A DNA stretch of 64,000 nucleotides, taken from contig CAYUHF010000006.1 in NCBI GenBank assembly GCA_964444505.1, positions 600 through 64,599 of the forward strand, given 5' to 3'. The stretch comes from an uncultured Methanosarcinales archaeon. GTDB lineage: Archaea > Nanobdellota > Nanobdellia > Woesearchaeales > JAGVZT01. Below are positions 1 through 64,000 of this stretch, piece after piece; position 1 is the stretch's first letter; every line of letters starts with the position of its first letter. The translations under genes were made by a program, and so were the position numbers. The notes under the pieces are model-generated. The model was given only the letters and a program-made list of their open reading frames with translations. It was not told the DNA's origin and ran no database searches.

Positions 1-484
1 CCCAGCAGACCATAGTGATAAGCGCATACACAACACCCTTGGCCATATTTTTTATATTAAGTTTCAAAAGATCATTGTATTTAAAAGATACCAGAATAGT
101 ACCGATAATTACCAAGAAAACAGCAACCCCCTGGATCTGACTCAAACTCTCATTTAAAAAAATAATACTCAAGACAACAGTAATCATAGAAGCACTTGAA
201 GCAATAGGACTGATAATAGAAAGATCACCAATCTCAAGCCCTTTGTAAAAAAAATTCATAGCAATAAACAACAGAACAGATGAAATAAATGCATAAACCA
301 GTACATTTACATTAAAAACAGGCATCTTGAAAAAAGGCATTAAAGCCAAAAACAATCCGATAAAAATAATCTGTGACCAGAGCAAAGGCCTGAAATACCC
401 GATTTTTTTTGAAACAACGCCACTTATATAATCAGAAAAACCCCATCCAAGCATTGCAATTATACCAAATAAAAGTTCATTCAT
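1..484 (-). CDS. EamA/DMT-family transporter, N-terminal part (gene runs off the left edge)
   Basis: Not in the ORF track (no stop inside the window). Manual reverse translation from ATG at 484 gives MNELLFGIIAMLGWGFSDYISGVVSKKIGYFRPLLWSQIIF..., open to position 1. Successive hydrophobic helices and a ...IIFLNESLSQIQGVAVFLVIIG... segment are typical of EamA repeats. Confidence 0.55.
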   Translation of the reverse strand, partial: MNELLFGIIAMLGWGFSDYISGVVSKKIGYFRPLLWSQIIFIGLFLALMPFFKMPVFNVNVLVYAFISSVLLFIAMNFFYKGLEIGDLSIISPIASSASMITVVLSIIFLNESLSQIQGVAVFLVIIGTILVSFKYNDLLKLNIKNMAKGVVYALITMVCW

Positions 485-538
485 AATATTCAAAACAAAA
501 AACAACTATAAAAAGGTTTGCCAGTAAATTTCCCCAAA

Positions 539-1189
539 CTACAAATATGTGCCCATCACCAGATCAATGGGTTTTTCTTCAACATCCATTTCAAGTTTTT
601 CAAAAGCAGGCCAGCCGCTAGCTACAATTTTACCATCGGATACAATCTGTATCATTCCTTGTCCAAAATAGCGTGGATCTTCACCCACTGTGTCTGCAAA
701 TTCAAATGCTTCAACCAGAGGTAAAAATTCAAACAAAGCCCTTTCAGTTGCTCTTTTGTATTGTCCGCATGAAAAATAAGCATCAAAACAGAGGTTGTGA
801 GGCATCTCCTGAGTAAGTTGTACTGAAAAAAAATTAACAGAAGTAACCACACCACTACAATCAACAGCGACCACCAATCCTCTATAGCCATTATTAGAAT
901 ATCCCTGCACTCGGTTTGTACTTGCTGACATATATGATCTTTCAAGTATACCTTTAACATTTCCAGCCAAATAATGTGATTCTCCCTGGAAATTATCACT
1001 ATGTGTATTGAATTTTCCTCTCATAAATAAGAGTGTATCATCTGCCATATCAGAATGAACTATTTTTTTTTGGACTATCCCTGACAAATATCCATCCAAT
1101 AAAGTAATGTCTGCATCTATTCCCTGATCAAAAACCATGTCTAAACATAATTCAGCTGTACTGAAGTAACTGGCATCTTCCATGACCAC
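539..1189 (-). CDS. hypothetical cytoplasmic protein (216 aa)
   Basis: Long ORF with non-repetitive composition. Weak resemblance to Ntn-hydrolase/PurO-like folds, not convincing. Confidence 0.4.
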   Translation of the reverse strand: MVMEDASYFSTAELCLDMVFDQGIDADITLLDGYLSGIVQKKIVHSDMADDTLLFMRGKFNTHSDNFQGESHYLAGNVKGILERSYMSASTNRVQGYSNNGYRGLVVAVDCSGVVTSVNFFSVQLTQEMPHNLCFDAYFSCGQYKRATERALFEFLPLVEAFEFADTVGEDPRYFGQGMIQIVSDGKIVASGWPAFEKLEMDVEEKPIDLVMGTYL

Positions 1190-1312
1190 TAAACAATAGT
1201 ACTGATATTTATAATTTTCCTAAAACCCAAAAACTAAATAAATTTTTTACCAAAATATCCCAAACTATTATGGCTGCAAATTAAAAGAAAGTAATAAAAA
1301 AATTAGAAAAGA

Positions 1313-2881
1313 TTATTTGACCAGTCTTGCAACCAATAGAATGATTACAAGTAGGATTGCTATATTTGCCAAAACAAGACCAGCAATATACAGGTTCTGT
1401 CTTGTCAAAAATTCATCCTCAGGTTCAGGCTCAATGTCATCATCAGGCTCATCAGGGCCAATGACAACAACATCGTCATCATCCTCATCATCCTGGTCAG
1501 CGTCATCCTGGTCGTCTTGATCATCCTGATCATCGTCATCATCAGTCTGGCACTCTTCGACTGTCAGGACAATATTCTCTGCATCAGAAACATCCTCATC
1601 ATCAAAATCATCCAAATCAAAGTAAGAATACACCCTGATAGGATATGTTCCAGATGAAATATCGCTCATGACATTTACAGGGAAGTTGAATGTATCAGAA
1701 TCTCCCTCATCAAGGTCAATGTCAATCTCCTGGTGATATACACCAAGTTCGCTGTTTGTAACTTCCAGCACGATTTCATCCGAGTCACGAGTTCCTGAGT
1801 TTGTTAGCCTTACCTCAAGTGTTGTTGTTCTGTCGCACCCAATGGTTGATTGTCTCAAGTTAAGGTTGGATATTCGTATATCTTCTCTTTCCTTGTCAAC
1901 TTCCATCTCAAGATTCCAGACAATTCTGTGCTCATGTCCTTCTTCGTCCTCGCCTTCTATTGTGATTATCACTTCATGAGTACCATCGTCAATATCTTCA
2001 GGCACAGTACCAAGGTCAATTGTGATTGTCTCTTCATCATCATAGCCAATGTCAACACGATCACTATCCCAGTCCTCATCATCATTGTCTTCCCATTCAA
2101 TCACTTCAATGTTGACTTCAACATCTTCTATGTCGATTTCTTCTTCGTCTTCATCTCCTGAGTAAAGGTTCTCCACCACCAATTCAAACTCTAAGGAGTC
2201 ACCAACTTCTACATCAAATGAATCTCCATCATCCAATTCATCATCATCTCCATTGATGATAACATTAAGCTCATCTATCCTCATAGCAAGAACATCAATA
2301 CTAAAGCTCTGAATATCAGTAAGTACACCATCAGAAACCTCAACTTCAACATCATTTGCATTAATGCTTCCACCTTCCGGCTCCCAAGTGATTCTACCAT
2401 TAGAGTCAATCTCCATACCAACAGGAGCCTCCAATAGAGTGTATGTTAGCGTGTCATCATCAGGGTCATCTGCTTCAACATCATAAACATAGTCTTCATA
2501 AACAATTGCATCCTCTTCAGGGCTGCTTGTTATCTGAGGAGCTCTGTTCACATTTGAGACAGTGACAATAGTTGTCTTAGTGTCAGTAGAATTGTCATCC
2601 TTTGCAGTGAAGTTTATTTCATAAACCCCTGCATCATCGTAACCAGGTCTCCAGGAAAAAATACCTGCTGTCTGGTTTCTCTGGGTAAACTCCCAGTCAC
2701 CTCTGGAGCTTGTAAGAACATTAGTACCATTATCTGGCAATGTTGCAGTTATCTCAAACTCCAAAACCTGATTCTCTTGAACGCTCTCTGTTGCAGGTAC
2801 TGTTAAAACAGGATCTGCAGAAACAAAGCTTAGACACAGAACTACAAGAATCAGTCCAAAAATAAGTCTATTCAGTTTCAT
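1313..2881 (-). CDS. secreted, C-terminally membrane-anchored, extremely acidic surface protein with cadherin-like/Ig-like repeats
   Basis: N-terminal signal peptide (MKLNRLIFGLILVVLCLSFVSA). NRAPQITSSP...DDPDDDTLTYTL...GMEIDSNGRITWEP is a cadherin-like beta-sandwich signature. Long D/E tracts and a C-terminal TM helix (IAGLVLANIAILLVIILLV). GGAGGT Shine-Dalgarno 7 nt upstream of the ATG. Confidence 0.7.
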   Translation of the reverse strand: MKLNRLIFGLILVVLCLSFVSADPVLTVPATESVQENQVLEFEITATLPDNGTNVLTSSRGDWEFTQRNQTAGIFSWRPGYDDAGVYEINFTAKDDNSTDTKTTIVTVSNVNRAPQITSSPEEDAIVYEDYVYDVEADDPDDDTLTYTLLEAPVGMEIDSNGRITWEPEGGSINANDVEVEVSDGVLTDIQSFSIDVLAMRIDELNVIINGDDDELDDGDSFDVEVGDSLEFELVVENLYSGDEDEEEIDIEDVEVNIEVIEWEDNDDEDWDSDRVDIGYDDEETITIDLGTVPEDIDDGTHEVIITIEGEDEEGHEHRIVWNLEMEVDKEREDIRISNLNLRQSTIGCDRTTTLEVRLTNSGTRDSDEIVLEVTNSELGVYHQEIDIDLDEGDSDTFNFPVNVMSDISSGTYPIRVYSYFDLDDFDDEDVSDAENIVLTVEECQTDDDDDQDDQDDQDDADQDDEDDDDVVVIGPDEPDDDIEPEPEDEFLTRQNLYIAGLVLANIAILLVIILLVARLVK

Positions 2882-3005
2882 TTTTTAACCTCCTATCAAA
2901 TTTGATTATTAAGTCAATACAGTTATTTAGTCCTATTAAGTGGTATTTAAATCTTTCGAAAAATAATACCAAAAAAATAAATACAGGCATTAGAAAATAA
3001 AACAC

Positions 3006-4025
3006 ATGGGGGGAAGAGCACCTTTGTATATATTATCTACACGCTCAGGTGTTGAACTGTCCCAAAGAATATGCAGGTTTCTCAAAGTTAGATTCAATAG
3101 AATAAATGTTATCGATTTCAGCTGTGGAGAGTTTAAGACAGTCCTTCCTGAGTCTGTAAGGGGAAAAGACGTATTTCTTGTGTCCTGCGCATTGGATAAC
3201 AAGCGCAATATAAGCATAGAAAGCAATGTAATGGAAACCTTAATGATAATTGACACACTAAAAAACTGTCATGCAAACAGCATAACCCTTGTAATACCAT
3301 GCCTGCCTTATGCAAGACAGGACAAGAGATACGGCAGGGAACCAAGCACAGCACTACTCCTTGCAAAAATGATCGGGTGCTCAGGAGCTGACGCAGTAAT
3401 AACATACGACTTGCATGCAAGTCAGATAAAATGCTATTTTGAGGCGGTGAACATACTCCCAGACCATCTATATGCAACAAAGATATTTCTTAGTTATATT
3501 AAAAGAAACCATGTTCTAAATGATGTAATAGTAGTTCCACCAGATCCAGGAGCTGTTAAAAGAGCTCTCCTTTATTCAAAAATGCTTTTTCCAAATCAAA
3601 ACCGGGCAGAAGTCCAGTCAAGAGTAGTGTTTACTGCAAAAAAAAGATCACTAAAACAACCAAACAAGATAGATTTCATCAAATTGCTTGGAGATGTAAA
3701 AGGAAAAACAGTGATGGTGGTAGATGACATGGTTGATACAGGAGGTACTGTAAGTGCCATAATAGAAGCCATAAACAAAAAAGGAGCAGAAAAGACAATA
3801 TTATGCGCAACACATGCAATATTAAGTGGACCTGCAAAATATAGACTGGATGACTTGTACAAGCATGGCAAACTGGATGAATTCCTGACAACGGACACTG
3901 TACCTCAAAAAGAAGATTACCTTAAGAAAAGAAAGTGGTTCAAACAGCTCAGCATAGCTAAAATGACAGCAGAGATAATAAGAAGAATAAACAACAATGA
4001 ACCAACAAGCAGCCTTTATACGTAA
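3006..4025 (+). CDS. prs: ribose-phosphate pyrophosphokinase (PRPP synthetase)
   Basis: Motifs VIPCLPYARQDKR and MVVDDMVDTGGT (PRPP-binding loop); length 339 aa. Confidence 0.9.
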   Translation: MGGRAPLYILSTRSGVELSQRICRFLKVRFNRINVIDFSCGEFKTVLPESVRGKDVFLVSCALDNKRNISIESNVMETLMIIDTLKNCHANSITLVIPCLPYARQDKRYGREPSTALLLAKMIGCSGADAVITYDLHASQIKCYFEAVNILPDHLYATKIFLSYIKRNHVLNDVIVVPPDPGAVKRALLYSKMLFPNQNRAEVQSRVVFTAKKRSLKQPNKIDFIKLLGDVKGKTVMVVDDMVDTGGTVSAIIEAINKKGAEKTILCATHAILSGPAKYRLDDLYKHGKLDEFLTTDTVPQKEDYLKKRKWFKQLSIAKMTAEIIRRINNNEPTSSLYT

Positions 4026-4084
4026 CCACTAATTAGTTACAAATTTCCGAAAAATATATAAATGGGATTGAAATACCTTCTTTT

Positions 4085-4468
4085 ATGGAATTATACATGA
4101 CAATATTGGGACTAGGACTTGATGAATCAGATCCATTGTATGGATGCCAAGAAGCTGCAACTTTTATCACTGGAACAGATTCACCTCAGCAATTGGCTGA
4201 ACAAGATCCCAATTACCATAAAGAATATCATGCTGTTCAAGCATTTCGCATACCAGATACGCCAGGATTTAGAGCAGAATACGCAGGAAGAATTCTATTG
4301 GAGGATATTTCTGGACATATTGGAGACCTTGTCCAAAGAGAAGGTCCAATTAAATCTGCTGGAGATAAAGTATCCTGTGTTTTTAAATCTGGAAATAAAT
4401 TCCCGCTAAAAAGTATTTGCTCGGTAATGTCTGATTTATATAATGCGCAAGAGATTGAAATTCCTTAG
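4085..4468 (+). CDS. hypothetical protein (127 aa)
   Basis: ORF only; no recognisable motif. Confidence 0.3.
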   Translation: MELYMTILGLGLDESDPLYGCQEAATFITGTDSPQQLAEQDPNYHKEYHAVQAFRIPDTPGFRAEYAGRILLEDISGHIGDLVQREGPIKSAGDKVSCVFKSGNKFPLKSICSVMSDLYNAQEIEIP

Positions 4469-5886
4469 ACAACAATCCTTAATCTATTCGAGTATATTAT
4501 TCTTTGAGCCGCTGCAGTGTATTTAAGGACAGCAGCAGGAAGATTAAATGAACCAATGATTGTCAATCTTGCCTTTGCCTTGTACCTTATAATTCTCTCT
4601 TCACCAGGCTCCATCTCGCCCAAGTTCCATTTAATCAGTGTTCCCTTATGCTCGTGAGTAGAAATTCTTTCAGGCTCAGGTGTACCTACAGAGAACTTTC
4701 TAACAACGTGAAGAATGCTAGGTACAGAATCAACCATCCAAACATCTTTAACATGAGCTGATTTATTTTTTACTGTAAGAATTACTTGAATTCCTGTTAT
4801 TCCACCATCTCTTTCCTTTATTACCTCTGCACTCTTATCAACCGACACAGAGCTTTTAAGTAGTCTGTGACCAACAAGCAGCGCAAGCATAATAACTGCA
4901 ATAAACAGTAAAGGTCTATAGTCTGTGGTGATCTGAATACTCTGAGATTCATGCGGGTCAAGGTTAACCTGCCAACCTAAAGACAAACCACCATCTCTGA
5001 TTAATCGAGCATCAGGCTCTGTTTTTGTAAAAAGTCTGTCTATTTTTGATATGGGCTTTTTTATTAGCTCACCTTTACCATGATTACCTATATTTTGATA
5101 AGAGTAAGTGGTTTTTTTAAGAAAGAATTCTTCATGCTCCTCAGTTGTTTCCTCTAGTTCTGCATAAGCCATTATCTGATAATTCTTCTCAATTGATACC
5201 AAAGTGACATTGTTTCTTCTCAATTTTATGCTGAGAGTATCTGTTGCTGGTTTCTGAAGATCATCAAAATCCTGTGTAAATGATAATTCTCTTGTCTTCC
5301 TTGGCCCCAATGGAATGTTTTGATATTTAGAGAATAGTTCAGATTCAATAATAACCTCAAGATCTGTAATGTTCAGTGGGTTGTGATTTTTTATGAAAAG
5401 TCTTATGTTCATTGGTTTTCTTGGATCTACTACAGCAGGAACCTCTGCAGTTGCAGAGACAACAGCTGAATATTCTACATCAGTAAATTGAGGACCATAA
5501 CCAATAGTCATCCTGGCAGAACCCTTCTGATCTGTATTAATAGACTCAACAATCAATGCAAAAACATACTGGTTAAAAGGAACATTTGCTGCTGGTGATG
5601 GTCTTGCTTTTACTAAGAAGTTTGCGGATTCACCAACCTGTAAGTCAAATCTAGACAATTTGTAGGTCAACGGATCAGTTAATATAGTCCATTCAACATC
5701 TTCTGAGAATCTCAGTCTAAATCTGTCATCATGATTAAGATTGTTTGTGACAGTAACATTAAATAAAGCAGTATCACCTGTTGTAATTGTATTCTTTATT
5801 GTATCTATCTCAACGTCAATCTGGGCAAAACAAAAACTCACACTAAGAACAAATATAATGGCCCAAATAAACCCCTTTTCCCTCAA
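4465..5886 (-). CDS. secreted/membrane-anchored surface protein (COG1470/NEW3-like beta-sandwich architecture)
   Basis: Signal peptide (FIWAIIFVLSVSFCFAQ), long beta-rich ectodomain, one TM helix (LLFIAVIMLALLVGHRLL), then a ~120-aa tail. Confidence 0.6.
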   Translation of the reverse strand: MREKGFIWAIIFVLSVSFCFAQIDVEIDTIKNTITTGDTALFNVTVTNNLNHDDRFRLRFSEDVEWTILTDPLTYKLSRFDLQVGESANFLVKARPSPAANVPFNQYVFALIVESINTDQKGSARMTIGYGPQFTDVEYSAVVSATAEVPAVVDPRKPMNIRLFIKNHNPLNITDLEVIIESELFSKYQNIPLGPRKTRELSFTQDFDDLQKPATDTLSIKLRRNNVTLVSIEKNYQIMAYAELEETTEEHEEFFLKKTTYSYQNIGNHGKGELIKKPISKIDRLFTKTEPDARLIRDGGLSLGWQVNLDPHESQSIQITTDYRPLLFIAVIMLALLVGHRLLKSSVSVDKSAEVIKERDGGITGIQVILTVKNKSAHVKDVWMVDSVPSILHVVRKFSVGTPEPERISTHEHKGTLIKWNLGEMEPGEERIIRYKAKARLTIIGSFNLPAAVLKYTAAAQRIIYSNRLRIVV

Positions 5887-6089
5887 ATTCTATCACCCAC
5901 TGCCTTTTGTTTGACGATTTGTATTTAAATAATTTTCTATAAAGTTGACTTCATCCCGGATTATACAGTCAATATTCCAAAAAGAAAATTAGGCGCAAAG
6001 ATAGTTGGAAGAACCACAGTGTATAACGCACGGGCTAAGAAGAAGATTCGTAAGATAGAGATAAAGTTAGCTTTTTCATATGTAATCCG

Positions 6090-6668
6090 CTAAATCGCCT
6101 GCAGCACAGCAGTTAGAAGAATGCAAACTACACCTGCAAAAGTCATTTTAAGACTTGACTTTATAATATTCTCTTCTGATACTTTTCCAAGAAAAACACC
6201 CAGCAAACCAAGAACCAAAAATGAAAGCATTATGGAAATATAGTAAGCAAACTCAACAGGTATAAAAATGAATGGTACGATAATTAATAGACCCGAAAGA
6301 AAAGGGCTAATACCGTTAATTAAAGCAACAATAATTGCTGCAAAGTTCTCTGCCTTTTGTATCTGAGTATGCTTTAGACTGGTGAGGGTTGATCTTTCTA
6401 TTTCCAGTAGTTTTTTTCTTCTTTCTGCTTTCTCTGTGAAATATGTAGCCCATGTCCCGCTTACGCCCATTGCAATACAAGCTCCAAAACCTGTAAGTAA
6501 AACAACTCTTGCATCTGTAACACCTGAGAAGTAACTTCCCATAAGAACCCCAATAACAGTTAGAATTCCATCAAATGAGTTATTTGCAAATACTCTTCTC
6601 GCAATCTCGCTGAAGTTTGATATTTTATCATATTTTCTTATATTTTCAAGAAGTTTATTTATATTCAT
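6090..6668 (-). CDS. VIT1/CCC1-family (DUF125) membrane protein, putative Fe/Mn transporter
   Basis: Pattern ...FDGILTVIGVLMGS...GFGACIAMGVSGTWATYFTEKAERRK... followed by C-terminal TM helices. Confidence 0.7.
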   Translation of the reverse strand: MNINKLLENIRKYDKISNFSEIARRVFANNSFDGILTVIGVLMGSYFSGVTDARVVLLTGFGACIAMGVSGTWATYFTEKAERRKKLLEIERSTLTSLKHTQIQKAENFAAIIVALINGISPFLSGLLIIVPFIFIPVEFAYYISIMLSFLVLGLLGVFLGKVSEENIIKSSLKMTFAGVVCILLTAVLQAI

Positions 6669-6973
6669 AATGAATTATTCTGGTGATTATCCTGGTGTGT
6701 GTCAACTTCTTCTACAATTTCGTCTCCAGCTCCTACCTTATCAATACTGTGAACTGCTGCACCAAGATCCTCGATTGTATCTCTCACTTTTTCAAAAACA
6801 ATATCCTTTCCCTTAATTGTAACCTTTACATTCTCAACTTTGCTGTCAATCTCATACACAGAAACATCTACCCCATCAACACCATCAAGCTCACTAAGAT
6901 TAGAAGCCAAATCTAGAATAGACGGTTGATGTGGCTTTAAAATGTCCAAAACAATTAGTCTGATTTTGCCCAA
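6665..6973 (-). CDS. DUF211-family protein (archaeal COG1888)
   Basis: IRLIVLDILKPHQPSILDLASNLSELDGVDGVDVSVYEID..VENVKVTIKG is characteristic. Stop overlaps the start of the VIT gene, a known gene pairing. Confidence 0.7.
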   Translation of the reverse strand: MGKIRLIVLDILKPHQPSILDLASNLSELDGVDGVDVSVYEIDSKVENVKVTIKGKDIVFEKVRDTIEDLGAAVHSIDKVGAGDEIVEEVDTHQDNHQNNSL

Positions 6974-7288
6974 TTAACTCACTAACCAAAAGGGTGCATT
7001 TGCAAGTATAAAAATGTTGCGGTCTCACTTTTTGAATATTCTGCAAACAGCACATGTTTTAGAAATAAGAATAGAATTAATTCAGATATTATAGTATATG
7101 CAATCCAATATATAATTTCCAACACATATATCGTGTAATATGGTTAATGATGTCACTAAAAATATTAATAAATGATAGAATATTATTATCACTTATATGC
7201 TATAAACTTTTTATCAGTGACAATATATTGCGCTAATTTATTATTGGCCAAACGACTAAAACATACTATCATTGTGCATAGTTTATGA

Positions 7289-8101
7289 CTATAGAATATC
7301 AAGAGGACTATCAATTGTTTTGAGTTCTTCAGTAGAAACCTTTGTATAAATCTGGGTTGTCTGAAGATTAGAATGACCGAGGAGCACCTGTATCTGCCTT
7401 ATGCCAACACCTGACTCAAGCAAATGAGTTGCAAAACAGTGTCTTAATGTATGTGGCGACACCTTTTTATCAATCCCCGCGCTTAAAGCAGCTCTTTTCA
7501 CAATACTTTGAACATTCCTTGTTGTCATAGAACCATCAAAGCCATCAAAAACAAAAGAACTAGACTTCTTATCCTTAACAAATACCTTAAGCTTTGCTGA
7601 TAGTTTTTTTGACAGAATAAATAGCCTGTCCTTTCCACCTTTACCGCCCCTAACCCATCCATGATTTTCATCAAGTTCCAGATCTCCCACTTTAAGCTTT
7701 ACAAGCTCTGATACCCTCAATCCAGATGAGTATAGCATTTCCAGCATAAGCTGACTTTTTCTGGTCTGAGCTGAATCTATAAGTTCTCTAACTTCCCCTT
7801 TTCTTAATACAACAGGCAGCTTTTTAGAAACCTTTGCAGATTTAAAATTAACAATATCTTTTCCAAGAACTTCATCATAGAAAAACTTAAGAGCAGATCT
7901 TGCAATATTAACTGTAGAAGAAGAATAATCAGACATCATATTGCCAATATATTTTTTTAGATCTTTTTCAGAAACTTTCCCGGGATTTTTATCACAATAG
8001 TCCAAAAAGCGCATGTTATGATACAAGTAAGTTTTAAAAGTGTTCTCACTGTATCCTCTTAGCCTCAATTCGGTTTTCAGCTCTTCTAATTGCGATTCCA
8101 T
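7289..8101 (-). CDS. xerA: tyrosine recombinase, XerA/XerC/XerD-like
   Basis: Catalytic signature SGLRVSEL (Arg), HTLRHCFATHLL (His-x-x-Arg), LLGHSNLQTTQIYTKV (His, Tyr). 270 aa, the size of archaeal XerA. GAGGTG Shine-Dalgarno upstream. Confidence 0.85.
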   Translation of the reverse strand: MESQLEELKTELRLRGYSENTFKTYLYHNMRFLDYCDKNPGKVSEKDLKKYIGNMMSDYSSSTVNIARSALKFFYDEVLGKDIVNFKSAKVSKKLPVVLRKGEVRELIDSAQTRKSQLMLEMLYSSGLRVSELVKLKVGDLELDENHGWVRGGKGGKDRLFILSKKLSAKLKVFVKDKKSSSFVFDGFDGSMTTRNVQSIVKRAALSAGIDKKVSPHTLRHCFATHLLESGVGIRQIQVLLGHSNLQTTQIYTKVSTEELKTIDSPLDIL

Positions 8102-8159
8102 GATTTACACCTCAAAACATAGGGTTTTTTAGCAAGAAAAGCCCTAAAAACAAATCAAA

Positions 8160-8189
8160 ATATTCGTATAATGTACCTTATACGAACAT
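8160..8189. other. candidate Xer recombination (dif-like) site or xerA operator
   Basis: ATATTCGTATAA-TGTACC-TTATACGAACAT: perfect 9-bp inverted arms (12 bp with one mismatch) around a 6-bp spacer, 59 bp upstream of the xerA ATG. The centre resembles E. coli dif (..GCGCATAA TGTATA TTATGTT..). Confidence 0.35.
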
Positions 8190-8219
8190 TTATATAAATC
8201 TTTTGAAAAATAGTATTTT

Positions 8220-8641
8220 TTAGGGTATATGATGATTACTTTCCCATGTATCCAGTAATCCAGCCCAACTTACAGATGTTGGTTCCCAAATCACCACTCC
8301 AAGAAGTGATTGTTTTGGATCTTTTTTAAATCTGTATGTAATTCCTTGATTATCCAGTTCATTTCCATTATATACTACTATTGCACCTTGCTCTGCAACT
8401 ATTGGTGGAGCCATGTAAGGTAACTGATGCATTTTTTCAACAAATAGGTATTTTTCTGTAAAGCCAACAAATGTTCACTTTTTTGTCCAATTAGACCAAT
8501 GGTAATCCCATAATTAAGAATTTCATCTATTGAAGGTCTATCAATGCTTCTAAAGACATAATCCTCATCTGATGAAGGTATATCTATTGCTTGCGCTACT
8601 AAGTCTCTTAATTCAAGATAAAGTAAATCTGCTGTGGAGGC
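8220..8641 (-). pseudogene. frameshifted, start-less gene remnant
   Basis: A start-less open frame 8399-8641 (ASTADLLYLELRDLVAQAIDIPSSDEDYVFRSIDRPSIDEILNYGITIGLIGQK...) overlaps ORF 8220-8432 in another frame. The switch coincides with a 6-nt homopolymer run (8433-8438). Confidence 0.3.
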
Positions 8642-8766
8642 TCACCCTGCCTGTGTGGTATTTATGGCTCCACTTTTGAAAGCGGATTTACAGACTTGAA
8701 AATCTCGCCTCAAAGAGATTTTCAAATAATCATCCACTGTATGATTGATTCTTACAGCAGGTATCA

Positions 8767-8952
8767 TCAATATATCTTTGCTGCTACTTTTTTCTCTAGT
8801 TGCTCTACACGTCTTCTAAGAGCCAAAATCTCAGCATCCATGTTTTTCTGGTTCTGGTTAAGAAATACAATCCATTCAGTAAGATTCTTTTTCAACTTGT
8901 TCATGTCTTCCTTAACTTTTCCGAAACTATTTATCACATTTTGCTTAAACAT
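8767..8952 (-). CDS. small coiled-coil protein (61 aa)
   Basis: The internal Met of the 132-aa track ORF is preceded by GGGGTGG Shine-Dalgarno. Product: MFKQNVINSFGKVKEDMNKLKKNL...ILALRRRVEQLEKKVAAKIY. The upstream part of the track ORF is AT-rich promoter-like sequence. Confidence 0.5.
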   Translation of the reverse strand: MFKQNVINSFGKVKEDMNKLKKNLTEWIVFLNQNQKNMDAEILALRRRVEQLEKKVAAKIY

Positions 8953-9262
8953 ATAACCACCCCATGTGTTAATACTATGAAGTAGTATGCTATATCTATA
9001 TAAATCTTTCGGTAATGCAAAAAGATATAAACTTTTAATTAATGCTATAAAAATATAAGCGTATTGTACTCCACAAATATAACTTACATGATACATGTTA
9101 TCCCTCAATATTAATAATAAACATATATTACAGTAAATAATAATAACATACATAATACAGTACATTGTAAAGCGCTGCCTTATAAATAGATTTGAAAAGT
9201 GAGAGTTAAATCCCTATTTTTTTGCAGAAAATATATAAACTAGTTTTTTAAAAGTATTAACA

Positions 9263-9370
9263 ATGCCAAAAAAATACAAGCTATTTAGAAAATGCAAGGG
9301 TTGTGGAAAAAAGTTTGAGGTAAAACACAAACTGCGCTTGTATTGTGATGAATGCCGGAAGAACAAATGA
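9263..9370 (+). CDS. 35-aa zinc-ribbon protein
   Basis: Below the track size cutoff. MPKKYKLFRKCKGCGKKFEVKHKLRLYCDECRKNK has CxxC...CxxC. Its stop overlaps the next start (ATGA). Confidence 0.5.
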   Translation: MPKKYKLFRKCKGCGKKFEVKHKLRLYCDECRKNK

Positions 9371-9696
9371 ATTCTATGAAAAATATTGAAAATGGCTGTA
9401 TAATCTGTGGTTCTGATGTGAGAGGCAATAAAAGTGAGGGTTATTACTGTAAAAGATGCAATGTTTTATTCTCATATAAGAATTTGATTGATGCCGGTAA
9501 GATTTTGCCATTCGATCCAATGTATGTTGGAAGTGATGAATCAGATAAATTCCACAACTTTGAATGTAGGTTTGCAAAAAATATCAAAAAAACAAATAGA
9601 ATATTCTTTAAAAACCCAGGCCATGCTAGAGCTAATGGCTACTCACCTTGTAAAGTGTGCCTTAACCAACATAGCTCAACTGCTTTGAATCTTTGA
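9367..9696 (+). CDS. zinc-ribbon protein with C-terminal Ada-like Zn-binding motif
   Basis: CIICGS...CKRCN ribbon, then FHNFECRFAKNIKKTNRIFFKNPGHARANGYSPCKVC, which resembles the Ada metal-binding domain. Start chosen at the ATGA overlap. Confidence 0.5.
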   Translation: MNSMKNIENGCIICGSDVRGNKSEGYYCKRCNVLFSYKNLIDAGKILPFDPMYVGSDESDKFHNFECRFAKNIKKTNRIFFKNPGHARANGYSPCKVCLNQHSSTALNL

Positions 9697-10360
9697 GTTT
9701 TGAAGCCTCATTGCTTGACTGTATTATTGACTTTAGCTTTTCCTCAAATTTCTTGGCAGTCTCCATCAATGGTTCCGGGTCTATTTTAAGTCCCAGGTAA
9801 CTATCAAGTACTCTAACAACATTTGCTGCTGCTTTACTATCTGGGAGCTTGCTGTGTGTTTCAGCAAATACACATGTTACTGGGTATTCCTCAGCTTTCA
9901 ACAACAATGCAGATGTTACACCCATTATGATGCCTTCCTTCAGGCTTTCAACTCCTTCTATCTTGCTTTCTCTGTTTGAAAAGAAGAATGTTCTTGACTG
10001 ATCAGAATCAATATTTGAGCCGACTCCTTCTATACTTATGATCTCTTTTGCGTCGAGCTCATCTGCAAGATCCTTTATTGCATCAGCTATTTGCCATTCT
10101 GTACCAGAACTTGCAACAAGAGCATGAAGAATTACAAGATTATACTCTTTGTTGTAGAATATACCCATGGGCTCAACAAGCTGCTTTTCATGGATTGCAA
10201 CCATTGCCTGGGTATCTTCAACAAGTATCCTGCCGATCTTTTCTGTTTTCAAGTGATCCAAAAGGTATTCTGTAGTTATTGTTCCGATAAGTCCAAAACC
10301 TGGAAATCCTTCAACAATTACTGGATTTTTTGGTTTCTTTTTTAGTTCTAGTTTTGCCAT
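9662..10360 (-). CDS. PAC2-family proteasome assembly chaperone (PbaA/PbaB-like)
   Basis: N-terminus KKPKNPVIVEGFPGFGLIGTITTEYLLDHL is a PAC2 hallmark; 232 aa. Confidence 0.75.
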   Translation of the reverse strand: MAKLELKKKPKNPVIVEGFPGFGLIGTITTEYLLDHLKTEKIGRILVEDTQAMVAIHEKQLVEPMGIFYNKEYNLVILHALVASSGTEWQIADAIKDLADELDAKEIISIEGVGSNIDSDQSRTFFFSNRESKIEGVESLKEGIIMGVTSALLLKAEEYPVTCVFAETHSKLPDSKAAANVVRVLDSYLGLKIDPEPLMETAKKFEEKLKSIIQSSNEASKLKDSKQLSYVG

Positions 10361-10398
10361 GTAATTGTATTCTCTGGTTTTGCTTAAATATCTTTTGC

Positions 10399-10959
10399 CT
10401 ATTCAATGGCTGTTAAAAGCTCACCATTAGCAACTCTGTTCTCATTGCTCCCACGGATTGCGTACTCTACCTCAAGATTCCATCTCTTTAGTTCATCTGT
10501 ACTTGATAAACCTGCACAATTTAGCACAAAATTATGCCGTTGTCCGTTGTCAATATTTGCTTGTGATGCTGTTTCGCATCTTGGCAAATCATTTTCTGCA
10601 GGTACTGCCGATATACTGTTCACAGTTATATCATTGCCCATTCCATTTGTAATTAAAAGCGAAATTGTGTTATCTGCACTGGAGACAACATAGTCATCAC
10701 AGCTCAATCCGGTTGGCATTGTACATTTTGCCGGAAGTAGTTCTGATGGATTCATAACTCCGAAGTATGCAAATGAACCCAATAACATAATATAGAGTAT
10801 CGGTGTTAATAGTGAAATCACAATTGCTGCTATAGCAAATCCTCTTCCTTCATCTCCCTTTTTTGTTGTTGCTACTGCCACTATGCCCAGTATAAGCCCA
10901 AACACTGGAAGCAGGAATGCCAGTACAAATGCAATTATTGAAAGTGTTTTTTTACTCAT
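10399..10959 (-). CDS. DUF4190-like membrane protein with Cys-containing extracellular domain (paralog 1)
   Basis: Two N-terminal TM helices with an ...KKGDEGRGFAIAAIVISL motif, then CTMPTGLSCDD...ISLLITNGMGNDITV...C...C. Confidence 0.6.
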   Translation of the reverse strand: MSKKTLSIIAFVLAFLLPVFGLILGIVAVATTKKGDEGRGFAIAAIVISLLTPILYIMLLGSFAYFGVMNPSELLPAKCTMPTGLSCDDYVVSSADNTISLLITNGMGNDITVNSISAVPAENDLPRCETASQANIDNGQRHNFVLNCAGLSSTDELKRWNLEVEYAIRGSNENRVANGELLTAIE

Positions 10960-10963
10960 CTTA

Positions 10964-11548
10964 TCACCTGTCCATTTCAGCTAAAAGCTCTCCATGAAGT
11001 TGTTTTTTGTATGCTGGAGAGCTATCTTCATAGTAATATTCAAATTCAATATCCCAGCGTTTTTTTCCGCTTGAGTATTGCATATTATCACAATCAAGTA
11101 CAAACTCATGTTCATCAGAATTATTCAGTTCTGTTATGCCGCTGGTCTCACATGCGCCAGTTCCCTCTAATCTTGGAGTTGCATTAACTGAGGTTACAAT
11201 AACATCATGTCCTAATCGGTTCTCAAGAGCTAGGTAGATTCTGTCAGCACTGCTTGATATGGAATGACTATTACAACGGACCCCTGTAGGCATCATGCAC
11301 TTTTCCGTATGATGGTATGAACTTGACGCTCCAAAGTATGCCAGGCTACCAAATAATATAAGAAACATCACTCCGAGAATTATTCTAATGACACTTATAA
11401 TTATGGCTGCTATAGCAAGTCCTCTTCCCTCTGAATTGTCTTTTTTTATCTGACTTAGTGAAACTATGCCAAGAACAAGCGCTATCAAGGGAAATATAAA
11501 AGACAGTATTAATGAAACAATAGCAAGTGTGTTTGTTTTATCTTTCAT
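10964..11548 (-). CDS. DUF4190-like membrane protein with Cys-containing extracellular domain (paralog 2)
   Basis: Same architecture as the neighbour (KKDNSEGRGLAIAAIIISV; CMMPTGVRCNS...IYLALENRLGHDVIV). Tandem duplicate, 4-nt spacer. Confidence 0.6.
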   Translation of the reverse strand: MKDKTNTLAIVSLILSFIFPLIALVLGIVSLSQIKKDNSEGRGLAIAAIIISVIRIILGVMFLILFGSLAYFGASSSYHHTEKCMMPTGVRCNSHSISSSADRIYLALENRLGHDVIVTSVNATPRLEGTGACETSGITELNNSDEHEFVLDCDNMQYSSGKKRWDIEFEYYYEDSSPAYKKQLHGELLAEMDR

Positions 11549-11596
11549 GATTTATTATATGTCAGAAAACAGGGGATATAAATAATTTTCCAAAAG

Positions 11597-11604
11597 CTTT
11601 TAAA
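11597..11604 (+). promoter_or_regulatory. TATA-box-like element upstream of tRNA-Gln
   Basis: TTTTAAAT lies 26-33 nt upstream of tRNA position +1. Confidence 0.4.
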
Positions 11605-11629
11605 TTAAAAACAGTTAGCTTTATTCCAG

Positions 11630-11702
11630 AGCCCCATCGTCTAGTGGCCAAGGATAGCTGGTTCTGGGCCAGCTGGCGGCAGTTCGAATCTGCCTGGGGC
11701 TA
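11630..11702 (+). tRNA. tRNA-Gln (anticodon CUG)
   Basis: Hand-folded cloverleaf: acceptor AGCCCCA/TGGGGCT, anticodon stem GCTGG/CCAGC with loop TTCTGGG, T-arm GGCAG-TTCGAAT-CTGCC, discriminator A. No encoded CCA. Confidence 0.9.
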
Positions 11703-11710
11703 TTTTTTTT
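11703..11710 (+). terminator. oligo-T terminator after tRNA-Gln
   Basis: A run of eight T (11703-11710) directly follows the discriminator base at 11702. Confidence 0.5.
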
Positions 11711-12013
11711 CTCAGGTATATCATTGAAAATACAACAAAGAAGGCCTATCTTTATTTCATGAAAAAGGCATGAAGTGCAGGGGAAGGGACTTTCAACGAC
11801 CAGCCCTATAACCAAGAAAATTATGGGCTTGCACCACACAACCTCTTGTCAAGCTTTGTAAAAGTCAGATTTGAACCCCTGAACCCACTAAGTGACTAGA
11901 CAACTATCACTTTTGGCAAGACTTGTTTCGCGTATTGTGAATTATTTTTTTATCAAATATTATGGATTATTAGGCAGGCAAAATTTTTAAACATCACTAA
12001 AATACTTTACTTT

Positions 12014-12220
12014 ATGCAGATAAAAAATCCGTATTTACAGAAAAAAAGAGAACTTCTGAAGAGACTTGACAAACTGAAATTTGAGTATAATTCTATTACT
12101 GACAGAAGGACAAGCAGGGCAAAGGAGATTAAGGACAAGATGGACAAGACACAGGAAAAATACAATGAAATTAACAGACAAAGTAAAGAATTTATTGAAA
12201 AAAAGTTAAAAAATATTTAG
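12014..12220 (+). CDS. small Lys/Glu-rich coiled-coil protein (68 aa)
   Basis: ORF only; heptad-like charged sequence. Confidence 0.4.
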   Translation: MQIKNPYLQKKRELLKRLDKLKFEYNSITDRRTSRAKEIKDKMDKTQEKYNEINRQSKEFIEKKLKNI

Positions 12221-12465
12221 ATCTGTTTTCCTTGTTTTATTGTGTATTGCGCGTCTATAGCATCTGGCTCTTTTCTTGCTAGATACCATATGTATGACAG
12301 GAAAACAATAACTCCTGTCAGGATTGCTGCTATGGCTGTCAGTGCTATAAAAACAACTGATCCCACAACTATAAACGGGGACAGTATAAGTATTACTACT
12401 GCTAGCACAACCAGAGATACAAGAAACACTCCCAGTCCTACAAAAAACCTGAAAATGTTTTTCAT
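12217..12465 (-). CDS. small membrane protein (82 aa, two TM helices)
   Basis: Hydrophobic helices FFVGLGVFLVSLVVLAVVILIL and VVFIALTAIAAILTGVIVFL. Start overlaps the stop of the AIM24-like gene. Confidence 0.5.
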   Translation of the reverse strand: MKNIFRFFVGLGVFLVSLVVLAVVILILSPFIVVGSVVFIALTAIAAILTGVIVFLSYIWYLARKEPDAIDAQYTIKQGKQI

Positions 12466-13139
12466 TTCTTTCCTACGTATAGTGATAATCTTTGTGCCAA
12501 ATTTGATAATGGCATACTCTGGAGATATACTTTTCCTGGTCCTTGAAGAGTGGCTAAGAATAGTCCTTCGCCCCCAAAAAGCATGTTCTTGAATCCTTTG
12601 ACTCTATTGATATCATAGTCAACTGTAGGCTCAAAGGCACCGATATATCCTGGATCTACCTTGAGTTTTTGTCCTTCCTTGAGTGTGTATTCATTTATTT
12701 CTCCTGAAAACTCAAGAAATGCTTTTCCCGGACCCTTGACTTTTTGCAAAATGAATCCTTCGCCTCCAAAGAACCCAGCACCTATTCTTTTTACAAACTC
12801 TGCTTCAATATCTACTTTTTCTTCTGCTGCCATAAATGCGTCTCTCTGGCAGATAATGTTTTCGTTTTCTTTTAAATCAAGCTCAACTATCTTTCCCGGA
12901 AATTCACTGCAGAATGTGACTAGACCTGTTCCTTCTGTACATGTGTAGTTTACCATGAAAAGTGATTCACCTGTGAATACTCGGCCAAGGCTTTTCCCAA
13001 GTCCGCCTCTCATCTCTGAGTTCATTTCAATGTTTGGACTCATCCAAGCAAGTCCTCCTGATTCTGTAAAAACTGTTTCTCCTTTTTTTAGTTCAACATC
13101 AAGAATTGGTAGTAATGTACCTCTTATTTCGTGTTTCAT
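12462..13139 (-). CDS. AIM24/TIGR00266-family protein (DUF124)
   Basis: ...GGLAWMSPNIEMNSEMRGG...GESLFMVNYT...GAGFFGGEGFILQKVKGPGKAFL...MLFGGEGLFLATLQGPGKVYLQS is the family pattern. GGTGAT Shine-Dalgarno upstream. Confidence 0.8.
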   Translation of the reverse strand: MKHEIRGTLLPILDVELKKGETVFTESGGLAWMSPNIEMNSEMRGGLGKSLGRVFTGESLFMVNYTCTEGTGLVTFCSEFPGKIVELDLKENENIICQRDAFMAAEEKVDIEAEFVKRIGAGFFGGEGFILQKVKGPGKAFLEFSGEINEYTLKEGQKLKVDPGYIGAFEPTVDYDINRVKGFKNMLFGGEGLFLATLQGPGKVYLQSMPLSNLAQRLSLYVGKK

Positions 13140-13292
13140 TAAATCACCCCATTTATGATTTGATTATTCAATTTATAAATGTTTTTAGTTTGATCATGAA
13201 AGGCCAGGATTATGAAGCGGGACAACCTTTTAATAAAGCTTGAACAAAACAGAGCCAACATCAGCTAAAGCTGAGTTGACTTAGAAAATAAG

Positions 13293-13376
13293 CGCCGACG
13301 CCCGGATTTGAACCGGGAGATCCTTGCGGAAACTGGCTCTCAAGGCCAGCGCAGTGCCAGATTGTGCCACGTCGGC
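13293..13376 (-). tRNA. tRNA-Ser (anticodon UGA), class II with long variable arm
   Basis: Minus strand: acceptor GCCGACG/CGTCGGC, D stem GCA/TGC, anticodon stem CTGGC/GCCAG with loop CTTGAGA, long variable arm, T-arm CCCGG-TTCAAAT-CCGGG, discriminator G. No encoded CCA. Confidence 0.9.
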
Positions 13377-13518
13377 ATTAACTATTGGTATGCCCTCCCG
13401 TGGCGACCAGAAATGTGTTTTTGCATTTCGGTGTATGCCACGTCGGCATTAATGTAGGTATGCCCTCTCGTGGCGACCATAAACTGTTTTTGGGTTTATG
13501 AGCATGCCACGTCGGCAT
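13365..13518. repeat. 2.5-copy ~70-bp tandem structured repeat that reiterates the tRNA-Ser 5' end
   Basis: tgccacgtcggc (reverse complement of tRNA nt 1-12) occurs at 13365-13376, 13436-13447 and 13505-13516. An inverted partial copy, ggtatgccctc[c/t]cgtggcgacca, occurs at 13387-13409 and 13457-13479. Inner hairpins lie at 13410-13429 and 13478-13500. Confidence 0.8.
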
Positions 13519-13540
13519 AGTTTATTGGAATAAAAAACAA

Positions 13541-13548
13541 TATTTAAA
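13541..13548 (-). promoter_or_regulatory. TATA-box-like element positioned for the distal repeat copy of the tRNA-Ser 5' end
   Basis: Minus-strand TTTAAATA lies 25-32 nt upstream of the G at 13516 (first base of the distal GCCGACG copy). No comparable box sits at that distance from the real tRNA 5' end (13376). Confidence 0.4.
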
Positions 13549-13563
13549 TGTTTAGTAAAACTT

Positions 13564-14259
13564 TCAATCTAACAGTTCATAAAAATCTGTTATCTTTGGT
13601 TCTTTCAAACCAGATTCCCAGTTTGTTGACCAAAAACCATATCTGCTGTGGTCTCCATACATGCCAACTGCTTCCATTCCATGGTCTGATATTACAAGAA
13701 GCTTTTCTCCTGTTTCTCTGCATTTTTTTGCTATTTCATCCATTTCTTTGTAAAGCATTTTCATTAGAGCTGTGTTTCCAAAGTTCAGATGGCCAATCAC
13801 ATCAACAACACTGAAATACCCCAAGACAAAGTCATGCTTTCCTATTGCATCCAGAAATTCCTTTTTTATTTTTCTGTGGTGATCAAAAGCATCTTTGTTA
13901 TACTCTTTTCTTATTTTTTCCTTGTCTTCAGTTTCAAAGTATTTTTTCAGTAGTGATCTTGACCTGTCGTGTGCATCTTTGTTGTAACTGTATCCAGGAA
14001 GGTCAATTACTATTGGATCCACAAATTTTTTGAAAAATGTTTTTTTCATTTCCCACTTCTTGTCCCACATCTCCTTTCCTTCCTGCAGTACATCATCTTC
14101 CTTGTTTTCTCCTGTGATAAATGAGCTCCAGAGCACCATTGTTCTTGGTTCTGAAAACTCTGATATGTCTGTTTTTCCATAGTGTTCTTGTTTTAAGTTA
14201 ATTGTATTGAATTTTTCAACCAGTTCTATTTCAAGCGCATCAATAGCCAGGATTATCAT
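13564..14259 (-). CDS. alkaline-phosphatase-superfamily protein (type I phosphodiesterase/nucleotide pyrophosphatase-like)
   Basis: MIILAIDAL... N-terminus, VVDVIGHLNFG and LLVISDHGM motifs typical of the AlkP core. Confidence 0.55.
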   Translation of the reverse strand: MIILAIDALEIELVEKFNTINLKQEHYGKTDISEFSEPRTMVLWSSFITGENKEDDVLQEGKEMWDKKWEMKKTFFKKFVDPIVIDLPGYSYNKDAHDRSRSLLKKYFETEDKEKIRKEYNKDAFDHHRKIKKEFLDAIGKHDFVLGYFSVVDVIGHLNFGNTALMKMLYKEMDEIAKKCRETGEKLLVISDHGMEAVGMYGDHSRYGFWSTNWESGLKEPKITDFYELLD

Positions 14260-14671
14260 TTTTAACCAACTCCTTTGTCTTAAAATTGTTTATCATTCTG
14301 TAAGTTAAAAAATATGTGTATTTGTCTGCACTATTGTGAAGTGCATCCATTGTAAGGTGCAGGAGCATTCCAAGCACCAATACGAAAGCATATTCATGTA
14401 AACCAGCAATAACCCCTAGTATCATTAATAAGGGCAAGAACTCAATACTGTGAAATAGTATTGGTAGTTTCCCCCAATTTCTATGAAAACCTGAAAAAAA
14501 CTCTTTGGTGTATGTGATTCTTTTCTTGTAAATCCAAAAGTCAATAACGTGGTCTAAATCTATTAGAAATCCTCCTGCAAAAAACAGGAAAAACATTAAC
14601 CCTGAACCTGTAAAGAAGTATATGATTATCCCGCCAAGTACTGAAGAAACAAGATGATACTCAGGGTCCAT
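14240..14671 (-). CDS. membrane-bound metal-dependent hydrolase, YdjM/DUF457-like
   Basis: Four or five TM helices with [12 protein letters not shown] and [11 protein letters not shown] His/Asp motifs. Confidence 0.6.
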
Positions 14672-15875
14672 GGATTATTCCTCCTGCTTTGATATTTCCT
14701 TTAATTTCCAGCACAAATCTTCCCATCTCGGGTACCTTGCTGAAGTCCTCTGTTACAATTTTTTTATCTGTTTCTATTATAACTTTGGCGGCTTCATTTG
14801 TTTTTATAACATCACCCTTGGTTAACTCAAGTGATGATGAATCAATTTTCTCTAGTATGTCTGTTATTTCTGCTGTTACTTCCTGGGTTGCCAGCTTAAG
14901 TGTTACAGGAGTATTTGTATTTAGTTCGTGAATCATGCAGAAAACGGTCGCTTTTATCTTATCTGATACTGTAGGGAGGTCTTTTAGTCCACAGATCACA
15001 TTCCCTCTTTCAACAAAAACTGGGTCATTTAATGTAATGCCTATGCTCTCTCCTGTTTCTGCCTTTTCAGTATCTTCATGAAATTTTTCAATGCTTTTTA
15101 TCTCTGATTTCTTGCCATCTGGAAGTATGACTACTGGTTGTGATTGTTCTATTTTTCCTGATTCAACTCTTCCCACTGCTATTCTTTTATCCTTAATCTT
15201 GTAAACATCCTGTAATGGTAATCTCAAAGCACCTGTTTTGTACTCTGGCTCAAATGAGTCAAGCGATTCAATAAGGGATTCACCGTTATACCAGGGCATA
15301 TTGTCTGAGCTTTCTATCACATTATCTCCAATTTTTGCACTTGCTGGTATTATCAATCCTGGTTTTATGCTTATTTTTTTGAGAAAATCTCTTACTTGTT
15401 TCTCTACTTCTTTGAATCTTTCTTTGCTGTAATCAACAAGATCCATCTTGTTAACAACAACTATTACCTGTTTTAATCCCAACATGCTCAGAAGATATGC
15501 ATGTCTTCTCGTCTGCTCCTCTACTCCTTCTTTTGCACTAACGATTAATACTGCTGCTTCTGCCTGAGAAGCTCCGGTTATCATGTTACGTGTGAACTCA
15601 ACATGTCCTGGTGCATCAATTATCACATAAGTTCTTCTGTCTGTTTTAAACCATATCTGTGCTGTATCAATTGTAATTCCCTGTTCTCTTTCCTCTCTGA
15701 GATGATCAAGCAGGAATCCGTATTCCATTTCTCTTCCAAGTGCTTCACAAATTTCTTTCACTTCATTGAGTTTTTCTTCCGATATACTTTTTGTATCGTG
15801 AAGAAGCCTTCCAATAAGTGTTGATTTTCCGTGATCAATGTGTCCAACTAAAACTATGTTCATTGTTTTCATCAT
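14661..15875 (-). CDS. cysN: sulfate adenylyltransferase subunit 1 (GTPase CysN), no fused APS-kinase domain
   Basis: [10 protein letters not shown] (G1), DAPGH (G3), NKMD (G4), EREQGITID, and the beta-barrel domain pattern [10 protein letters not shown]...GRVESG. Adjacent to cysD. Only 404 aa. Confidence 0.8.
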
Positions 15876-16684
15876 ATCACCTTGATTATTGTTATTATTC
15901 CGACTATTATACTTGCTACTCCAATTACTGCTCTCAGGTTTTTCTTGGCAAGCCTCTTAACTGTAAGAGCGGCAAGCGGCGCAGAGATTAACCCTCCTAA
16001 AACAAGATAAAGAGCTATTTGCCAGTTTATTCCGCTTCCTAATAAAATATATGTTGCTAGAGAGAATATCCCTGTAAGTGCTTCTGCAAAAGTTGTAACA
16101 CCTACTGCAGTTTTTTCATCTACTCCTGACATAATCTGTCCTCCGGTGACCACAGGTCCGTATCCACCTCCTGCAAGTCCTTTGTTAAACGATGCAATAA
16201 AGCCTAAAATAATCATTCTTAGCCAACTTAATGAGAATTTTTTATTGATTGATACTAATAGAATTATTCCCATGAGAAAGACAAGTACGCCTACATACAG
16301 CTTTATCCAGAATCCTGTCAGCTGCAATGCCAGGAAGACTGATACAACACTTCCTACAAGACTGCAGCCTGTGAAGAGTAGCACTTTCTTAAGGTCTGGT
16401 GAGATATCATCCTCCAATACACTGAACAGTCCCCATCTTCTAACACTCCGGAAGAAAAAAGTTATATTTGTTGAGTTGAAGCTGAAATCAACATTATCCA
16501 TTTGATGGTGGGAGTATCCTGCAATAAGTCCAATTACTGTTTCTGACAACAGTACTGCAGGGATTACTTCTATTGGACTCAGTCCTATCCAGAATAATAC
16601 TGGTGCAAGTGTTGTGCCGTATCCTAACCCAAGTGACTTATCAATATACTGTGCAATGAATCCAAACACAATCAACCAAATCAT
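15872..16684 (-). CDS. TauE/SafE (DUF81) family anion (sulfite/sulfate-type) transporter
   Basis: About 8 TM helices with duplicated [13 protein letters not shown]-type glycine motifs. Embedded between cysD and cysN with overlapping stop/start codons. Confidence 0.75.
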
Positions 16685-17490
16685 TACATATACCCCAGGC
16701 TTCTTAGTTTTTGCATCATGTATGTTGATTCTTTATCCTGTGCTCTACCGTCTCTTTCACCTTTGTTTGAGTTTTTGAGTTCCTCTATTACTTTGTCTAT
16801 TGTGTCAGCTTGTGAATCAATCGGATTACAGCATGGTTCACATCCAAGGCTCCTGAATCTTTTACCATCTCTTGCAAAATACATTGGAATAATTGGAATT
16901 TTTTCTCTTTTGATATACTGCCAGATATCCATTTCTGTCCAGTGAAGGATTGGATGCACTCTTATATGCTGTTCATTGGATTTTTTTGATTTGTACTGGT
17001 CCCATAACTCTGGCGGCTGGTTCTTGTAATCCCATTTGAATCTCTTGTTTCTTGGAGAAAAGACTCTTTCTTTTGCCCTGATTCCATGCTCGTCTCTTCT
17101 AATTCCCAACAGAAGTGCATCAAAGTTATGCTCTGCTATTGTTTGTTTTAATGCTTCTGTTTTCAATGCATTGCAGCAGGCAAGCTTGTTTTCACTCGAC
17201 ATTCCGTTTGCCAGTGCTTCTTTGTTTTGCGAGATTATTAGATTTAGATTCCACTTGTCTACAAACTTTTTTCTCCACTCCAGCATTTCTTTGAAGTGAT
17301 ATCCGGTGTCAATGTGTATTACAGGAAATGGAATAGTTCCAAAGAATGCTTTTCTGCAGAGCCACAGCATTGCGCTCGAATCCTTTCCAATTGACCACAT
17401 CATTGCCAGCTTGTCAAACTGGTTGTATGCTTCTCTTATAATGTAGATACTTTTACTTTCTAACTTATCCAGATGGTCCATTTTAATCAA
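16684..17490 (-). CDS. cysD: sulfate adenylyltransferase subunit 2 (CysD, PAPS-reductase/ATP-PPase fold)
   Basis: LESKSIYIIREAY...MWSIGKDSSAML (PP-loop), LLLGIRRDEHGIRAKERVFSPR, RVHPILHWTEMDIWQYI, FRSLGCEPC. Collinear by eye with E. coli CysD. Confidence 0.85.
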   Translation of the reverse strand: MIKMDHLDKLESKSIYIIREAYNQFDKLAMMWSIGKDSSAMLWLCRKAFFGTIPFPVIHIDTGYHFKEMLEWRKKFVDKWNLNLIISQNKEALANGMSSENKLACCNALKTEALKQTIAEHNFDALLLGIRRDEHGIRAKERVFSPRNKRFKWDYKNQPPELWDQYKSKKSNEQHIRVHPILHWTEMDIWQYIKREKIPIIPMYFARDGKRFRSLGCEPCCNPIDSQADTIDKVIEELKNSNKGERDGRAQDKESTYMMQKLRSLGYM

Positions 17491-17701
17491 GATATCCCAA
17501 GGCTCTTAGTCTTTCCTTGACCAATTCTTCATCTTCTCTGCTGAATGGTTGGTTTTTCTGTTCCTGCTCAATATTGGAGATTATCTGTCTGAGAACATAG
17601 GTTACATAACTGCTAACTGAATTAAACCCTGTACCCTCAATGTGCTCTTTTATCTTGTCTGTGAGTGGAACAGGTATTGATACTGTTGTTGTTTTTGCCA
17701 T
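17483..17701 (-). CDS. ribbon-helix-helix (CopG/Arc-like) DNA-binding protein
   Basis: Start at the internal Met preceded by GAGGGGTG Shine-Dalgarno. MAKTTTVSIPVPLTDKIKEHIEGTGFNSVSSYVTYVLRQ is an RHH pattern. Stop overlaps the cysD start. Confidence 0.65.
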   Translation of the reverse strand: MAKTTTVSIPVPLTDKIKEHIEGTGFNSVSSYVTYVLRQIISNIEQEQKNQPFSREDEELVKERLRALGYLD

Positions 17702-17796
17702 TATAACACCCCTCTTAATTGACAATTATTGAGAATTATTGAGTCATTTAAAAATTTATCGGTATCTTTTTAAGCTATTATGGAATATGTTATTTA

Positions 17797-18384
17797 ATGA
17801 GAAAAATCGGAGACGGTGCTGAGGCAATCATCTACCTGGATGGCAATACTGTTGTTAAGGAGAGAATCAAGAAAAACTACAGGATTTCTGAGATAGATAA
17901 CAAGCTTAGAAAATACAGGACTAGAAGAGAAGCAGGTATTCTTGAGAAGCTTAGTGGCTTTACTCCAAAGTATATCGAACATGATGACAAAGAGATGACT
18001 ATCAGAATGGAGTATATTGAGGGAAAGAGAGTAAGAGATGTTATTAACGAGGATAACTTCATGGAGCTATGCACAGAGATTGGCAAAAGGATTGCTGAAC
18101 TTCACAACAAAGATATTATTCATGCTGATCTTACTACTTCCAATATGATTCTTAATGAACAGATTTATTTTATTGATTTTGGATTGAGTTTTCATAGTAC
18201 CAAGATTGAGGATAAGGCTGTTGATCTTCATTTATTAAGGCAGGCTCTTCTGTCAAAACACCATGAGATTTTTCAAAAAGCGTATGATGCTGTTATTTCT
18301 GCCTACAAAAAAGAATGCTACAACCCTGATGAAGTCCTGCAGAGACTGGAGCGAGTTGAAAAACGGGGCAGAAACAAGTCATGA
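17797..18384 (+). CDS. bud32: Bud32/PRPK atypical kinase (KEOPS subunit), stand-alone
   Basis: GAEAIIYL, IIHADLTTSNMIL, IYFIDFGLS, DKAVDLHLL...RLERVEKRGR; 195 aa. Confidence 0.8.
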   Translation: MRKIGDGAEAIIYLDGNTVVKERIKKNYRISEIDNKLRKYRTRREAGILEKLSGFTPKYIEHDDKEMTIRMEYIEGKRVRDVINEDNFMELCTEIGKRIAELHNKDIIHADLTTSNMILNEQIYFIDFGLSFHSTKIEDKAVDLHLLRQALLSKHHEIFQKAYDAVISAYKKECYNPDEVLQRLERVEKRGRNKS

Positions 18385-19092
18385 TCTGATTTTGACAAGT
18401 GTTTCTTCTAAATCTGTGTTTAATCCGTTCCTAGAAAAGAAATCACAAACAATTTTCATATCTCTTTCAAGGTACTCTTCAGCTGTTGGGTTCTCCAGAG
18501 GTGTTGCTTGAGAAAAGTCAATAAGAACAGGGCGCTCGTTGAAATTTAAGATATTGAAGTGTGACAGGTCACCGTGCACATAACCTGATTTGTAAAACTT
18601 TCTCACATTTTCAACTATTTGGTTAAAGAACTTTTCCTTGTTTTTAGGCATCTTATCTTTGAGCTTTGGTGCTGGATTGTTTCTTCCTATCATTTCCATT
18701 ACCATTACATGGTTCTCAATAGCGTATGGAGTTGGTGCATCAACTTCAGCTTCTCTTGCATTCAAAAGATTCCTGTATTCTCTCTGTCCCCAAGCGAATA
18801 CAACTTTTCTTCTCTGTTTTTTTATATCATAGAATCTTGGGTCAAACTTGATGTAATCATACATCCTGTTGAAGTCTGCTGACTGAAGTCTGTAAATTTT
18901 TACAACAACATTGCCCATGTCTCCTACTGCAGCAAAAAGATTTGCTTCTTTACCTATACTTATTGGAACCATAGAATGCTCATAGAATTGTCCTAGCGAC
19001 TCTAGTTTGAATACTGTTCTTAGAGTGAACCTGTCAAATACATTTTTGTATACTTTGAACTTATCTTTGCCCATAATATTATGATAATGCAA
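18379..19092 (-). CDS. RIO-type serine/threonine protein kinase (Rio1-like, no N-terminal wHTH)
   Basis: ISIGKEANLF, VVVKIYR, REYRNL, YVHGDLSHFNIL, VLIDFSQA. Confidence 0.8.
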   Translation of the reverse strand: MHYHNIMGKDKFKVYKNVFDRFTLRTVFKLESLGQFYEHSMVPISIGKEANLFAAVGDMGNVVVKIYRLQSADFNRMYDYIKFDPRFYDIKKQRRKVVFAWGQREYRNLLNAREAEVDAPTPYAIENHVMVMEMIGRNNPAPKLKDKMPKNKEKFFNQIVENVRKFYKSGYVHGDLSHFNILNFNERPVLIDFSQATPLENPTAEEYLERDMKIVCDFFSRNGLNTDLEETLVKIRS

Positions 19093-19096
19093 GGCT

Positions 19097-19549
19097 TTAT
19101 ATTATTTGTGAAAGAAATACTTCTCTTTTGAGTTCTTCTGTTACAAGAAAATACCTCTTATTCCGTATGTCGAATTTTAACTCAAGTTCTTCTATGAATT
19201 CTTCAACTTCATTTATTTCTTTAAAGATTGCCTCTATCATGAAATCAAAACCATTTGTTATCTTGCATAATGAGTTAATGTTGCTGTGATTCTCAAGGTA
19301 TTTGCGCATATCTTCTCTTTTTGAAAAGTCAGCTTCTACAAGTATTTTTGCAGTGATCTTATACCCAAGTCTGTTAAAATCAATAAGACAAGTGTGCCTT
19401 TTTATCAGTTCTCCTTCTTGTTTTTTTATTCTTTCATAGATTGTAGTTATGGGGAGTTTTGTTTTCTTGCTTATACTTGTTAGTGTTCGCCTCCCGTCTT
19501 CTCTTAGGTTTTTTAATATTTCAAGGTCTTTTTTTTTGATTTTCATCAT
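19097..19549 (-). CDS. Lrp/AsnC-family transcriptional regulator
   Basis: HTH (DLEILKNLREDGRRTLTSISKKTKLPITTIYERIKK) plus a RAM-like C-terminal domain. Tandem paralog of the next gene. Confidence 0.8.
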   Translation of the reverse strand: MMKIKKKDLEILKNLREDGRRTLTSISKKTKLPITTIYERIKKQEGELIKRHTCLIDFNRLGYKITAKILVEADFSKREDMRKYLENHSNINSLCKITNGFDFMIEAIFKEINEVEEFIEELELKFDIRNKRYFLVTEELKREVFLSQII

Positions 19550-19624
19550 AAGCAACTTGGATAGAAGAAAATGGAAATATAAAATATATTAGTAGCCTCA
19601 TATACTACCAAGAAGACATGATTT

Positions 19625-20080
19625 CTAGTTTTCCATGTTGGTTAGAAATCCCTCTCTTTTCAAATCTTCCAAAACAAGAAAGTACTTCTTGTTTTTTATA
19701 TTGTATTTTGACTCGATCTTTTCAATAAAAGAGTCTACGTCACTCACTTCCCGAAATATTCCCTCGATAAGGAAGTCATAGCCGTTGCTTATTTTATGAA
19801 CTGAGTTTATCTGGGAATGTTTTACCAAAAATTCTGCTAGTTCATTCTTGCTTTCAATGTCTGTCTCAAGAAGTATCTTGGCCATTATCTCATATCCAAG
19901 TAGAGAAAAGTCAATAAGGCAGGTGTGTTTTCTAATGAGTCCTCCTTCGTGTCCCTTCATCCTTTCATATATTGTTGTGACAGGTATTTTTGTCTGGCGA
20001 CTGATTTTTGTTAGAGATTTTCGGCCATCCTCCCTTAAATGCTTTAAAATTTTCACATCCTTTTGTTTTATCTTGTCCAT
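19625..20080 (-). CDS. Lrp/AsnC-family transcriptional regulator
   Basis: DVKILKHLREDGRKSLTKISRQTKIPVTTIYERMK; same architecture as 19097-19549. Confidence 0.8.
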   Translation of the reverse strand: MDKIKQKDVKILKHLREDGRKSLTKISRQTKIPVTTIYERMKGHEGGLIRKHTCLIDFSLLGYEIMAKILLETDIESKNELAEFLVKHSQINSVHKISNGYDFLIEGIFREVSDVDSFIEKIESKYNIKNKKYFLVLEDLKREGFLTNMEN

Positions 20081-20147
20081 TTTTCATCCTCCCACAGGTT
20101 TAGTTTCTGATTAAAGTTTTTTTGTTATATATGTTCTTTATGGGTTG

Positions 20148-20198
20148 TTTCTGAATGTTTCAGATATTTTCTGAAACAACATATATTTTCTGAAACAT
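20148..20198. promoter_or_regulatory. cluster of TTCTGAA repeats (candidate Lrp operator) in the divergent promoter
   Basis: Perfect 15-bp direct repeat atattttctgaaaca at 20164-20178 and 20183-20197. Inverted pair tttctgaa (20148-20155) / tttcaga (20158-20164). An extra gtttctga at 20103-20110. Confidence 0.45.
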
Positions 20199-20227
20199 TT
20201 AAATATGAGAATCCCATTTTAAGAGAT

Positions 20228-21799
20228 ATGAATGAAATCGAGTACAAAATACTTAATCTTTTCAAAGAATTTCCAAATGAGGAAATGTCAACTTTTAAGG
20301 TTGTTGAACATACTTTTCCGATAAAATCAGAAAAAATTAAACAAAGAGTTGACGGAACTGATTCTGCAGAGAAAAAATCAGCCAAGAAACTTAAAGCAAA
20401 ACTGCACAAGAGGGTTCTCTATTATCTAAACAAACTTGTTGATGAAGATATTCTTGAACTACGAAGAGAGGGTCATCGAGGCGAGAAGTTTTTTGGCCTT
20501 GCTCTTGATAATGGTGAAAGATTCATTATTGATAAGTACAAGAAAAGAGTTGTCATTGAAAAACCTGTTGTTCCTGCTGTTCCAGTTGAAGGATATGAAC
20601 AGAAAGGTTTTATTCACAGGTTCAGTCATGACAACTGGGTCGACAGGTTGAATGCAATGGTGGTTGAATCTTCTATGCTCACATCAGTTGAGAATTTTCA
20701 TAAACTAATTATTGACAGCTTCAGCTATGTTAATGATGTTATAGGACTAAATGATTTTGAGATATTTATTCAAAATAATTCAACAGAAAATGTTAGAGAA
20801 TTTCTTTTAGAGCTTGATGAACAATGTTCTGATTATGGAAAGTCCATAACTTGCATTATTGATGCAACTAATCTTGGCAAGGCACAGGAAAAGATAGTTG
20901 ATATTCTTGATAATTACTCAAATATTTCTTTTGTATTTGATGTGAGAGCAAAGGAATTTAGGAAAAACGAGGACTTCTTCAAAAAAGTAATTGACATAAT
21001 TTCTTCTGAAAAAGGAATGCTCTACATTAAAAACCAGGACCTGCATGAAGCACCTTATATTATTGGGAGCGCTGGCCCATATACATTTGAGCCAAGTGAA
21101 TGGGTAAGATACAGGAAAGAACATGATGATTCACTGTGTATTGCTTGTTCTCAATGTTCTGTTACTGTTGACTTCTCTAAGTTTTGGGACCAGTATGGCA
21201 TTGCAAATGAGTTTAGGACAATGCTTATGGCAACTGTAAGGGCTCTTCTCACTGCAAACAGCCTCCAGAGAAGAAAGAGTGGAGAGCTTTTCAGGGAGCT
21301 TACTTACAAGGTTCCCCATTTTATGAATTACAGCAGAAGTTATATAAGATTTTGGAACTATGGCTGGAAAGAGCCTGGAGTAGATCATGAAAGCATGCAT
21401 GATTTGCTCAAAAACCTTCGTGATGAAGTTAACAATTTCTGTTCTTCGCAAGAGACAATTTACTTAAGCTGCGGTATGCCTACAAGATTCAAAGTTTCTT
21501 TTTCATGCCCTTTCAGGGAACATGAGAGTGATTTGAGTAAAGCAAAATTCACACGTCTCAGAATAAGCAGCCACAAAGAACTCCACTCATCTGAGATAAG
21601 AAATATTATGCTATACAAGGAGAAATTGTTTGAACTCTTTGCAGGTGGGGACAGGTTGAGATTCATGAGAGTTGGAATTGTTCACCCAGAGGAAGTTATA
21701 AGAGAGTTGAATACTATACTCACTGGATACAAGCTTCCATTTTTTTGCTATGATTTCAAGGAAAGAAACAAGGAGATAAAACTAACTGAGTTTATATGA
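20228..21799 (+). CDS. hypothetical 523-aa protein with N-terminal winged-helix-like domain
   Basis: N-terminus EYKILNLFKEFPNEEMSTFKVVEHTF...VLYYLNKLVDEDILELRREG looks wHTH-like; the rest has no recognisable motif. Stop overlaps the next start (ATGA). Confidence 0.5.
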   Translation: MNEIEYKILNLFKEFPNEEMSTFKVVEHTFPIKSEKIKQRVDGTDSAEKKSAKKLKAKLHKRVLYYLNKLVDEDILELRREGHRGEKFFGLALDNGERFIIDKYKKRVVIEKPVVPAVPVEGYEQKGFIHRFSHDNWVDRLNAMVVESSMLTSVENFHKLIIDSFSYVNDVIGLNDFEIFIQNNSTENVREFLLELDEQCSDYGKSITCIIDATNLGKAQEKIVDILDNYSNISFVFDVRAKEFRKNEDFFKKVIDIISSEKGMLYIKNQDLHEAPYIIGSAGPYTFEPSEWVRYRKEHDDSLCIACSQCSVTVDFSKFWDQYGIANEFRTMLMATVRALLTANSLQRRKSGELFRELTYKVPHFMNYSRSYIRFWNYGWKEPGVDHESMHDLLKNLRDEVNNFCSSQETIYLSCGMPTRFKVSFSCPFREHESDLSKAKFTRLRISSHKELHSSEIRNIMLYKEKLFELFAGGDRLRFMRVGIVHPEEVIRELNTILTGYKLPFFCYDFKERNKEIKLTEFI

Positions 21800-22440
21800 T
21801 AAAACAAACTTCTGCTTTTGAAGCGTGGAAAGAGTCACTAAGAGTTGTATATGAAGAGGGAAAGGATTTTGAAGATGAGAGAGGTAAAATCTGCAGAGAA
21901 GTGTTGAATCTTTTTACTGAGATAGAAAACCCTGAAAAAGATATCAAGAAACCTATAACAACTCTAAATAGTTTTCAAAAGTGGATTTATCCGCCTCTTG
22001 AAGAACTCCACAATATTGTTCTAAGAAGTGAGCCGTCCCCTGGACACTTATACCTTTACGGACCAAGAATATTTGATTACAAAGGTCTTGACCAGATAAA
22101 TGATTTTCTGATACCTCTCCTGAAAAAGAACAAGAACAGCAGAAGGGGTATAGTGATGCTGTGGGATCCCACAAGAGATTCTAATATCCATAACAAGATG
22201 GTTCCGGGCTGGATTACAATTGACTTTAAGCTCAGAAACAACAAGCTCAATATAATGTCTTATATTAGAAGCAATGATCTTTGGTTTGGCTGGCCTGCTT
22301 CACTTTATCAGAGTTTTGTTTTACAGGAATATGTGGCAGACAAGGTGAACGCAAAGATTGGCAGATTATGTACTTTTTCCGGGTCAGCCCATATTTTCAG
22401 GTATCAGTTCAAGTACATTAAGAAAATTATCAAGATTTAA
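21796..22440 (+). CDS. thymidylate-synthase-like (ThyA superfamily) protein lacking the catalytic Cys
   Basis: Collinear with E. coli ThyA: [11 protein letters not shown] ~ [34 protein letters not shown] ~ [27 protein letters not shown] ~ GDTHLY. However VPGW replaces APCH. Confidence 0.7.
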   Translation: [214 protein letters not shown]

Positions 22441-23209
22441 ATCCTTTTTCTGCACTTATTATTGTGCCGACAACAAAATAGAATCCAGATATAACAAGAG
22501 GAAGATAATACATCTGTATTCTCAATGTAATGTTTACAATATTTAATATTATTGCAGGTGTCAATGCAAAGATTGCTGTCTTGAACACTCTGGCCATTTG
22601 AAGCCGTTTATTTAGTATTCTTAACAACAGTATTCCTACACCTGTGAAGATTACTGCAATTATTATATACCTAATTATTGTTATTAAAAGAAAACCAAAC
22701 AGAATAACTGGCAGAAGCAATAGCATACTCTTAACAAAAAATTCAGAGAGTTCATCTGTGTGTTGTGATAAGTCTCTGTATTCCTGCCAAACTAGTGTTT
22801 TTGGCTTTTTTAATCCCAGTCTGCACAATGGACTGATACAATACTGTACAGATTTATCATTGATGAAGACTTTTTCATTTGATATATTGCCCTTATCTTC
22901 TATAGCAAGGTTAATTGAGTCAAAGTAAATTCTGCTTTTTGTGCTCATATTTGCATCAAAGCTCAATTCTGAGAATTTGTCAAGTTCTTCATGAACATTG
23001 TTTTTAATGTTTATTACCATGGGTAGTGAGAATAAAAGCATGATGATTGATGCAAGTAGTATAATGTTAATGAGATAAGTTATTGTTGTTTTTGTTGTTT
23101 TCTTGCATAAATCTGGGTATGCATTCGGGTTAAAGACATTTACAAGAGTCATTAGAAATTCTACTGGTATTTTCTTGTTTACCCCTTTTTTTACTTTTTC
23201 AACTTCCAT
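22430..23209 (-). CDS. multi-pass membrane protein (DUF1189-like)
   Basis: Hydrophobic helices at both ends with a soluble loop between; no enzymatic motif. Confidence 0.5.
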   Translation of the reverse strand: MEVEKVKKGVNKKIPVEFLMTLVNVFNPNAYPDLCKKTTKTTITYLINIILLASIIMLLFSLPMVINIKNNVHEELDKFSELSFDANMSTKSRIYFDSINLAIEDKGNISNEKVFINDKSVQYCISPLCRLGLKKPKTLVWQEYRDLSQHTDELSEFFVKSMLLLLPVILFGFLLITIIRYIIIAVIFTGVGILLLRILNKRLQMARVFKTAIFALTPAIILNIVNITLRIQMYYLPLVISGFYFVVGTIISAEKGFKS

Positions 23210-23405
23210 TGTCTTGAGGTGATTTTTGCTATTTATAAATTTTGCTTTAGATTTGACTTTGCAGTTTACATTTTAATGATTTGAGGGTAGCTTGCTCTGT
23301 CCTCGCCAATTGTTTAGATCAAGCTTAGCAGCACATTAAGGTCCATCTGAAGAACAGATAGAATCATAAAATATATATACTAGTATTATTAAAATTATAT
23401 ATAAC

Positions 23406-23546
23406 ATGGTCAAATTACAATTTCCCAACCGAAAACAGTACATGCTGACACTCCCAAAAAAGCTAGTTGAAGCTATTGGCTGGGAAATGGGTGACGAAAT
23501 AAGAGTCAGAATTAATGATAATGGAAATATAGTGCTATTGAGGTGA
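23406..23546 (+). CDS. 46-aa AbrB/MazE/SpoVT-type DNA-binding protein
   Basis: Below the track cutoff. MVKLQFPNRKQYMLTLPKKLVEAIGWEMGDEIRVRINDNGNIVLLR is a swapped-hairpin beta-barrel signature. Antisense to the implausible track ORF 23336-23665. Confidence 0.55.
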   Translation: MVKLQFPNRKQYMLTLPKKLVEAIGWEMGDEIRVRINDNGNIVLLR

Positions 23547-23636
23547 TCAGATGAATAGAACCCTAATTGAATATGATGACCTGAAACCTGTGATTTCAAG
23601 TTATCTGAGGGATGTAAGATCGAAAGTAAAATACAA

Positions 23637-24416
23637 TTGAAAAAAAGAGAACCGGATTCACACAAGGGTGAGAATGGCCGAGTGCTTATTGTTGGAGGCT
23701 GTGAAGAATATGTTGGGGCTGTGACATTGGCGGGTCTTGCTGCTTTTACCTGCGGTGCAGATATTGTGTCTATTGCTGCTCCCGAAAAGGTAGCTTGGGC
23801 AGTTAACTGTCATAATCCAAATTTTATAACGTATAAGATGACTGGAAGGTTTCTTAGAGCATCGCACTTTGAGAGGATAAAAGAATTGTGTAATAGGCAC
23901 GATGTTTTACTTATAGGAAATGGTGTTGGATTAAGGGATGAAACAAAATCTTTGATGAAAAAGTGTTTTGAGATTAATATATCTAAAGTTGTTGATGCTG
24001 ATGCAATCAAGGTGGCTGACATTCATGAATTGGATGGTTCTATTATTACTCCACACCAAAAAGAATATGAGATTCTGCTTGAAAACTCTGGTGTAAGTGC
24101 TCGTGATGTTCAGACCATTCTTAATAGTAATGTTATTCTGCTGAAAGGTAGGGTTGATAAGATTATTTCGAAGGAGAGAATTTGTGAGAATGAAACAGGA
24201 AACCCAGGCATGACTGTTGGAGGTACAGGTGATGTACTTGCCGGATTATGTGCAGGGTTTGTTTCTCTGGGTTATTCATTGTTTGAGTCTGCACGTATTG
24301 CTGCTTATCTGAATGGACTTGCGGGTGATTTTATATATGAAAAAAAAGGGAATGCTCTTACTGCTCTTGATTTGGTTGATATTCTTCCAAATATTATTAA
24401 GGAGCAAAGCTTTTAA
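23637..24416 (+). CDS. ADP/ATP-dependent NAD(P)H-hydrate dehydratase (YjeF C-terminal/carbohydrate-kinase domain)
   Basis: KREPDSHKGENGRVLIVGG, ITPHQKE, GNPGMTVGGTGDVLAGL. TTG start (no in-frame ATG after the upstream stop). Confidence 0.8.
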   Translation: MKKREPDSHKGENGRVLIVGGCEEYVGAVTLAGLAAFTCGADIVSIAAPEKVAWAVNCHNPNFITYKMTGRFLRASHFERIKELCNRHDVLLIGNGVGLRDETKSLMKKCFEINISKVVDADAIKVADIHELDGSIITPHQKEYEILLENSGVSARDVQTILNSNVILLKGRVDKIISKERICENETGNPGMTVGGTGDVLAGLCAGFVSLGYSLFESARIAAYLNGLAGDFIYEKKGNALTALDLVDILPNIIKEQSF

Positions 24417-24441
24417 ATATTAAGAATACAGTATTTTAAAC

Positions 24442-25971
24442 ATGAGATTTTTTACTGCAAAAGAAAAAGAGGAAGAGGAACCAAAGACAGCTCTAGGAAA
24501 ATTTCTAAAAAAGCATAATCTTGATGTTGAAAAGGATGAAGTCCAGCTTGATGTGATAAAGGAAACAGATTATCCTATGCCACTAAAAAAGTACAGGATG
24601 ATTCTTGAGCAGCATGAGGAAAGCCTGGAAGGCATGTATTATTGGATGATTACAAATTATGAGCAGGACTGGGGTTATCATGATATTTTAAAGGTTGTTG
24701 ACTCTTTTGCTGCTTCTGAGCAGTCCAGTTTTTTTGGTGTTGCCCAGCAGAGACTTGGGCTTCAGCAGGATAAGGTAATGCAGTTTTTGCAGGCAACCGG
24801 AAAAATGGTCAAGGAACTTTTCCAGTTTGTAAGAGAGCTTAGAATTATTGATGAGAGACTGGAACTTTATGGTGATACTTATCTTGAGGATTCAAAAAAG
24901 ACTGAGTCTGCTGACATCTCTTTGAAAGGTATATGGATAGATCTTGTTGAGGGAGGTTCAAAGAATCCTTCGTCTGTCTATGGACTTGCAAGAGAGGTTG
25001 GTTTTACTATTCTCCCTGACTTGTTTTTTTCAATTAGTCCAAAACCCAAGAAGTATCTTAAAAAAGATGTTAAGAAATTAACCAGAACAGAGGCAAAAGA
25101 ACTTGTAGATGGCCAGATTGATAGTGTTGACAAGGTGGTTGATGACCTCAAGGGAGATATGAACAGAAAGGTAAGGGAAGTTCTTAAAAGAAAGTTAAGG
25201 ACTCATCTTCAATGGAAAAAAGAGACTTTTGCTGAGCTTATTACCAGAAGGAGATTTACTCTTCAGTACTTTAGGCAGCATTATGATATTATCAGGATGT
25301 ACATGCAGTGGATTAAGCCATACCTTAGGAATATTAAGAGACTGGGTCTTGATCCAGACAAGATGAATTCTGCAAGACTTGTTAGTGCTTTTGAAGGTTC
25401 TATTGTTGAGGTTGAATTTCTTGCAAAAAGAAAAACAGAGGCATATAAAGATACTAATGCTGTTGGAGTTGTGAATTTTCAGTATAGGACAAGGCCTGCA
25501 ATGTCTTTTCAGCAGGAGGGCTACCAGAGAGGCCCAAAACATGCTGGTAAGGCAAAGATAACTATAAGAGCATATGCGTGGTCTGATGATATGATAGAGG
25601 ATTATATTAAAATGCGCCAGAAAGAAGATCTTGATCTTATTGCTTCAATAGATTCTTCGCTTAAGGCAGCAATGGATGCACTTGGGGATGAGATGAAAGA
25701 GTATCTTGTTGAGGCTGGTGAGAAGCTTTTTGAAGAGGATATTCAAAAAGAGAAAGAAGATGAGCCCAAGAAACCTTCTGTTATTGAGCCCTTTGGTGCA
25801 TTATTTGATGGTTTTGGAGAGATATTTGGTGCTTTTACAGGAGGGTTTAATTTTAGTTCAAATAAGGAAAATAAGTTCAGTCCCCATGGTGGTGCAAAAA
25901 AAGATGCTGAAAACGCTGCCTGGAGGGCTTTCAAGAATTATAGAAAAGCCCACAAGATGATTACCTACTAA
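24442..25971 (+). CDS. hypothetical 509-aa mostly helical protein, Gly/Phe-rich and basic amphipathic C-terminus
   Basis: Long ORF with protein-like composition and no recognised domain. C-terminus ...FGALFDGFGEIFGAFTGGFNF...AWRAFKNYRKAHKMITY. Confidence 0.6.
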   Translation: MRFFTAKEKEEEEPKTALGKFLKKHNLDVEKDEVQLDVIKETDYPMPLKKYRMILEQHEESLEGMYYWMITNYEQDWGYHDILKVVDSFAASEQSSFFGVAQQRLGLQQDKVMQFLQATGKMVKELFQFVRELRIIDERLELYGDTYLEDSKKTESADISLKGIWIDLVEGGSKNPSSVYGLAREVGFTILPDLFFSISPKPKKYLKKDVKKLTRTEAKELVDGQIDSVDKVVDDLKGDMNRKVREVLKRKLRTHLQWKKETFAELITRRRFTLQYFRQHYDIIRMYMQWIKPYLRNIKRLGLDPDKMNSARLVSAFEGSIVEVEFLAKRKTEAYKDTNAVGVVNFQYRTRPAMSFQQEGYQRGPKHAGKAKITIRAYAWSDDMIEDYIKMRQKEDLDLIASIDSSLKAAMDALGDEMKEYLVEAGEKLFEEDIQKEKEDEPKKPSVIEPFGALFDGFGEIFGAFTGGFNFSSNKENKFSPHGGAKKDAENAAWRAFKNYRKAHKMITY

Positions 25972-25972
25972 A

Positions 25973-26479
25973 ATGTCTGATATGGATGATATTAAAAAAC
26001 TGGATCCTTATGACAGGGTTGACAGGCTAAAAAAGTTAAAAAAGGAAAGAGAAAAAGAGATGGAAGAGGCTTCAAAACTTATTGATGATGCTGTTAAGGA
26101 GATTGAGTCCCTTGAAGAGCTAAAGGAAATCCCTATTCCTCAGATAAAGGCTGTTGATATTGAATCTTTGTTTACTCCTGAAGAAAAGGAGGTTTTCAAG
26201 GCCAAGAGGTTTGCTGAGGAACAGAATCTGGAAGAGATGATTCCTCAGGATTATAATCCTGATTACGATAGCCTTTCTCCTGAGGAGCAGGCAGAGATAC
26301 TTACTGGAGCTTATAATACAATACAGGAGTTATCAGAGGCTGAATATTTGTCTTCTTCTGAACAGGAAAGACTTGAATCCTACAGGACTTTGTCAGATGA
26401 GCTTTATGACTCGGGCTGGGAGCCAGAAGAAGATGAAAAGAAGATGCTGCAGGCTGAGAGATTAATGTTTGGTGGTTAG
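25973..26479 (+). CDS. hypothetical 168-aa highly acidic coiled-coil protein
   Basis: Starts 1 nt after the upstream stop; about 35% D/E; no motif. Confidence 0.55.
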   Translation: MSDMDDIKKLDPYDRVDRLKKLKKEREKEMEEASKLIDDAVKEIESLEELKEIPIPQIKAVDIESLFTPEEKEVFKAKRFAEEQNLEEMIPQDYNPDYDSLSPEEQAEILTGAYNTIQELSEAEYLSSSEQERLESYRTLSDELYDSGWEPEEDEKKMLQAERLMFGG

Positions 26480-26480
26480 T

Positions 26481-28361
26481 ATGGTGGTTTTTGATATTCC
26501 GCATTACAGCAGCTCACTTGAGAGAGATGAGGTTGTCAATATGGATGACAAGCCTTTAAGAAAAGTTGAGCTTGGAAATATTGGTATTAGTGCCAATCCT
26601 ACAACTGACCAGCTTCAGCAGCTTAAAGCAAGGATTTTTCAGGGTGCTTCAAGGGTTGAGCTTGGTTTTTCTGGTAAGGGCAAGGGTAGTATGCAGGGAA
26701 GGCAGACTACTCCTGAAATGTACGGCAAGCACCACAGAGAGGATATCAGGCAGCTTGCTGAGATAAATGAGGTTAAGCTTACTACTCACGCTTCTTATTC
26801 TGCTGGCCCCATGTCTGGTCTTGTACAGGGAAGGTTTGATCCTAATGCAAGGGAGCAGGTTCTGCATGAGATCCAGAGGGCTATTGATTTTGCTGCTGAT
26901 ACTGCAAGGGGCGGACCAGTTGTTGTTCATTCTGGTGCTTTTCCCAGAAATATTTATGAAAGTTACAGGGATGAGGGTTTTCGTGGATTTGAGGAGGAAG
27001 ATGAAAAGGGTGTTATGTATCTTGTGGATGAAGATACTGGTAAGTTGATTACTGATGTTAAGAAAAATGAAGAAGTGATATGGCCAAAATGGAAAACAGA
27101 TGAGAATAAGGAATATGTTACGAATGGAGATGGCCAGCTTGAGCCGGTTTTTGATCCTGAGACTGGTGAGTTTGAGACTCAAAAAGCTGGTTGGCAGGAG
27201 TTCAAGAAGTATGCTGACTGGTACAACAAGAATCATCCAGGTGATGAGATTACTCCTGCACAGGCTTATTACAGGGCTACTCTTGATGCTAACAGACAGT
27301 ATTCTTTGGGATGGGCGCATCAGTATGCAGAACAATATGAAGAGATGAAAGAAAACCTGAAGAAATACGAAAAAGCTTATGAAACTTACAAGGAGATTGA
27401 GAAAAATATTCCTGAAGATGAGATGTGGAAGATCAAAAAGCAGTTCAAACAGATTGACAGACCCGACATTATACCTCCTGAGGTTGAGCGTCCTACAGAG
27501 TATCTGGAAAAAAGAATAAAGAGTATGAAACAGCAGCTGAGGGCTTCAAAAGAGATGTCCCTTTCCTCTTTCCAAAGAGCTGCTCAGGCTAAAGACCAGG
27601 CTGACAAGGCGGTTCCCATTGAAAACTACGGTATTGAACAGTCGGCAACAACTATTGCAAGGGCAGCTGAGTTTGCATATGAAAAATCAAGGGAGCTTGA
27701 AAAGCACGGTAAATTAAAACAGCCTATTACTGTTTCTGTCGAAAATATTGAGCCTGAGATGTATGGTGCTCACCCTCAGGAATTAAAGAGGTTGATACTT
27801 GAGGGCAGGAAGAAGTTTGTTGAAAGATATGGGCAGAGGTATGGCGAGGAAAAGGCAAAAGAGCTTGCCAAGCAGCATATCAAGGCGACCTGGGATATTG
27901 GGCATGCTTACATGTGGAGAAAGTATTTTGAGGGAGATCCTGACAAGAGTTTTGAGGAGAATACAAAAAACTTTAACAAATGGTTATTTAATCATATTGA
28001 TGACCTCAATAAAGAGGAGATTATTGATCACGTGCATATTTCTGATAATTTTGGTTACAATGATGAGCATGTAACACCTGGCCAGGGTATTATTCCAATA
28101 AAGGAATTTGTGGACAAGATGAGAGAGGCAGGTATAAAGGATGTCATTGTTGAGCCGGCTCACCAGGACTACAAGGCAATGCTTGGCGGATGGAGGGATT
28201 TTGGTGCTCCAATATATGGTTCTGCTCCGCCTGCAACTGGGAGCAGTTGGTCTGATATTCAGTTCTCATATTTTGGCCAGACAAGGACTCCATACTTTAT
28301 TTTTGGGGATTATTCTCCAAGCAGGGACTTTACGTTGTGGACACAGGTACCTCTTGAATAG
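26481..28361 (+). CDS. xylose-isomerase-like/AP-endonuclease-2 (Endonuclease IV-like) TIM-barrel protein with ~250-aa internal insertion
   Basis: ATG at 26481 lies 1 nt after the upstream stop, with GGTGG Shine-Dalgarno. Motifs in Nfo order: THASY, VVVHSG, SVENIEP, WDIGHAYMW, VHISDN...NDEH..PGQGIIP, VIVEP. A charged helical insert sits between VHSG and ENI. Confidence 0.65.
   Translation: MVVFDIPHYSSSLERDEVVNMDDKPLRKVELGNIGISANPTTDQLQQLKARIFQGASRVELGFSGKGKGSMQGRQTTPEMYGKHHREDIRQLAEINEVKLTTHASYSAGPMSGLVQGRFDPNAREQVLHEIQRAIDFAADTARGGPVVVHSGAFPRNIYESYRDEGFRGFEEEDEKGVMYLVDEDTGKLITDVKKNEEVIWPKWKTDENKEYVTNGDGQLEPVFDPETGEFETQKAGWQEFKKYADWYNKNHPGDEITPAQAYYRATLDANRQYSLGWAHQYAEQYEEMKENLKKYEKAYETYKEIEKNIPEDEMWKIKKQFKQIDRPDIIPPEVERPTEYLEKRIKSMKQQLRASKEMSLSSFQRAAQAKDQADKAVPIENYGIEQSATTIARAAEFAYEKSRELEKHGKLKQPITVSVENIEPEMYGAHPQELKRLILEGRKKFVERYGQRYGEEKAKELAKQHIKATWDIGHAYMWRKYFEGDPDKSFEENTKNFNKWLFNHIDDLNKEEIIDHVHISDNFGYNDEHVTPGQGIIPIKEFVDKMREAGIKDVIVEPAHQDYKAMLGGWRDFGAPIYGSAPPATGSSWSDIQFSYFGQTRTPYFIFGDYSPSRDFTLWTQVPLE
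28294..28361 (+). repeat. left copy of 68-bp direct repeat (equals the last 22 codons plus stop of the TIM-barrel gene)
   Basis: 61/68 identical to 32443-32510; perfect cores 28308-28336 and 28338-28352. Confidence 0.9.
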
Positions 28362-28457
28362 GAGAGATAGAGTTATTCATGACATACTTTACAAAGCCTT
28401 CATCATAAAAACCCCGTGTCTGTATTTGCATTCCCATTTTGTTAATTCTTAAGATTG

Positions 28458-28466
28458 TTTTTTTTT
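28458..28466 (+). terminator. oligo-T tract (T9) about 100 nt downstream of the TIM-barrel gene stop
   Basis: gattgtttttttttgag; archaeal terminators are oligo-T runs. Confidence 0.35.
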
Positions 28467-28519
28467 GAGTGCTTTTTCAGATAGTCCCGGGGGAAGATAT
28501 AATCTGCAGGGAAAACCAA

Positions 28520-28828
28520 TCATTGGGAATATTTCTCCAATTTAACTCTTCTTGCATCATATCCGAGAATTTTCTTGTCTGCAAATTCCCTGATTCTTCC
28601 GATGCCATATTCCTGCTGCACAAGGTTATATACTGAGTTCCAGATGTAGTGCTCATCAGGTTTGCATACTGGACAGGGGATAAGACCAAGACTGAAAATT
28701 TCTCTTAGACCTTGTTCTCCAGCTCCAAGTATTATCTCTGATAATCCTGTAGGTTCTCTTCTGCGTGCAGAACAGGTAGTGAGTCCGAAAAGACCTCTAC
28801 TGAGTCGTGCAGACCAGATATCAGCATA
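28520..28828 (-). pseudogene. start-less ORF remnant (102 codons) inside the islet
   Basis: Open frame ...WSARLSRGLFGLTTCSARRREPTGLSEIILGAGEQGLREIFSLGLIPCPVCKPDEHYIWNSVYNLVQQEYGIGRIREFADKKILGYDARRVKLEKYSQ* has no ATG. A 31-codon ATG-initiated frame (from 28827) overlaps it at -1/+1. Track ORF 28477-28689 is a third frame of the same DNA. Confidence 0.25.
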
Positions 28829-28883
28829 TCAGGCTATCTCGAGCAGTGTCTTTTCTTCCCCTTTGTCTGTGATGTGTAGTATC

Positions 28884-31301
28884 TCATTTGTGCGATGAAG
28901 CGTAGAGTTCCCTTTTAACTTTTAATCTCATTGCACGGCGTGATTCATACCATAAGAGTCTTGGCTCGTTCTCAAAGACAATGATCTGGTCAAAAGAATC
29001 TTTGTTTAAAGCAGGAAAAAGGGTTGTTTTTGTACCCCTGTTCCTGATCCTTCCGGATTTTTTCACATCCGTTGATGAGACTCGGGTAAAACATGGATGC
29101 ATGCTCCCGAACCTGAACCTGTTGCCGTTTCCCTGCCATGGTTCTGCAGCTTCACCCGAAAGGTGGTAGTGGCCGCAGTCAACCAATGCAGAATCCATAG
29201 GGCCATAGGCAAGTGCTGTCCTGCCCGGTGTTTTCTGCCACTTTGGATCATGGACTATTGTATTTCTAAGTGGCCCCAAATCCTCTGCCCGGAGGTAAAA
29301 GGTTACGGCATTTGAACGAGCGTCCCGTTCGTCAAACACAACCCTGTCTGCAAGGTTTTCTCCAACAAGTCCTTTCTGAACCACATACATCAGTATTTCA
29401 TGGGGGTTTATTCCCGAGCCTCTCAATGAAAGAAAAGCGTGATTTGATCCTATAAATGTTGAAATTATTTCAAGCTGAGATTTTTTTTCTAATTCAACTA
29501 ATTGTTCTATGTAATAATCTGCATCCATCTGCTGGAAGTTGCCTATGTTTTCCCATGCTCCCCTTAGTTTTCTTGCAAGTATTCTTGAAACGAATTCCAC
29601 CCTGTCCTCGATTGTTTCAATAGGTTTTGATAGCTCTCCAATTTCTTGTGAGTAATCTAATGCGGACTCTCTTCTGTATTCTGCTCCTGCTCCAGTCCAT
29701 CCTGCAGAGTTGCTTTCAATGTCATCACCGACTGTTTTCAGCATTGCAGGAACAATTGGTCTGTCCAGAAATGTCCTGTTTTCTTTCCATTTCCTTAGTC
29801 TCCTTTCCTTTGCACCATCAACAAGCGCGATATCAGTTGATGGACAAAACAGATGCATATCTGAGTGTCCTTCTTCTTCATACCATCTTTCAGGTATAGT
29901 AATCCCTTTTGTGGCCGCATCATATGCTGTTAATTCTCTTCCTACTCTTCCTTCTTCATCAATATGGAATCCAAAGAGTGCAGATATGGCTCCCTTACCT
30001 AGTCTTTTGATTGCATAATGGGAGCGGCTTCCTACTGGTTTTCTTCCTGAAAGTCTTTCAGGTTCTTTTCCTCTGACAAATCTTGCTGCTTTATCCAGAT
30101 CATGATATACAGGCAGAACGCACACATATATGCTTTCAGGGTATGAATCCAGTGGCTGGAACCACAATCCCTCATATTCTCCATTTAATTCTGCATTTGA
30201 AGGCGATGTGTCGATTCTCATGAAATCATATCTCCCCTGATGTCCTTCAACAATAAGTAAAATGTCTTTTTCATGAAGTTCCTTTGTTTTTGTGTGTATA
30301 TCTTCTGAAAGACGCTTTGCTCTGTTGACTATTGGTGAGTCATACATACGGGCGTTTTCATTCACAATAATATTATTTCCATTCACTTCTATCTCTGCTT
30401 CTCCTATCAAAAATTCAATGTCATGTTTTTGCAGTATCTCTGCATATTTCTCCTTCATGAACCTAAACCCTTCGCTTACAATCATCTGGTGCACAGGACT
30501 CTCTTTCCTTGGCCTGAAGTATTCCAGCTCTTCCTCTGAAACATTAATTTCTTTTCTCAGCTCTCTAAAACTCCTGTTAAGATTATCAAGCTCTGATTCG
30601 CAATCTCTGATTTCCTGTTTTAATGAATTAATTTTTTCATATTCTGTTTCTTCGGCCAAATCCCGCATCTCCTCCCTAAAATCACGTTTTTCCCTGTATT
30701 TTTTTCTTATTCTCGACTGGAAGAAATCTGCTCTTGCTTCAATGTGTTTAAGTCTTCCCTTGAGTTCTCTTCGGTGTTTCAGGGCAAGATAGTGTATGAT
30801 TCTGTTTGTTGAGAATCCGTCATCAGTTGACCAATGGTAATACAGTTTTGCATTGGGAAGAGCCTGTCTTAGTTCACTAAACCTTTTCTCTGCAATCTCA
30901 AATTCACGCCCCATCAGATTCTGCAGCGGGTCATTTAATGAAGGTCCTGTTTTCAATTGGTCCCGGACCTTTTCCTTAGTCATCCAGAAACTCACAAGCT
31001 CAGGCAGTTTGTATTCCGGCCTGTCTATTCTAGTTATTGCCGCAGAAAGCCAGACTGCATCTGGTTGAACCTGGCTTAGGTAGTGTATAGTGTTTATCCA
31101 GTTCCCCTGATTGAAAAGCTTGGAGTCAAAAAGCACCTGGTCCATAAAATAAACAGAGCAGGGATTGTTTTTGGGCTGGTAACTAGGTTCTACTGTGATA
31201 ACCTCCTCACCGTCAATGACATCTTGAACAATTGCATGGCCTACAATTTCTTCAAGTCCCCTCTCTACTGGCAAATAGGTCTGTATAAGTCTGTCTATCA
31301 T
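28884..31301 (-). CDS. 805-aa orphan protein: N-terminal domain, central charged coiled coil, C-terminal calcineurin-like metallophosphoesterase-type motifs
   Basis: Ordered motifs GHSDMH (DxH), VGDDIESN (GDxxD/E), GSNHAF (GNH[D/E]-like), DCGHYH (GHxH). Coiled-coil segment ...EETEYEKINSLKQEIRDCESELDNLNRSFRELRKEI... . By-eye assignment only. Confidence 0.6.
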   Translation of the reverse strand: MIDRLIQTYLPVERGLEEIVGHAIVQDVIDGEEVITVEPSYQPKNNPCSVYFMDQVLFDSKLFNQGNWINTIHYLSQVQPDAVWLSAAITRIDRPEYKLPELVSFWMTKEKVRDQLKTGPSLNDPLQNLMGREFEIAEKRFSELRQALPNAKLYYHWSTDDGFSTNRIIHYLALKHRRELKGRLKHIEARADFFQSRIRKKYREKRDFREEMRDLAEETEYEKINSLKQEIRDCESELDNLNRSFRELRKEINVSEEELEYFRPRKESPVHQMIVSEGFRFMKEKYAEILQKHDIEFLIGEAEIEVNGNNIIVNENARMYDSPIVNRAKRLSEDIHTKTKELHEKDILLIVEGHQGRYDFMRIDTSPSNAELNGEYEGLWFQPLDSYPESIYVCVLPVYHDLDKAARFVRGKEPERLSGRKPVGSRSHYAIKRLGKGAISALFGFHIDEEGRVGRELTAYDAATKGITIPERWYEEEGHSDMHLFCPSTDIALVDGAKERRLRKWKENRTFLDRPIVPAMLKTVGDDIESNSAGWTGAGAEYRRESALDYSQEIGELSKPIETIEDRVEFVSRILARKLRGAWENIGNFQQMDADYYIEQLVELEKKSQLEIISTFIGSNHAFLSLRGSGINPHEILMYVVQKGLVGENLADRVVFDERDARSNAVTFYLRAEDLGPLRNTIVHDPKWQKTPGRTALAYGPMDSALVDCGHYHLSGEAAEPWQGNGNRFRFGSMHPCFTRVSSTDVKKSGRIRNRGTKTTLFPALNKDSFDQIIVFENEPRLLWYESRRAMRLKVKRELYASSHK

Positions 31302-31437
31302 TTTGCTTCAGAAAAGTCAGGGGGAAAGTTTCCAATCTTACTGGAATACCGCTACGACTGTCCAGTTGGATTCTGACAAAAAGAGATTTGGATTCGTCTT
31401 CCCCCCTTCATTCTGAGATTTATTGAATACTATTTGC

Positions 31438-31467
31438 ATATATAATTTGTCAATATAGATTATATAT
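31438..31467. promoter_or_regulatory. 9-bp inverted repeat in the divergent promoter of the islet genes
   Basis: ATATATAAT-N12-ATTATATAT, 66 nt upstream of the AbrB-PhoU ATG. AT-only, so modest significance. Confidence 0.25.
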
Positions 31468-31532
31468 CTAAAGAAAAAACTATATGAATAACATAATAAA
31501 TACATAAATATTAGTAGTGATTAGCCAACTAT

Positions 31533-32429
31533 ATGGAGCAGAGAAAACTACAACTGGTTGCGGGTTCTACATACACAATATCACTACCAAAACAGTGGGT
31601 TATAAGAAACAATCTAAAAGTGAGTGACCACTTGACAATTTATGAGAAGAGCGGGAAGAGTCTAATAGTCTCTGTTGAGCACATCAAGGATGAAAACACT
31701 GAGATCAAGATAAATGTTGACAAGTACAGTTCCATTGAAGAGATTATTTTTTCCGTTTACTACATGGGCGTCGAAAGGATTGATCTCTGGTCTGAGAAAT
31801 CAATAATACCTGAGAAGAAAAAAATAATACGGAGGGCTGTCAGAAAGCTGAGTGGTGTTGAGATTATTTTTGAGAGCAAGAAAATGATCACATTGAATCT
31901 TCTTTTAGATAAGTCAAAGCTGAACATTAACCAGATTCTTTACAGGATTTCACTTATCATTCTCCAGTCTATTGACAGCATAGATAATGGTGATGAGATT
32001 GAAGCTAATGAGAAGGAGATCGACAGGCTTTTTCACCTGAGCAAGGCAATTTTATCTCTTTCTATGAGAAATCCGGGGATACTTGAGAGTTCTGGTGTTG
32101 ACAATCTTCTTCTGATTCCCTCGTATAACGGGATTGCAAAGAAATTTGAAAAGATTCATGATGATCTTTATAGGCTTGTAAATTATTACCAAAAAAGTGA
32201 CATTGGAGAGATAATAAAATACACAAGAGAGGTTACAGAAACTACGAGGGATTTCATACTGAAGCCAGGGAAACCTGTTGACATAGAGTCAGAGGGTCTT
32301 GAGGAGAAGGCTGATACTTTCGGCAATTCTGTTGCAATACTTCTAAGAGATCTTGTAACTCACACAAGAGATCTTGAGAAGCATCTTGTGCAGTTCTCCT
32401 TTTACAGGAGTATTGAGAAGGATAAATAA
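31533..32429 (+). CDS. AbrB/SpoVT-domain plus PhoU-like-domain transcriptional regulator (archaeal phosphate-uptake-regulator family)
   Basis: N-terminus LQLVAGSTYTISLPKQWVIRNNLKVSDHLTIYEKSGKSLIV (AbrB fold). C-terminal helical repeats with ..NEKEIDRLFHLSKAIL.. (PhoU-like). Confidence 0.7.
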   Translation: MEQRKLQLVAGSTYTISLPKQWVIRNNLKVSDHLTIYEKSGKSLIVSVEHIKDENTEIKINVDKYSSIEEIIFSVYYMGVERIDLWSEKSIIPEKKKIIRRAVRKLSGVEIIFESKKMITLNLLLDKSKLNINQILYRISLIILQSIDSIDNGDEIEANEKEIDRLFHLSKAILSLSMRNPGILESSGVDNLLLIPSYNGIAKKFEKIHDDLYRLVNYYQKSDIGEIIKYTREVTETTRDFILKPGKPVDIESEGLEEKADTFGNSVAILLRDLVTHTRDLEKHLVQFSFYRSIEKDK

Positions 32430-32442
32430 TTCCAGCCTTATA

Positions 32443-32510
32443 ACTTTGTGTTTGGCGATTATTCTCCAAGCAGGGACTTTACGTTATGGACACAGGTACC
32501 TTTGGAGTAG
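32443..32510 (+). repeat. right (orphan) copy of the 68-bp direct repeat
   Basis: Reads NFVFGDYSPSRDFTLWTQVPLE* with no upstream gene body. Lies 13 nt after, and in frame with, the stop of the AbrB-PhoU gene. Confidence 0.9.
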
Positions 32511-32598
32511 ATCTAAAAGAAGTTAGAGATTATTTTTGTTGAGTTTTAAGGAGCGAGTGATACATGTTAGAGTATTGACTGAACAAAACCATTCTTGT

Positions 32599-35500
32599 TC
32601 AAGTTGTACAAGAAGGCCTACTTGAATAGATTTGATCTTCTTCACATCCTGAATCACAATCTTTTGGTTCTCCCCATTCTCCTCCTTCTTCACACTTCAT
32701 GTATTTATAGAATTGTCCTTCTGTATAGCAATAGTATTCTCCAACTTCAATCTTTTCTGCATTTTCAATACAATTACTCTGGTCACATTTTGTGAAATCA
32801 TCTTTCCATTCTGTGTTGCTACAATACCAGCATGTTTCACCATCCCAAAAATGCTCTCCGTTTCCTAGTGTTGATGATCGGAGGATTTCTTTTGTCAATC
32901 TATCATTATTATCAACATGACATACTCTATTACAGCCCCCCTCATATTTTTCAGGTTCTGCTCCTTCTTCTGTCATAACACACAGAAGACATTCCGTTTC
33001 GCCTTCGAAAGGACCAAAGTAAATATAGCCAGGTGCATACTCTCCCTCACATAGACAATGACTAGGTTCATCATAATTGGGTGTAAGTGTTCCATCTTTA
33101 CATTCATAACAAAGATTTTGACCCCCGTATGTATACTTCTGTTGGCAGTAATGATCTGGACATCCCTCTGGAAAATCAGTCCTAAAGCTATTATCCTGAC
33201 AAAAGTAGCACTGACCGTCATGGAATACACCTTGTCCACTATCTACCCAGCCATCATCTCCCAAATCCTCAGGTAGATTCTCATCAAGTACAGAGCAGCC
33301 TTCACAAAATGATTTATCTACAATTTTCCATTGGCTGTCACCATTTTTTTGATGTTCTTTGCATTCAACACATTTACCACGTGATGTTCTGACTGTTTTG
33401 CCTGGCCTCGTGTTACCACAATAGCATCTAGAATTCGCTGTTTCACGCCAACCATCAGGGTTTGCTGCACTTACTCCAACACATTCATGGCATGTGTTAC
33501 CAGCAAAATAATAATCTCCTTTTTCTCCATATCGTTCTGCAATAGGACCTTCAACACAGATATCCTGAGACTGCTGATTGCGACTTATGCATAATTTACC
33601 CTCTGTTGTTGTTATATGCTTACATTCACCTATACCACAAGGATCCTCTGAACAAGCAGTTTCAACATCCTGAAAACTATTATAATCCAAACAGGTAGTT
33701 ACTTGGTCACATTCATTTTGTCCTACATCCGGTTGTTCATAATCACAAGCAGCAAAATTACTACATGTTGCTCCCTCATGGCACACCCCAGAACAGTCCT
33801 TACAGCTGATATAAGAACATGGATCATTAGGCTTATTCTCAACGCAGCATCCCCACATTTCTGTATTTTGATCGTTACATCTAATATCTTGGTCACAAGA
33901 TTTTGAAATCCAACCAACATGATAATCTTTAGTTTCGCAAACTTCTTCCCCCATATTATCATTACACCGATAACCACCTGGAACAGCAAGTATACAGCAA
34001 CCCTTTAAATCTACCTCATCAGCCTCTTCAGCTGTCACGCATCTTGCAATATCCCCTTCTTCTGCACAACCATACTCACATTCGGTATTTATAGGACTTA
34101 CTGGAGCCGGCCCTTCCCATCGGGTTATAAGAGTATCACCATCACAGGTCAAAATGACCTCTCCTTTTGTTGATGGATTGTTGCACAAAGACATATCAGC
34201 TCTTTTTGCTCCAGGAACAGGTTCGACGGCTACAGAGCACACAGTATCTTCTTCATTACACCAACACCGTTTGTTAATCTGCCCTTTACAGTGGCTAAGA
34301 TAATCAGATTGTATACCCATATCTTCCAAACTAGCCTTCAATCTATCATAATGCGCATATATTTGATTTCTACAGCAATATGAATTGGTGCCATCTGCTT
34401 TTGGCTGATATTTTTCCCCACCGCATATGCAGCCCTCATTTGCAGTTGTCAAAACAGTTCCACAGTACTCTGTTCCCTGAAACATTCCTCCTGTTGTTGA
34501 AGCCAGTACTGTTCCTGAACCTGTTTCGTATTCCTCTGGATCATATGTTATGTGTTCACAGTAGTCTGCTCCCCTTTCAGCAGCCCATTGTCTGAAACTC
34601 ACTGAGCTAAAACTATCATATCCAACCTCAATCTCACAAAGACTTGTGTCCATAACATTTGTCCCTTCTTCTCGCATGTAGTCCCTGTACAAAGCAAGAC
34701 AGTTGAGTTCTCTTCCGTGAGCTGAATCAGGATCCCAAACAGCTCCAAGTTTCTCCTTTTTTGCATAGATCTCATTTATTCTCTTCTGCACTGTAGGTTC
34801 ACACTCATCAAAGAACTTAATGCCCACCCCACCAAATTCCATTTCTTTGCCTGCAAACATCTCAACATTCACTAAATTATTCAGATATACTTTTATCCTA
34901 TTTGTTCCTTGATTAAGAGCATTCATGATTTCCTCAGGCGTTTCTACAGGTACATCGTTGATCTTAAGAGCACAACTATCTGAACAGATTTCATTTGTAT
35001 TTGTTGGTCCATCTGCTTGTTGCGTATTACCTGCTCCCTGATCGACGAGATTACCTGTTACTGCTGAATTTGTTGGATTCATATCGTTAGTCGTAACCCA
35101 TCTAGATGAATCCGCACAAGAATCTCCGTTTTCTTTAAGTTCCAAAACAATTTCTGCATAACCTCCAAGAGTTATGTCTTCATCTGATACTGCTGAAGCT
35201 ATTGGGTTGCCTTCAATTATCTCATAGCCATATGTTTTCGGTGTTGCATAGAAAGCCATATTATTTCTAGGGCACTCCATTGTTTTCTCTCCATTACCAT
35301 CGCATTTGTCAACAATATTGTCAAAGGGTCCATTATGACTTGAACTCCCCACTATACAGCTTTCTGCATTTACTTCAACAATGTATTCTTCAGCTTCATC
35401 CTCACAGTCCTCTTCACAATTAGCTCCACGCCCACTCCAAAGACATGACTGGAGACAATTATAGTACTTTGCACCATCCATCTCTTTTTTCACCTTACAT

Positions 35501-36828
35501 CTTAGCTCAGCAAGGTTATCATTTATTCCATCACCAGACATTTCCCAATCTTCATATCTATCTTCTGCCTTTTTCTGGCACGCTTTAATGCATTTTTGCT
35601 TTTCTGCATTATCTAGATTTGTAATTTCAACACCATTGTGATAAAACTTTACATTATTTATTGTATTATCTGAATCATCATCATCATCCTCATCCCAATC
35701 TCTAAGTAAATCGTCACATACACTCACCAATTGCCCATTCATTAGATGAGCAACAGTATCTGCATTTCCTCTTGTAAGATCACAATTTTCTCCATCCATT
35801 GCCTCTGGTATCAAATGCATTCCGTCTACTTTGTTGTCCATCCAGTATTTTGACTCAACCGGCTCAATTGGATGCTTGAAAACTTCCTTTAAGTCAATTG
35901 TTACAGGTTCATCATTATATTGTCCACATGTTACCACTGCAATCATTGTGAAATGGTCGACAAGACATTCAAGTTTGTATGTCTGGGTCTGATCGTTTTT
36001 TGTGACAGAAACTGTCGGGTATGTTCTCCACACACCACTCTCTTGATCATAATAAGCACATTTCAAATCTTGGTATGGAAATCCTAATGGCTTATCCTCA
36101 TAATCAGATTCTATCTGAAGGTTAATTGGAGGGTCAAAAATTGCTCCGTCAGGTTTGCCTTCATAGACTACTGTTCCTATGACAACATCATTACTAAGTC
36201 CATCAAAACTTCTGTCGATAATCTTCACACTTAGTGGATCGGTTATGGTATTACCTAACTGGTCAGTTATTCTTGTACCCTGTGGAATCTCTATCTCAAC
36301 ATCATTATCAGAAGCAACAACTACCTGGCTTCTTGTGGTTCTCCCATTGGCATCAAAACTCATCTGCCTGCTCTGCTCCCTGTTAATAAAGTAATTAAAG
36401 TGCTCTAGCTTTGAGTTTGCCCCGTTCTTTTCAATGTTTATTGGATACTGCATGTCTACAAGCACCGACTGCTCTGTGATTGTTGCAACTACTATTGGGT
36501 CCTGTGCTCTTACTGTCATGCCTGTTTTCGAGAATATTTCAAAATCTATGCAATCTCCAATGTTGTTTTCAATATATGTTGAAAACATCTCTTCATTGCC
36601 GTCCAAAAGACCAAATATATCTATTGCTTCGCCAGTTGTTGTCTCAAGACAGCTCTGGACATATTCTTTTACAGCTTCTGATTTTGATTCAAACTCAGCA
36701 CTCTGATAAGTGCTTATTTCTGGATTTTCTGAGTCAAGATTTTTTAGAAAATATATGAATCCGAATGTTCCTATTAGGACAAGTAATAAAATAAAGAAAG
36801 CTGTAAGTAACTGACCCTTTTTTGACAT
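32599..36828 (-). CDS. giant (1409 aa) secreted/membrane-anchored cysteine-rich surface protein
   Basis: N-terminal TM/signal anchor (LLTAFFILLLVLIGTFGFIYFL). The C-terminal ~550 aa hold repeated G-x2-C-[YWHVL]-[EFYL]-C modules (CHECVG, CVECKEH, CYFCQDN, CYECKDG, CLLCV, CWYCSNT). Confidence 0.8.
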   Translation of the reverse strand: MSKKGQLLTAFFILLLVLIGTFGFIYFLKNLDSENPEISTYQSAEFESKSEAVKEYVQSCLETTTGEAIDIFGLLDGNEEMFSTYIENNIGDCIDFEIFSKTGMTVRAQDPIVVATITEQSVLVDMQYPINIEKNGANSKLEHFNYFINREQSRQMSFDANGRTTRSQVVVASDNDVEIEIPQGTRITDQLGNTITDPLSVKIIDRSFDGLSNDVVIGTVVYEGKPDGAIFDPPINLQIESDYEDKPLGFPYQDLKCAYYDQESGVWRTYPTVSVTKNDQTQTYKLECLVDHFTMIAVVTCGQYNDEPVTIDLKEVFKHPIEPVESKYWMDNKVDGMHLIPEAMDGENCDLTRGNADTVAHLMNGQLVSVCDDLLRDWDEDDDDDSDNTINNVKFYHNGVEITNLDNAEKQKCIKACQKKAEDRYEDWEMSGDGINDNLAELRCKVKKEMDGAKYYNCLQSCLWSGRGANCEEDCEDEAEEYIVEVNAESCIVGSSSHNGPFDNIVDKCDGNGEKTMECPRNNMAFYATPKTYGYEIIEGNPIASAVSDEDITLGGYAEIVLELKENGDSCADSSRWVTTNDMNPTNSAVTGNLVDQGAGNTQQADGPTNTNEICSDSCALKINDVPVETPEEIMNALNQGTNRIKVYLNNLVNVEMFAGKEMEFGGVGIKFFDECEPTVQKRINEIYAKKEKLGAVWDPDSAHGRELNCLALYRDYMREEGTNVMDTSLCEIEVGYDSFSSVSFRQWAAERGADYCEHITYDPEEYETGSGTVLASTTGGMFQGTEYCGTVLTTANEGCICGGEKYQPKADGTNSYCCRNQIYAHYDRLKASLEDMGIQSDYLSHCKGQINKRCWCNEEDTVCSVAVEPVPGAKRADMSLCNNPSTKGEVILTCDGDTLITRWEGPAPVSPINTECEYGCAEEGDIARCVTAEEADEVDLKGCCILAVPGGYRCNDNMGEEVCETKDYHVGWISKSCDQDIRCNDQNTEMWGCCVENKPNDPCSYISCKDCSGVCHEGATCSNFAACDYEQPDVGQNECDQVTTCLDYNSFQDVETACSEDPCGIGECKHITTTEGKLCISRNQQSQDICVEGPIAERYGEKGDYYFAGNTCHECVGVSAANPDGWRETANSRCYCGNTRPGKTVRTSRGKCVECKEHQKNGDSQWKIVDKSFCEGCSVLDENLPEDLGDDGWVDSGQGVFHDGQCYFCQDNSFRTDFPEGCPDHYCQQKYTYGGQNLCYECKDGTLTPNYDEPSHCLCEGEYAPGYIYFGPFEGETECLLCVMTEEGAEPEKYEGGCNRVCHVDNNDRLTKEILRSSTLGNGEHFWDGETCWYCSNTEWKDDFTKCDQSNCIENAEKIEVGEYYCYTEGQFYKYMKCEEGGEWGEPKDCDSGCEEDQIYSSRPSCTT

Positions 36829-36861
36829 ATTGATTTTTTAAAAAATTCAACTATATAAATA

Positions 36862-37437
36862 TTACTTTAATATTCCATACCAGTAATAAAGAAGCTGGTC
36901 AACTGCCTTTAATAATTGCTTTCCATTTCCCTGAACAATAATGCAGTTCTGGTCAAATTCAATATAAGTTTGTTCTGATTCTTTCAATAGAATAACTGAC
37001 TCGTTTGTGTTGTCACAGTCAATTATGGGTCGTATGCTGCAGGCTTCAGTCTCATTTATTGTGCATGCTGCTATTAATTGTCTGTTTATTCCTTTTGCAA
37101 GATTAATACTTAGCTCGGCTGCAGTCAGTGCCATATTTGAAGTGTTTTTTGTTGCAACCGGGTCAAATGTGATGTATATTGGCCCTGAATTAAATGACTC
37201 ATCTAATCTTCCTGTTATTGGTACTGTTTCTGTTTCCCAGGGAGGGAATCTTAATGATATTGCAATCAGTCTGTTTCCATGCTGTACTTCTGTGTTCCAG
37301 GTTCTATCTCCCTTGACAAATTCAAACTGATTGTATAGTCTTGTTTCCTCTCCGACACGATCATAAAAAAAGTAGGTTGCACCTGCAATTACAACAAGTA
37401 CTGCAATTACCACAAAAACTGCCTTTTGGTATTTCAT
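36862..37437 (-). CDS. N-terminally anchored extracytoplasmic protein (191 aa)
   Basis: Single N-terminal TM helix (AVFVVIAVLVVIAGATYFF), several N-x-S/T sequons, conserved Cys pair. Distant paralog of the next gene. Confidence 0.55.
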   Translation of the reverse strand: MKYQKAVFVVIAVLVVIAGATYFFYDRVGEETRLYNQFEFVKGDRTWNTEVQHGNRLIAISLRFPPWETETVPITGRLDESFNSGPIYITFDPVATKNTSNMALTAAELSINLAKGINRQLIAACTINETEACSIRPIIDCDNTNESVILLKESEQTYIEFDQNCIIVQGNGKQLLKAVDQLLYYWYGILK

Positions 37438-37997
37438 ATTACGCCCAGATATTTTAGAGCCAGGATATCCTTGAGCATGACTGCATCATAGCCAGTTTCT
37501 GCATCTGCATGAATACAGCTGCCGTTTACCCAGATTTTTGTCTGGTTTGAATACTTAAAATTAATCACAGGAACCATTGGTGTTGAATTCGTGCATGTGA
37601 TAAGAGGTCTGTTGTAATCTGTGTTGTCATCAGATATTGCCTGGACAGCGTATAGTCCCTGGTCATTGAATATTTCAGCAAGCTCAAATGTTGCAAGTCC
37701 AATAAATTCCATATTAGCACCCTTGACAGGTGCTGTTATCCAGACCATCCTTGTTCCTTTAATCAGATCTATTGCTGTACTGTTAAATGTCATGTTTTCG
37801 AGTGTGGCCGGACTGTTGTAGATTTTTACTTCGCCATCCATCAGGTAATGATCCTGCATTACTTCAAACTCATGCCCATTATAGGTGAATGATTGTGTGT
37901 TTTGGTTATTATCATTTCCAACAACAATTGCAAGGATGCTTCCGACAAGGAAAAACGCCATTATAAGCGATATTATTGTTTTTTTGTCAAGTTTCAT
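37434..37997 (-). CDS. N-terminally anchored extracytoplasmic protein (187 aa)
   Basis: N-terminal TM helix (IISLIMAFFLVGSILAIVV). Stop overlaps the next start. The C-terminal pattern ...ITCTNST..PVI...C..  resembles 36862-37437. Confidence 0.55.
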   Translation of the reverse strand: MKLDKKTIISLIMAFFLVGSILAIVVGNDNNQNTQSFTYNGHEFEVMQDHYLMDGEVKIYNSPATLENMTFNSTAIDLIKGTRMVWITAPVKGANMEFIGLATFELAEIFNDQGLYAVQAISDDNTDYNRPLITCTNSTPMVPVINFKYSNQTKIWVNGSCIHADAETGYDAVMLKDILALKYLGVI

Positions 37998-38022
37998 ATA
38001 AATACTGAATATAAGGTTATTT

Positions 38023-38586
38023 TTATATTTTGCTCATGACTCTTCCTGCAAGAGTGACCAGATTTGCAAATTTTCTCACTCCAACATCTGAGACAGTGTT
38101 TTTCTGGTTTTCATACGTGTATATCTGACTGTGCACATAATCTGTAACTTTGATAAATGTTATCAGTTCATCTTGAGGAAAGAAATCATATTTTTCAGGT
38201 TTAGTATTACCCCACACCTGGAGTAAAGGACTATATTCTTCTCTTTCATATCCTGCAAACATAATCCCAGAATGAAGCAAAATACAGTAACCTTGACTGT
38301 CCTTTACCTGCAGATACACAGCCTCTGTACCATAAGTTGAGTTTACCCAAAGGTTTGTTTTTCCAAAAAGAAAAGCCATATCATTATGGTTTGCTTGTCT
38401 TGTGTCTGATATGACAGATAACAGGTCGGTTTTGAAAAACCAGTCTCCAGGCAAGTTGTAGCCGTCAAATGCATCATCAAGTACATACTCCACCTGTCTA
38501 AGCCTCATTGGGTCAATAAATAGTGGTTCACTTGCCACTGACTCCTCAACAAGTTGAGCAATACCATTTTGTATTTTTGTCTGCAT
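38023..38586 (-). CDS. hypothetical soluble protein (187 aa)
   Basis: ORF heading the same-strand cluster that ends with the giant gene; no motif. Confidence 0.45.
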   Translation of the reverse strand: MQTKIQNGIAQLVEESVASEPLFIDPMRLRQVEYVLDDAFDGYNLPGDWFFKTDLLSVISDTRQANHNDMAFLFGKTNLWVNSTYGTEAVYLQVKDSQGYCILLHSGIMFAGYEREEYSPLLQVWGNTKPEKYDFFPQDELITFIKVTDYVHSQIYTYENQKNTVSDVGVRKFANLVTLAGRVMSKI

Positions 38587-38652
38587 ACATGTATTAATCT
38601 GAGTTATATTAAATATTTTACTATTGTGTAGTTACTCTTGTATTGAGTTTAT

Positions 38653-39114
38653 TTGTTTCTATTCAGGAAAGAAAAAAATAAATACTTGACAAGAAAATAT
38701 TGGTATATGGGAGGAGTTATTTATGGAGTGGGCATAAACACTTTATCTTATGAAATGCCATTTGAATACAATAATGGGCTATTAACAACTACTTTACGAC
38801 CACAGGATATATCTCTTCTTGAACAAAAAATATCTGAAGGGCCTGTAGATCTAAGACTCCATTTTGAAGACCAGTGCTATAATATTGATGATGTTACTCA
38901 GTTAGCTTATAGCGGGGTTGTTGGTGGTGAGTTTCCTCGGCTTGAAATAATATCTGAAACGGCAAGAAGAAGACATTCTGATATTGCTTTTACCACTGCA
39001 TTTTGGGCTTCATTGATTGCAGCAAATGCTGGTGAAAACCGGTGTTTGTATGGATTGGCTGCAACAGCATTTGCAATACAAATAGTGAGGACACTTGCAG
39101 AATTAAGAGAGTAA
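38653..39114 (+). CDS. hypothetical protein (non-ATG start in track; first ATG at 38707)
   Basis: ORF only; C-terminal hydrophobic segment. Confidence 0.35.
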   Translation: MFLFRKEKNKYLTRKYWYMGGVIYGVGINTLSYEMPFEYNNGLLTTTLRPQDISLLEQKISEGPVDLRLHFEDQCYNIDDVTQLAYSGVVGGEFPRLEIISETARRRHSDIAFTTAFWASLIAANAGENRCLYGLAATAFAIQIVRTLAELRE

Positions 39115-40323
39115 CTACTCATACCTTAATGCATCTACTGGGTTCTTTTTTGCTGCTTGTATTGCCGGAAGAACACCTGAGATTGTTCCAACAAGGTATG
39201 CAAATACAAGACATCCTGCTACAAGATACCAGGGAAATATTGGTTTTAGTGCTGCATAGCCTGCGTTTGCTGCTATTGCCTCACCAACTTTTGCAACCCC
39301 ATATCCCAGAAGGACACCTATGGCACCACCAGCCAGTCCGAGAAGTCCTGCTTCTACAATAAATACAAGTCTTATATCTGAGTTTCTTGCTCCTATTGCC
39401 TTCATTATTCCTATCTCCTTTGTTCTCTCTAGAACTGAAGTGTACATTGTGTTTGTGATGTTGACTGATGCAACAACTACTGAGATTAGTGCTATCAAAA
39501 AAAGTACTCCATTTATGAGATTTATTATTGTGTTAAATGTTCCTATGACGTCACTGAAGGTCTGTACTGTGAATTCTTCCTGGCCTTCTTCCTGATCCTT
39601 GAAATCCCTGAGTTCTTCTTCAACTTTATCAGCAAGTTCACCAGGTACAACATCATCTTCTGCATTTATGATAACCCATGAATATTCTCCTGCTGATTCA
39701 GGATAAAGCAGTTCAAAACCATCAAAGGACAAATAAATATTTACATCATCTGCTGGATTTCCTACTTCTTCATAGAATCCGACCACTTCAAACTCAACAT
39801 CATTTATGATTACCTTGTCATTTAATCTCACTGGTCTTTCGAATGCCTTGTCCTCCAGAACATAATTATACCCCAGAACAACCTTATCAGTCTCATCTTC
39901 AAGTTTTCTGCCTTCATACATGTCAAGGGCAACAATATCTTCCAGCATTCCCATGTTCTCTTCTCTGACCGCCATAACGTATGCATAAGCTCGTTCATCA
40001 TCATGAACAATTTCTCCTATGCTCATGTATATTGGTGCTACTTCATCGACCCCGTTTATTTTGTCAATATGGTCTACATCTTTTTGAGAAAGTGAGAATG
40101 TTGAGTCAGTACCTGGTGCACCTATTCCTTTTGCCTGTACAATTAGTTTGTTTGTGCCTGCCTCTTCAGCAAGTGAGTTTACATAATTTTGTATTCCAAG
40201 TCCAAAACTTACCAGAGCAAAAACAGCCATTATTCCTATAAGGATGCTAAGAGATGTAAGCCAGCTTCTAAGTTTTCTGTTTACAAGGTTTTTCCAGGAA
40301 TAAGAAATTAAGCTCCATTTCAT
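39115..40323 (-). CDS. ABC transporter permease, MacB/FtsX family
   Basis: N-terminal TM helix, large periplasmic-type loop, then the FtsX core (RTKEIGIMKAIGARNSDIRLVFIVEAGLLGLAGG). Confidence 0.85.
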   Translation of the reverse strand: MKWSLISYSWKNLVNRKLRSWLTSLSILIGIMAVFALVSFGLGIQNYVNSLAEEAGTNKLIVQAKGIGAPGTDSTFSLSQKDVDHIDKINGVDEVAPIYMSIGEIVHDDERAYAYVMAVREENMGMLEDIVALDMYEGRKLEDETDKVVLGYNYVLEDKAFERPVRLNDKVIINDVEFEVVGFYEEVGNPADDVNIYLSFDGFELLYPESAGEYSWVIINAEDDVVPGELADKVEEELRDFKDQEEGQEEFTVQTFSDVIGTFNTIINLINGVLFLIALISVVVASVNITNTMYTSVLERTKEIGIMKAIGARNSDIRLVFIVEAGLLGLAGGAIGVLLGYGVAKVGEAIAANAGYAALKPIFPWYLVAGCLVFAYLVGTISGVLPAIQAAKKNPVDALRYE

Positions 40324-41540
40324 TTCTCATACCTCAATGCTTCAACTGGCTGCATTTTTGCTGCACTAAGTGCTGGGAGTACTCCTGCAAGAGTGCCTAC
40401 AATAAATGAGAACAGCAGTGCTCCGATTAGTACAAGCGGGTTAAAATCTGCCTGAATAATATCACTTCCAAGTGCAGCTCTTCCTGCAGCACTAGCTCCA
40501 ACTGCGATAAGAACACCTATGACAACTCCAACAATTCCACCAACCATACCCAGCATCCCTGATTCAATAAAGAATAACCTGAATATTGTTTCATTTCTTG
40601 CACCAATTGCCTTCATAATTCCTATCTGGTTTGTTCTCTCAAGAACTGCAGTGTACATTGTGTTCATTATTCCTATACCACCTACAACCAATGATATTCC
40701 GGCTATTATGTATATAAACAATTGTACAGCAAATAATGTGCTATTGAGGTTTTCTATTGCCTGCTGCGGACTTTGAACTGTAAAGTCTTCTTCACCTTTT
40801 TCCACATCTCTTTCTTTTCTCAATATTTTCTCGATTCTTTCCTGGGTATCATCCATCCTGCCTTCATCTGATACCTGCACTGCAATAATATCGATTTCAT
40901 CTTCATCAGCATCAAAATATTCAAGAAGAGAATCCTGATTTATGAAAACAGCTGAGTCGATGGTGAAGCTTCCTTTTGGTTCTGTAATCCCAATAACTTC
41001 AAATTCCATGTCATTGATTAGTACTTTTTCTCCAACCCTTATGGGTTTTCCCAGGTTTTCTTCTGATGCAACATCAGCTCCGAGAACAACTCCCTTTCTA
41101 TCAGCATCTCTCAGCAGCCTTCCCTGTGATACTTCAATATTTGTAATTCTTTCAAAAACTTTCCGGTTCTCATCTGGAACTGAAGTCAGAAAGATTAGGT
41201 CCTGCTCATCATTAAAAATCATGCTAGCTGTAGCAATGTATCTCGGGAAAACCGCCTCCACATTGGGTACATCGGCAATCGCATCAACCAAATCTGAAGT
41301 TAAGGGATCAACAACTCCTGTTCCTGGTGGTCCTGCTGTTATTCCTGCTGCCTGGACTGATAGAATGTCTGTTCCCAGGAATCCAAACTGAGATGATATT
41401 GCAGTACGTAGTCCTTCACCTAAACTTATAAGGGATACTATTGCAGCTATACCGATAAAAATCCCAATCATTGTAAGCCAGGATCTTGTTTTCCTGCTCC
41501 CAAGTGATTTGAAAACTAATACGATGTAATCCCTGATCAT
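40320..41540 (-). CDS. ABC transporter permease, MacB/FtsX family (paralog)
   Basis: RTNQIGIMKAIGARNETIFRLFFIESGMLGMVGG. Overlapping stop/start codons on both sides. Confidence 0.85.
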   Translation of the reverse strand: MIRDYIVLVFKSLGSRKTRSWLTMIGIFIGIAAIVSLISLGEGLRTAISSQFGFLGTDILSVQAAGITAGPPGTGVVDPLTSDLVDAIADVPNVEAVFPRYIATASMIFNDEQDLIFLTSVPDENRKVFERITNIEVSQGRLLRDADRKGVVLGADVASEENLGKPIRVGEKVLINDMEFEVIGITEPKGSFTIDSAVFINQDSLLEYFDADEDEIDIIAVQVSDEGRMDDTQERIEKILRKERDVEKGEEDFTVQSPQQAIENLNSTLFAVQLFIYIIAGISLVVGGIGIMNTMYTAVLERTNQIGIMKAIGARNETIFRLFFIESGMLGMVGGIVGVVIGVLIAVGASAAGRAALGSDIIQADFNPLVLIGALLFSFIVGTLAGVLPALSAAKMQPVEALRYEK

Positions 41541-42760
41541 CGTAATTTTCTGTATATGAGGTAGCCTGCTACAACAATTACAACCACTATTACTATTCCC
41601 ACAATTGGGCTTCTTGACTGTACTCCAAACTGCTGTAGTTCAGCATCTGAGTAAAATGACAGCTCCAGATCAATTTCTTCTGTGTAAACATTGTTTTTTG
41701 TGTCTGTGTATTCTACTCTAAATGGAATAGTTACAGATTGCTGTTCTGTCTCTTTGACATATACCTGGAAATCAGCTAGTTCATAGTCATCTGAATCAAG
41801 GTCTCCAACATATACAGTTGGATTTGAGAAAACATCAATATTATCGTTTTCCAGAAGCTCTACATTGAGGAATTTGATGTCGCTTACATCTCTATTGACA
41901 AATTTGACTGATAGTTCTCCGCCCTGTCCTGACTGGTAGATTGTCTGCGAGTCTATGCTTGCATCTATCTGAGGCATGCAGCCAACATCCAATGCAAGTA
42001 TGTCTTCTTTTGTGTATAGTGAACTGCTCTCATCAACATATCCGATTGTTATAGGTACTTTGTACACTTTTGATTCTGCATTTCCCTGTACAAGGACTCT
42101 GAAATCAAATACTGTTGATTCGCCAGCTTCCAGTGTTTTTGTCTTTTTTTCAGAAGATGAGTTGATTGGTACAAAAGGCATGTCATCTGAATCCAGTTCA
42201 AGTTTAAGAGATACATCTTCTAATAGTGAGTCTGCCATGTTTTCAAGTTCAACACTTAGTGTTGTTACCTGTCCTGGTCTTACTCTTTGGCTTTGAATAT
42301 TTTTTATCTGCACTGATGCGTCAATTGTCTGGATTCTAACATCAAAATCTTTGCTTGCCCAGTTCATGCCGCCGTCAGTTGTATACATAAGCCTGATTTC
42401 ATTTTCTCCTTCTACTGCATCGCTGTCAACTCTTAGCTTGTAATAAACTGTTGCGCTTTCATCTCCTGTAGCTCTTCCATATAGTGTTCCCAGTTCTCTA
42501 ACAGCTGATTCACCCGGGTCAAGTGTGAATGGATAATCTGGTGCTATCTCAAACTTTATATCCTCTGTTTTGTATGTACCAAGGTTTTCTACCCTGAATC
42601 TTAGTTCTACATATCTTCCTGGCTGTACCGGGTCAGGATTTTGGTTCAACAGGGTTATCTGGACATTGGTTCCTTCTGCAACTCTTCCTGTAGTTAGCTG
42701 AGCATAAGATGCTGAAATTAACAAAATGAATAATACTGTATAAATAATTCCCCTTTTCAT
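41537..42760 (-). CDS. secreted COG1361/CARDB-like surface protein with C-terminal TM anchor
   Basis: Start at Met-17 of the track ORF, preceded by GAGGGTGAT Shine-Dalgarno. Signal peptide MKRGIIYTVLFILLISASYA, beta-sandwich repeats, C-terminal helix IVGIVIVVVIVVAGYLIY. Confidence 0.7.
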   Translation of the reverse strand: MKRGIIYTVLFILLISASYAQLTTGRVAEGTNVQITLLNQNPDPVQPGRYVELRFRVENLGTYKTEDIKFEIAPDYPFTLDPGESAVRELGTLYGRATGDESATVYYKLRVDSDAVEGENEIRLMYTTDGGMNWASKDFDVRIQTIDASVQIKNIQSQRVRPGQVTTLSVELENMADSLLEDVSLKLELDSDDMPFVPINSSSEKKTKTLEAGESTVFDFRVLVQGNAESKVYKVPITIGYVDESSSLYTKEDILALDVGCMPQIDASIDSQTIYQSGQGGELSVKFVNRDVSDIKFLNVELLENDNIDVFSNPTVYVGDLDSDDYELADFQVYVKETEQQSVTIPFRVEYTDTKNNVYTEEIDLELSFYSDAELQQFGVQSRSPIVGIVIVVVIVVAGYLIYRKLR

Positions 42761-42770
42761 TCTATCACCC

Positions 42771-43466
42771 TCATTTATTATTCTTGGTTGTTTTAATAAT
42801 CTTTCCATCCAACAGGTGTTCTATCCTGTCTGCATGTTTACTCATTGTTGAGTCATGTGTGACCATAATTATTGTTTTACCCTCATCATTATGCAGTGAT
42901 TTAAGGAAATCCATTACACTTTTACCTGTTTTTGAGTCAAGGTTTCCTGTTGGCTCATCCGCTAGTATTACATCTGGATTGTTTGCAAGTGATCTTGCTA
43001 TTGCGACTCTCTGCTGCTGTCCTCCTGAAAGCTCGTTTGGTTTGTGGTCAAGTCTGTGCCCAAGTCCAACTTTATCAAGAAGCATGCTTGCTCTTTTTTT
43101 CCTTTCAGAAAGTGGTTTTTCCTGAAATATCATAGGGAGCATTACATTTTCAACTGCAGTAAGTGTGTTTATTAGATTGAATTTCTGGAAAACAAATCCT
43201 ATTGTTCTTCCTCTTATCTGTGCCAGATTTGACTCTTCAAGCTGGCTGATGTCTCTTCCTTCAAGAAATATTTTTCCTTTAGTTGGAACATCAAGACACC
43301 CAATCATGTTCATGGCTGTGCTTTTACCTGAGCCTGACGGTCCCTGCACTGCCAAAAACTCCCCTTTTTTTACAACAAGGTCTAATCCTCTGAGGGCTTC
43401 GACCTTGACATCACCCATCTCATAGACTTTCCATACATCTACGAGTTTTATTATCTCGTCCATCAA
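42771..43466 (-). CDS. ABC transporter ATP-binding protein (MacB/LolD-type)
   Basis: Walker A GPSGSGKST, signature LSGGQQQRVAIARSL, Walker B ILADEPTGNLD, H-loop VTHD. Confidence 0.9.
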   Translation of the reverse strand: MMDEIIKLVDVWKVYEMGDVKVEALRGLDLVVKKGEFLAVQGPSGSGKSTAMNMIGCLDVPTKGKIFLEGRDISQLEESNLAQIRGRTIGFVFQKFNLINTLTAVENVMLPMIFQEKPLSERKKRASMLLDKVGLGHRLDHKPNELSGGQQQRVAIARSLANNPDVILADEPTGNLDSKTGKSVMDFLKSLHNDEGKTIIMVTHDSTMSKHADRIEHLLDGKIIKTTKNNK

Positions 43467-43551
43467 TATGTTTTGAAAGCCTGATGGATTTAAAAGCTTT
43501 ACTTAATATTGGATGTAAAGAATAATAAATCACTGCAAGATATCACCACTA

Positions 43552-43932
43552 ATGAAATGTGTTTTTGGTTATAGGGGCAAGGGAAAGATTCTCTATGACA
43601 GACTCGAGAAGTTAAAGCAAATAGAGGAGGATAGTGTATTGCTTTCCGGAACACAGGATGAGCTTGTGTTTATGAGAGAGGAGTTTCCTGAGGCAGAGTT
43701 TAATGTTGCAAATAACACTGTAGAAAATGTTCTCTATAGTGGACAGTGTGATGTTATTGTATCATCTTACTTTCATATTCCAAGAATAAGATGGCTGTTT
43801 TTTATTTCTGGTACAAATGCAGAATTAGTCGGATGTGGACATGAGTTGAATTTTCTTGAAAAACTGATTTTATATGCTCATGAAGTCGTTGCGTTTTTAC
43901 CGAGCACATTTTTAATGATAGCCATCAAATAA
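43552..43932 (+). CDS. hypothetical protein (126 aa)
   Basis: ORF only. Confidence 0.35.
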   Translation: MKCVFGYRGKGKILYDRLEKLKQIEEDSVLLSGTQDELVFMREEFPEAEFNVANNTVENVLYSGQCDVIVSSYFHIPRIRWLFFISGTNAELVGCGHELNFLEKLILYAHEVVAFLPSTFLMIAIK

Positions 43933-43934
43933 TC

Positions 43935-44468
43935 TCATTCATGTTTCTCATCTTTCAAAAGTAGCATTGCTGCATTGTATTTTTCTCTTACATGATCTCT
44001 TGATTCTTCAAGACAGAGTGTCTGCCAGTCTCTTCTGAGTTTTTCTCTTGTCCATTGTATTGCTTCATTAAGATTCCAGTATTTCAGTCCAACATTAAGT
44101 AAACCTGGAACTGCATCAAAATGTGCTATTGAATCTGCGTCATGCACAATTTTTGCAGCCACTGTCTTTGGTTTTGACCTTGATCTGTGCATGAGTATAC
44201 ATTCCATAATTATTTTGATTTTCTCGTCAGGATAATCGAGGCTTTTTAGTATTTTTTCTGCTTCCTCTGCTCCGGTCTGGTCATGGTTTTTTGGGCCATG
44301 TCTAACTCTGCCGATGTCACGCAGTAATGCTGAAATCTCAACTATTTCCTGGTCTGCTTTATATTGTTTTGCCAACTTCTTTGCGTTTTTCACTACTAGT
44401 TTTATATGATAGTTCCAGTCGTCAGGGTCTGCTTCCTGTTTCACGATTCTTCTTATTTTTTCTATCAT
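43935..44468 (-). CDS. HD-domain metal-dependent phosphohydrolase
   Basis: H...LLRDIGR...HDADSIAHFD (His, His-Asp, Asp pattern); 177 aa. Confidence 0.8.
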   Translation of the reverse strand: MIEKIRRIVKQEADPDDWNYHIKLVVKNAKKLAKQYKADQEIVEISALLRDIGRVRHGPKNHDQTGAEEAEKILKSLDYPDEKIKIIMECILMHRSRSKPKTVAAKIVHDADSIAHFDAVPGLLNVGLKYWNLNEAIQWTREKLRRDWQTLCLEESRDHVREKYNAAMLLLKDEKHE

Positions 44469-44520
44469 ATGTCATTTAAAATGCAAAACAAATATAAATA
44501 ATTCTGTAATTTTTGTATTT

Positions 44521-45042
44521 ATGAGAGAAATCGAAGTGAAGATTCTTGGTATAGATATTGATAAAGTTGTTGAAAAACTTAAAAACATAGGTGCCAAAAA
44601 AGAAGGTGAATATCTCTATAGAAGAATTGTTTTTGCAAAACCAGATCATAAAACTCCTTTTAAAGAATGGGTAAGACTCAGGACTGATGGGAGGAGGACA
44701 ACTCTTACTTACAAGAAAATTACTGACCATGTTGAAGAGATTGAGACAGGTGTTGGTGATTTTGAGACTACAAGAAAATTACTGAAAAAATTTGGGCTTA
44801 TTGAAAAACTCTACCAGGAAAACAGGAGAATAAGATATACTTTTGAGGGCATTGAGTTTGATATTGATTTCTGGCCAAAGCTTGAGCCGTATATGGAAGT
44901 TGAGGCCGAAAGCCAGGATGAGCTTGAAAGGGGAGTAAGGTTAGCTGGGTTTTCAATGAAAGATACTGTTCTTAAGACAAACCAGGAGCTTTATGCTGAA
45001 AAAGGTATAGATCTCAACAAGATCAAAAGACTTACGTTCTAG
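44521..45042 (+). CDS. CYTH-domain protein (triphosphate tunnel metalloenzyme / class IV adenylyl-cyclase fold)
   Basis: N-terminal EIEVKIL (ExExK), VRLRTDGRRTTLTYKK, FEGIEFDIDFW, YMEVEAES. Confidence 0.8.
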   Translation: MREIEVKILGIDIDKVVEKLKNIGAKKEGEYLYRRIVFAKPDHKTPFKEWVRLRTDGRRTTLTYKKITDHVEEIETGVGDFETTRKLLKKFGLIEKLYQENRRIRYTFEGIEFDIDFWPKLEPYMEVEAESQDELERGVRLAGFSMKDTVLKTNQELYAEKGIDLNKIKRLTF

Positions 45043-45047
45043 AGATA

Positions 45048-46049
45048 CTAGTTTCTATAAGGTACTTGGACACATTCAAGCAGTTTTTCAGTAGGAACCA
45101 GAAGTTTGCCTTCAGGGGATGGAATGTTTTCTACATACCCACGGTCCTGGAGCATGTCTACTGTCCTGACATATGGACCTTTAAATGGATTTATTGATAT
45201 GCATTCTGTACTACAACATCTTTGCTCAAGCATTTCTTCGAATCTTTCTTTATTAAACGGAACCAGTGTTCCTGCTTGTTTGCTTGGGTCAAGCAATATG
45301 TCTACTGCTCTTTCCCATAGTGCTGAACCAAATGACATGGCAGGAGCTTTTGTATAGGCGCTGATGTTAAACTTTTCACTTAGTTCTCGCATTTGATCTT
45401 GTATTTTCTTTCTTTGTAATGAAGCAGGGAAATCTGATGGATCCTGGGACAGACATGACCAAATATAATCCAAACATTGATCAACCACTTCATCTACTGT
45501 TGTTTCGGTTGTATCTATTAAATGGACATTGGCAAAGTGATCATCCAGTCTCTGGTAATAACTAGTCAATAAGTTTATACGTTCAGGTGTCTCATTCGGA
45601 CTAAGTGGTTCTCCAGTTTCTTCGTGTCTCTCCCTGCATCTTCTTGCTCCCACCTCACCATCAACAACAAGACATAATGTCATGTTAGGAGTAGGCACAA
45701 ATTCACTTAATTCTTCAAGTTCTTCAACTGGAACCTCACCTTGCATTCCCTGGTAAACATAGAAATCAGCTAATCCTCTTGCAGAGACAAATACTCTGCC
45801 AGGCAGGTTTATTTCTGGCGTGACGTTTCGAAGGTAGTTTGTTAACCTATCAAATGCAAACAACATTGCTTCTATCTTGGGATCTTTATCTGGATTTAGT
45901 CTGTAGTTCTTTACTTCTTCACTCCATGGACCTGGCTCAACTATTCTTGTTACATTGTATCCAATTTCTAATAGTCCCTCACGAATGCCATCCTGTACAC
46001 TGGTCTTGCCTGAACCAGAAGGTCCCACAATCTGAATTATTTTCCCCAT
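45048..46049 (-). CDS. thymidylate-kinase-like P-loop kinase with ~130-aa C-terminal extension
   Basis: P-loop IVGPSGSGKTS, VEPGPWSEEVKNYRL, AMLFAFDRLTNY (dTMP-kinase-like). The C-terminal third is unassigned. Confidence 0.6.
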   Translation of the reverse strand: MGKIIQIVGPSGSGKTSVQDGIREGLLEIGYNVTRIVEPGPWSEEVKNYRLNPDKDPKIEAMLFAFDRLTNYLRNVTPEINLPGRVFVSARGLADFYVYQGMQGEVPVEELEELSEFVPTPNMTLCLVVDGEVGARRCRERHEETGEPLSPNETPERINLLTSYYQRLDDHFANVHLIDTTETTVDEVVDQCLDYIWSCLSQDPSDFPASLQRKKIQDQMRELSEKFNISAYTKAPAMSFGSALWERAVDILLDPSKQAGTLVPFNKERFEEMLEQRCCSTECISINPFKGPYVRTVDMLQDRGYVENIPSPEGKLLVPTEKLLECVQVPYRN

Positions 46050-46150
46050 CTAGTACTATTCTTGAGGGGTCATATTTATTATTTACGTTTTGTTTTCAGG
46101 ATAATCACATAAAAATTTAAATAGTAGTCATTTGTTAGTTATTGTGGGGA

Positions 46151-46783
46151 ATGAAACTAGTATTTTTTGATTTTTGGGGGACGTTGGTTGAGAATGGTAT
46201 ACATCCAAGTCCGGTTAGGCAGGTAAAATACATTTTGGGACTTGGGAATATGCATTTTCCTGAGTATATTGTAAGGTTTGAAAAAGTTTTTATGACAAAA
46301 AAGTTTGATGATTTGTATGAAGCCTTTGGAGCTGTTTGTGATGAATTTGATATTAGAAAAGATAAGGCAATTCTTGATAAGCTTGTTGGTATGTGGAACA
46401 AGAACAGACTTCTTGCAAAACCTTATCCAGAAACAGAAAAGGTTCTTGGTGATATCAAGGTTCCAAAAGTTCTTATCTCCAATACAGACTGTTTTTCACT
46501 AAGTTCTGTGATGGAAAAATATGAGCTTGATAAATACTTTGATTTCAAGATTTTAAGCTGTGATGAGGGAATGTTAAAGACAAACCCCAAGATGTTTAAC
46601 CTTGGTCTTGAAAAGTTCAGCTGTGATCCCAAAGAGGCATTGATGATTGGAGATAGTGTACCTTCTGACATGAGAGGTGCTGAAAACGCCGGGATCAAGG
46701 GTGTTTTGATTGACAGGAATAAAAGAAGGGATTATGAACCAAAGATTGTGTCTTTGGATGAAGTAAATAATTATCTGGGGTGA
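46151..46783 (+). CDS. HAD-superfamily hydrolase
   Basis: Motif I FFDFWGTLV (DxYGT-type variant), VLISNTD, MIGDSVPSDMRGAENAGI. Confidence 0.75.
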   Translation: MKLVFFDFWGTLVENGIHPSPVRQVKYILGLGNMHFPEYIVRFEKVFMTKKFDDLYEAFGAVCDEFDIRKDKAILDKLVGMWNKNRLLAKPYPETEKVLGDIKVPKVLISNTDCFSLSSVMEKYELDKYFDFKILSCDEGMLKTNPKMFNLGLEKFSCDPKEALMIGDSVPSDMRGAENAGIKGVLIDRNKRRDYEPKIVSLDEVNNYLG

Positions 46784-46788
46784 GGTAA

Positions 46789-47244
46789 ATGGAGTGTATT
46801 TTCTGCAAGATTATCAACGGTGAAATGCCCTGCCATAAGGTATGGGAAGATGATAAGCATATTGCATTTTTGTCAATATTTCCAAATACCAAAGGGTTTA
46901 CTGTTGTTGCCACAAAAAATCACTACCCAAGTTATGCTTTTGATGTTTCCGAAGAAGTTCTAAAAGATTTAACCATTGCTGCAAAAAAGGTGGGAAAGCT
47001 TCTTGACAGGGCTTTTTCTGATGTCGGGAGAACAGGTCTTATTATGGAAGGGTTTGGGGTGGATCACCTTCATGCAAAGCTATTTCCAATGCATGGTACT
47101 GCTAAAGATGAGTGGGAGCCTGTACATTCGGATGTAGACTATTACTTTGAGGAGTACATGGGTTATATTTGTTCTAATGATTCCAAGAGGGCTGATGATG
47201 AAAAACTGGCTGAACTTGCTGAAAGGATAAGGTCTCATAATTGA
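46789..47244 (+). CDS. HIT-family protein
   Basis: CIFCKIINGEMPCHKVWEDDKHIAFLSIFPNTKG. The triad region VDHLHAKLFP has Lys in place of the third His. Confidence 0.75.
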   Translation: MECIFCKIINGEMPCHKVWEDDKHIAFLSIFPNTKGFTVVATKNHYPSYAFDVSEEVLKDLTIAAKKVGKLLDRAFSDVGRTGLIMEGFGVDHLHAKLFPMHGTAKDEWEPVHSDVDYYFEEYMGYICSNDSKRADDEKLAELAERIRSHN

Positions 47245-47480
47245 TATTTTTTCGCTTGTGGTCTTTAACTGTTAATCCCATAGTGGATTTCTCAGAACAG
47301 CGATCCCAAATCTATACTAATAGTTGAATCCCACACTGGCCAGACTTAGTTTCGATGTTTTGAGTAGAACATTTGTTTTTCAGACGGCCGTCTGTGCCCT
47401 CATGGGATTCAAAAAAATCCAGAAAATATTACTTTAACTATTTAGCTTACAATAACTAGTTGGTTTTTTCAATCAAAACC

Positions 47481-47488
47481 TTTATAAA
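47481..47488 (+). promoter_or_regulatory. TATA box of rpl10e (probably leaderless mRNA)
   Basis: TTTATAAA begins 30 nt upstream of the ATG at 47511; no Shine-Dalgarno in between. Confidence 0.45.
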
Positions 47489-47510
47489 GATATCACAGTT
47501 AACCTTTGGT

Positions 47511-48032
47511 ATGGCAAGATTAAGAAAAGGGATTGCTTACAGGAGTCTGGAAAGGCCTTACACAAGGTACTCTAGATTTAAGAAGAAATCATATATCAAG
47601 GCAAATCCAAGCAACAAGATTGCAAAATTTGACATGGGAAATCTTAGAGATGATTTTGATTACGAGGTTAATATGATTGCAAAAGAAGGCCTGCAGGTAA
47701 GGCATGATGCAATGGAAGCTGCCAGGGCAACTTGCAACCGTTTTCTGGAGAGAAATGTCGGAAAACAGAATTATCATCTTAAGATAAGAAAGTTTCCTCA
47801 TCACATTCTAAGAGAGAACCCACTTGCTAAAGGTGCTGGAGCTGACAGGTTCTCTACTGGTATGAGCAAGGCTTTTGGAAATCCTATTGGAAGAGCTGCA
47901 CAGATCAAGCCGGGAGAGATTTTCTTTACTGTCTACACAAATGAACCAAATCTTGCAAAAGCCAAAAGAGCACTTAAAAAGGCAACTTACAAGATGGCAG
48001 CAAAGTGGACGATTCAGATTGAGAACAAGTAA
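47511..48032 (+). CDS. rpl10e: 50S ribosomal protein L10e (uL16)
   Basis: MARLRKGIAYRSLERPYTRYSRFKKKSYIKA...KIRKFPHHILRENPLAKGAGADR. Confidence 0.9.
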   Translation: MARLRKGIAYRSLERPYTRYSRFKKKSYIKANPSNKIAKFDMGNLRDDFDYEVNMIAKEGLQVRHDAMEAARATCNRFLERNVGKQNYHLKIRKFPHHILRENPLAKGAGADRFSTGMSKAFGNPIGRAAQIKPGEIFFTVYTNEPNLAKAKRALKKATYKMAAKWTIQIENK

Positions 48033-48928
48033 TTTTTTAGTTCTTCTACAGTTGTTAAGCATTCATAATTTTCTTTGAAATTATCTATGTCTTGTTCTGT
48101 TAACAGATCTGTCTTACTTAGATAGATTTTCACTGGCTTTTCAAACTTTTGTGCTCTTTTATAAAGTGCTTTCTGGTGTTCCAAGGGATAAGGTTCTGTT
48201 AAGTCAAAAACATATATTATTGCATCAGCAACGTATTTTATCACAAGATATGCCTGTTTTTCAATATTGTTCATTTTCTGGAACCTGTTGAGTGTCCCTG
48301 GTGTATCCACAAGCTGGACTTTTTTGTAGCTCTCTTTTGCATATCCAATGTTAATTTCTCTTGTGGTGAATGGGTATGCACCTATTTCAGGTGTTGCTTC
48401 GGTTATTTTTGTCATAATTGTTGTTTTACCAACGTTTGGAAAACCAAATAGTGCTGCTGTTTTCATATCCTTGATTGTTGGATATGTTCTCATAACTTTT
48501 CGTGCTTCTATAAGGTATTTCAGGTTGTCATCTATTTGTTTCATTACTGAACTTAGCCTTCCATAATACTCTCCTTTTGACTTGTACCTATTTTTGTATT
48601 TTTTATAAAGAGATTTTATCATCTTCATTGCCCAGTCCACTGCACCAAGAGATTTTTTTAGTTTCCTATAGTCCAGTGTGCATTTGATAAGTTCATTGTA
48701 GAAAGGCATTAGATTATCAATATCTGGAAAACTATCAATTATGGACTTTAGGTTTCCTTCCAATGTTTTTGCTGCAACGCTGAACCTCTGTTGATCCGCA
48801 AGCTTTCTTCTGCGCTCAATTCTCCCTTTTCCTGAGAGCTTTTTTCCTGCTTCTTTTCTTGCCTGCCGGAAAGCAATATCAAGGTATGTTTTTGAATCAC
48901 TTACTGGAGGAATTTTCTGGAAATTCAT
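48014..48928 (-). CDS. NOG1-type GTP-binding protein (archaeal COG1084)
   Basis: NOG1 N-terminal helical domain, then GFPNVGKTT (G1), YPFTT, DTPG. Convergent 19-nt overlap with rpl10e. Confidence 0.8.
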   Translation of the reverse strand: MNFQKIPPVSDSKTYLDIAFRQARKEAGKKLSGKGRIERRRKLADQQRFSVAAKTLEGNLKSIIDSFPDIDNLMPFYNELIKCTLDYRKLKKSLGAVDWAMKMIKSLYKKYKNRYKSKGEYYGRLSSVMKQIDDNLKYLIEARKVMRTYPTIKDMKTAALFGFPNVGKTTIMTKITEATPEIGAYPFTTREINIGYAKESYKKVQLVDTPGTLNRFQKMNNIEKQAYLVIKYVADAIIYVFDLTEPYPLEHQKALYKRAQKFEKPVKIYLSKTDLLTEQDIDNFKENYECLTTVEELKNYLFSI

Positions 48929-49000
48929 AGACTTAACAGTGTCCCGAGCTATAAAAATGTTTTCAAAATATATTAATACTACCTGTATTATGAAAACTAC

Positions 49001-49309
49001 ATGGTTAGTAATGAACAGATTTATGAAAAACTACTAAAGGTAGAGTCGGTTCTCAATGATCTTAAAAGAGAAGAGGATCTTATGATTTCTGATGCTGAAA
49101 AAATTGAGATGGATGAAAAAAAGCTTCTTGAAATTCTCTCGAGTGATTTGAACAAGAAGTTTCAGAATATCCTGGACTGGAAAAAATATGTGTGGGACAG
49201 CTGTGAGTACAGGAAATCATCTGGAAATGATAAGATAATTGACTTTGAGTGCGCTAAAACAGGAAAACCCTGCAGATTCAGCGACTGTCCTAGAAATATT
49301 GTCAGCTGA
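49001..49309 (+). CDS. hypothetical small protein with C-terminal Cys cluster
   Basis: ORF; C...C...C..C spacing in the last 45 aa. Confidence 0.4.
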   Translation: MVSNEQIYEKLLKVESVLNDLKREEDLMISDAEKIEMDEKKLLEILSSDLNKKFQNILDWKKYVWDSCEYRKSSGNDKIIDFECAKTGKPCRFSDCPRNIVS

Positions 49310-50273
49310 ATTTTGGGTAAGTTCCTCTCTGCATAAATACTTTTTCGAGTACTACTGCCATTCCCTTTCCTTCTATCATTTCATTAGCTGGAACAGTGGC
49401 TCTGCCATAACATACTAGTTCTCCTTTTAGTGTGAGGACTGCAACCATATCTTGTTTTGTGATATCTGATTCAACTTTTGACACTCCTGGTTTTTTTAGG
49501 TTTGCGCCGTGGCATAGGTTGTCTACTGCTGAATCCAGCACCCAGACTTTTGGAATGTGTTCCACTGCTTTTTCAATGGGCACTATGCACTTATTAAGAA
49601 ATTTTGGGTTCCCCTTGTTATAGTAGTGGTATGCATCACGAAGATCCTGCAGATAAACTGATGATTCTTCCATGAACGGGCCAACTCTTGTTCTTCTTAG
49701 CTGTGCCATATGTGCTCCTGTTTTCATTTTCTGGCCAATGTCATGAACAAGTTTTCTAATGTATGTTCCTGCCTCACACTTCACCTGGAACAATACGTCT
49801 CTGTTTTTAATCTCAAGTATTTCAAAATTGTATACATGTTTGTCTCTTAACCTTCTTTTAACACTTGACTTTACTGGAGGGAGCTGGCTTATTTTTCCAG
49901 TGAATTTTTTTATTGTTTTCTTTAGTTGTTCAGTATCGAATTCATTGTGGATATGCATGATACCAACATATTCTTTTCCTGCCTTTAAGAGAAGATGTGT
50001 TATTCTTGTTGCATTCTGAAGAGCTACTGGAAGTACTCCTGTTACTTTAGGGTCAAGTGTTCCTGAATGGCCTGCTTTTGACAATCCAAGGATTTCCTTT
50101 GTATAACCTGCAACCTGGTGTGATGTTGGTCCTGCCGGCTTATCTATGTTTACAACCCCATACCTTATCTGTTCCTTTATGGGCCTTTTACTGGGTTCAC
50201 AACCATAATTAGGATCAGTTGTCTTTTCTTCCCTTACCAGGATTTCAAATTCTCTTCTTTCATATGGAAACAT
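49302..50273 (-). CDS. cbf5: tRNA/rRNA pseudouridine synthase Cbf5 (TruB family plus PUA domain)
   Basis: VVNIDKPAGPTSHQV, GHSGTLDPKVTGVLPV (catalytic Asp), C-terminal PUA-like segment. Confidence 0.9.
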   Translation of the reverse strand: MFPYERREFEILVREEKTTDPNYGCEPSKRPIKEQIRYGVVNIDKPAGPTSHQVAGYTKEILGLSKAGHSGTLDPKVTGVLPVALQNATRITHLLLKAGKEYVGIMHIHNEFDTEQLKKTIKKFTGKISQLPPVKSSVKRRLRDKHVYNFEILEIKNRDVLFQVKCEAGTYIRKLVHDIGQKMKTGAHMAQLRRTRVGPFMEESSVYLQDLRDAYHYYNKGNPKFLNKCIVPIEKAVEHIPKVWVLDSAVDNLCHGANLKKPGVSKVESDITKQDMVAVLTLKGELVCYGRATVPANEMIEGKGMAVVLEKVFMQRGTYPKFS

Positions 50274-50317
50274 AATTAAGTGTATATTTGGAAAGTATAT
50301 AAAAGTTTGGAAAACTC

Positions 50318-51139
50318 TTATTGACTAACACATGCCCCTTCTGTACATGCGGTTTCTTCTGGGCAGTCAACAAAGTTTGATCTAGTGCAGTCTGAGTTCA
50401 AAAAGGCTAGACCTCTTCCTGCACAGATGAATCCTGGTTCGCATGTCTGGTGTTGGTATACACACCGACCTTCAAAGCATCCATGCGGGCACCTGTAAAC
50501 AACAGAGCTAACACAGTTTTCAGTACAATGAAATTCAACTACTGATTTTTTGGTATAGTCAGCACAATAGTCAGTGTATTTTTCATTTACAGTTCCTTTT
50601 GTATAGTATGAGAGCTGGTCTGTGTCTTTGCAGTTGGTGCATTCAGAAAAGTCATAAGTGCAGTCTGAGCTGCATCCTAATTTTCCGCCTGCATAGCCAT
50701 AATCTTTGCAGTTATTAGTCCCAGTGTCTTCGCCATCACACATTTCACTGCCTTGGTTGATATAGCCATCTCCGCAGTATGTTCCAGATTCCAGGCATCT
50801 TCCTGATTCACATTCACCAGGGCAGGTGTATCTTTTTAGTGCAGGACTACTTCCTTCACAATAGTATTCATATATTTGTCCATCATAGCACTTATCAGAA
50901 ATAGTTTTCATGTAAGTTTTTCCTTTTTCATACTTAACAGTTATTGTACCTTGAGAAAAGATATCTTCTGGGTCACCCGTACATGACAAATATTCTTTTT
51001 CATCAAATCCGACTGCCATACCCATTACTGGGTTTGATTCTGCAGGAAAATAATGGTCGATATTTAAAGTTGGTTTTATTGCAAAAAGTGAAATAATCAT
51101 GAAAAAAAGACTTATGGCTGACCCTTTTTTGAACCTCAT
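50318..51139 (-). CDS. secreted cysteine-rich protein with internally duplicated module
   Basis: Signal peptide. Two ...Y.C.....Y.CP..C..GRC modules flank a CGDG...CDGED...C segment (Myxococcus-type Cys-rich repeat). Confidence 0.65.
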   Translation of the reverse strand: MRFKKGSAISLFFMIISLFAIKPTLNIDHYFPAESNPVMGMAVGFDEKEYLSCTGDPEDIFSQGTITVKYEKGKTYMKTISDKCYDGQIYEYYCEGSSPALKRYTCPGECESGRCLESGTYCGDGYINQGSEMCDGEDTGTNNCKDYGYAGGKLGCSSDCTYDFSECTNCKDTDQLSYYTKGTVNEKYTDYCADYTKKSVVEFHCTENCVSSVVYRCPHGCFEGRCVYQHQTCEPGFICAGRGLAFLNSDCTRSNFVDCPEETACTEGACVSQ

Positions 51140-51192
51140 AACATCACCTGCTGTTTTTAAGATGTCATGTATATATAAGGTTTTTGGAAAAA

Positions 51193-51639
51193 TTATTTAG
51201 AACTCTTCGGTTTGCTTTTTGTTTTTTCTGCTGGCTCTTTGCTAGTTTTTTCTTTTTTTTGGTTTTCCTTCTTTGGTTTTTCCTGCTTGGTCTCTTTTTT
51301 TTCCTCTTTGTTTTCTGGTTTTTTGGGCTCTTTTTCTGGTTGTTTCTGTTCTTTTTTTGACTCGACTGGTACATAAGGGAATTCCCTATATTCATGGCCA
51401 AAAAGCTCTGCCTTGACAACATCATCTTCTTTTACAGCTGTTATCTTAACATGATGAGGTGGCCTTTTTATACCATTTTTCCACATGTGTTCATTGAGGT
51501 TTTTTCCGAGTTTTACAGTATCTGCCTTCATATGTTTTTGTAGAAATTCTCTTAGTGCAGTTACTGCTTTTTTGGTCCTTTTGTATTTCGGGACCTTCAT
51601 AAATTCCTTTCTCAATGGCACATTATATGTTCTTTCCAT
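51193..51639 (-). CDS. rpl31e: 50S ribosomal protein L31e (eL31) with ~64-aa Lys/Glu-rich C-terminal extension
   Basis: ERTYNVPLRKEFMKVPKYKRTKKAVTALREFLQKHMK...VKLGKNLNEHMWKNGIKRPPHHVKI, then a KKEQKQPEKEPKKPENKEEKK... tail. Confidence 0.85.
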   Translation of the reverse strand: MERTYNVPLRKEFMKVPKYKRTKKAVTALREFLQKHMKADTVKLGKNLNEHMWKNGIKRPPHHVKITAVKEDDVVKAELFGHEYREFPYVPVESKKEQKQPEKEPKKPENKEEKKETKQEKPKKENQKKEKTSKEPAEKTKSKPKSSK

Positions 51640-51640
51640 T

Positions 51641-51814
51641 TTACTTGTTTATTTTTGTTCTTCTCCAGCTTCTCTTCTTAGCAGTATGTCTGCCTGGATG
51701 TACCCGTCTTCCAGGTCCGTACTTCTTGAAAACTGTCCAGAATGGTGCCCACCTGGTCTGCTTGTTTCTTTTTGCAAGCCGTAGTTTTCTGTTCAAATGT
51801 TTGTATCTTGCCAT
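51641..51814 (-). CDS. rpl39e: 50S ribosomal protein L39e (eL39)
   Basis: Below the track cutoff. Manual translation: MARYKHLNRKLRLAKRNKQTRWAPFWTVFKKYGPGRRVHPGRHTAKKRSWRRTKINK. Its stop lies 1 nt before the rpl31e ATG. Confidence 0.85.
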   Translation of the reverse strand: MARYKHLNRKLRLAKRNKQTRWAPFWTVFKKYGPGRRVHPGRHTAKKRSWRRTKINK

Positions 51815-51816
51815 TT

Positions 51817-52122
51817 TTATCTGAATTTCACCTTGAAATCGCGCTTATCCTGCATTTGTTTTAATATTGACTTTAATTGCTGGTCTGTGATTTTTGTTAT
51901 GTTTCTTGTTTGAATAATCTGTGCCAGGACCATTAAGAGCTGCTGGCTTTTTTCTGGATACGCAACCTTGATGTTCCCGTACCTTTCCAGTGCTTTTTTT
52001 GTAAGAAAGCTTTTGATCTGGCTTTCAATATGATCCAGCTCTCTTTCCTGCTGCTGTTTGTTTTGCCTGGCTCTCATTAGTTCTTCCGCCTTTTTTTGGC
52101 GTAATCTTTCGAGCTCATCCAT
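51817..52122 (-). CDS. PDCD5/TFAR19-family DNA-binding protein (COG2118)
   Basis: MDELERLRQKKAEELMR...SFLTKKALERYGNIKVAYPEKSQQL.. . Sits in the conserved position between rps19e and rpl39e. Confidence 0.7.
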   Translation of the reverse strand: MDELERLRQKKAEELMRARQNKQQQERELDHIESQIKSFLTKKALERYGNIKVAYPEKSQQLLMVLAQIIQTRNITKITDQQLKSILKQMQDKRDFKVKFR

Positions 52123-52546
52123 TTTTGAAAATATCAGTTGCAGTTTTATCAAGTAAAGACTTTCCTTTTGCTGTTATTACTCTTCCTTTTCTTAATCCTT
52201 CTATCTTTTTCTCAACAAGTCCTTCTTTTTCAAGCTGCTGTAGTATGTTTCTTATAACAGCGCCACTACCTTTGTAGAAATGCTCTGTCTTGTGACCCCT
52301 GTCCCTCTTACCTCCGTATTTTGTCCTTAGTTTTGATACTCCTATTGGCCCTCTTTCGTAAACAGATCGCAATACAGCTGCGCTTCTTATATACCACCAG
52401 TCTTCTCGGTCTGGTGCCCTTTCTTTGTGGACACCTGTTTTTGCAAACAAAGACCATTCAGGTGCATCAATATTCTCCATTTCCTGTAATTTTGGTGCAA
52501 CAGTTTCTATTAACTGTGTAGCATCAACATCATAGACAGTTGCCAT
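52115..52546 (-). CDS. rps19e: 30S ribosomal protein S19e (eS19)
   Basis: MATVYDVDATQLIETVAPKLQ...PEWSLFAKTGVHKERAPDREDWWYIRSAAVLR. Confidence 0.9.
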   Translation of the reverse strand: MATVYDVDATQLIETVAPKLQEMENIDAPEWSLFAKTGVHKERAPDREDWWYIRSAAVLRSVYERGPIGVSKLRTKYGGKRDRGHKTEHFYKGSGAVIRNILQQLEKEGLVEKKIEGLRKGRVITAKGKSLLDKTATDIFKNG

Positions 52547-52841
52547 ATGGGATATGGAGTACAAAATTATTTAAAAATGTTTGGGTTTATTGGAGCTTTA
52601 GATTAATTTTAAGCATAAATTCTAAACTTCAATATATTGGTTCTTAGATTCTTTCTTAGAAACCATACAACTGTATATTAGGAATCGAACTACTGGACAT
52701 GAGGTCATTTTATAAAAATCATATCATTTTCTCAAAAACCAAACCTCTGTCTGGCCGTGGTGGGATTCCAACCAGTTCAACAGTTTCTGCACCAAATATG
52801 TTACCGCAATGTATAAATACAATCATCTACAACTGAGAATT

Positions 52842-53990
52842 ATGAAAATTCTTCTGCTTTGCGCAACCATGGGTAACTGGGGGGAGACAAATGGCATTGT
52901 TACTGTTATGAATAATCTTATTCCACACTTTAAAAAAACAGAGCATGAAGTGGACATCATTACATATGGGCCTGAGGATGACAAGGTTCAGAGTGAGAAT
53001 GTTACTATTATCACACATAAACCAAGACTACCTTTACAGCTTGATCCCAATATAATAATTGATTCAACACCCTTGTTTTCAAGTACAGCATTTGAAGCAA
53101 GAAAAAAAGAGTATGATATTGTAAACAGTTGGACTCCTGGACCACTTGGATGGCTTGGTGTTGAGATTTCAAAAACTCACCAGATTCCTCATATTAGTGT
53201 TTATCATTCTACTCTTGGCGATACTTCTCAATTAAGAGCAGAGAATGGCATTCAGAATATTTCTGAGAACCTACCAATGCTTGAGTCTACTGCTGATTTT
53301 ATCAGGTTGATCTGGGGCAATACTGCAAAGGCAGCTATGGAGCAGTGGATGAGGATGTATTACAATCAGTCTGATCTTATTCTTGCTCCTTCTGAATTCA
53401 CAAGAGATGAGGCATCAGAAAAATTCAGGCCTAGTGTTGAGATTCTGTCAAGAGGTGTTGATACTGAAAAGTTCAATCCTTGTTTCAGAGATAATGGTGA
53501 TTCCATGGCTGTTTATGTTGGTAGAATCGCACCTGAAAAAAATATGGAGCTTCTTTGTAAGGTTTTTAAGCACAGAGAGATTAGGATTGTGGGACACGGA
53601 CCAACTCTTGAAGCTCTCAGAAAAGAGCTACCAAGAGCAATTTTTACTGGTAGACTTGATGGTAAAGAACTTGCTCAGGCATATGCAAATTCAGGGTTTT
53701 TTGTTTTTCCTTCTCTTACTGATACTTTTGGACAAGTTGTGCAGGAGGCAATGGCTTCTGCTCTTCCTGTTATTGTGATGGATAAGATGGGGCCAAAAGA
53801 GATGGTGAAGCATTCTGTTAATGGTTTTGTTGCTTCTTCTGAAGATGAATTTGAAAAGTATGTTGATTTACTGGAAAACAATGATGATCTTAGAGAGAAA
53901 ATGGGAAAACAAGCCCGAGAATACGCATTGACAAGAACCTGGGATAATGTTTTTGACAAGCTGATCAGCTATTACAATAGATTTAAATAA
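52842..53990 (+). CDS. glycosyltransferase, GT4 (group 1) family
   Basis: MKILLLC N-terminus. C-terminal FVFPSLTDTFGQVVQEAMASALPVIVMDKMGPKEMV (E-x7-E). Confidence 0.8.
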   Translation: MKILLLCATMGNWGETNGIVTVMNNLIPHFKKTEHEVDIITYGPEDDKVQSENVTIITHKPRLPLQLDPNIIIDSTPLFSSTAFEARKKEYDIVNSWTPGPLGWLGVEISKTHQIPHISVYHSTLGDTSQLRAENGIQNISENLPMLESTADFIRLIWGNTAKAAMEQWMRMYYNQSDLILAPSEFTRDEASEKFRPSVEILSRGVDTEKFNPCFRDNGDSMAVYVGRIAPEKNMELLCKVFKHREIRIVGHGPTLEALRKELPRAIFTGRLDGKELAQAYANSGFFVFPSLTDTFGQVVQEAMASALPVIVMDKMGPKEMVKHSVNGFVASSEDEFEKYVDLLENNDDLREKMGKQAREYALTRTWDNVFDKLISYYNRFK

Positions 53991-54010
53991 CACTATTTTT
54001 TTTAAACTGT

Positions 54011-54349
54011 ATGAAAGTTAAGAAATCTGAAGCAAAAAAAGTCCAAAATTCTCCTGACTGCACTGTCTGGGAATATGACTATCCGAGCAGACTCTCTAGT
54101 TTTGCCACTGCTTTAATTGATGGCAGGTATCCTGAAAAGGGAAGAGTTACCAATACGGAATGCGAAGAGATTTATTATGTTATTTCTGGTTCTGGAACAG
54201 TGCATTCTGAAAAAGGTGATTTTAAACTTGAGAATGGAGATTTGTATCACTTTGAAAAAGAGGAAAAATACTGGGTTGAAGGCTATAAATTACTTCTTGC
54301 TCTGTTCAATGCTCCTAAATGGACTCCTGAGCAGCACAAGGTGGTATGA
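54011..54349 (+). CDS. cupin-domain protein
   Basis: EEIYYVISGSGTVHSEKGDFKLENGDLYHF is a cupin motif 1/2 pattern; 112 aa. Confidence 0.6.
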   Translation: MKVKKSEAKKVQNSPDCTVWEYDYPSRLSSFATALIDGRYPEKGRVTNTECEEIYYVISGSGTVHSEKGDFKLENGDLYHFEKEEKYWVEGYKLLLALFNAPKWTPEQHKVV

Positions 54350-54813
54350 TGGAATGCCGGTTTTGTGAGATAGCAGATAGGGGAGACTATGAAATAGAGA
54401 ACAACTACTTCTACTTATTGGTTGATATTTTCCCTGTATCTCCAGGACACAGCCTGGTTATTCCCAAGAAGCATATTGTTTCCTTTTTCGATCTTGAAGA
54501 AAAATATTGGAGAAGTCTGCATGGGTTTCTGAAAAAATCAAAAAGATTTATTGAACAAACAGATTGGGAGAGTTATTACAATGAACTTTCTGTAGCGAAT
54601 AAAAAAAGCAGGCGCTTTATCCAGGCTGTGCTTTCAAACAAGAGTATTGGAAAGAAACCCCATGCTTATAATATTGGAATAAATGATGGCAAGGCGGCCG
54701 GAAGAACAGTGCATCACCTCCATATCCATATCATACCAAGGTTTGAAGGTGATTCAGATAATCCTGTAGGCGGGGTCAGGCACATTATTCCCAAACTTGC
54801 AAATTACTGCTAA
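54346..54813 (+). CDS. HIT-family protein (canonical triad)
   Basis: CRFCEI..., FPVSPGHSLVIPKKH, HHLHIHIIPR. ATGA overlap with the cupin gene. Confidence 0.8.
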   Translation: MMECRFCEIADRGDYEIENNYFYLLVDIFPVSPGHSLVIPKKHIVSFFDLEEKYWRSLHGFLKKSKRFIEQTDWESYYNELSVANKKSRRFIQAVLSNKSIGKKPHAYNIGINDGKAAGRTVHHLHIHIIPRFEGDSDNPVGGVRHIIPKLANYC

Positions 54814-56066
54814 AAAACTCTGGCACCAAACAAGCCCACGGTGACAAAACAAACTATAACAAATACAAAAAGCCAGCCCAGCATTGATGCAAGGGTGAAA
54901 ACTCCTGTTTCTGGTTCAAACTTGCTGCCCATGTAAATCGGAACTCCACCAAGTACTGCAAGAGTTATCAGAACAGAGAGCAGTACAAGTACGATCCCAA
55001 AAAGGTTAACGACACTGTAGTGCAAGACATCATTCAGTAAATTTATAAGAACAATTGTCACTATCCACAGCAAAGTTAATCCTATTGCAGTGAATAAACC
55101 TGACAAGAAGGGTATCATGAATGTGTGCTCTTTCTTTGCCTTTGCAAATCCTGAGAGCTTTTTTATTCCGTAAACTCCAAGAATGATCATTCCTATAAAG
55201 AAAAGCGCTATAAGTACAGTTCTTCCTAGATAGAGTCTTAGCCTGCTCTGTGAATATTTTCCTTTCACACTAAAACTCTCATATGGATCAAGATTTGAAG
55301 CTTGTTTTACATATCCGCTCATATATGTGATTTGACGTGCATAGTTGTTTATCATTTCAGACTTTGCCTGATCAACACTGCCTGCCATCAATGAAGGAAG
55401 TTGATTTGACCTGTAATTGACTGTTGCACTGGAACCTTTTAGATGCAGCCCCGGGTCTACATTTACTGCAACTCTCACATTGTTTGAATGATAAGCAGTT
55501 TTTGCTGTCTCAAAGTCAAATTGTCTTAAACCTAGTTTGTTCCGGCTGTAGGATTCTGACTTATATAGAACTATCAGTGTTGTACTCTCCTGCTGATTTA
55601 CTTCATCTAGCAGATCTATAGGTATACTTACTGATTCTGATAATCTTAATGGGTCCACATCGATTTTTTCATATCTTGTATTGTAATAATCGTATCGTGT
55701 GCATACTCTTTCTCTTTTAAGACACGGCCTTTGATATTCCGCACAATCACCATTGTAATTATATCTTATACATGTTTCACCTTCTCCATATTGTGTACAC
55801 TGTTCGTCCCAGCTAAGACAGTTAGAACCTGACACAGATTGCACAACACCAAGAACCTGCACATCTTCGCCGGGTATCTCAATTACAAGGCTGTCAATCG
55901 GCTCGGAATCAGAATTTGTCAGCTGCAGATTCAGTGTTACTGTTGCTTCTCCTTCACCATCAAATTGCACTGAGTAGTACTGGTTTGTTGTGGTAAGCAT
56001 AGGTGAATATGCAAATACCATAGAACACATTAAAAAAAGAATTATGATTGATAATACCTTTTTCAT
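54810..56066 (-). CDS. membrane protein: secreted Cys-containing N-terminal domain plus C-terminal polytopic region
   Basis: Signal peptide, ~270-aa ectodomain, then ~5 TM helices. 1-nt gap to the vWA gene. Confidence 0.55.
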   Translation of the reverse strand: MKKVLSIIILFLMCSMVFAYSPMLTTTNQYYSVQFDGEGEATVTLNLQLTNSDSEPIDSLVIEIPGEDVQVLGVVQSVSGSNCLSWDEQCTQYGEGETCIRYNYNGDCAEYQRPCLKRERVCTRYDYYNTRYEKIDVDPLRLSESVSIPIDLLDEVNQQESTTLIVLYKSESYSRNKLGLRQFDFETAKTAYHSNNVRVAVNVDPGLHLKGSSATVNYRSNQLPSLMAGSVDQAKSEMINNYARQITYMSGYVKQASNLDPYESFSVKGKYSQSRLRLYLGRTVLIALFFIGMIILGVYGIKKLSGFAKAKKEHTFMIPFLSGLFTAIGLTLLWIVTIVLINLLNDVLHYSVVNLFGIVLVLLSVLITLAVLGGVPIYMGSKFEPETGVFTLASMLGWLFVFVIVCFVTVGLFGARVF

Positions 56067-56067
56067 T

Positions 56068-57630
56068 TTATACCTCCTGTTGGATTAATGTTTTAGCATT
56101 TGATAATAAATCATAGTAATCTTCATCCATGTTAAGTTCCTGGCTTATCTCAATTACCTTTTCTATTGATGGCGGCGGCTGAGTTAATTTCAGAATCTGG
56201 GCAAATCTTGCAACTGAAACAGCTTTCCTGAATGATTGCGATGTCTCATCAAATTGTCTTATTCCCCTAATTTTCTTGGAGATTTCCTTCACTGTTCCTG
56301 TTTCTGCTTCAGTATATCTTAGACTCACTGTTCCAATATCCCCCTCACCTTCAAGTTCCAGTTCATAAACAGCTGTTACTTCATGTCCTGTTCCAATATC
56401 TCCTGCATCCTGGGTGTCATTTCTAAACTGCACATCAGCCATTTCTCTGTTTTCATAACCTATCAGTCTGTATCTTTTTACTGTATCTGGATTGAAATCC
56501 ACTTGTACTTTTGCATCTTGTGCAAGGATCTCAAGAGTGGATATTAGTTTTTCAGAAAAGATTCTTTCTGCTTCATCAAAGTCATTTATGTAGTAGTAAT
56601 TTCCGTTAGCCTGGTCTGCCAGCTGCTCAAGAAGCACATCATTGTAGTTGCCCATCCCCACCCCAATGGCTGAGAGGTAAATGCCTTGGTCTTTGTAATC
56701 TCTAAGCTGGCTCATTATTGAGTCTGGTCCTGTTCTTCCCACATTTGCAACTCCATCTGACATGAGAACAACTCTGTTTGTAGCATCACTTCTGAAAGAT
56801 GATGAAGCCTGTTTGTATCCTAGTTTAAGTCCTGCTTCAGCATTTGTTGATCCGCCTGGTGCAAGTGAATCTATAGCCTGAATGATTTCTTCATAATTTT
56901 CTGCTGATGTGTGCTCAAGTACAAGATGAGCTGATGTATCGTATTTTATTATTGCGACCTCATCCCCTTCTTCAAGCTGGTCTACAAGGTGTTTCATGCT
57001 TTTTCTAACAAGTGCAATTCTGTTGTCCATTGACATGGAACCAGATACGTCAATCACAAAAGTTATGACAACTGGCGATCTTTCTCGGATTTCGTGTGCC
57101 TTTATACCAATTCTTAAAATGTGTTTTTCGTCAAATGGTGATTGTGCGGTTTCTGTGTATATGTCAAAGTCTTGTTCTGGATTGGGATAGTCATAATCAA
57201 AATAATTTACAAACTCTTCTGGTCTCACTGCGCTTGTTGGTGGGAGTCTGCCGTTCATGATGTAGTTTTTTGATATTGTGTAAGAGCCTGTATCAACATC
57301 CAGTCCAAAAGTTGAGAGGCTGTCAATTTCTGTTGGGATAAAGACATGTGTTCCGTAATCAGCAAAATACATTGCACTAAATCTTGTTTCCCCAGAACTT
57401 GCTTCACCTGCAGCAGAATCAGGGGTCTTTTCAGCATAAGGAGGTGCAGAGCCAGATTGTCCAGGGCTCGGAACATTTACTTCTTCAAGCGCAGTTCCTG
57501 ATGAAATACCGGCGGTTCTATCTCCTAGTGTACCAAACATTGTGCGGGCAGAAAATAACAGCACTGAACCAAGAAGCAGTACAAAAAACATTACTGACAG
57601 CAGAATCCCAAACACGATTTTTTTGCTCAT
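56068..57630 (-). CDS. von Willebrand factor type A domain protein (YfbK-like), N-terminally anchored
   Basis: N-terminal TM helix, FVNYFDYDYPNP (pre-vWA motif), MIDAS VIDVSGSMS, SDGVANVG, and a C-terminal DUF3520-like region. Confidence 0.8.
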   Translation of the reverse strand: MSKKIVFGILLSVMFFVLLLGSVLLFSARTMFGTLGDRTAGISSGTALEEVNVPSPGQSGSAPPYAEKTPDSAAGEASSGETRFSAMYFADYGTHVFIPTEIDSLSTFGLDVDTGSYTISKNYIMNGRLPPTSAVRPEEFVNYFDYDYPNPEQDFDIYTETAQSPFDEKHILRIGIKAHEIRERSPVVITFVIDVSGSMSMDNRIALVRKSMKHLVDQLEEGDEVAIIKYDTSAHLVLEHTSAENYEEIIQAIDSLAPGGSTNAEAGLKLGYKQASSSFRSDATNRVVLMSDGVANVGRTGPDSIMSQLRDYKDQGIYLSAIGVGMGNYNDVLLEQLADQANGNYYYINDFDEAERIFSEKLISTLEILAQDAKVQVDFNPDTVKRYRLIGYENREMADVQFRNDTQDAGDIGTGHEVTAVYELELEGEGDIGTVSLRYTEAETGTVKEISKKIRGIRQFDETSQSFRKAVSVARFAQILKLTQPPPSIEKVIEISQELNMDEDYYDLLSNAKTLIQQEV

Positions 57631-57733
57631 ATTTCCTCCGTAAACCCTTTCTGATTTAAAAACCTGATGAAGAGTTTAAACAAGATGGAAATTATGCAAG
57701 AGATTTATAAATAATCGTTACTACTTTAGAAAA

Positions 57734-58300
57734 CTACCAATAATCCTCGACATTAATTCCACTCTTTCTAAGCATTCTAATCACAGAGATCACAGGGAAT
57801 CCAACAATGTTGTAGTAGTCTCCTTTTACCCACTCAACAAGCACTGCTCCTTTCTCCTGGGTTGCAAATGCTCCTGCTTTGTCAAGTGGCTCACCTGTTT
57901 CTACATAAGCTAATATTTCTGAATCTGAAAGATCCTTCATTTTAAGTTCTGTTTCAATGTATTCCTGATGTGTTTGCTGTCCAATTACTGTTACTCCAGA
58001 GACTGCCTTGATTATTTTCCCGTTTATCTGCTGAAGCATTTCAACTGCTTTTTGTTTTGTGTGTGGTTTTCCAAGTATCTTGTTATTGTATACTGCAAAT
58101 GTGTCAATTCCAATTACAACTCCTTCTGTTCTTTCTGCAACTTCTTTTGCCTTTCCAAGAGAATGTCTTAATGCAAGTTTTTTTGGATCTGATGTGAAAT
58201 CAGTTTCAATGTATCTGCTTGGTACAATGGAAAAATTATCTCCTATAACCTGTTTTAGAACTCTCTTTCTAGTTGGAGACTGGGAAGCAAGGATTATCAT
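57734..58300 (-). CDS. maf: Maf-like nucleoside-triphosphate pyrophosphatase
   Basis: Start at the internal Met (ATGA overlap with the secD stop). MIILASQSPTRKRVL, DKAGAFATQEKG, NIVGFP. Confidence 0.8.
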   Translation of the reverse strand: MIILASQSPTRKRVLKQVIGDNFSIVPSRYIETDFTSDPKKLALRHSLGKAKEVAERTEGVVIGIDTFAVYNNKILGKPHTKQKAVEMLQQINGKIIKAVSGVTVIGQQTHQEYIETELKMKDLSDSEILAYVETGEPLDKAGAFATQEKGAVLVEWVKGDYYNIVGFPVISVIRMLRKSGINVEDYW

Positions 58301-59862
58301 TCTTTTACAAGTACTCTTATGATTCGTGCGAATGCAGGTCTTGTGATAAACACTCCTATTGTCAGTCCGATTATTGACGTTATTGCAAACCCTTTTAGAA
58401 GTTCTGCTCCGGCAAATAATAGAGGGAACATTGAGGCAATTGTTGTAAAGTATGCTCCAAAAACAATGTAGAATGCTTTTTTTAACTTCTTTTTCCATGA
58501 ATATGTCTCTTCTGTGTCGCCTCTTAAGGTTTCATCTGTGATGACTATCTGGTCATTAACACCCGTACCTATGGAAATTATTATTCCTGCAATGGATGGC
58601 ACATCGATTTGCCAACCTAAAAGCCCCCCAAACAATGCTGCTGCTCCAAAAATGAAAAATATTTCCAGCCAAGTTATAATTAATATTGGGATTGCAACAA
58701 CCCATTTTCTGTATTTGTATAGTACTATACCGGCAACAACCAGGATTGATACAACTCCCATCAGTAATGCATTCTGTGCAAATTCATGTCCAAGTGTGGG
58801 GCTTATTGAATCTGTACTTACCATCTCCATTTTTACAGGGAGACTTCCTGTGACAAGGATTGTCTGGAGTCTTTTCATATTATCAAGAGAATTTTCAATG
58901 GCTGCCTGCTGAGATGCTCCCTGTCCAGAACCTGATATTGCTATCTGTGTTGTTGCTTTTCCCTTAAGATCAGCTGCAATATTAAGCTGGTCAACTAACT
59001 CATCATCAAGGTACAAGTCAAGTGGCTGGTCCAGATATTGGCCTGCATCTCTTGTCACAACTTCAAGATCCTTTGTAATATTTGCCTGTCTTGCGGCTGC
59101 TGCCGGGCTTAAAGATATTGTAAACATGAACCTACAGATGCTTCCTCCGCCCTGTAATTGTGAGCATCCAGCTCTCTGATCAATGCCGGAACATTGTGGG
59201 TCTCCCATACATACATAAGTAATATCATCTCCTCCCCTAAAGACAGTCTTGTTTCCAATTTTTGCTTCAAACTTACCCTGCTGAGATAAAAGCTCCCTAA
59301 CTTCCTGTTCATTTGCCCCTGCAATTTCTACTATTACAAACTGGTTGCCTGAAAGGTCTGATGCACTCCTGACAACCATATCTCTAAGTCCATATACATT
59401 GAGTCTTTGCTTAAGACTGGCCTGGATTGTCTCAAGCTCCTGAGAAGACACTTCCCTCTCAGGTTTAAGGATTACTCTTGTTCCACCCTGCAAATCAAGT
59501 CCAAGCTGGATATTGGATTTTGGTACATTCTTTACAGTGAGGCCAAGATTCATAGGATTCTGGCCAGCATTGACAGTATATATTCGTTTATTTGTCTCAA
59601 TCATAACCTGGCTTCCGGGTGGTACTTCTGAGAGAATATCATAATAATCGTCAATATCTTCTACAGGCTGCGAGTTGATCTTAAGTATCCTCTCATTATC
59701 CACATTGAGTTCCTGAAATTGTGATGTCAGGTTCTTGTCAATGCTCTGTATTACAACTCCCTTGGCATAAGGTCTTGGATTAATCGCAAAGATTGCTATT
59801 ATTATAACTGCAACCAGGAATATTACTCTGGAATCTGTGAATATTTCTTTTAGTTTACTCAT
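58297..59862 (-). CDS. secD: protein-export membrane protein SecD
   Basis: N-terminal TM helix, large periplasmic-type domain (LGLDLQGGTRVIL), C-terminal 5-TM bundle. Adjacent to secF. Confidence 0.85.
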   Translation of the reverse strand: MSKLKEIFTDSRVIFLVAVIIIAIFAINPRPYAKGVVIQSIDKNLTSQFQELNVDNERILKINSQPVEDIDDYYDILSEVPPGSQVMIETNKRIYTVNAGQNPMNLGLTVKNVPKSNIQLGLDLQGGTRVILKPEREVSSQELETIQASLKQRLNVYGLRDMVVRSASDLSGNQFVIVEIAGANEQEVRELLSQQGKFEAKIGNKTVFRGGDDITYVCMGDPQCSGIDQRAGCSQLQGGGSICRFMFTISLSPAAAARQANITKDLEVVTRDAGQYLDQPLDLYLDDELVDQLNIAADLKGKATTQIAISGSGQGASQQAAIENSLDNMKRLQTILVTGSLPVKMEMVSTDSISPTLGHEFAQNALLMGVVSILVVAGIVLYKYRKWVVAIPILIITWLEIFFIFGAAALFGGLLGWQIDVPSIAGIIISIGTGVNDQIVITDETLRGDTEETYSWKKKLKKAFYIVFGAYFTTIASMFPLLFAGAELLKGFAITSIIGLTIGVFITRPAFARIIRVLVKE

Positions 59863-60754
59863 TTTGTGTATACCATCTCATGAGTGATGCATTTTGCACC
59901 CATGTTGTGATTGCGTCAACAACAAGTCCGATGACAAGTATTAGCATTATCTGCTTGATTATGACTGATGTTGTTACAAAATATGCTGATAGCATTGCTC
60001 CAATACCTGCCGCTGTCATGGTTATTCCTGTTCCAAACGCTTTTTTGATTGCACCAAAAACTGATGTGCCTGTGTCTCTTTGCAACACATTTGCAATCAA
60101 CATTGAATTCATATCAATAGAATAATCCATAAGCATAAGGAATGCTGCTATTCCTGCTGTGCTCATTCTTACTCCTATTTGGTTTATTATTGCAAGTGTT
60201 ATTATCATATCAAATATTGAGGATAAAACAACAGCTATGCTTGGTACAAAACTCTTAAAATATATAAATACTACAATGGCCATAAGCAAAAATGCAAGAC
60301 CTAGTATCCTGATTATCTGGTTAAAGAAACTCTTGCTTAAGGATGCACCGATTGTCTGTATGCTGTAATCATTTGAATCAAGCTCAATTGACAACTGTTC
60401 TTCAATTAAGGGCAGTATGTCATTTGCTGTCTGGTCAACAAGTGTTGTCTCAACAGTCAACTCGCTTACCTGGCCTTGGTCTCTTAATACTCTCACGAGA
60501 AATTCTTCATCGGGGAATTGATTTCTTAGGACGTTTTCAAGCTCTGAGATTTGGATTTCCTGATTTGTCTGTATTGTGACTGTTGTTCCGCCCTTAAGAC
60601 TAATACCTTTGTAGAAAAAATCTCCTGTTCTCTGGTACTGTCCAAAAATTAGTAAGAGCCCGATTATTGCAAATATTGCAGGCACAAAGACTAGCTTTTT
60701 ATAGTGTTTTTTCTGGAACTTATCAATTTTTTGTGCTAGCTGCCTTCTGGCCAT
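59855..60754 (-). CDS. secF: protein-export membrane protein SecF
   Basis: Start at MARRQLAQKIDKFQKKHYK. GISLKGGT, C-terminal TM bundle. Overlaps the secD start. Confidence 0.85.
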   Translation of the reverse strand: MARRQLAQKIDKFQKKHYKKLVFVPAIFAIIGLLLIFGQYQRTGDFFYKGISLKGGTTVTIQTNQEIQISELENVLRNQFPDEEFLVRVLRDQGQVSELTVETTLVDQTANDILPLIEEQLSIELDSNDYSIQTIGASLSKSFFNQIIRILGLAFLLMAIVVFIYFKSFVPSIAVVLSSIFDMIITLAIINQIGVRMSTAGIAAFLMLMDYSIDMNSMLIANVLQRDTGTSVFGAIKKAFGTGITMTAAGIGAMLSAYFVTTSVIIKQIMLILVIGLVVDAITTWVQNASLMRWYTQNE

Positions 60755-60943
60755 GTGTGCAGTGAACATCTGAATGTTTATAAAAGTTTTGAATAAAAAA
60801 GCATATACTAAAGTATAGAATATATGAATCATACTGTAACAGGGATATGCTAAACTGCCATACTGCAATCTGTCAAATATACTCGAAATCCAGTAAAAAA
60901 CTCTACAAAAGATTTATAAATTAATTTAGTGCATTTACAAAAT

Positions 60944-61450
60944 ATGAAAAAGGGGTATTTCTATATACTTGATGCTTTTCTTGCCCTAAGTATGATTACT
61001 CTTGGCCTGATTTTTATTTTTTCTTTTCATAGCCAGAAACCCTATGTGTTACCCTCGCTGTTCTTATCAGGAGATATTCTTGATTATCTTGCAGATACAA
61101 GTGTTGAAGATATTGATAACGACTATGCACTGGATCTAATTAACCAAAGCTATATCAACAATACAAAAAACTCTCTTTTGGAGCAGACTGCAATTTTCTA
61201 TCTAATGGGTGAGAGTGACGTTGCAGAAAAGTTTCTTCATAATGTTACACATGGTGTAATTCCTGAGCATTATGGTGGTGAGCTCTTGGTATACAACAAA
61301 ACAACAATATTCAATGTAACAATCCAGTCAGGAAGAAGGCCTATGAACCAATCCCGAAGAATACTTGTGGCAAAAAACATGATTCTGGGCCTTAAAGGGG
61401 AGACTAGTACGTGGAGTCCTATGATGGGGGAGGTCCGTATATGGGACTGA
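60944..61450 (+). CDS. type IV pilin-like protein (class III signal peptide)
   Basis: MKKG/YFYILDAFLALSMITLGLIFIF: basic residues then Gly, then a hydrophobic helix. TATA-like tttataaa lies ~24 nt upstream. Confidence 0.55.
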   Translation: MKKGYFYILDAFLALSMITLGLIFIFSFHSQKPYVLPSLFLSGDILDYLADTSVEDIDNDYALDLINQSYINNTKNSLLEQTAIFYLMGESDVAEKFLHNVTHGVIPEHYGGELLVYNKTTIFNVTIQSGRRPMNQSRRILVAKNMILGLKGETSTWSPMMGEVRIWD

Positions 61451-62445
61451 ACAAGAAAGGAGTTTTGATGACGCTTATTTCTGCTGGAATTATGCTTCTT
61501 GTAATAACAATGTTTATGCCTAGTTATGAGCACCTACCGCAGATGAGCAAGATCAGGACTATCCAGACAAGAGTTACCAAGGCCAATGATTTTATGTTCA
61601 ATCTGCACGACAATATGATTGAAAGATCCTTAAGAGATTCAAGTTATCATGCTGTGTGGTCACTTATTGAATACATTGATGATACAGGGAGACCTCTTGG
61701 TAACTTCAGCGCTAATTTCACTGAGGTGGTTACTGAGGGAACAATAAATGGGGTTGATCTGGAAGATTATGGCATTTACCACATGCAAAACAGGACAATT
61801 GGGGAAAGACTGGAAGTGATAAAAGAACTTGCACATGAAGAATTGTATCTTGACATGAATCTTTCCATAAACAATATTTCAGTTTTCCAGTCCAATAATA
61901 CAGGATATACTTCTTTTGGAGTCAGTATTAATGTGAGCTGTGAGCTTGATGCTGATCTTGCACAGTGGAATTCAACATCTGTTGTCTTTACTGTGCTTGA
62001 TGTTGATGAGTTTGAGGATCCTTACTATATCATGAACAATGGGTATGAAAACAGAATAAGTTTCTCTGACAGAAATAACTGGACAGTTGAACAGGTCAGA
62101 AACCAAATTCTTGACATAAACTACACTTTTCAGGAGCTTGCACCAAGTTTTTTAATGCGTTTTGAGAACAGTACTCAGAGTTCAAAGTGCTGCGGAATGG
62201 AATCCTTTATTAACCCTGATAAGCTTTCAATTACAGAAGACGAGCCATGGGCTTATGTGGACTATTGTTATTATGGGCACCACTGCAACAATTCAAAACC
62301 CAACAACAAGAGTCTTTGGAATATCACCGGCATATCTGAGAATATATCAACAAGCCCATTCTATGGGTTTAAGCTTGATATTTTCCATGCCGGGAAATAC
62401 AACCTGACAGGAAACATGGATGTCCCAGTGGTGATTGAATCTTGA
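61441..62445 (+). CDS. type IV pilin-like secreted glycoprotein candidate
   Basis: MGLNKKG/VLMTLISAGIMLLVITMF. About 15 N-x-S/T sequons. Start overlaps the previous stop. Confidence 0.5.
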   Translation: MGLNKKGVLMTLISAGIMLLVITMFMPSYEHLPQMSKIRTIQTRVTKANDFMFNLHDNMIERSLRDSSYHAVWSLIEYIDDTGRPLGNFSANFTEVVTEGTINGVDLEDYGIYHMQNRTIGERLEVIKELAHEELYLDMNLSINNISVFQSNNTGYTSFGVSINVSCELDADLAQWNSTSVVFTVLDVDEFEDPYYIMNNGYENRISFSDRNNWTVEQVRNQILDINYTFQELAPSFLMRFENSTQSSKCCGMESFINPDKLSITEDEPWAYVDYCYYGHHCNNSKPNNKSLWNITGISENISTSPFYGFKLDIFHAGKYNLTGNMDVPVVIES

Positions 62446-62918
62446 GCTATTATAACGAGATTTCCAGGGGATACAATGAGCTTCATGGTGAAGAGCAGTT
62501 AAAAAAAGCAATGATAATTGCATCAAATATTGATATCTCACCTGATGATAGATTGCTGGATGTTGGATGTGGTACTGCTGTTTACTTTGACATTTTTGAT
62601 TGCCAAAAATTTGGTATAGACCCTAATATAGGGCTTTTAAAGCAGGGAAGTGGTGGTAAGTTCATCCAAGCTTCTGCAGAAGATATTCCATTTCCTGATA
62701 ACAGTTTTGATATGGTAATTTCTCTTACTGCAGTTCATAATTTTAACGATATTAAAAAGGGGTTGGAGGAGATAAAGAGGGTTGCAAAAGATAGAGTGGT
62801 AATAAGTATCCTCAAGAGGAGCAAAAAACTTGATCTTATTGAAAATATTATTGATTCTCTTTTTATTTGTGAGAAAAAGATTGAAGATACTGATGTTTTT
62901 TTCTTTTTAAGACAATAG
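62442..62918 (+). CDS. class I SAM-dependent methyltransferase
   Basis: LLDVGCGTAVY (motif I), FDMVISLTAVHNF. TTG start overlapping the previous stop. Confidence 0.75.
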   Translation: MSYYNEISRGYNELHGEEQLKKAMIIASNIDISPDDRLLDVGCGTAVYFDIFDCQKFGIDPNIGLLKQGSGGKFIQASAEDIPFPDNSFDMVISLTAVHNFNDIKKGLEEIKRVAKDRVVISILKRSKKLDLIENIIDSLFICEKKIEDTDVFFFLRQ

Positions 62919-62950
62919 ATTTTTAAGCTTAGCTCTCATATTATGTTTCC

Positions 62951-63880
62951 ATGAGATGCATTATATGCGGCAAGGAGTCTTCAGAACAGATTTGTGAGGA
63001 GTGCTATCTTAAGGAAAATCCTGTGCTAAAGTCGTTCAAGGATGTAAGTTTAAAGCTCTGCACAACCTGCAATAAGATTAAGGCTCAGAATAAATGGTTC
63101 AATGATCTAAAGAATTCAATTAAGAATTGTATGAACCTTAAGATTTCTCCAAAGTATGAAATCAGAGATATCAAAATAACGCCTTTTATTAAAGAAAAGA
63201 GTTTCGAGGTTGTTTTAAGTGCATACTCAAGAGAAAAAGAAGCAGTCTATGTTGATAGATATGTTCTGCCAATGACTGTTGAAAAGATTGAGTGTCCTTT
63301 GTGCAGCAAAAAGAAGAGTGGATATTTTGAAAGTATACTTCAGATAAGAAATCCAAAAAATAAAGTTACTGATTTTGTTGAAAAAAAGAAGAGCGTGGTA
63401 AACAGGGAAAAAGTCAGAGGAGGATTCGATTACTATATTAGAACACACTCAGATGCCCTGAAAATTGCCAAAAGTGTTATTAATAAGTATGGTGGAGAGA
63501 TAAAAAAGACCGCAAGGCTAAAGACTAGAGACACAACAAAGGGCAAAAACATATACACCACAACAGTTCTTGTAAGGATTCCTGACTTCTCTAAAGGTGA
63601 TGTAATATCTGATGAATCTGTTTACGTGGTTCTAAGCCTGGGAGAAAATATTACTGCAAGAGATCTTTCAAATGATAAAAAAGTCAAACTTGAGTACAAG
63701 GATTACACAATACATCCCACTTATGAAACTTTTGTTACAAAGGTTCATCCTGAAGTTGAAGTGATGCACCCTGAAAGTTATCAGAGTGTTGTACCGGTAA
63801 ATGCTCAGAAATTAACGGATGAAGAAAAGGTTGAGGTTGCTATTGTTAAGGATAGAGTGTTTATAGTGCAGAAATTATGA
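62951..63880 (+). CDS. NMD3-family protein (archaeal 60S-export-adaptor homolog)
   Basis: N-terminal Cys clusters CIICG...CEEC...CTTC and CPLCSKK. Size and layout match archaeal NMD3. Confidence 0.8.
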   Translation: MRCIICGKESSEQICEECYLKENPVLKSFKDVSLKLCTTCNKIKAQNKWFNDLKNSIKNCMNLKISPKYEIRDIKITPFIKEKSFEVVLSAYSREKEAVYVDRYVLPMTVEKIECPLCSKKKSGYFESILQIRNPKNKVTDFVEKKKSVVNREKVRGGFDYYIRTHSDALKIAKSVINKYGGEIKKTARLKTRDTTKGKNIYTTTVLVRIPDFSKGDVISDESVYVVLSLGENITARDLSNDKKVKLEYKDYTIHPTYETFVTKVHPEVEVMHPESYQSVVPVNAQKLTDEEKVEVAIVKDRVFIVQKL

Positions 63881-64000
63881 GCATTATGGCTCCAGCACTT
63901 AATGGTACAATAATATTATCGTCAACTATCATATCATTCATTCTGAACTGTATTGCCTCGATTATCATTGCCCCGAAGCTTCCTGTTGCTGCAAGGACAG
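63861..64000 (-). CDS. C-terminal end of a membrane protein (gene continues beyond the right edge); strand uncertain
   Basis: The minus frame reads ..VLAATGSFGAMIIEAIQFRMNDMIVDDNIIVPLSAGAIMLIISAL*. An alternative plus-strand ORF from ATG 63877 is also open. Confidence 0.3.
   Translation of the reverse strand, partial: VLAATGSFGAMIIEAIQFRMNDMIVDDNIIVPLSAGAIMLIISAL

Follow-up and report, generated by a model that had tools for sequence, protein, structure and literature searches.

The tRNA-Ser(UGA) gene in the 64-kb stretch of archaeal DNA analysed here (the window) is separated from its TATA-like box by two tandem modules of about 70 nt, each consisting of a copy of the tRNA 5' end, a small apical hairpin and an antisense segment complementary to that end. 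With moderate confidence, positions 13377-13518 are interpreted as a transcribed, structured leader of ~142 nt, made up of two hairpin modules that mimic the tRNA end and originated in insertions or duplications regenerating that end, with 5' processing of the tRNA at 13376/13377.

The window has a G+C content of 37% and archaeal-type TATA promoters, and the best named relatives of its proteins belong to Woesearchaeota, Nanoarchaeota and other DPANN bins (60-75% identity). Genes for a phosphodiesterase-like protein, AIM24, YdjM and a CysN-like GTPase neighbour the tRNA-Ser locus. The flanking proteins are without close relatives, the best matches being 75% identical for AIM24 and 60% for the CysN-like GTPase, and the protein upstream of the locus has no match on record. 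No orthologous tRNA-Ser locus was found; in five contigs that carry AIM24 relatives, no tRNA adjoins AIM24.

Organization of the tRNA-Ser(UGA) locus

The elements of the locus are listed below in their order along the minus strand.

13541-13548, minus strand: TATA-like box TTTAAATA, ending 24 nt before the distal 5'-end copy
13457-13518, minus strand: hairpin of the distal unit (unit 1), made of AT plus the 5'-end copy at 13505-13516, an apical stem and an antisense segment
13505-13516, minus strand: distal copy of the tRNA 12-mer
13494-13500 / 13478-13484, minus strand: apical stem of unit 1, CATAAAC/GTTTATG
13457-13478, minus strand: antisense segment of unit 1, GGTCGCCACGAGAGGGCATACC
13450-13456, minus strand: spacer TACATTA ahead of the middle copy, read directly from the sequence
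13387-13449, minus strand: hairpin of the proximal unit (unit 2), made of AT plus the 5'-end copy at 13436-13447, an apical stem and an antisense segment
13436-13447, minus strand: middle copy of the 12-mer
13424-13429 / 13410-13415, minus strand: apical stem of unit 2, GAAATG/CATTTC
13387-13408, minus strand: antisense segment of unit 2, GGTCGCCACGGGAGGGCATACC
13377-13386, minus strand: last spacer, AATAGTTAAT, abutting the real tRNA start on its 5' side and without a promoter-like box
13365-13376, minus strand: proximal copy of the 12-mer (real tRNA start)
13293-13376, minus strand: tRNA-Ser(UGA), complete and uninterrupted (Rfam tRNA model, 53.1 bits; ARAGORN, 13292-13376)
13282-13292, minus strand: T-rich trailer CTTATTTTCT, probably a terminator

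The proximal copy and the tRNA body together form a complete 84-nt tRNA according to both ARAGORN and Rfam. The first 12 nt of this tRNA, GCCGACGTGGCA, occur exactly three times in the 64-kb window, where 0.02 occurrences are expected by chance, and identity among the three copies extends to 14 nt (ATGCCGACGTGGCA), i.e. the 12-mer and the two bases that precede it. Tandem Repeats Finder (TRF) describes 13365-13518 as a repeat of period 69 with 2.2 copies and 84% matches; the period from copy to copy is 69-71 nt. An inverted element, GGTCGCCACG[G/A]GAGGGCATACC, is present at 13387-13408 and 13457-13478 and is complementary to positions -2 to 3 (AUGCC/GGCAU) and 6 to 11 (CGUGGC/GCCACG) of the tRNA 5' end. 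Both the direct repeat and these antisense elements exceed chance expectation by a wide margin. The apical loop CAAAAACA is kept in both units of the window, and several pairs of the stem beneath it differ on both sides. Further, the spacer of the middle copy, taken with the last part of the antisense segment, is similar to the native leader that precedes the distal copy (ATTCCAATAAACTAT versus ATACCAATAGTTAAT, ~10 of 16 positions). No downstream duplicate of the tRNA-Ser 3' end is present in the window.

Much of this architecture had been noticed in an earlier sequence-only reading of the same DNA, and all the elements it described were confirmed, save for end coordinates that are one position out. 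The three 12-nt direct repeats that it described lie at 13365, 13436 and 13505 of the minus strand, in agreement with TRF, and its inner hairpin with two-sided stem changes and a retained loop was recovered from the sequence of both units. The inverted partial copies that it reported are present and can pair with the 5'-end copies, with the correction that they end at 13408 and 13478, one position away from the ends first given. Its view of the 5' region as two insertion or duplication units of ~70 bp that rebuild the 5' end is borne out by the repeats and by homologous units in other contigs. An assembly artefact of the tandem repeat, which the same reading had raised as a concern, is not indicated: the two units differ from each other by ~16%, which argues against spurious duplication of identical copies, and the same architecture occurs in three independent contigs from other samples. 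Logan contigs from the same organism end at 13263 and 13600, on either side of the repeat region, so that the array itself is represented by a single assembly. A CRISPR array was ruled out, as the would-be spacers are 84% identical to one another.

Homologous 5' units in other contigs

The search for homologues covered tRNA-Ser genes with the same 20-nt 3' end as this tRNA, a comparison set of 109 metagenomic loci and two loci from viral collections. Units of the same architecture lie directly upstream of tRNA-Ser in three unrelated metagenome contigs, namely L086 (two units, period 68), L064 (two units of 67 and 69 nt, ahead of an intron-rich tRNA-Ser) and L026 (one 5' unit, period 70). Together with the two units of the window, this gives seven units in four loci. 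In all of them the tRNA-like copy stops at position 12, and positions 13-15 hold a derived UAC in place of the CAA or UAA of the tRNAs themselves. The units also have in common CTGGTCGC, a CUGGU(C)GC motif, the apical hairpin, the antisense segment and a leader-like spacer; the spacers of L086 resemble the native leader most clearly (~14 of 16 positions). The size of ~67-71 bp and the breakpoint are the same in four genomes, while the G+C content of the units ranges from 32 to 68%.

A covariance model trained on all seven units matched these seven only when run against the window and the related loci (about 780-790 kb), with scores of 64.2 bits for unit 1 and 73.7 bits for unit 2, both of which are training sequences. 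The 5'-unit family thus appears to be rare and, so far, tied to tRNA-Ser. Closely similar tRNA-Ser genes exist without units, which are therefore dispensable. The apical region of unit 2 of the window is 83% identical to that of the second, proximal L086 unit and 75% identical to that of its own neighbour, unit 1; this small difference between short sequences is a hint that the array of two units predates the divergence of the window and L086 lineages.

Exact and near-exact searches for the antisense element in viral and metagenome contigs returned nothing, and the only match in species-representative genomes (L002, Sulfuricurvum) was rejected as a chance match. No Rfam family matched the units at E<=1, the matches in the window being its two tRNAs only. 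RUGAUGA/CUGA boxes, an ACA tail and CCA are absent from the window units. A C/D box interpretation, for which the L086 spacers offer UGAUGA and CUGA, was therefore rejected, since the window units lack both. Also discarded were a K-turn reading of the GA/GGAG loop, which has the wrong geometry and is not conserved, and a T-box-like reading of UGGN, which was speculative.

Promoter and probable extent of the transcription unit

The box TTTAAATA is the sole TATA-like 8-mer on the minus strand between 13377 and 13600, and no TATA-like 8-mer occurs on the plus strand between 13200 and 13600. The TATA box of the tRNA-Gln gene of the window (TTTTAAAT, 11598-11605) likewise ends 24 nt before the +1 of that gene at 11630. 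Both the solitary box near the most distal copy and its tRNA-Gln-like spacing had been pointed out from the letters of the stretch, and both hold, at 24 nt in the two genes. The two window tRNAs hence share a fixed, Nanoarchaeum-like promoter spacing that is compatible with leaderless tRNAs; no RNase P RNA was found by Rfam in the 64-kb window. In the comparison set, TATA-like boxes cluster 23-26 nt from +1 at 68 ordinary tRNA-Ser loci without units and with unique upstream regions. Where a locus carries upstream copies or nested genes, by contrast, the 70 nt next to the proximal +1 never contain a TATA-like box.

A TATA-like box at the canonical distance from the distal copy suggests that the units lie inside the transcription unit, and the product predicted from this promoter position is a structured leader of ~140 nt, as the sequence-only reading had proposed. 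The other product it had suggested, plus-strand minihelix RNAs ending in GACCA, did not fare as well: that strand has no promoter-like box and ACCA is not kept in L064. The GACCA motif is more simply regarded as the complement of the D-loop-like CUGGU.

Hairpin folding and covariation

Each of the seven units, folded alone, adopts one and the same extended hairpin, in which the copy of the tRNA 5' end pairs with the antisense segment and the small apical stem sits on top (z-scores of -1.8 to -4.3 against shuffled sequences). The folding energies of units 1 and 2 are -23.4 kcal/mol (z -3.9) and -24.9 kcal/mol (z -4.3), respectively. The RNAalifold consensus of the seven units contains two helices with 11 pairs, three of which show compensatory double changes. 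In particular, the window, L064 and L026 have G:C at position 9 where L086 has C:G, in step with the tRNA. Paired cells make up 90.7% of this alignment, compared with 19-62% in controls with slid partners, and the covariation score is 0.303 versus a shuffle mean of 0.187, a value reached by none of 500 shuffles. Selection on structure, which had earlier been argued from the stem changes between the two window units, is thus supported by compensatory changes in the window and across the units of the three other contigs. The antisense strand is equally or more stable in five of the seven units, and G-U pair counts do not reveal which strand folds. Given this stability of the opposite strand, the hairpin may possibly be a DNA-level palindrome.

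Folding of the full precursor (227 nt) gave a different picture from that of the isolated units. In the minimum free energy (MFE) structure (-87.4 kcal/mol), the acceptor and D stems are built from the distal copy, and the distal antisense segment pairs with the proximal copy, with unit 2 nested inside. The fold that uses the proximal copy for the acceptor stem reaches -83.2 kcal/mol, 4.2 kcal/mol weaker, and accounts for <1% of the ensemble, as against 98.6% for the distal-copy fold. When growing prefixes of the precursor were folded, the local unit hairpins were the MFE structure until the third copy had been made, after which alternatives competed. Since equilibrium favours the distal copy, correct maturation from the proximal copy would need kinetic, co-transcriptional trapping. 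These energetics are what weakens the leader model most, and they are the strongest point in favour of a reading in which the distal copy is used. Trapping of decoy ends by antisense pairing would, in turn, provide a rationale for an antisense segment that tracks the tRNA sequence.

Position of the mature 5' end

The three copies of the window are identical, and their sequence alone therefore cannot pick the real 5' end. The L086 locus is more informative. Its upstream copies, GCUAACG and GCUCACG, mismatch the acceptor 3' strand CGUCGGC, and its proximal copy pairs perfectly; the changed bases of the upstream copies still pair with their own antisense UUGG. In L086, it is the hairpin rather than the exon capacity of these copies that is conserved.

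Archaeal tRNA introns were sought through the geometry of the bulge-helix-bulge (BHB) motif, in which a 4-bp helix is formed between the end of the exon and the end of the intron and the splice sites lie two bases into 3-nt bulges. The same geometry recovers the introns of sister loci, including a canonical intron in L016 (CUUG/CAAG), introns in L031, L034 and L084 (GCGC AA ... GCGU AA, cut after each AA) and a D-loop intron with a clear BHB in L071 (GCAC AA ... GUGC AA, cut likewise). In the window, neither a scanner nor reading by hand found a BHB or relaxed motif at pairs of splice sites 69, 71 or 140 nt apart. As the splice junctions would be direct repeats, the central BHB helix would need to be palindromic, and the only palindrome candidate, ACGU at positions 5-8, has neither bulges nor flanking helices. 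The sole pairs that resemble a BHB (5' site after C6, 3' site after C13) would take 7 nt out of the tRNA. A general BHB scan was very noisy and gave no match compatible with a tRNA. A BHB intron is consequently not supported, there being no motif that restores the tRNA and the downstream gene being complete without excision. A split or permuted tRNA is not supported either, the gene being contiguous and colinear and the window having no duplicates of the 3' part. The suggestion of a non-canonical intron or split-tRNA-like arrangement in the sequence-only reading is accordingly not upheld, with no valid BHB, a complete proximal copy and L086 upstream copies that are mismatched in the acceptor stem.

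Mirror 3' units and nested genes in related loci

The tRNA-Ser genes of the related loci have been extensively rearranged. Some show a mirror image of the 5' arrangement, with the last 12-25 nt of the tRNA repeated downstream one to three times and 70-150 nt between copies. Such 3' units occur in the following loci:

L026: 71 nt
L021
L022: two
L007
L086
L094: three of 102 bp, nearly identical

In L026, the 3' unit forms a long hairpin composed of an antisense segment, an apical hairpin and the 3'-end copy (z -4.7). A T-rich terminator follows the outermost 3' copy alone in L026, L021 and L007. An apical module, GAAAT..ATTTCTGG (in RNA, GAAAU..AUUUCUGG), is present in unit 2 of the window and in three L086 elements, and the same GAAAU-type module recurs in the 3' units of L094 and L056 and in a T-loop insert of L004. 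In addition, nested genes were found in five loci (L004, L011/L042, L051, L064 and L071), where an outer tRNA-Ser is interrupted between its variable and T arms by a complete inner tRNA-Ser flanked by inverted repeats of 12-13 bp. In the clearest cases, it is the outermost copies that retain the promoters and terminators, which points to DNA-level events within the gene that regenerate its ends, as att-site duplication by integrative elements does.

Proposed explanation and alternatives

According to the leader model, two tandem modules of ~70 nt became lodged within the tRNA-Ser(UGA) transcription unit. Each module would comprise copies of the native leader and of tRNA positions 1-12, an apical hairpin, antisense to positions -2 to 3 and 6 to 11, and a spacer. 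Because a module rebuilds the 5' end downstream of itself, the promoter remains 24 nt from a distal 'tRNA 5' end' and the intact gene lies 140 nt further on. Transcription would then yield a pre-tRNA with a leader of ~142 nt containing two long hairpins, in which each pseudo-5' end may be locked by its own antisense as it is transcribed, leaving the proximal copy alone free for the 3' strand of the acceptor. The leader would be cleaved at 13376/13377 by RNase P or an equivalent 5'-processing activity. As DNA, the modules would form part of a family of end-regenerating partial duplications or insertions at the 5' and, in mirror form, the 3' ends of tRNA-Ser in several DPANN-type archaea, with a probably recombinational origin.

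The energetics of the precursor agree better with a reading in which the distal copy is the true, near-leaderless 5' end and the 140 nt from distal position 12 to gene position 13 are removed as one or two D-arm 'introns', by a broad-specificity DPANN splicing endonuclease or by another route. The box at the canonical 24 nt from the distal copy, as in tRNA-Gln, the identity of the three copies over 14 nt, an MFE structure in which both the acceptor and the D stem draw on the distal copy and the units form a rod within the D loop, and the many non-canonical introns of sister loci all accord with it, as does the outer tRNA-Ser of L011, which has a similar D-loop insert and in which only the distal copy matches the 3' acceptor strand. 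This reading is nevertheless unlikely, as no hBHBh' or relaxed motif yields a valid product, the proximal copy is already part of a complete gene, the upstream copies of L086 have drifted at acceptor positions and genuine D-arm introns of sister loci show clear BHBs (L071). Another proposal, also rated as improbable, would have the units processed out as functional minihelix RNAs that mimic the tRNA-Ser end and act as decoy or regulator for an enzyme or a mobile element. The base of the hairpin may be seen as mimicking an acceptor stem with 4-6 additional bp, the 3' parts of the L064 and L026 antisense segments are similar to the acceptor 3' strand CGUCGGC, and the architecture is kept in four contigs and mirrored at 3' ends; against this, the units have no conserved loop or tail motif and no Rfam match, the window units have no CCA, C/D or H/ACA boxes, and similar tRNA-Ser genes do without units. 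A somewhat better, still low, probability is given to the claim that the modules represent a new class of tRNA-end mimics that are co-transcribed and under selection. These would be hairpins that display and neutralise a copy of the tRNA-Ser 5' (or 3') end and that DPANN archaea maintain for a function, be it control of pre-tRNA folding and maturation by competition between acceptor partners, a decoy for integrases, nucleases or other factors aimed at tRNA-Ser termini, or alternative 5' exons removed without a BHB where tRNAs are leaderless.

Explanations in terms of DNA elements have also to be weighed. The units may be inert scars, that is, nested attL/attR-type repeats left by successive integrations of plasmids or viruses into tRNA-Ser, with interiors deleted down to ~57 bp and hairpins of no role. 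Integration of the pNOB8 type is known to be marked by direct repeats of a tRNA 5' terminus upstream of a gene that has been reconstituted (PMC3293823); repeats identical to the tRNA terminus, as expected of att sites, occur here three times over 14 nt, repeats of 14-29 bp at the 5' and 3' ends of sister loci resemble att cores, and in several 3' cases the terminator is found on the outermost copy alone. However, only 57 bp separate the copies of the window, no integrase or element remnant lies between or near them, and no integrase or other mobile-element gene adjoins the window locus or L022, L111, L094, L064 and L026. Random decay would not give a constant size of ~67-71 bp and a common breakpoint (position 12, then UAC) in four genomes, and the antisense segment and the compensatory changes would be left unexplained, so that inert scars are a minor though real possibility. 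A tRNA-Ser-specific, MITE-like element that inserted two times and duplicated 14 bp of target site would account for a defined size, an imperfect inverted repeat, flanking direct repeats and an occurrence in several genomes. It is very improbable, given that one of its 'terminal inverted repeats' is none other than the tRNA 5' end and varies along with the host tRNA, that the duplication length varies from 14 to ~32 bp between loci, and that no copies lie away from tRNA-Ser in the 64-kb window or in about 780-790 kb of related loci. Nested att scars or a MITE-like element are both possible as the DNA-level origin of the modules; as stated, they fall short, because constant size, antisense and covariation are not accounted for.

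Relation to known systems and significance

The interruption, splitting and fragmentation of archaeal tRNA genes is a long-standing question, for which the current model is the integration of mobile elements at tRNA termini. The D-arm BHB introns of Thermoproteales and of DPANN/ARMAN archaea resemble the units in placing extra structured sequence in a transcribed gene at about position 12/13, in a group whose sister loci are intron-rich. The units differ from them in having no BHB and in junctions that are direct exon repeats, and splicing would be unneeded since the downstream part is a complete tRNA. Long leaders and polycistronic spacers removed by RNase P offer a parallel for the single endonucleolytic cut predicted at the proximal +1. 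Ordinary leaders, in contrast to that of the window, carry no copies of a tRNA end, whereas here two perfect decoys of the cleavage context and of the acceptor 5' strand would be present and neutralised by antisense.

5'-Terminal tRNA fragments upstream of a reconstituted tRNA have been documented for archaeal integrative elements, as in the pNOB8-/SSV-type example of tRNA-Thr-F along with tRNA-Thr-II in Caldiarchaeum (PMC3293823). Such repeats share with the present locus a partial copy of the terminus upstream of the complete gene, an original flank that stays with the outer copy and the possibility of tandem or nested arrangements; unlike them, the units described here enclose a geneless interval of ~57 bp, are of constant size, include a covarying antisense copy and have no integrase nearby. 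Fragments of tRNA genes and pseudo-tRNAs have also been catalogued in prokaryotic genomes (bioRxiv 10.1101/2022.07.05.498093). As described there, these are similarly partial, non-functional pieces beside an intact gene; the copies reported here differ from that description in being embedded in conserved hairpin modules inside what is probably the transcription unit.

The tRNA-end-regenerating hairpin modules are a real and undescribed form of tRNA-gene disruption or fragment duplication, and not a new category. The locus and its relatives represent an unreported intermediate form, in which small modules of constant size with an antisense end copy occur at either end of tRNA-Ser. Such loci will mislead the annotation of tRNAs and the inference of promoters and leaders in DPANN genomes. 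If the hairpins are debris, they are a record of end-regenerating recombination that reshapes tRNA genes in reduced genomes; if they are selected, they would constitute a new kind of cis element governing pre-tRNA folding. The finding would gain considerable interest should the hairpins turn out to be under selection or to undergo processing.

Folding and assembly of the repeat region

In the distal of the two hairpin units that lie 5' of tRNA-Ser(UGA) in the window, the copy of the tRNA 5' end is followed by GCAUGCU, where five of the six other units have GCAUAC. This single change makes it possible for UGCU of the distal unit (13502-13505) to pair, in the minus-strand RNA, with GGCA of the tRNA D-loop (13355-13358), and it is because of this pairing that the minimum-free-energy fold favours the distal copy as the 5' strand of the tRNA.

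In the Logan assembly of SRR15425350, the contigs that come from the same organism break on either side of the tRNA and its repeats (window 13264-13599). The breaks could reflect low coverage, sequence common to other tRNA-Ser genes or a unit number that varies between strains. The flanking contigs are as follows.

11966-13263: covered by Logan contig L001
13600-15270: covered by Logan contig L114

Other features of the window

Several further features were noted in the same stretch.

10209-10330, plus strand: weak, sub-threshold match to the eukaryotic Rfam family SNORA11 (21.6 bits, E 0.45)
10399-10959 and 10964-11548, minus strand: two adjoining paralogous DUF4190 membrane-protein genes
12217-13139, minus strand: AIM24/TIGR00266-family gene followed by a small ORF of 82-84 aa

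The SNORA11 match, which falls inside or antisense to an ORF, is almost certainly due to chance. The small ORF had no Pfam match; its pairing with the AIM24 gene is kept in all five relatives examined (L115-L119), while the neighbour upstream differs from one to another.

Introns, nested genes and repeat units at related tRNA-Ser loci

At six related loci (L031, L034, L084, L071, L008 and L079), DPANN tRNA-Ser genes carry non-canonical introns, which lie in the D stem, in the D loop or in the region of positions 26-29. In the first four, the central helix of the bulge-helix-bulge (BHB) splicing motif is palindromic or nearly so (GCGC/GCGU, GCAC/GUGC), and the intron junctions therefore resemble direct repeats; no BHB was recognised by eye in L008 or L079. 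ARAGORN wrongly assigns several of these intron-bearing genes, as Ala, Gly, Thr, Leu or Stop.

Nested tRNA-Ser genes occur in the metagenome loci L004, L011/L042, L051, L064 and L071. Here an outer tRNA-Ser is split ahead of its T arm by an inner tRNA-Ser that is itself complete and has a separate leader and trailer: the 5' part of the outer gene runs through the variable arm up to the inner gene, and its T arm and acceptor, in some cases with an extra T-loop insert, lie downstream. Perfect inverted repeats of 12-13 bp stand on both sides of the inner gene (ATGAAAATTCCCC...GGGGAATTTTCAT in L051). Reading by hand revealed no clean BHB at the outer/inner junctions.

tRNA-Ser genes on different contigs share an apical hairpin module, GAAAT-loop-ATTTC and then TGG, which recurs in their inserts and in the units that flank them. 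The module had 21 matches in about 0.79 Mb, of which nine lie no more than 250 nt from a tRNA-Ser gene, and its positions include the following.

Window: 13410-13429
L086: about 46-110 nt downstream of the tRNA
L094 and L056: 3' units
L004: T-loop insert

Downstream of tRNA-Ser in L094 (three units of 102 bp), L022 (two copies), L026, L021, L007 and L086, tandem units rebuild the final 12-25 nt of the tRNA, and in some loci with such units the terminator is restricted to the outermost copy. In L026 the unit forms a hairpin of 71 nt (z -4.7) carrying an antisense copy of the tRNA 3' end. These 3'-end units are the mirror image of the 5' units of the window.

Follow-up and report, generated by a model that had tools for sequence, protein, structure and literature searches.

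In Escherichia coli, the icd gene is a site of integration for lambdoid phage 21. The e14 prophage likewise lies inside the 3' end of icd, where the sequence of the element completes the gene, an orphan icdC is found at the far end, and most differences between the two ends are synonymous (PMC13626634). The locus described here resembles e14 in its use of a conserved gene 3' end as the site, the completed gene, the orphan C-terminal fragment at the far end and the mainly synonymous differences. However, e14 encodes an integrase and excises site-specifically after SOS induction, whereas the present insert lacks a recombinase and carries two cellular-type genes. In Streptococcus thermophilus, the 3' end of fda harbors integrase-less, att-flanked, cis-mobilisable elements next to ICESt1 and ICESt3. 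Like the present locus, they are small islands at the 3' terminus of a protein-coding gene, are bordered by direct repeats and lack recombination genes of their own. In that case, the flanking att sites belong to a known co-resident family, whose decay gives rise to the elements; here, no such family or integrase was identified, and the repeat borders vary between cases. In rhs/cdiA loci, displaced 3' gene ends that keep a conserved upstream piece accumulate downstream of the full-length toxin gene after DNA acquisition. The orphan C-terminal modules downstream of an intact gene are comparable, although in rhs/cdiA they are variable toxin tips with immunity genes, whereas here the same peptide stands at both ends with acquired genes in between. 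Homology-facilitated illegitimate recombination is described, in the account that PMC6382021 gives of Meier and Wackernagel 2003, as experimentally shown in naturally transformable bacteria, not archaea. It resembles the present case in that foreign DNA is anchored by homology on one side, within a conserved gene, and joined illegitimately on the other, with no dedicated recombinase, a variable junction position and an expected donor-derived gene end; it differs in that recipient DNA is usually deleted, whereas a join inside the recipient gene tail would here leave a duplication.

The analyzed window, meaning the whole 64-kb stretch of DNA, is metagenome-derived and belongs to the chromosome of a Woesearchaeon, a DPANN archaeon. 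Behind a TIM-barrel gene, it contains a 4.15-kb segment bracketed by a repeat of the gene's own end (Table 1). The reading we favor, at about an even chance, is that this segment is a horizontally acquired two-gene module that recombined in at the conserved 3' coding end of the TIM-barrel gene. A repeat search confirmed the 68-nt direct repeat of the preliminary description (28294-28361 and 32443-32510, 61/68 identical, 4149 nt from start to start), and with the left copy as a blastn query against the window, the right copy was recovered at E 1.3e-20 with no other match. It is the sole repeat of its kind in the window. As previously described, the TIM-barrel gene ends in the left copy, which reads PYFIFGDYSPSRDFTLWTQVPLE up to the stop, and the right copy is an orphan that reads FQPYNFVFGDYSPSRDFTLWTQVPLE between two stops, with no gene attached. 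In codon register, homology extends to 28288/32436 by two further codons (CCA TAC / CCT TAT, both synonymous), giving a repeat length of 74 nt; the right copy has one additional codon (AAC). The right copy begins four codons past the TAA stop of the AbrB gene, in the same frame. Past the stop codon, and likewise ahead of the PY codons, the copies show no significant similarity. The other long repeat in the window lies between two tandem FtsX/MacB paralogs.

Table 1. Features of the insert, its target gene and its flanks, with the independent contigs that cover the junctions (positions in the window).
Feature	Position	Strand	Description and basis
TIM-barrel target gene	26481..28361	+	626-aa, xylose-isomerase-like; Pfam AP_endonuc_2 E 5.6e-17
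Left repeat copy	28288..28361	+	Resident copy, translated; final 23 codons and stop of the TIM-barrel gene; repeat search, blastn
Spacer	28362..28883	.	522 nt, non-coding, from the TIM stop to the stop of the 805-aa gene; ORFs <=78 aa
Cargo gene 1 (805-aa)	28884..31301	-	Metallophosphoesterase family (predicted); homologs, motifs, predicted model
Divergent intergenic region	31302..31532	.	Common to both cargo genes; presumed promoters; gene layout
Cargo gene 2 (298-aa)	31533..32429	+	AbrB/SpoVT-type DNA-binding protein (predicted); PF04014 E 2.4e-7
Right repeat copy	32436..32510	+	Orphan gene tail, 24 codons plus stop, without gene body; repeat search, tail HMM, blastn
Spacer	32511..32598	.	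88 nt, up to the convergent 1409-aa gene
Convergent 1409-aa gene	32599..36828	-	Right flank, not cargo; no family match
Logan contig L194	26309-28476		Spans the left junction
Logan contig L195	30656-35283		Spans the right junction

The pattern of divergence between the copies carries most of the argument. Across 23 aligned codons, the nine nucleotide differences amount to six synonymous codons and one Ile/Val exchange, with no stop, and the resident and orphan peptides are identical at 22/23 positions; the differences itemized previously (GGG/GGC, TTG/TTA, CTT/TTG twice and GAA/GAG as synonymous, and the Ile->Val codon) are correct. The differences affect approximately 7.5 of the 14.3 synonymous sites and 1.5 of the 54.7 non-synonymous ones. 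In a neutral simulation of random substitutions, such a pattern had a probability of ~5e-5 for all nine changes and of 0.013 even with only five neutral. Because nine nucleotide differences produced a single amino-acid change, both copies appear to have diverged as working gene ends in separate lineages, in line with the earlier proposal of divergence under coding selection rather than a recent local duplication. Moreover, the tail is extremely conserved: the resident and orphan tails agree at 58/65 nt, compared with 55/65 nt between the resident and an ortholog in L007, a genome of only 60% protein identity; the second tail would therefore derive from a distinct lineage and not from a recent copy.

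The target gene closes a conserved cluster (Carb_kinase, 509-aa, 168-aa, TIM) that is kept in relatives. Its 263 homologs are nearly all from Woesearchaeota/Nanoarchaeota, and the C-terminal residues W620 and E626 are (nearly) invariant. Downstream of it, the gene order differs in every relative examined: a block of Lrp, 523-aa and ThyA-like genes lies downstream in L006 and L007 and upstream in the window, and the homologs of the 1409-aa gene in L007 lie upstream of the cluster. A rearrangement breakpoint of this kind, with blocks switching sides, could suit a local event followed by drift, such as a long target-site-type duplication, replication template switching or the last remnant of a tandem full-length paralog. 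In such a case, however, the copies would start out identical and the unselected orphan would gain mostly non-synonymous changes, contrary to the simulated expectation for nine or for five changes, and tblastn revealed no other TIM-like remnant anywhere in the window. A local origin is thus already disfavored for the window, and we regard it as very improbable. That an assembly artefact joined two strains seems next to negligible. The sequence is derived from a metagenome, and the contig of a parallel case (L055, below) ends 47 nt past its orphan; nevertheless, contigs from an independent Logan assembly of run SRR15425350 match both junctions at 100% identity, and the longest exact match between the copies, 29 nt, is shorter than the usual assembly k-mers.

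Similar scars were found in two other lineages. In L055, a 188-nt repeat of the TIM tail surrounds a single co-oriented SAM methyltransferase gene with flanks of 41 nt and 40 nt; the distal 113 nt are 98% identical and the proximal 75 nt 64%, and in the orphan this proximal part has decayed, with an invariant Trp lost. In L067, the repeat is a 47-nt tail of the gene just upstream of the TIM gene and encloses two AAA_14/DUF4143 ATPases. Neither cargo contains a recombinase. The two repeats are 94-98% identical, as a recent local duplication would also give. The cargos of the window, L055 and L067 are unrelated and lie in the same gene cluster, and the similarity ends at the stop codon in 3/3 cases. 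Repeat lengths (74, 188 and 47 nt) and upstream borders differ, as expected of homology-driven rather than site-specific events. A single scar type marks three independent insertions in one conserved cluster, although this recurrence cannot be called a hotspot, since all surveyed relative loci were fetched via the TIM gene.

The preliminary description proposed that an integrating element brought its own version of the gene's 3' end. The layout does match such an insertion, as of e14 in icd, but self-mobility is not supported. Its observation that integrase and transposase are absent holds: no recombinase was detected in either cargo gene by Pfam, NCBIfam, PHROGs or PADLOC, nor within 15 kb of the island by Pfam, and a 70-aa ORF in the 522-nt spacer had no match in a Pfam-only scan. 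The decayed ORF or recombinase remnant suspected in this spacer (28362-28883) found no support, as the region matched neither a protein family nor an RNA family. The sole tyrosine recombinase in the window (Phage_integrase; 7289-8101, 270-aa, Xer-like) lies 20 kb away and matches housekeeping Xer proteins in size and domains. Terminal inverted repeats pairing both borders were not found, single-strand folds of the repeats were no stabler than those of shuffled sequences (z-scores -1.0 to +0.9), and the best 11-N(5-8)-11 palindrome in the tails, a search for dif-like sites, paired at 6-8/11 positions, no better than shuffled. The last result speaks against an element exploiting Xer/dif (IMEX). 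An integron cassette would resemble this locus in its small one- or two-gene cargo without a recombinase at a fixed place, as with the single gene of L055; it was rejected because there is no attC-like hairpin and no IntI or other integrase next to the site, and the repeat is coding sequence of the neighboring gene. Likewise, an insertion sequence, transposon or casposon was rejected, given the absence of transposase or Cas1 and of border inverted repeats, and a repeat that is 74 nt long and diverged.

These results bear on whether the segment is a site-specific integrative element whose integrase was lost or never present, which was mobilized in trans, and whose attP mimics the last ~24 TIM codons. 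Direct repeats with identical cores (29 and 15 nt) around a restored, intact target gene are att-like, and e14 in icd has exactly this layout, with an element-supplied gene end, a far-end orphan C-terminal fragment and synonymous differences (PMC13626634). Similarity ending at the stop codon in all three cases is expected if selection keeps only the coding part of attP; the decayed proximal 75 nt and 98% identical distal 113 nt of L055 fit an untranslated P arm plus a crossover region, and a tyrosine recombinase is present in the genome. However, no integrase is encoded next to the site or in any of the three cargos, the cargos are unrelated with variable repeat lengths and upstream borders, and the L067 case uses the tail of another gene. 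The repeats contain no inverted-repeat or dif-like core and no hairpin, and the recombinase of the window resembles housekeeping Xer. In addition, related cargo pairs elsewhere lack the putative att sequence (no flanking repeat or TIM tail in L005; no TIM tail or terminal overlap on the 3.6-kb contig L086), and a search of IMG/VR viral contigs, which covered the gene tail and the 805-aa family, recovered neither. Overall, we consider a site-specific element rather unlikely.

Under the favored model of acquisition by recombination, the incoming DNA would have come from another Woesearchaeon and carried its own version of the TIM gene end, so that the gene stayed intact and one gene end was stranded 4.1 kb downstream as an untranslated orphan. 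The repeat, the coding-type divergence of its copies, the derived placement of the cargo, the lack of a recombinase or site structure and the two parallel cases are direct results, from which we infer the foreign donor, the identity of the native copy and the recombination route. Similarity would stop exactly at the stop codon because donor and recipient had different downstream neighbors, and the 88-nt spacer would be the original sequence downstream of the TIM gene. With no recombinase in the insert, integration was most probably achieved by host recombination, or else by a recombinase acting in trans. One conceivable route combines a homologous crossover, within the gene or upstream of it, with an illegitimate join near 32436, that is, homology-facilitated illegitimate recombination; the other involves a circular intermediate and a single Campbell-type crossover inside the tail. 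The limits of similarity (the stop codon at the left border, 32436 at the right one) are compatible with the former, though a mosaic test of the TIM gene against four relatives gave no mosaic signal, which counts against the model. So does the longest perfect match: with 29 nt, homologous recombination within the tail would be marginal. Divergence between donor and recipient is also insufficient for the 98%/64% split in L055, which needs gene conversion or an element-borne decayed arm. The collections searched contained no close relative of this genome (nearest TIM homolog 61% identical, nearest relatives ~60%), no donor lineage, no empty-site allele and no circular form, and a degenerate-pattern search for the tail peptide gave zero matches in genome or viral collections.

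The coding-type conservation of the orphan is also the outcome expected of selection on the orphan itself. The right copy could be a functional tail-mimic micro-gene or an AbrB read-through extension, with the cargo simply lying between the TIM gene and a small paralog. Stand-alone tail peptides can persist, because five other lineages (L009, L157, L167, L038 and L044) carry a conserved ~40-45-aa TIM-tail paralog ORF, beginning at the TIM stop or overlapping it. The orphan shares its reading frame with the AbrB stop and has an internal GTG (32448) and, by eye, an A/T-rich TATA-like stretch ~22 nt upstream. However, in-frame placement has a one in three chance, and the orphan lacks an ATG and the N-terminal half of the mini-ORFs. 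It matches the tail HMM at E 2e-9, and in a comparison of profiles it scored E 4.7e-9 against TIM tails and only E 1.4 against mini-ORFs; while the latter have moved far from TIM tails in sequence, the orphan matches the resident tail at 22/23 positions. No such ORF occurs in L006, L007 or L008, the nearest relatives examined, and in L193 the 40-aa ORF that follows the TIM gene shows no relationship to the tail. In our view, a functional micro-gene or read-through extension is markedly improbable.

Gene gain in DPANN archaea, which are small and host-dependent, is little understood, and the integrated elements defined in this group are few. A duplicated gene end with almost exclusively synonymous differences provides a clean, datable scar of horizontal acquisition that can be searched for systematically. 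If this pattern of recombinase-free insertions holds genome-wide, conserved gene ends would be landing pads for foreign DNA without dedicated integrases, which would help explain gene-order breaks exactly at such genes. As a more speculative and distinctly unlikely extension, DPANN archaea may gain accessory genes via integrase-free cassettes whose attachment sequence is a housekeeping gene's conserved 3' coding end, with tail-tail host recombination excising a circle of cargo and one tail that re-enters relatives bearing the same gene end. Such a passive route would constitute self-propagating gene flow and would explain three scars in one cluster, and possibly the birth of tail-derived micro-genes.

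The cargo itself points to an acquired unit. The same divergent pair occurs in L005 and L086 in other genomic contexts, and it adjoins the TIM gene only in this genome. The absence of the cargo from all of the ~170 other TIM-barrel loci supports the conclusion that it is not an ancestral neighbor of the TIM gene and that its position is derived. Base composition had been advanced as a further argument for insertion, but this does not stand: the hand counts of G+C (57%, 55% and 33%) were numerically right but unrepresentative, the island has 39.9% G+C versus 37.4% for the window (42.5% for the TIM gene itself), and its tetranucleotide distance is at the 72nd percentile, an ordinary profile. This host-like composition is consistent with a related donor. 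The AbrB-PhoU regulator of the preliminary description retains its AbrB part, whereas the PhoU-like part has only a sub-threshold match, in the L005 homolog (E 4.7e-4). That homolog (27% identity, E 2e-24) adjoins a 908-aa relative of the 805-aa protein. An AbrB-type regulator and a large metallophosphoesterase would form an uncharacterized pair that moves as a unit.

The 805-aa protein, previously taken for an orphan, belongs to a family of 37 representatives, the nearest homolog being 37% identical. It comprises an N-terminal domain, a long coiled coil and a C-terminal domain predicted to be a calcineurin-like metallophosphoesterase. The motifs DxH, GD, GNH(D/E), H and GHxH occur in order (D481-x-H483, G525-D526, N620-H621, H684 and G710-H711-x-H713), placing the protein by sequence in this superfamily. 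Residues D481, H483, G525, D526, N620 and H621 are invariant across the family alignment, while H684, G710, H711 and H713 are invariant in the six members closest to it and nearly so in the full set of 32. One family member matches PF00149 (E 3e-4). The AF2 model has a pLDDT of 88, and its weak fold matches (E ~3e-3) are to purple acid phosphatase (PAP), PolD DP1, Pol alpha B and LpxH.

The left copy of the 68-nt direct repeat translates as the 3' end of the TIM-barrel gene (the resident tail). The right copy is an orphan tail lacking the gene body, which reads FQPYNFVFGDYSPSRDFTLWTQVPLE between two stops and starts four codons past the TAA stop of the upstream AbrB-type gene, in the same frame. 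A repeat search of the window found the copies 61/68 identical and 4149 nt apart, and a blastn search of the 64-kb window with the left copy as query returned the right copy (E 1.3e-20) as its sole match, which bears out the preliminary description of a repeat with an orphan right copy. In codon register, the homology extends by two codons (CCA TAC / CCT TAT), and the right copy has one additional codon (AAC). Similarity beyond the stop codon was not significant (p 0.03-0.18); upstream, an extension into the AbrB gene end (QFS motif) was not significant either (p 0.18), though it was bridged by tblastn. Run SRR15425350 was assembled independently in Logan, and two contigs of that assembly are 100% identical to window 26309-28476 and 30656-35283. 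Therefore, both junctions are real in the sample, and an artefact is scarcely credible as the source of the structure. The contig carrying the TIM gene ends at 28476, 115 nt inside the non-coding spacer of the island (the segment between the copies) and beside a T9 run; this end may reflect low coverage or an assembly-graph branch.

The two tails have diverged as coding sequence. Across 23 aligned codons, nine nucleotide differences comprise six synonymous codon changes and one Ile/Val replacement, and the tails differ at about half of synonymous sites versus about 3% of non-synonymous sites. When nine random substitutions were placed on the resident tail, a stop-free outcome with no more than one amino-acid change arose in 5e-5 of trials; with only five changes on a neutrally drifting orphan, P was still 0.013. 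This pattern makes a local duplication of the tail very unlikely. The tail is among the best-conserved parts of the TIM protein, with W620 and the terminal E626 (nearly) invariant. Given that the resident tail matches the orphan at 58/65 nt and the ortholog in L007, a locus whose genome shares only 60% protein identity overall, at 55/65 nt, the second tail comes from a clearly different lineage. The central point of the preliminary description, that the repeat is not a fresh local duplication, stands and is strengthened by the substitution pattern and the tail comparison. Mosaic structure was sought along the TIM gene, and none was seen.

An exhaustive profile search placed the 805-aa cargo protein, previously regarded as an orphan, in a family of 37 cluster representatives with a common architecture of about 800 aa: an N-terminal domain, a long coiled coil and a metallophosphoesterase domain. 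The family alignment has five metallophosphoesterase motifs, in which D481-x-H483, G525-D526 and N620-H621 are invariant, while H684 and G710-H711-x-H713 are invariant in the six closest members and nearly so across all 32 aligned. One family member reached Pfam Metallophos, and a fold search with a confident AF2 model (pLDDT 88) gave only weak matches, every one of them a metallophosphoesterase (purple acid phosphatase, PolD small subunit, Pol alpha B subunit and LpxH). A further protein search using the family alignment recovered the query alone. Scanning for recombinase families, as had been proposed earlier, returned only the metallophosphoesterase fold and nothing recombinase-like across four HMM libraries, a PDB sequence search, the AF2 model and the fold search. 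The neighbouring gene had been called an AbrB-PhoU regulator; it does encode an AbrB/SpoVT domain, but the PhoU part is a sub-threshold match found only in a homolog.

The two cargo genes form a conserved divergent pair, which also occurs in L005, as a 908-aa relative 37% identical to the 805-aa protein and an AbrB homolog (E 2e-24), and on the 3.6-kb contig L086. Pairing with an AbrB-type gene is seen in the closest members of the family, and more distant members lie among housekeeping genes without one. Neither flanking repeats nor a TIM tail were found around the L005 pair, and L086 was rejected as a circular form, having no terminal overlap and no TIM tail. Neither cargo gene was near TIM in any of about 170 other TIM loci fetched; therefore, this genome shows a derived arrangement in having them beside TIM. 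Only short ORFs occur in the 522-nt spacer, with no protein or RNA family match, and neither the decayed ORF placed there earlier nor a recombinase remnant found support.

The window is ordinary chromosome, encoding EF-1 alpha, RIO kinases, TruB/Cbf5, SecDF, NMD3 and PRPP synthetase. For the TIM-barrel protein, 263 homologs were found, almost entirely in Woesearchaeota, Pacearchaeota or Nanoarchaeota genomes. The cluster of Carb_kinase, 509-aa, 168-aa and TIM genes is kept in relatives, and in all those examined synteny is lost directly past the TIM stop. A block of Lrp/AsnC regulator, 523-aa and ThyA-like genes is upstream of the cluster here and downstream of TIM in the two closest relatives, L006 and L007, which makes the TIM 3' end a recurrent synteny breakpoint. 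The 1409-aa protein has two tandem homologs in L007, on the opposite side of the TIM cluster. No empty site was found, the closest TIM homologs (59-61% identical) carrying other genes downstream. Searching genome and viral collections with a degenerate pattern for the DNA encoding the tail peptide retrieved nothing, and looking up the exact proteins brought up no contigs other than ones identical to the window.

No recombinase, transposase or Cas1 was detected in the island or 15 kb either side, in agreement with the earlier remark that the island lacks an integrase or transposase. The window's only tyrosine recombinase lies 20 kb from the island and resembles a housekeeping Xer protein in size and domain content. 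No inverted repeats pair the island borders, the repeats contain neither an attC-like hairpin nor a dif-like palindrome, and IMG/VR viral contigs yielded no TIM tail and no 805-aa relatives. A site-specific element mobilised in trans is thus a rather unlikely explanation. Support for the integrating mobile element envisaged initially is partial: the layout fits an insertion bringing its own gene end, but no integrase or site structure was found. Foreign origin could not be argued from composition either. The island has 39.9% G+C (92nd percentile among equal-sized windows) against 37.4% for the window and 42.5% for the TIM gene, its tetranucleotide distance is at the 72nd percentile, and the GC3 values of the cargo genes, 0.37 and 0.41, fall inside the spread of 53 measured genes, the AbrB-type gene being the highest. 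The first G+C counts, from three 60-nt lines, were numerically right but unrepresentative of the island, and the claim of a distinct composition was wrong.

Features discussed, by sequence and coordinates
Feature	Sequence	Coordinates	Strand	Details
TIM-barrel gene	window	26481-28361	+	626 aa; Pfam AP_endonuc_2
Repeat, left copy	window	28294-28361		resident tail
Repeat, right copy	window	32443-32510		orphan
Spacer	window	28362-28883
805-aa gene	window	28884-31301	-
AbrB-type gene	window	31533-32429	+	298 aa
Divergent gene pair	L005	7539-12727
Divergent gene pair	L086	46-3516
Lrp/AsnC, 523-aa, ThyA-like block	window	19625-22440
Same block	L006	5169-8029
Same block	L007	16297-19166
1409-aa protein	window	32599-36828	-	no match in Pfam, NCBIfam, PHROGs or PADLOC
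Homologs of 1409-aa protein	L007	3-1304, 1363-4167
Tyrosine recombinase	window	7289-8101	-	270 aa; Phage_integrase E 8e-41 and N-terminal SAM-like domain
L055 repeat	JBLKOL010000030.1 (Woesearchaeota MAG.250)	7738-7925, 8731-8918		188 nt, in register, ungapped
L067 repeat	JBFMFP010000028.1	1291-1337, 4134-4180		47 nt, 94% identical, 2.8 kb downstream
Mini-ORF	L009	11961-12095
Mini-ORF	L157	3076-3213
Mini-ORF	L167	11809-11955
Mini-ORF	L038	6679-6885
Mini-ORF	L044	11823-12155
41-nt repeat	L188	20483-20523, 21489-21529		perfect
Repeated unit	L048	5873-7125		~63-137 nt
71-nt repeat	window	39383-39453, 40594-40664		90% identical
FtsX/MacB-type permease paralogs	window	39115-40323, 40320-41540		tandem
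34-nt direct repeat	window	13416-13449, 13485-13518		82% identical, 69 nt apart
tRNA-Ser	window	13292-13376	-

To look for similar scars, a TIM-tail profile was run against the six-frame translation of 192 related loci (174 with the gene, 121 with at least 2 kb downstream, some redundant), and a self-blastn census covered the same 2.7 Mb. Two further scars were found, L055 and L067; since all loci were fetched via the TIM gene, this recurrence gives no measure of the cluster against other conserved genes. In L055, one SAM-dependent methyltransferase gene stands between the TIM gene and an orphan tail, and the contig ends 47 nt past the orphan. The distal 113 nt of its repeat show two synonymous differences (98% identity), identity in the proximal 75 nt drops to 64% with numerous replacements, one of them removing an invariant Trp, and the copies have different stop codons. 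Such a sharp step in identity suggests that the boundary of a conversion or crossover lies near 7812/8805. No close relatives of L055 that could provide an empty site were found. The L067 scar is of the same kind as that of the window, at a different gene in the same cluster: its repeat duplicates the final 16 codons of the gene that sits directly upstream of TIM, at the 168-aa position, and encloses two AAA_14/DUF4143 ATPase genes, with the orphan just ahead of TIM. In all three cases, similarity stops at the stop codon and the cargo lacks a recombinase, and the cargos are mutually unrelated.

Tail-derived peptides also occur in another form. In 5 of the 174 loci, from distant lineages, a 40-45-aa ORF starting at or overlapping the TIM stop codon is a recognisable paralog of the TIM tail (W..IE..Y.G.T...Y.TGL..D..WS.VPLE*). 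These mini-ORFs are closer to one another than to TIM tails and may encode a translationally coupled, tail-mimic microprotein. Their existence demonstrates that a peptide derived from the tail can be maintained as a gene, which lends some plausibility to the orphan being itself a functional micro-gene. However, the orphan lacks the N-terminal half of the mini-ORFs and an ATG, and it matches the TIM-tail profile (E 4.7e-9) and not that of the mini-ORFs (E 1.4), making this reading improbable.

We give about an even chance that foreign DNA carrying an orthologous gene end was acquired and integrated without an element-encoded integrase. In this five-step account, the simplest one fitting the window, a donor Woesearchaeon would have had the cargo directly downstream of its own TIM gene; its DNA would have recombined with the recipient via the conserved gene or cluster; the far end would have joined the recipient within the recipient's gene tail, at about 32436; the outcome would be donor tail, cargo, recipient tail; and similarity would stop at the stop codon because the downstream neighbours of donor and recipient differed. 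The topology is the same as that of homology-facilitated illegitimate recombination, a process reported for transformable bacteria (cited in PMC6382021). Alternatively, a circle carrying a tail could have entered by a Campbell-type single crossover. This route accounts better for the identity step in L055; it calls for either recombination within a 74-nt target of 87% identity or a trans-acting recombinase, for which no candidate was identified. The e14 element enters icd by a Campbell-type crossover with its own integrase (PMC13626634). Both cases involve gene-end replacement with an orphan tail, but the window case lacks any recombinase. What is unusual is such replacement without any recombinase, recurring with different cargos in DPANN archaea. 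Acquisition by integrase-free recombination may represent a general route of gene gain.

Several other repeats were observed. Candidates in L180, L176, L073 and L188 differ in structure from the tail scar. The L188 repeat holds a hairpin with a 10-bp stem (GGTGACTACA...TGTAGTCACC), one copy overlapping a gene end and the other being intergenic, and looks like a dispersed terminator-like or miniature repeat element. L048 contains several copies of one unit with 97-100% identity within 1.3 kb. The window's only other long repeat, between two tandem permease paralogs, is ordinary paralogy, and a shorter direct repeat adjoins the tRNA-Ser gene.

Follow-up and report, generated by a model that had tools for sequence, protein, structure and literature searches.

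A locus with an AbrB-PhoU type regulator and a predicted metallophosphoesterase

Two divergent genes occupy positions 28884-32429 of the window, by which we mean the whole 64-kb stretch of DNA that was analysed. The larger gene encodes a protein of 805 aa and the other a one-component regulator of 298 aa. They are separated by an AT-rich spacer of 231 bp, and both promoters are presumably located inside it. The features of the locus are as follows.

28884-31301, minus strand: open reading frame of the 805-aa protein (P0001), from a rare, unannotated family of predicted large metallophosphoesterases
30828-31244, minus strand: N-terminal alpha/beta domain, about aa 20-158 (secondary structure of the model)
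30519-30827, minus strand: antiparallel coiled-coil hairpin, about aa 159-261 (helices of the model, charge fraction)
29886-30518, minus strand: middle alpha/beta domain, about aa 262-472 (alignment and model)
28962-29885, minus strand: predicted metallophosphoesterase (MPE) catalytic core, about aa 473-780 (motif conservation, model, Foldseek)
29853-29870: GHSDMH, aa 478-483
29709-29732: VGDDIESN, aa 524-531
29433-29450: GSNHAF, aa 618-623
29163-29180: DCGHYH, aa 708-713
31302-31532: AT-rich divergent intergenic region, 231 bp, GC 0.307
31438-31467: inverted repeat ATATATAAT-N12-ATTATATAT, within the spacer
31533-32429, plus strand: gene of the 298-aa AbrB(SpoVT)-PhoU type one-component regulator (PF04014 and homologs)

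An earlier note on this DNA had described the two open reading frames, the four motifs, the spacer and the inverted repeat, and all of them were found where it had placed them. The strongly charged peptide that it had quoted as coiled coil was located at aa 223-252. The note could name no family for the 805-aa protein, which is correct for the curated libraries: searches of Pfam, NCBIfam, PADLOC and PHROGs returned coiled-coil noise alone. The family is rare, lineage-restricted and mostly found in DPANN archaea, with 33 representative clusters among 1.84 billion proteins (1.84e9). One public source labels it 'archaellum component FlaC'.

In the 805-aa protein, an N-terminal alpha/beta domain is followed by a coiled-coil hairpin of ~100 aa, a middle domain and the MPE core. 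The presence of a coiled-coil hairpin and an MPE core in one chain is an unusual architecture. The N-terminal domain contains conserved R-x-D-R-P-E and DD motifs, and R91, D93, R94, P95, E96, D160 and D161 are conserved alignment columns in the close subfamily. It may represent the front half of an MPE-like domain that has degenerated, the one point of resemblance being a parallel order of strands and helices; hhalign detected no internal duplication. The two helices of the hairpin (aa 159-216 and 221-261) are modelled with a pLDDT of about 83-93, 47% of the hairpin residues are charged, and the alignment shows that its length differs among homologs. Every spurious SMC, JetC, LmuB or 'FlaC' match originates from this segment. 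The middle domain presents conserved RPRKESxxHQ and EGHQG motifs as well as a GAISALFGFHIDEEGR block. The protein has neither a transmembrane segment nor a signal peptide, P-loop or CxxC (top 19-residue hydropathy 0.98).

Motifs and predicted fold of the C-terminal core

The proposal that the C-terminal half carries calcineurin-like phosphoesterase motifs in canonical order is borne out by family conservation and by the fold matches of a confident model. In a family alignment of 31 sequences (mean column identity 23%), nine columns are invariant, six of which are MPE motif residues (D481, H483, G525, D526, N620 and H621). H684, G710, H711 and H713, as well as E529 near motif II, are conserved at least at 90%. 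That these columns are invariant despite a mean identity of 23% indicates that the motifs are more than chance. Motif I corresponds to D481-x-H483 (SDMH, aa 480-483, in the window protein), motif II to G525-D526, motif III to N620-H621, motif IV to H684 and motif V to G710-H711-x-H713. The family consensus reads SDEH, GD, GNHAD, HDP and GHTHE. In the MPE superfamily the G-D of motif II (GDxxDR-like) provides the bridging Asp, and the canonical motif III is G-N-H-[D/E]. The window protein has GSNHAF at motif III, without the acidic residue after the His. All seven canonical metal and catalytic ligands are present in its C-terminal core.

The Pfam Metallophos model (PF00149) does not match the window protein; one of the 31 family members matches it below threshold (E=3.2e-4). 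The family consensus reaches 15.0 bits (E=0.034), below the cut-off of 21.5, and this sub-threshold alignment covers the second half of the model in register with motifs III-V (GNH, GHxH). No curated sequence model was reached at threshold by the family. When hhalign was run against single SbcD and LpxH sequences, motif V alone was aligned.

The note had also called for a structural comparison. An AlphaFold model made from the family alignment (pLDDT 87.6, pTM 0.86) was searched with Foldseek, and its top matches are MPE-fold proteins. Against BFVD, the top 11 matches (E from 4.9e-7 to 6.6e-3, probability 1.00) comprise seven named metallophosphoesterases and four unnamed proteins, and no other named fold; all metallophosphoesterases named in the match list fall within these 11. 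Phage metallophosphoesterases are among the matches, with E down to 5e-7. Against the PDB, the high-probability matches other than coiled coils all have the MPE fold: PolD DP1 (exonuclease subunit 8ppt_A, E=3e-3, probability 0.98), the Pol alpha B-subunit, LpxH and purple acid phosphatase. The polymerase B-subunit 4y97 was matched with E=3.5e-3. Every MPE motif directly follows a beta-strand in the model, and an MPE fold for the C-terminal core, i.e. a two-sheet alpha/beta sandwich with motifs at strand ends, is thus supported at the level of the predicted structure.

The protein resembles the calcineurin-like MPE superfamily (PF00149; phage MPEs, LpxH, purple acid phosphatases) in its five motifs in order, its seven ligand or catalytic residues and its modelled fold. 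It differs in several respects besides the divergent motif III and the failure of the Pfam model to recognize the family. It is 805 aa long, whereas the matched proteins have about 200-450 aa; between motifs II and III some 60 aa of helical sequence (547-607) are inserted; and a 470-aa module with the coiled-coil hairpin precedes the core.

The fold matches to PolD DP1 and Pol alpha B-subunits, and also to Mre11-Rad50, together with the long antiparallel hairpin of the model, could mean that the protein is a DNA-end or DNA-structure-processing nuclease like Mre11/SbcD or PolD DP1, with the coiled coil in the nuclease chain and possibly a separate AAA+ partner. In other subfamilies an ATPase gene is indeed located immediately downstream: a PF00004 AAA ATPase gene directly follows the enzyme gene at two loci (L006, L016), and a ComM/Mg-chelatase-like AAA+ gene overlaps its end at two others (L002, L008). 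However, we consider such a nuclease unlikely. The Mre11-Rad50 match has a low probability (0.23), LpxH, which is a pyrophosphatase, and purple acid phosphatase are matched about equally well, and the family profile found no Mre11, SbcD or DP1 among PDB sequences. Moreover, a CxxC hook is missing from the hairpin and a P-loop from the protein, the window copy has no adjacent ATPase gene, and a DP2 or Rad50 homolog was seen at no locus.

Like Mre11/SbcD-Rad50/SbcC, the system would combine an MPE-fold hydrolase with an antiparallel coiled coil and, in some sister subfamilies, a neighbouring ATPase. In contrast to it, hydrolase and coiled coil share one chain, the coiled coil has short arms (about 50 residues each) and no zinc hook, the neighbouring ATPases are of AAA/AAA+ and not of ABC type, and no sequence-level similarity was found. 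No Rad50/SbcC ABC-ATPase gene was found beside the window copy or at any homolog locus. Sequence or profile similarity to Mre11/SbcD, capping domain included, was not found: hhalign against E. coli SbcD aligned only 19 residues around motif V, and the Foldseek probability is that given above. The PDB structures that score best in the fold comparison, PolD DP1 and eukaryotic polymerase B-subunits, are likewise multidomain proteins with an MPE-fold domain, but the TM-scores are low (TMt 0.15-0.29) and the DP2 partner is missing from the loci seen. Polymerase B-subunits are catalytically dead, whereas the 805-aa protein retains all ligands.

A bolder version would see the protein as a single-chain pseudo-dimer of two MPE folds. 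The first, dead fold would consist of aa 40-158 and 262-472, with the coiled-coil hairpin inserted, and would retain vestiges of motifs (GALxRxDRPE, S-x-DD and E-G-H-x-G, among others); the second, live fold would be the C-terminal core. The whole might be a DPANN-specific nucleic-acid machine and a functional analogue of Mre11-Rad50, with an AAA+ partner in sister lineages and, here, a phosphate- or metal-sensing AbrB-PhoU switch. We regard this reading as quite improbable.

The AbrB-PhoU type regulator and its linkage to the enzyme gene

The 298-aa protein contains a PF04014 SpoVT/AbrB (MazE_antitoxin) domain (E=2.4e-7, 31 bits versus a cut-off of 24.7), which was also found in 13 of 13 regulator homologs. 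For PF01895 (PhoU) the window protein is below the model, whereas 11 of the 13 full-length homologs match it (best E=3.7e-14); the homologs used for this comparison align over 99-100% of the regulator. In the PDB, the best match of the regulator profile is the PhoU homolog 4q25 (E=0.003). The neighbour had been identified as an AbrB-PhoU type regulator, and the domain match together with the presence of both domains in the homologs agrees with this. It resembles archaeal AbrB(SpoVT)-PhoU regulators in its N-terminal AbrB domain and its full-length homology. It differs from them in a PhoU region too diverged for the Pfam model, and no pst/pho transport genes were found among its scanned neighbours. 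Regulators of this type are often annotated 'phosphate uptake regulator'.

The inverted repeat at 31438-31467 could be a pair of back-to-back archaeal TATA-like boxes or an operator. Its significance is borderline: when the spacer was shuffled 2000 times with dinucleotides preserved, 119 of the shuffled versions (about 6%) held a repeat as good. Among 9-nt inverted repeats in the window whose loop does not exceed 30 nt, no other consists of A and T alone. The equivalent spacer at another locus (L004) contains a similar TTTGCTATATAAT...TATATAT element.

If regulator and enzyme belong together, their genes should be linked elsewhere, as the note had proposed to examine. An AbrB-PhoU gene is located divergently upstream of the enzyme gene in 3 of about 9 independent loci: the window (231-bp spacer), L004 (189-bp spacer) and L001 (one gene between). 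The linked enzymes are 31-40% identical and span the P0001-P0006 clade, and beyond enzyme and regulator no further gene is common to the three loci. The linkage recurs to this extent. At four further loci whose upstream sequence could be read, the regulator is either TrmB or absent, TrmB replacing AbrB-PhoU in two sister lineages. The window regulator has its nearest relatives (38-39% identity) at loci without phosphoesterase, in unrelated neighbourhoods.

The adjacency could therefore be coincidental: the AbrB-PhoU protein would act on targets elsewhere, or on its own gene alone, and the enzyme would be under a different control. Besides its unlinked closest homologs, the window regulator belongs to an AbrB-PhoU subclade distinct from that of the regulators at L001 and L004. 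Few regulator families of archaea have as many members as PhoU and TrmB, and in Pyrococcus furiosus about 8% of the transcription factors are of PhoU type (PMC6316755). With families so populous, some adjacency with the enzyme could arise by chance. Against this, the same architecture recurs in the same divergent position at the three loci, next to enzymes as distant as these and with nothing else shared. This gene class represents, by our own estimate, less than about 1% of genes, and such recurrence is then far above chance. We find coincidence somewhat unlikely.

Genomic setting and probable role

The weak part of the earlier observation is the 'islet'. In that reading, regulator and effector could form a self-contained accessory module for defence against viruses, for addiction or for element maintenance, carried by a small islet gained through horizontal transfer. 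It is true that the TIM-barrel gene (0.425) and the 805-aa gene beside it (0.416) rank first and second in GC among 55 ORFs (mean 0.376, sd 0.023) and that the regulator gene has a high GC3. The enzyme family is also patchy and rare, the regulator has a DNA-binding domain of the MazE/AbrB antitoxin type, and the two genes are the sole ones common to the window and L001. However, the nearest tRNA genes are about 15 kb off, with no others in the window, and the scanned flanking genes include no integrase or transposase. The window also holds EF-1alpha, RIO1 and PAC2, and the homologs are flanked by archaeal housekeeping genes (PheRS alpha and beta, Pelota, Hef, L34e, ABCE1, DnaG, RIO1). A pattern-seeded scan of 2.9 million IMG/VR viral contigs found no relatives. 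Residence in defence islands or mobile elements, as the note had envisaged, is not what these neighbourhoods and viral contigs indicate.

Searches of defence and phage libraries point in the same direction. In PADLOC-DB 2.0 the 805-aa protein matches only JetC, LmuB and LeoBC (E from 5.5e-5 to 0.03), within or overlapping the coiled coil, and the regulator matches nothing; PHROGs gave nothing beyond coiled-coil noise. The partner of the enzyme is moreover inconstant, being TrmB or absent elsewhere. Type II toxin-antitoxin pairs form small operons of two genes in the same orientation, and the antitoxin is short. Such a pair was ruled against here by divergent genes, by sizes of 298 and 805 aa and by the fusion of AbrB to a PhoU-type domain. 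No sign of a mobile defence or addiction module was found for the pair, and in our favoured reading it is not one; the self-contained accessory module as a whole appears highly improbable.

We favour, with a probability of about 0.6, the view that the locus encodes a DPANN chromosomal binuclear metallophosphoesterase, conditionally expressed under AbrB-PhoU control and not part of a mobile module. Judging from sequence and model, the 805-aa protein would be a cytoplasmic and probably active enzyme of this class, encoded by an ordinary chromosomal gene. Its catalytic core would be the C-terminal third, preceded by a large alpha/beta module that the coiled-coil hairpin interrupts; the latter may serve in oligomerisation or in the binding of a substrate or partner. 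Most likely the enzyme cleaves a phosphodiester or a pyrophosphate in a substrate derived from nucleic acid or nucleotides. From the position of the shared 231-bp spacer only, we infer that the AbrB-PhoU factor probably controls both the enzyme and its own expression. Under such control the enzyme would be made only in certain conditions, phosphate or metal status being a plausible cue.

The genomes of DPANN archaea are very small, and nucleotides and building blocks that contain phosphate have to come from their hosts. It is reasonable to suspect that in such host-dependent cells a large, conserved and regulator-linked phosphoesterase might salvage or process nucleic acids or nucleotides. The family, which every curated model misses, can provisionally be assigned a function class, that of the binuclear metallophosphoesterases. 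The superfamily is already well known and nothing points to a new kind of system, so that the main value lies in annotation and in the choice of targets for DPANN biochemistry. HLC22752.1 from Candidatus Nanoarchaeia is a named member of the enzyme family, and Candidatus Diapherotrites is the named source of a regulator homolog.

The divergent gene pair and its spacer

The window is part of an archaeal chromosome, encoding EF-1alpha, RIO1 kinase, a PAC2 proteasome chaperone, ribose-phosphate pyrophosphokinase and two tRNAs, with a mean GC of 0.374. The ORF calls place the divergent pair where the earlier note had put it, across an AT-rich spacer of 231 bp (GC 0.307), and the inverted repeat within it is confirmed:

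28884-31301, minus strand: 805-aa ORF (P0001)
31438-31467, spacer of the gene pair: inverted repeat ATATATAAT-N12-ATTATATAT
31533-32429, plus strand: 298-aa ORF (regulator)

Nowhere else in the 64-kb window is there a short-loop inverted repeat with 9-nt arms of A/T alone, and an equally good one was obtained in 119 of 2000 dinucleotide-preserving shuffles of the spacer (~6%). Taken alone, it is suggestive and amounts to a hint. The distance from its arms to the start codon downstream is 66 nt for the regulator and 137 nt for the enzyme, and a comparable TTTGCTATATAAT...TATATAT element is found in the spacer of L004, the locus encoding the related P0005. The repeat may represent two back-to-back TATA-like boxes or, just as well, an operator.

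The AbrB-PhoU label proposed for the 298-aa neighbour is probably correct. Its N-terminus is a SpoVT/AbrB domain (PF04014, E=2.4e-7), and the PhoU model did not reach threshold on its C-terminal part. Homologs aligned over 99–100% of the regulator contain AbrB and PhoU domains, some being annotated 'phosphate uptake regulator'. PhoU was matched by 11 of 13 aligned relatives (best E=3.7e-14), and the best PDB match of the regulator family profile is the PhoU homolog 4q25 (E=0.003).

A rare family and its predicted catalytic core

The earlier note could name no family for the 805-aa protein, and the curated libraries bear this out: when the whole protein was compared with Pfam, NCBIfam, PADLOC and PHROGs, the only matches were weak coiled-coil noise (among them SMC, JetC, LmuB and Cast), all within roughly aa 175-290. 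No match was obtained in the PDB with the single sequence. With the family profile, the PDB yielded only designed repeat proteins with a common 'GHTH' and coiled coils, rejected as spurious. A word-indexed homolog search with the full-length query returned the protein itself only and was uninformative because the coiled coil swamped it. Repeated with aa 270-805, it retrieved one homolog, P0002, a 908-aa protein that is 40% identical and alignable end to end. The JGI label of the P0002 cluster (L001 10001-12727), 'archaellum component FlaC', is almost certainly a misannotation, apparently caused by the coiled-coil segment alone. An exhaustive HMMER search of 1.84 billion representative proteins, with the C-terminal alignment as query, matched 33 proteins at E<=1e-3 (28 at E<=1e-10), mostly of about 800 aa and with no ordinary phosphoesterase among them. 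The family of the 805-aa protein is real, if rare. Some members, P0003 (L002 8001-11750), P0010, P0014 and P0015, reach 1130–1250 aa through an additional ~350–400 aa at the N-terminus, for which no Pfam match was found.

The calcineurin-like superfamily has a canonical signature of D-x-H, G-D, G-N-H-[D/E], H and G-H-x-H. The family consensus, SDEH ... GD..EAN ... GNHAD ... HDP ... GHTHE, is this signature, with the usual order and spacing. In the alignment of 31 sequences, mean column identity is 23% and no more than nine columns are invariant, among which are the six motif residues D481, H483, G525, D526, N620 and H621; H684, G710, H711 and H713 are kept in at least 90% of the sequences. The four motif peptides quoted in the earlier note are at aa 478-483, 524-531, 618-623 and 708-713, as is the coiled-coil peptide at aa 223-252.

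Modelled from its single sequence, the protein gave an uninformative AlphaFold prediction (pLDDT 33). With the family alignment, pLDDT rose to 87.6 and pTM to 0.86, and the following regions were predicted:

about aa 20-158: N-terminal alpha/beta domain
aa 159-216 and 221-261: coiled-coil hairpin of two long antiparallel helices, 47% charged residues
about aa 262-472: second alpha/beta region
about aa 473-780: C-terminal core, each motif directly after a beta-strand
aa 547-607: helical insert of ~60 residues between motifs II and III

Foldseek comparison of this model, a check that the earlier note had proposed, supports its reading of the C-terminal half as a metallophosphoesterase. Of the top 11 matches in BFVD, seven bear a metallophosphoesterase name, four are unnamed, and none is named for another fold (E from 4.9e-7 to 6.6e-3, probability 1.00). 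Matches to the PDB have weaker E-values, from 3e-3 upwards, as a query of several domains would lead one to expect; those of high probability that are not coiled coils all have the metallophosphoesterase fold: PolD DP1, the Pol alpha B-subunit, LpxH and purple acid phosphatase, and Mre11-Rad50 was matched with low probability. Sub-threshold matches to PF00149 (Metallophos) were given by one of the 31 family members (E=3.2e-4) and by the C-domain family consensus, which aligned with the second half of the model in register with GNH and GHxH (E=0.034). No Pfam match was found for the consensus of the N-terminal and middle module. When the profiles of the C-domain and of the N/middle module were aligned by hhalign with the single E. 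coli sequences of SbcD and LpxH, a local motif V match was all that emerged (probability <2%); single-sequence templates are too weak here. From the motif and fold evidence together, we estimate at about 85% the probability that the 805-aa protein has the metallophosphoesterase fold with a probably intact binuclear site.

The strand and helix order predicted for the N-terminal 470 residues parallels that of the catalytic core, and peptides conserved there across the wider family (GALxRxDRPE, S-x-DD and E-S-G-H-H-G) resemble worn-down metallophosphoesterase motifs. This suggests that these residues may form a dead first metallophosphoesterase-like domain with the hairpin inserted, which we infer only, since hhalign gave no signal of an internal duplication when the two profiles, N/middle and C-domain, were compared.

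Neither membrane segment nor signal peptide was predicted in the 805-aa protein, and no P-loop or CxxC hook was found. It is a cytoplasmic protein with the metallophosphoesterase fold and the full metal-ligand set, encoded divergently from an AbrB-PhoU regulator gene. We predict that it is catalytically active as a binuclear phosphoesterase. Judging from its structural neighbours (the nucleases DP1 and Mre11, the pyrophosphatase LpxH and phage phosphoesterases), it probably cleaves a phosphodiester or pyrophosphate bond, and the substrate would be of nucleic-acid or nucleotide type. The coiled-coil hairpin could serve in oligomerisation or in contact with a partner or the substrate. The regulator would set transcription of both genes from the common spacer, and its putative PhoU-type domain may make it respond to phosphate or metal status. 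The protein shares fold and motif set with the calcineurin-like superfamily and differs in its architecture: it is an unusual variant, confined to archaea that have received little study, within an enzyme superfamily that is very well known, and not a new kind of system. The value of the finding lies in annotation and in a fair target for biochemistry.

As for the hosts, family member HLC22752.1 comes from a Candidatus Nanoarchaeia MAG and a homolog of the regulator from a Candidatus Diapherotrites MAG; further family members were drawn from metagenomic data and the NCBI assemblies GCA_041305145.1 and GCA_964604755.1. Two scans of GTDB species-representative genomes, both dependent on the pattern used, gave pattern matches and no confirmed relative, which is no proof of absence because two NCBI MAG assemblies hold members. 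On this evidence, the family is rare and centred on DPANN archaea. The host of the distant locus L016, with GGDEF and sigma-70 region 4 matches among its neighbours, could be bacterial. In the literature, we found no paper joining DPANN, metallophosphoesterase and coiled coil, and none mentioning assembly GCA_041305145.

Genomic linkage and the accessory-module proposal

Linkage was surveyed over about nine independent loci encoding family members.

Table. Genes adjoining family members, including those of the distant subfamily
window (P0001): AbrB-PhoU divergently upstream, 231-bp spacer
L004 (P0005): AbrB-PhoU divergently upstream, 189-bp spacer
L001 (P0002): AbrB-PhoU divergently upstream, one unrelated 434-aa gene in between
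L003/L007 (P0004): TrmB regulator, divergent upstream gene
L002, L008/L009 (P0003): TrmB divergent from operon
L002 11728-13365; L008 1538-3175: ComM/Mg-chelatase-like AAA+ overlapping the phosphoesterase gene end
L005: no regulator seen; upstream genes radical SAM and AMMECR1
L006 2935-4035; L016 10388-11506 (distant subfamily): PF00004 AAA ATPase directly follows
L017, L018 (distant subfamily): other neighbours

Co-occurrence with AbrB-PhoU genes holds in the window, L004 and L001, and gives way at other loci to TrmB or to no regulator. In Pyrococcus furiosus, PhoU and TrmB account for 8% and 9% of transcription factors (PMC6316755), which places them with the largest such families there. 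The enzyme and AbrB-PhoU are the sole genes that the window and L001 have in common. In a neighbour-joining tree, P0001–P0006 form one clade, which contains the AbrB-PhoU-linked P0001, P0002 and P0005. The L001 and L004 regulators cluster together (31% identity), and the window regulator falls in another subclade, whose checked members (38–39% identical, one from Candidatus Diapherotrites) lie at loci without the enzyme. From the locus survey and these subclades, the AbrB-PhoU association recurs far above chance, yet is neither universal nor strictly co-inherited. The operon of L002 and L008/L009 comprises ADP-forming acyl-CoA synthetase subunits, the family member, the AAA+ ATPase and a methyltransferase. 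The PF00004 ATPases of L006 and L016 have a short N-terminal coiled coil. An ATPase partner directly after the phosphoesterase gene is absent for the window copy, and no operon partner conserved across all loci was found. A gene that mostly has its own divergent one-component regulator fits better than a fixed two-gene system.

The earlier note had also proposed that the pair forms an accessory module for defence, addiction or element maintenance on an inserted islet. Composition lends this some colour: the enzyme gene (~+1.7 sd) and the neighbouring xylose-isomerase-like TIM-barrel gene (~+2.1 sd) have the two highest GC values among 55 ORFs, and GC3 of the regulator gene is high, so that a foreign origin for 26.5–32.4 kb is possible. 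However, the scanned flanking genes include no integrases or transposases, the sole tRNA genes of the window are ~15 kb off, PADLOC and PHROGs gave no real match, and a pattern-seeded scan of IMG/VR viral contigs found no relative. Homologs are flanked by core archaeal genes (PheRS alpha/beta, Pelota, Hef, L34e, ABCE1, GCD14, DnaG, RIO1), and, unlike those of a toxin-antitoxin operon, the two genes are large and divergent. A mobile module of this kind is very improbable, and we retain the reading of a phosphoesterase gene with its own divergent regulator.

Other genes around the pair

The gene just past the regulator (32599-36828, minus strand) encodes a 1409-aa cysteine-rich protein that matches no Pfam model and has a hydrophobic segment in its N-terminal part. 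Over aa 24-136 it resembles a 1265-aa protein of L007 (12756-16553, minus strand; 28% identity, E=9e-7). The latter, likewise without Pfam match, is convergent to the family member there. The 1409-aa protein may be a second recurring neighbour or reflect residual synteny. On the other side, a long charged insertion splits the TIM-barrel domain (AP_endonuc_2) of the 630-aa protein (26469-28361, plus strand), and its gene has the highest GC of the window ORFs (0.425). L001 encodes a 278-aa TIM-barrel protein of such type ~1.7 kb downstream of its family member; in a tblastn comparison the two proteins showed no direct similarity. Between the TIM-barrel gene and the phosphoesterase gene, which converge, there is a 520-bp gap (28362-28883), in which a 102-codon stop-free frame (28523-28828, minus strand), with a 70-aa ORF overlapping in another frame, has no ATG/GTG/TTG start and no Pfam match; it may be a decayed gene. 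The TIM-barrel gene is directly preceded on its own strand by two adjacent orphan genes (24442-26479, plus strand). Their products, one of 509 aa and the other, very acidic, of 168 aa, are not matched in Pfam, NCBIfam, PADLOC or PHROGs. Finally, a second, unrelated phosphoesterase-type gene adjoins tRNA-Ser (13564-14259, minus strand); its 231-aa product weakly matches type I phosphodiesterase/nucleotide pyrophosphatase (PF01663, E=4e-6).
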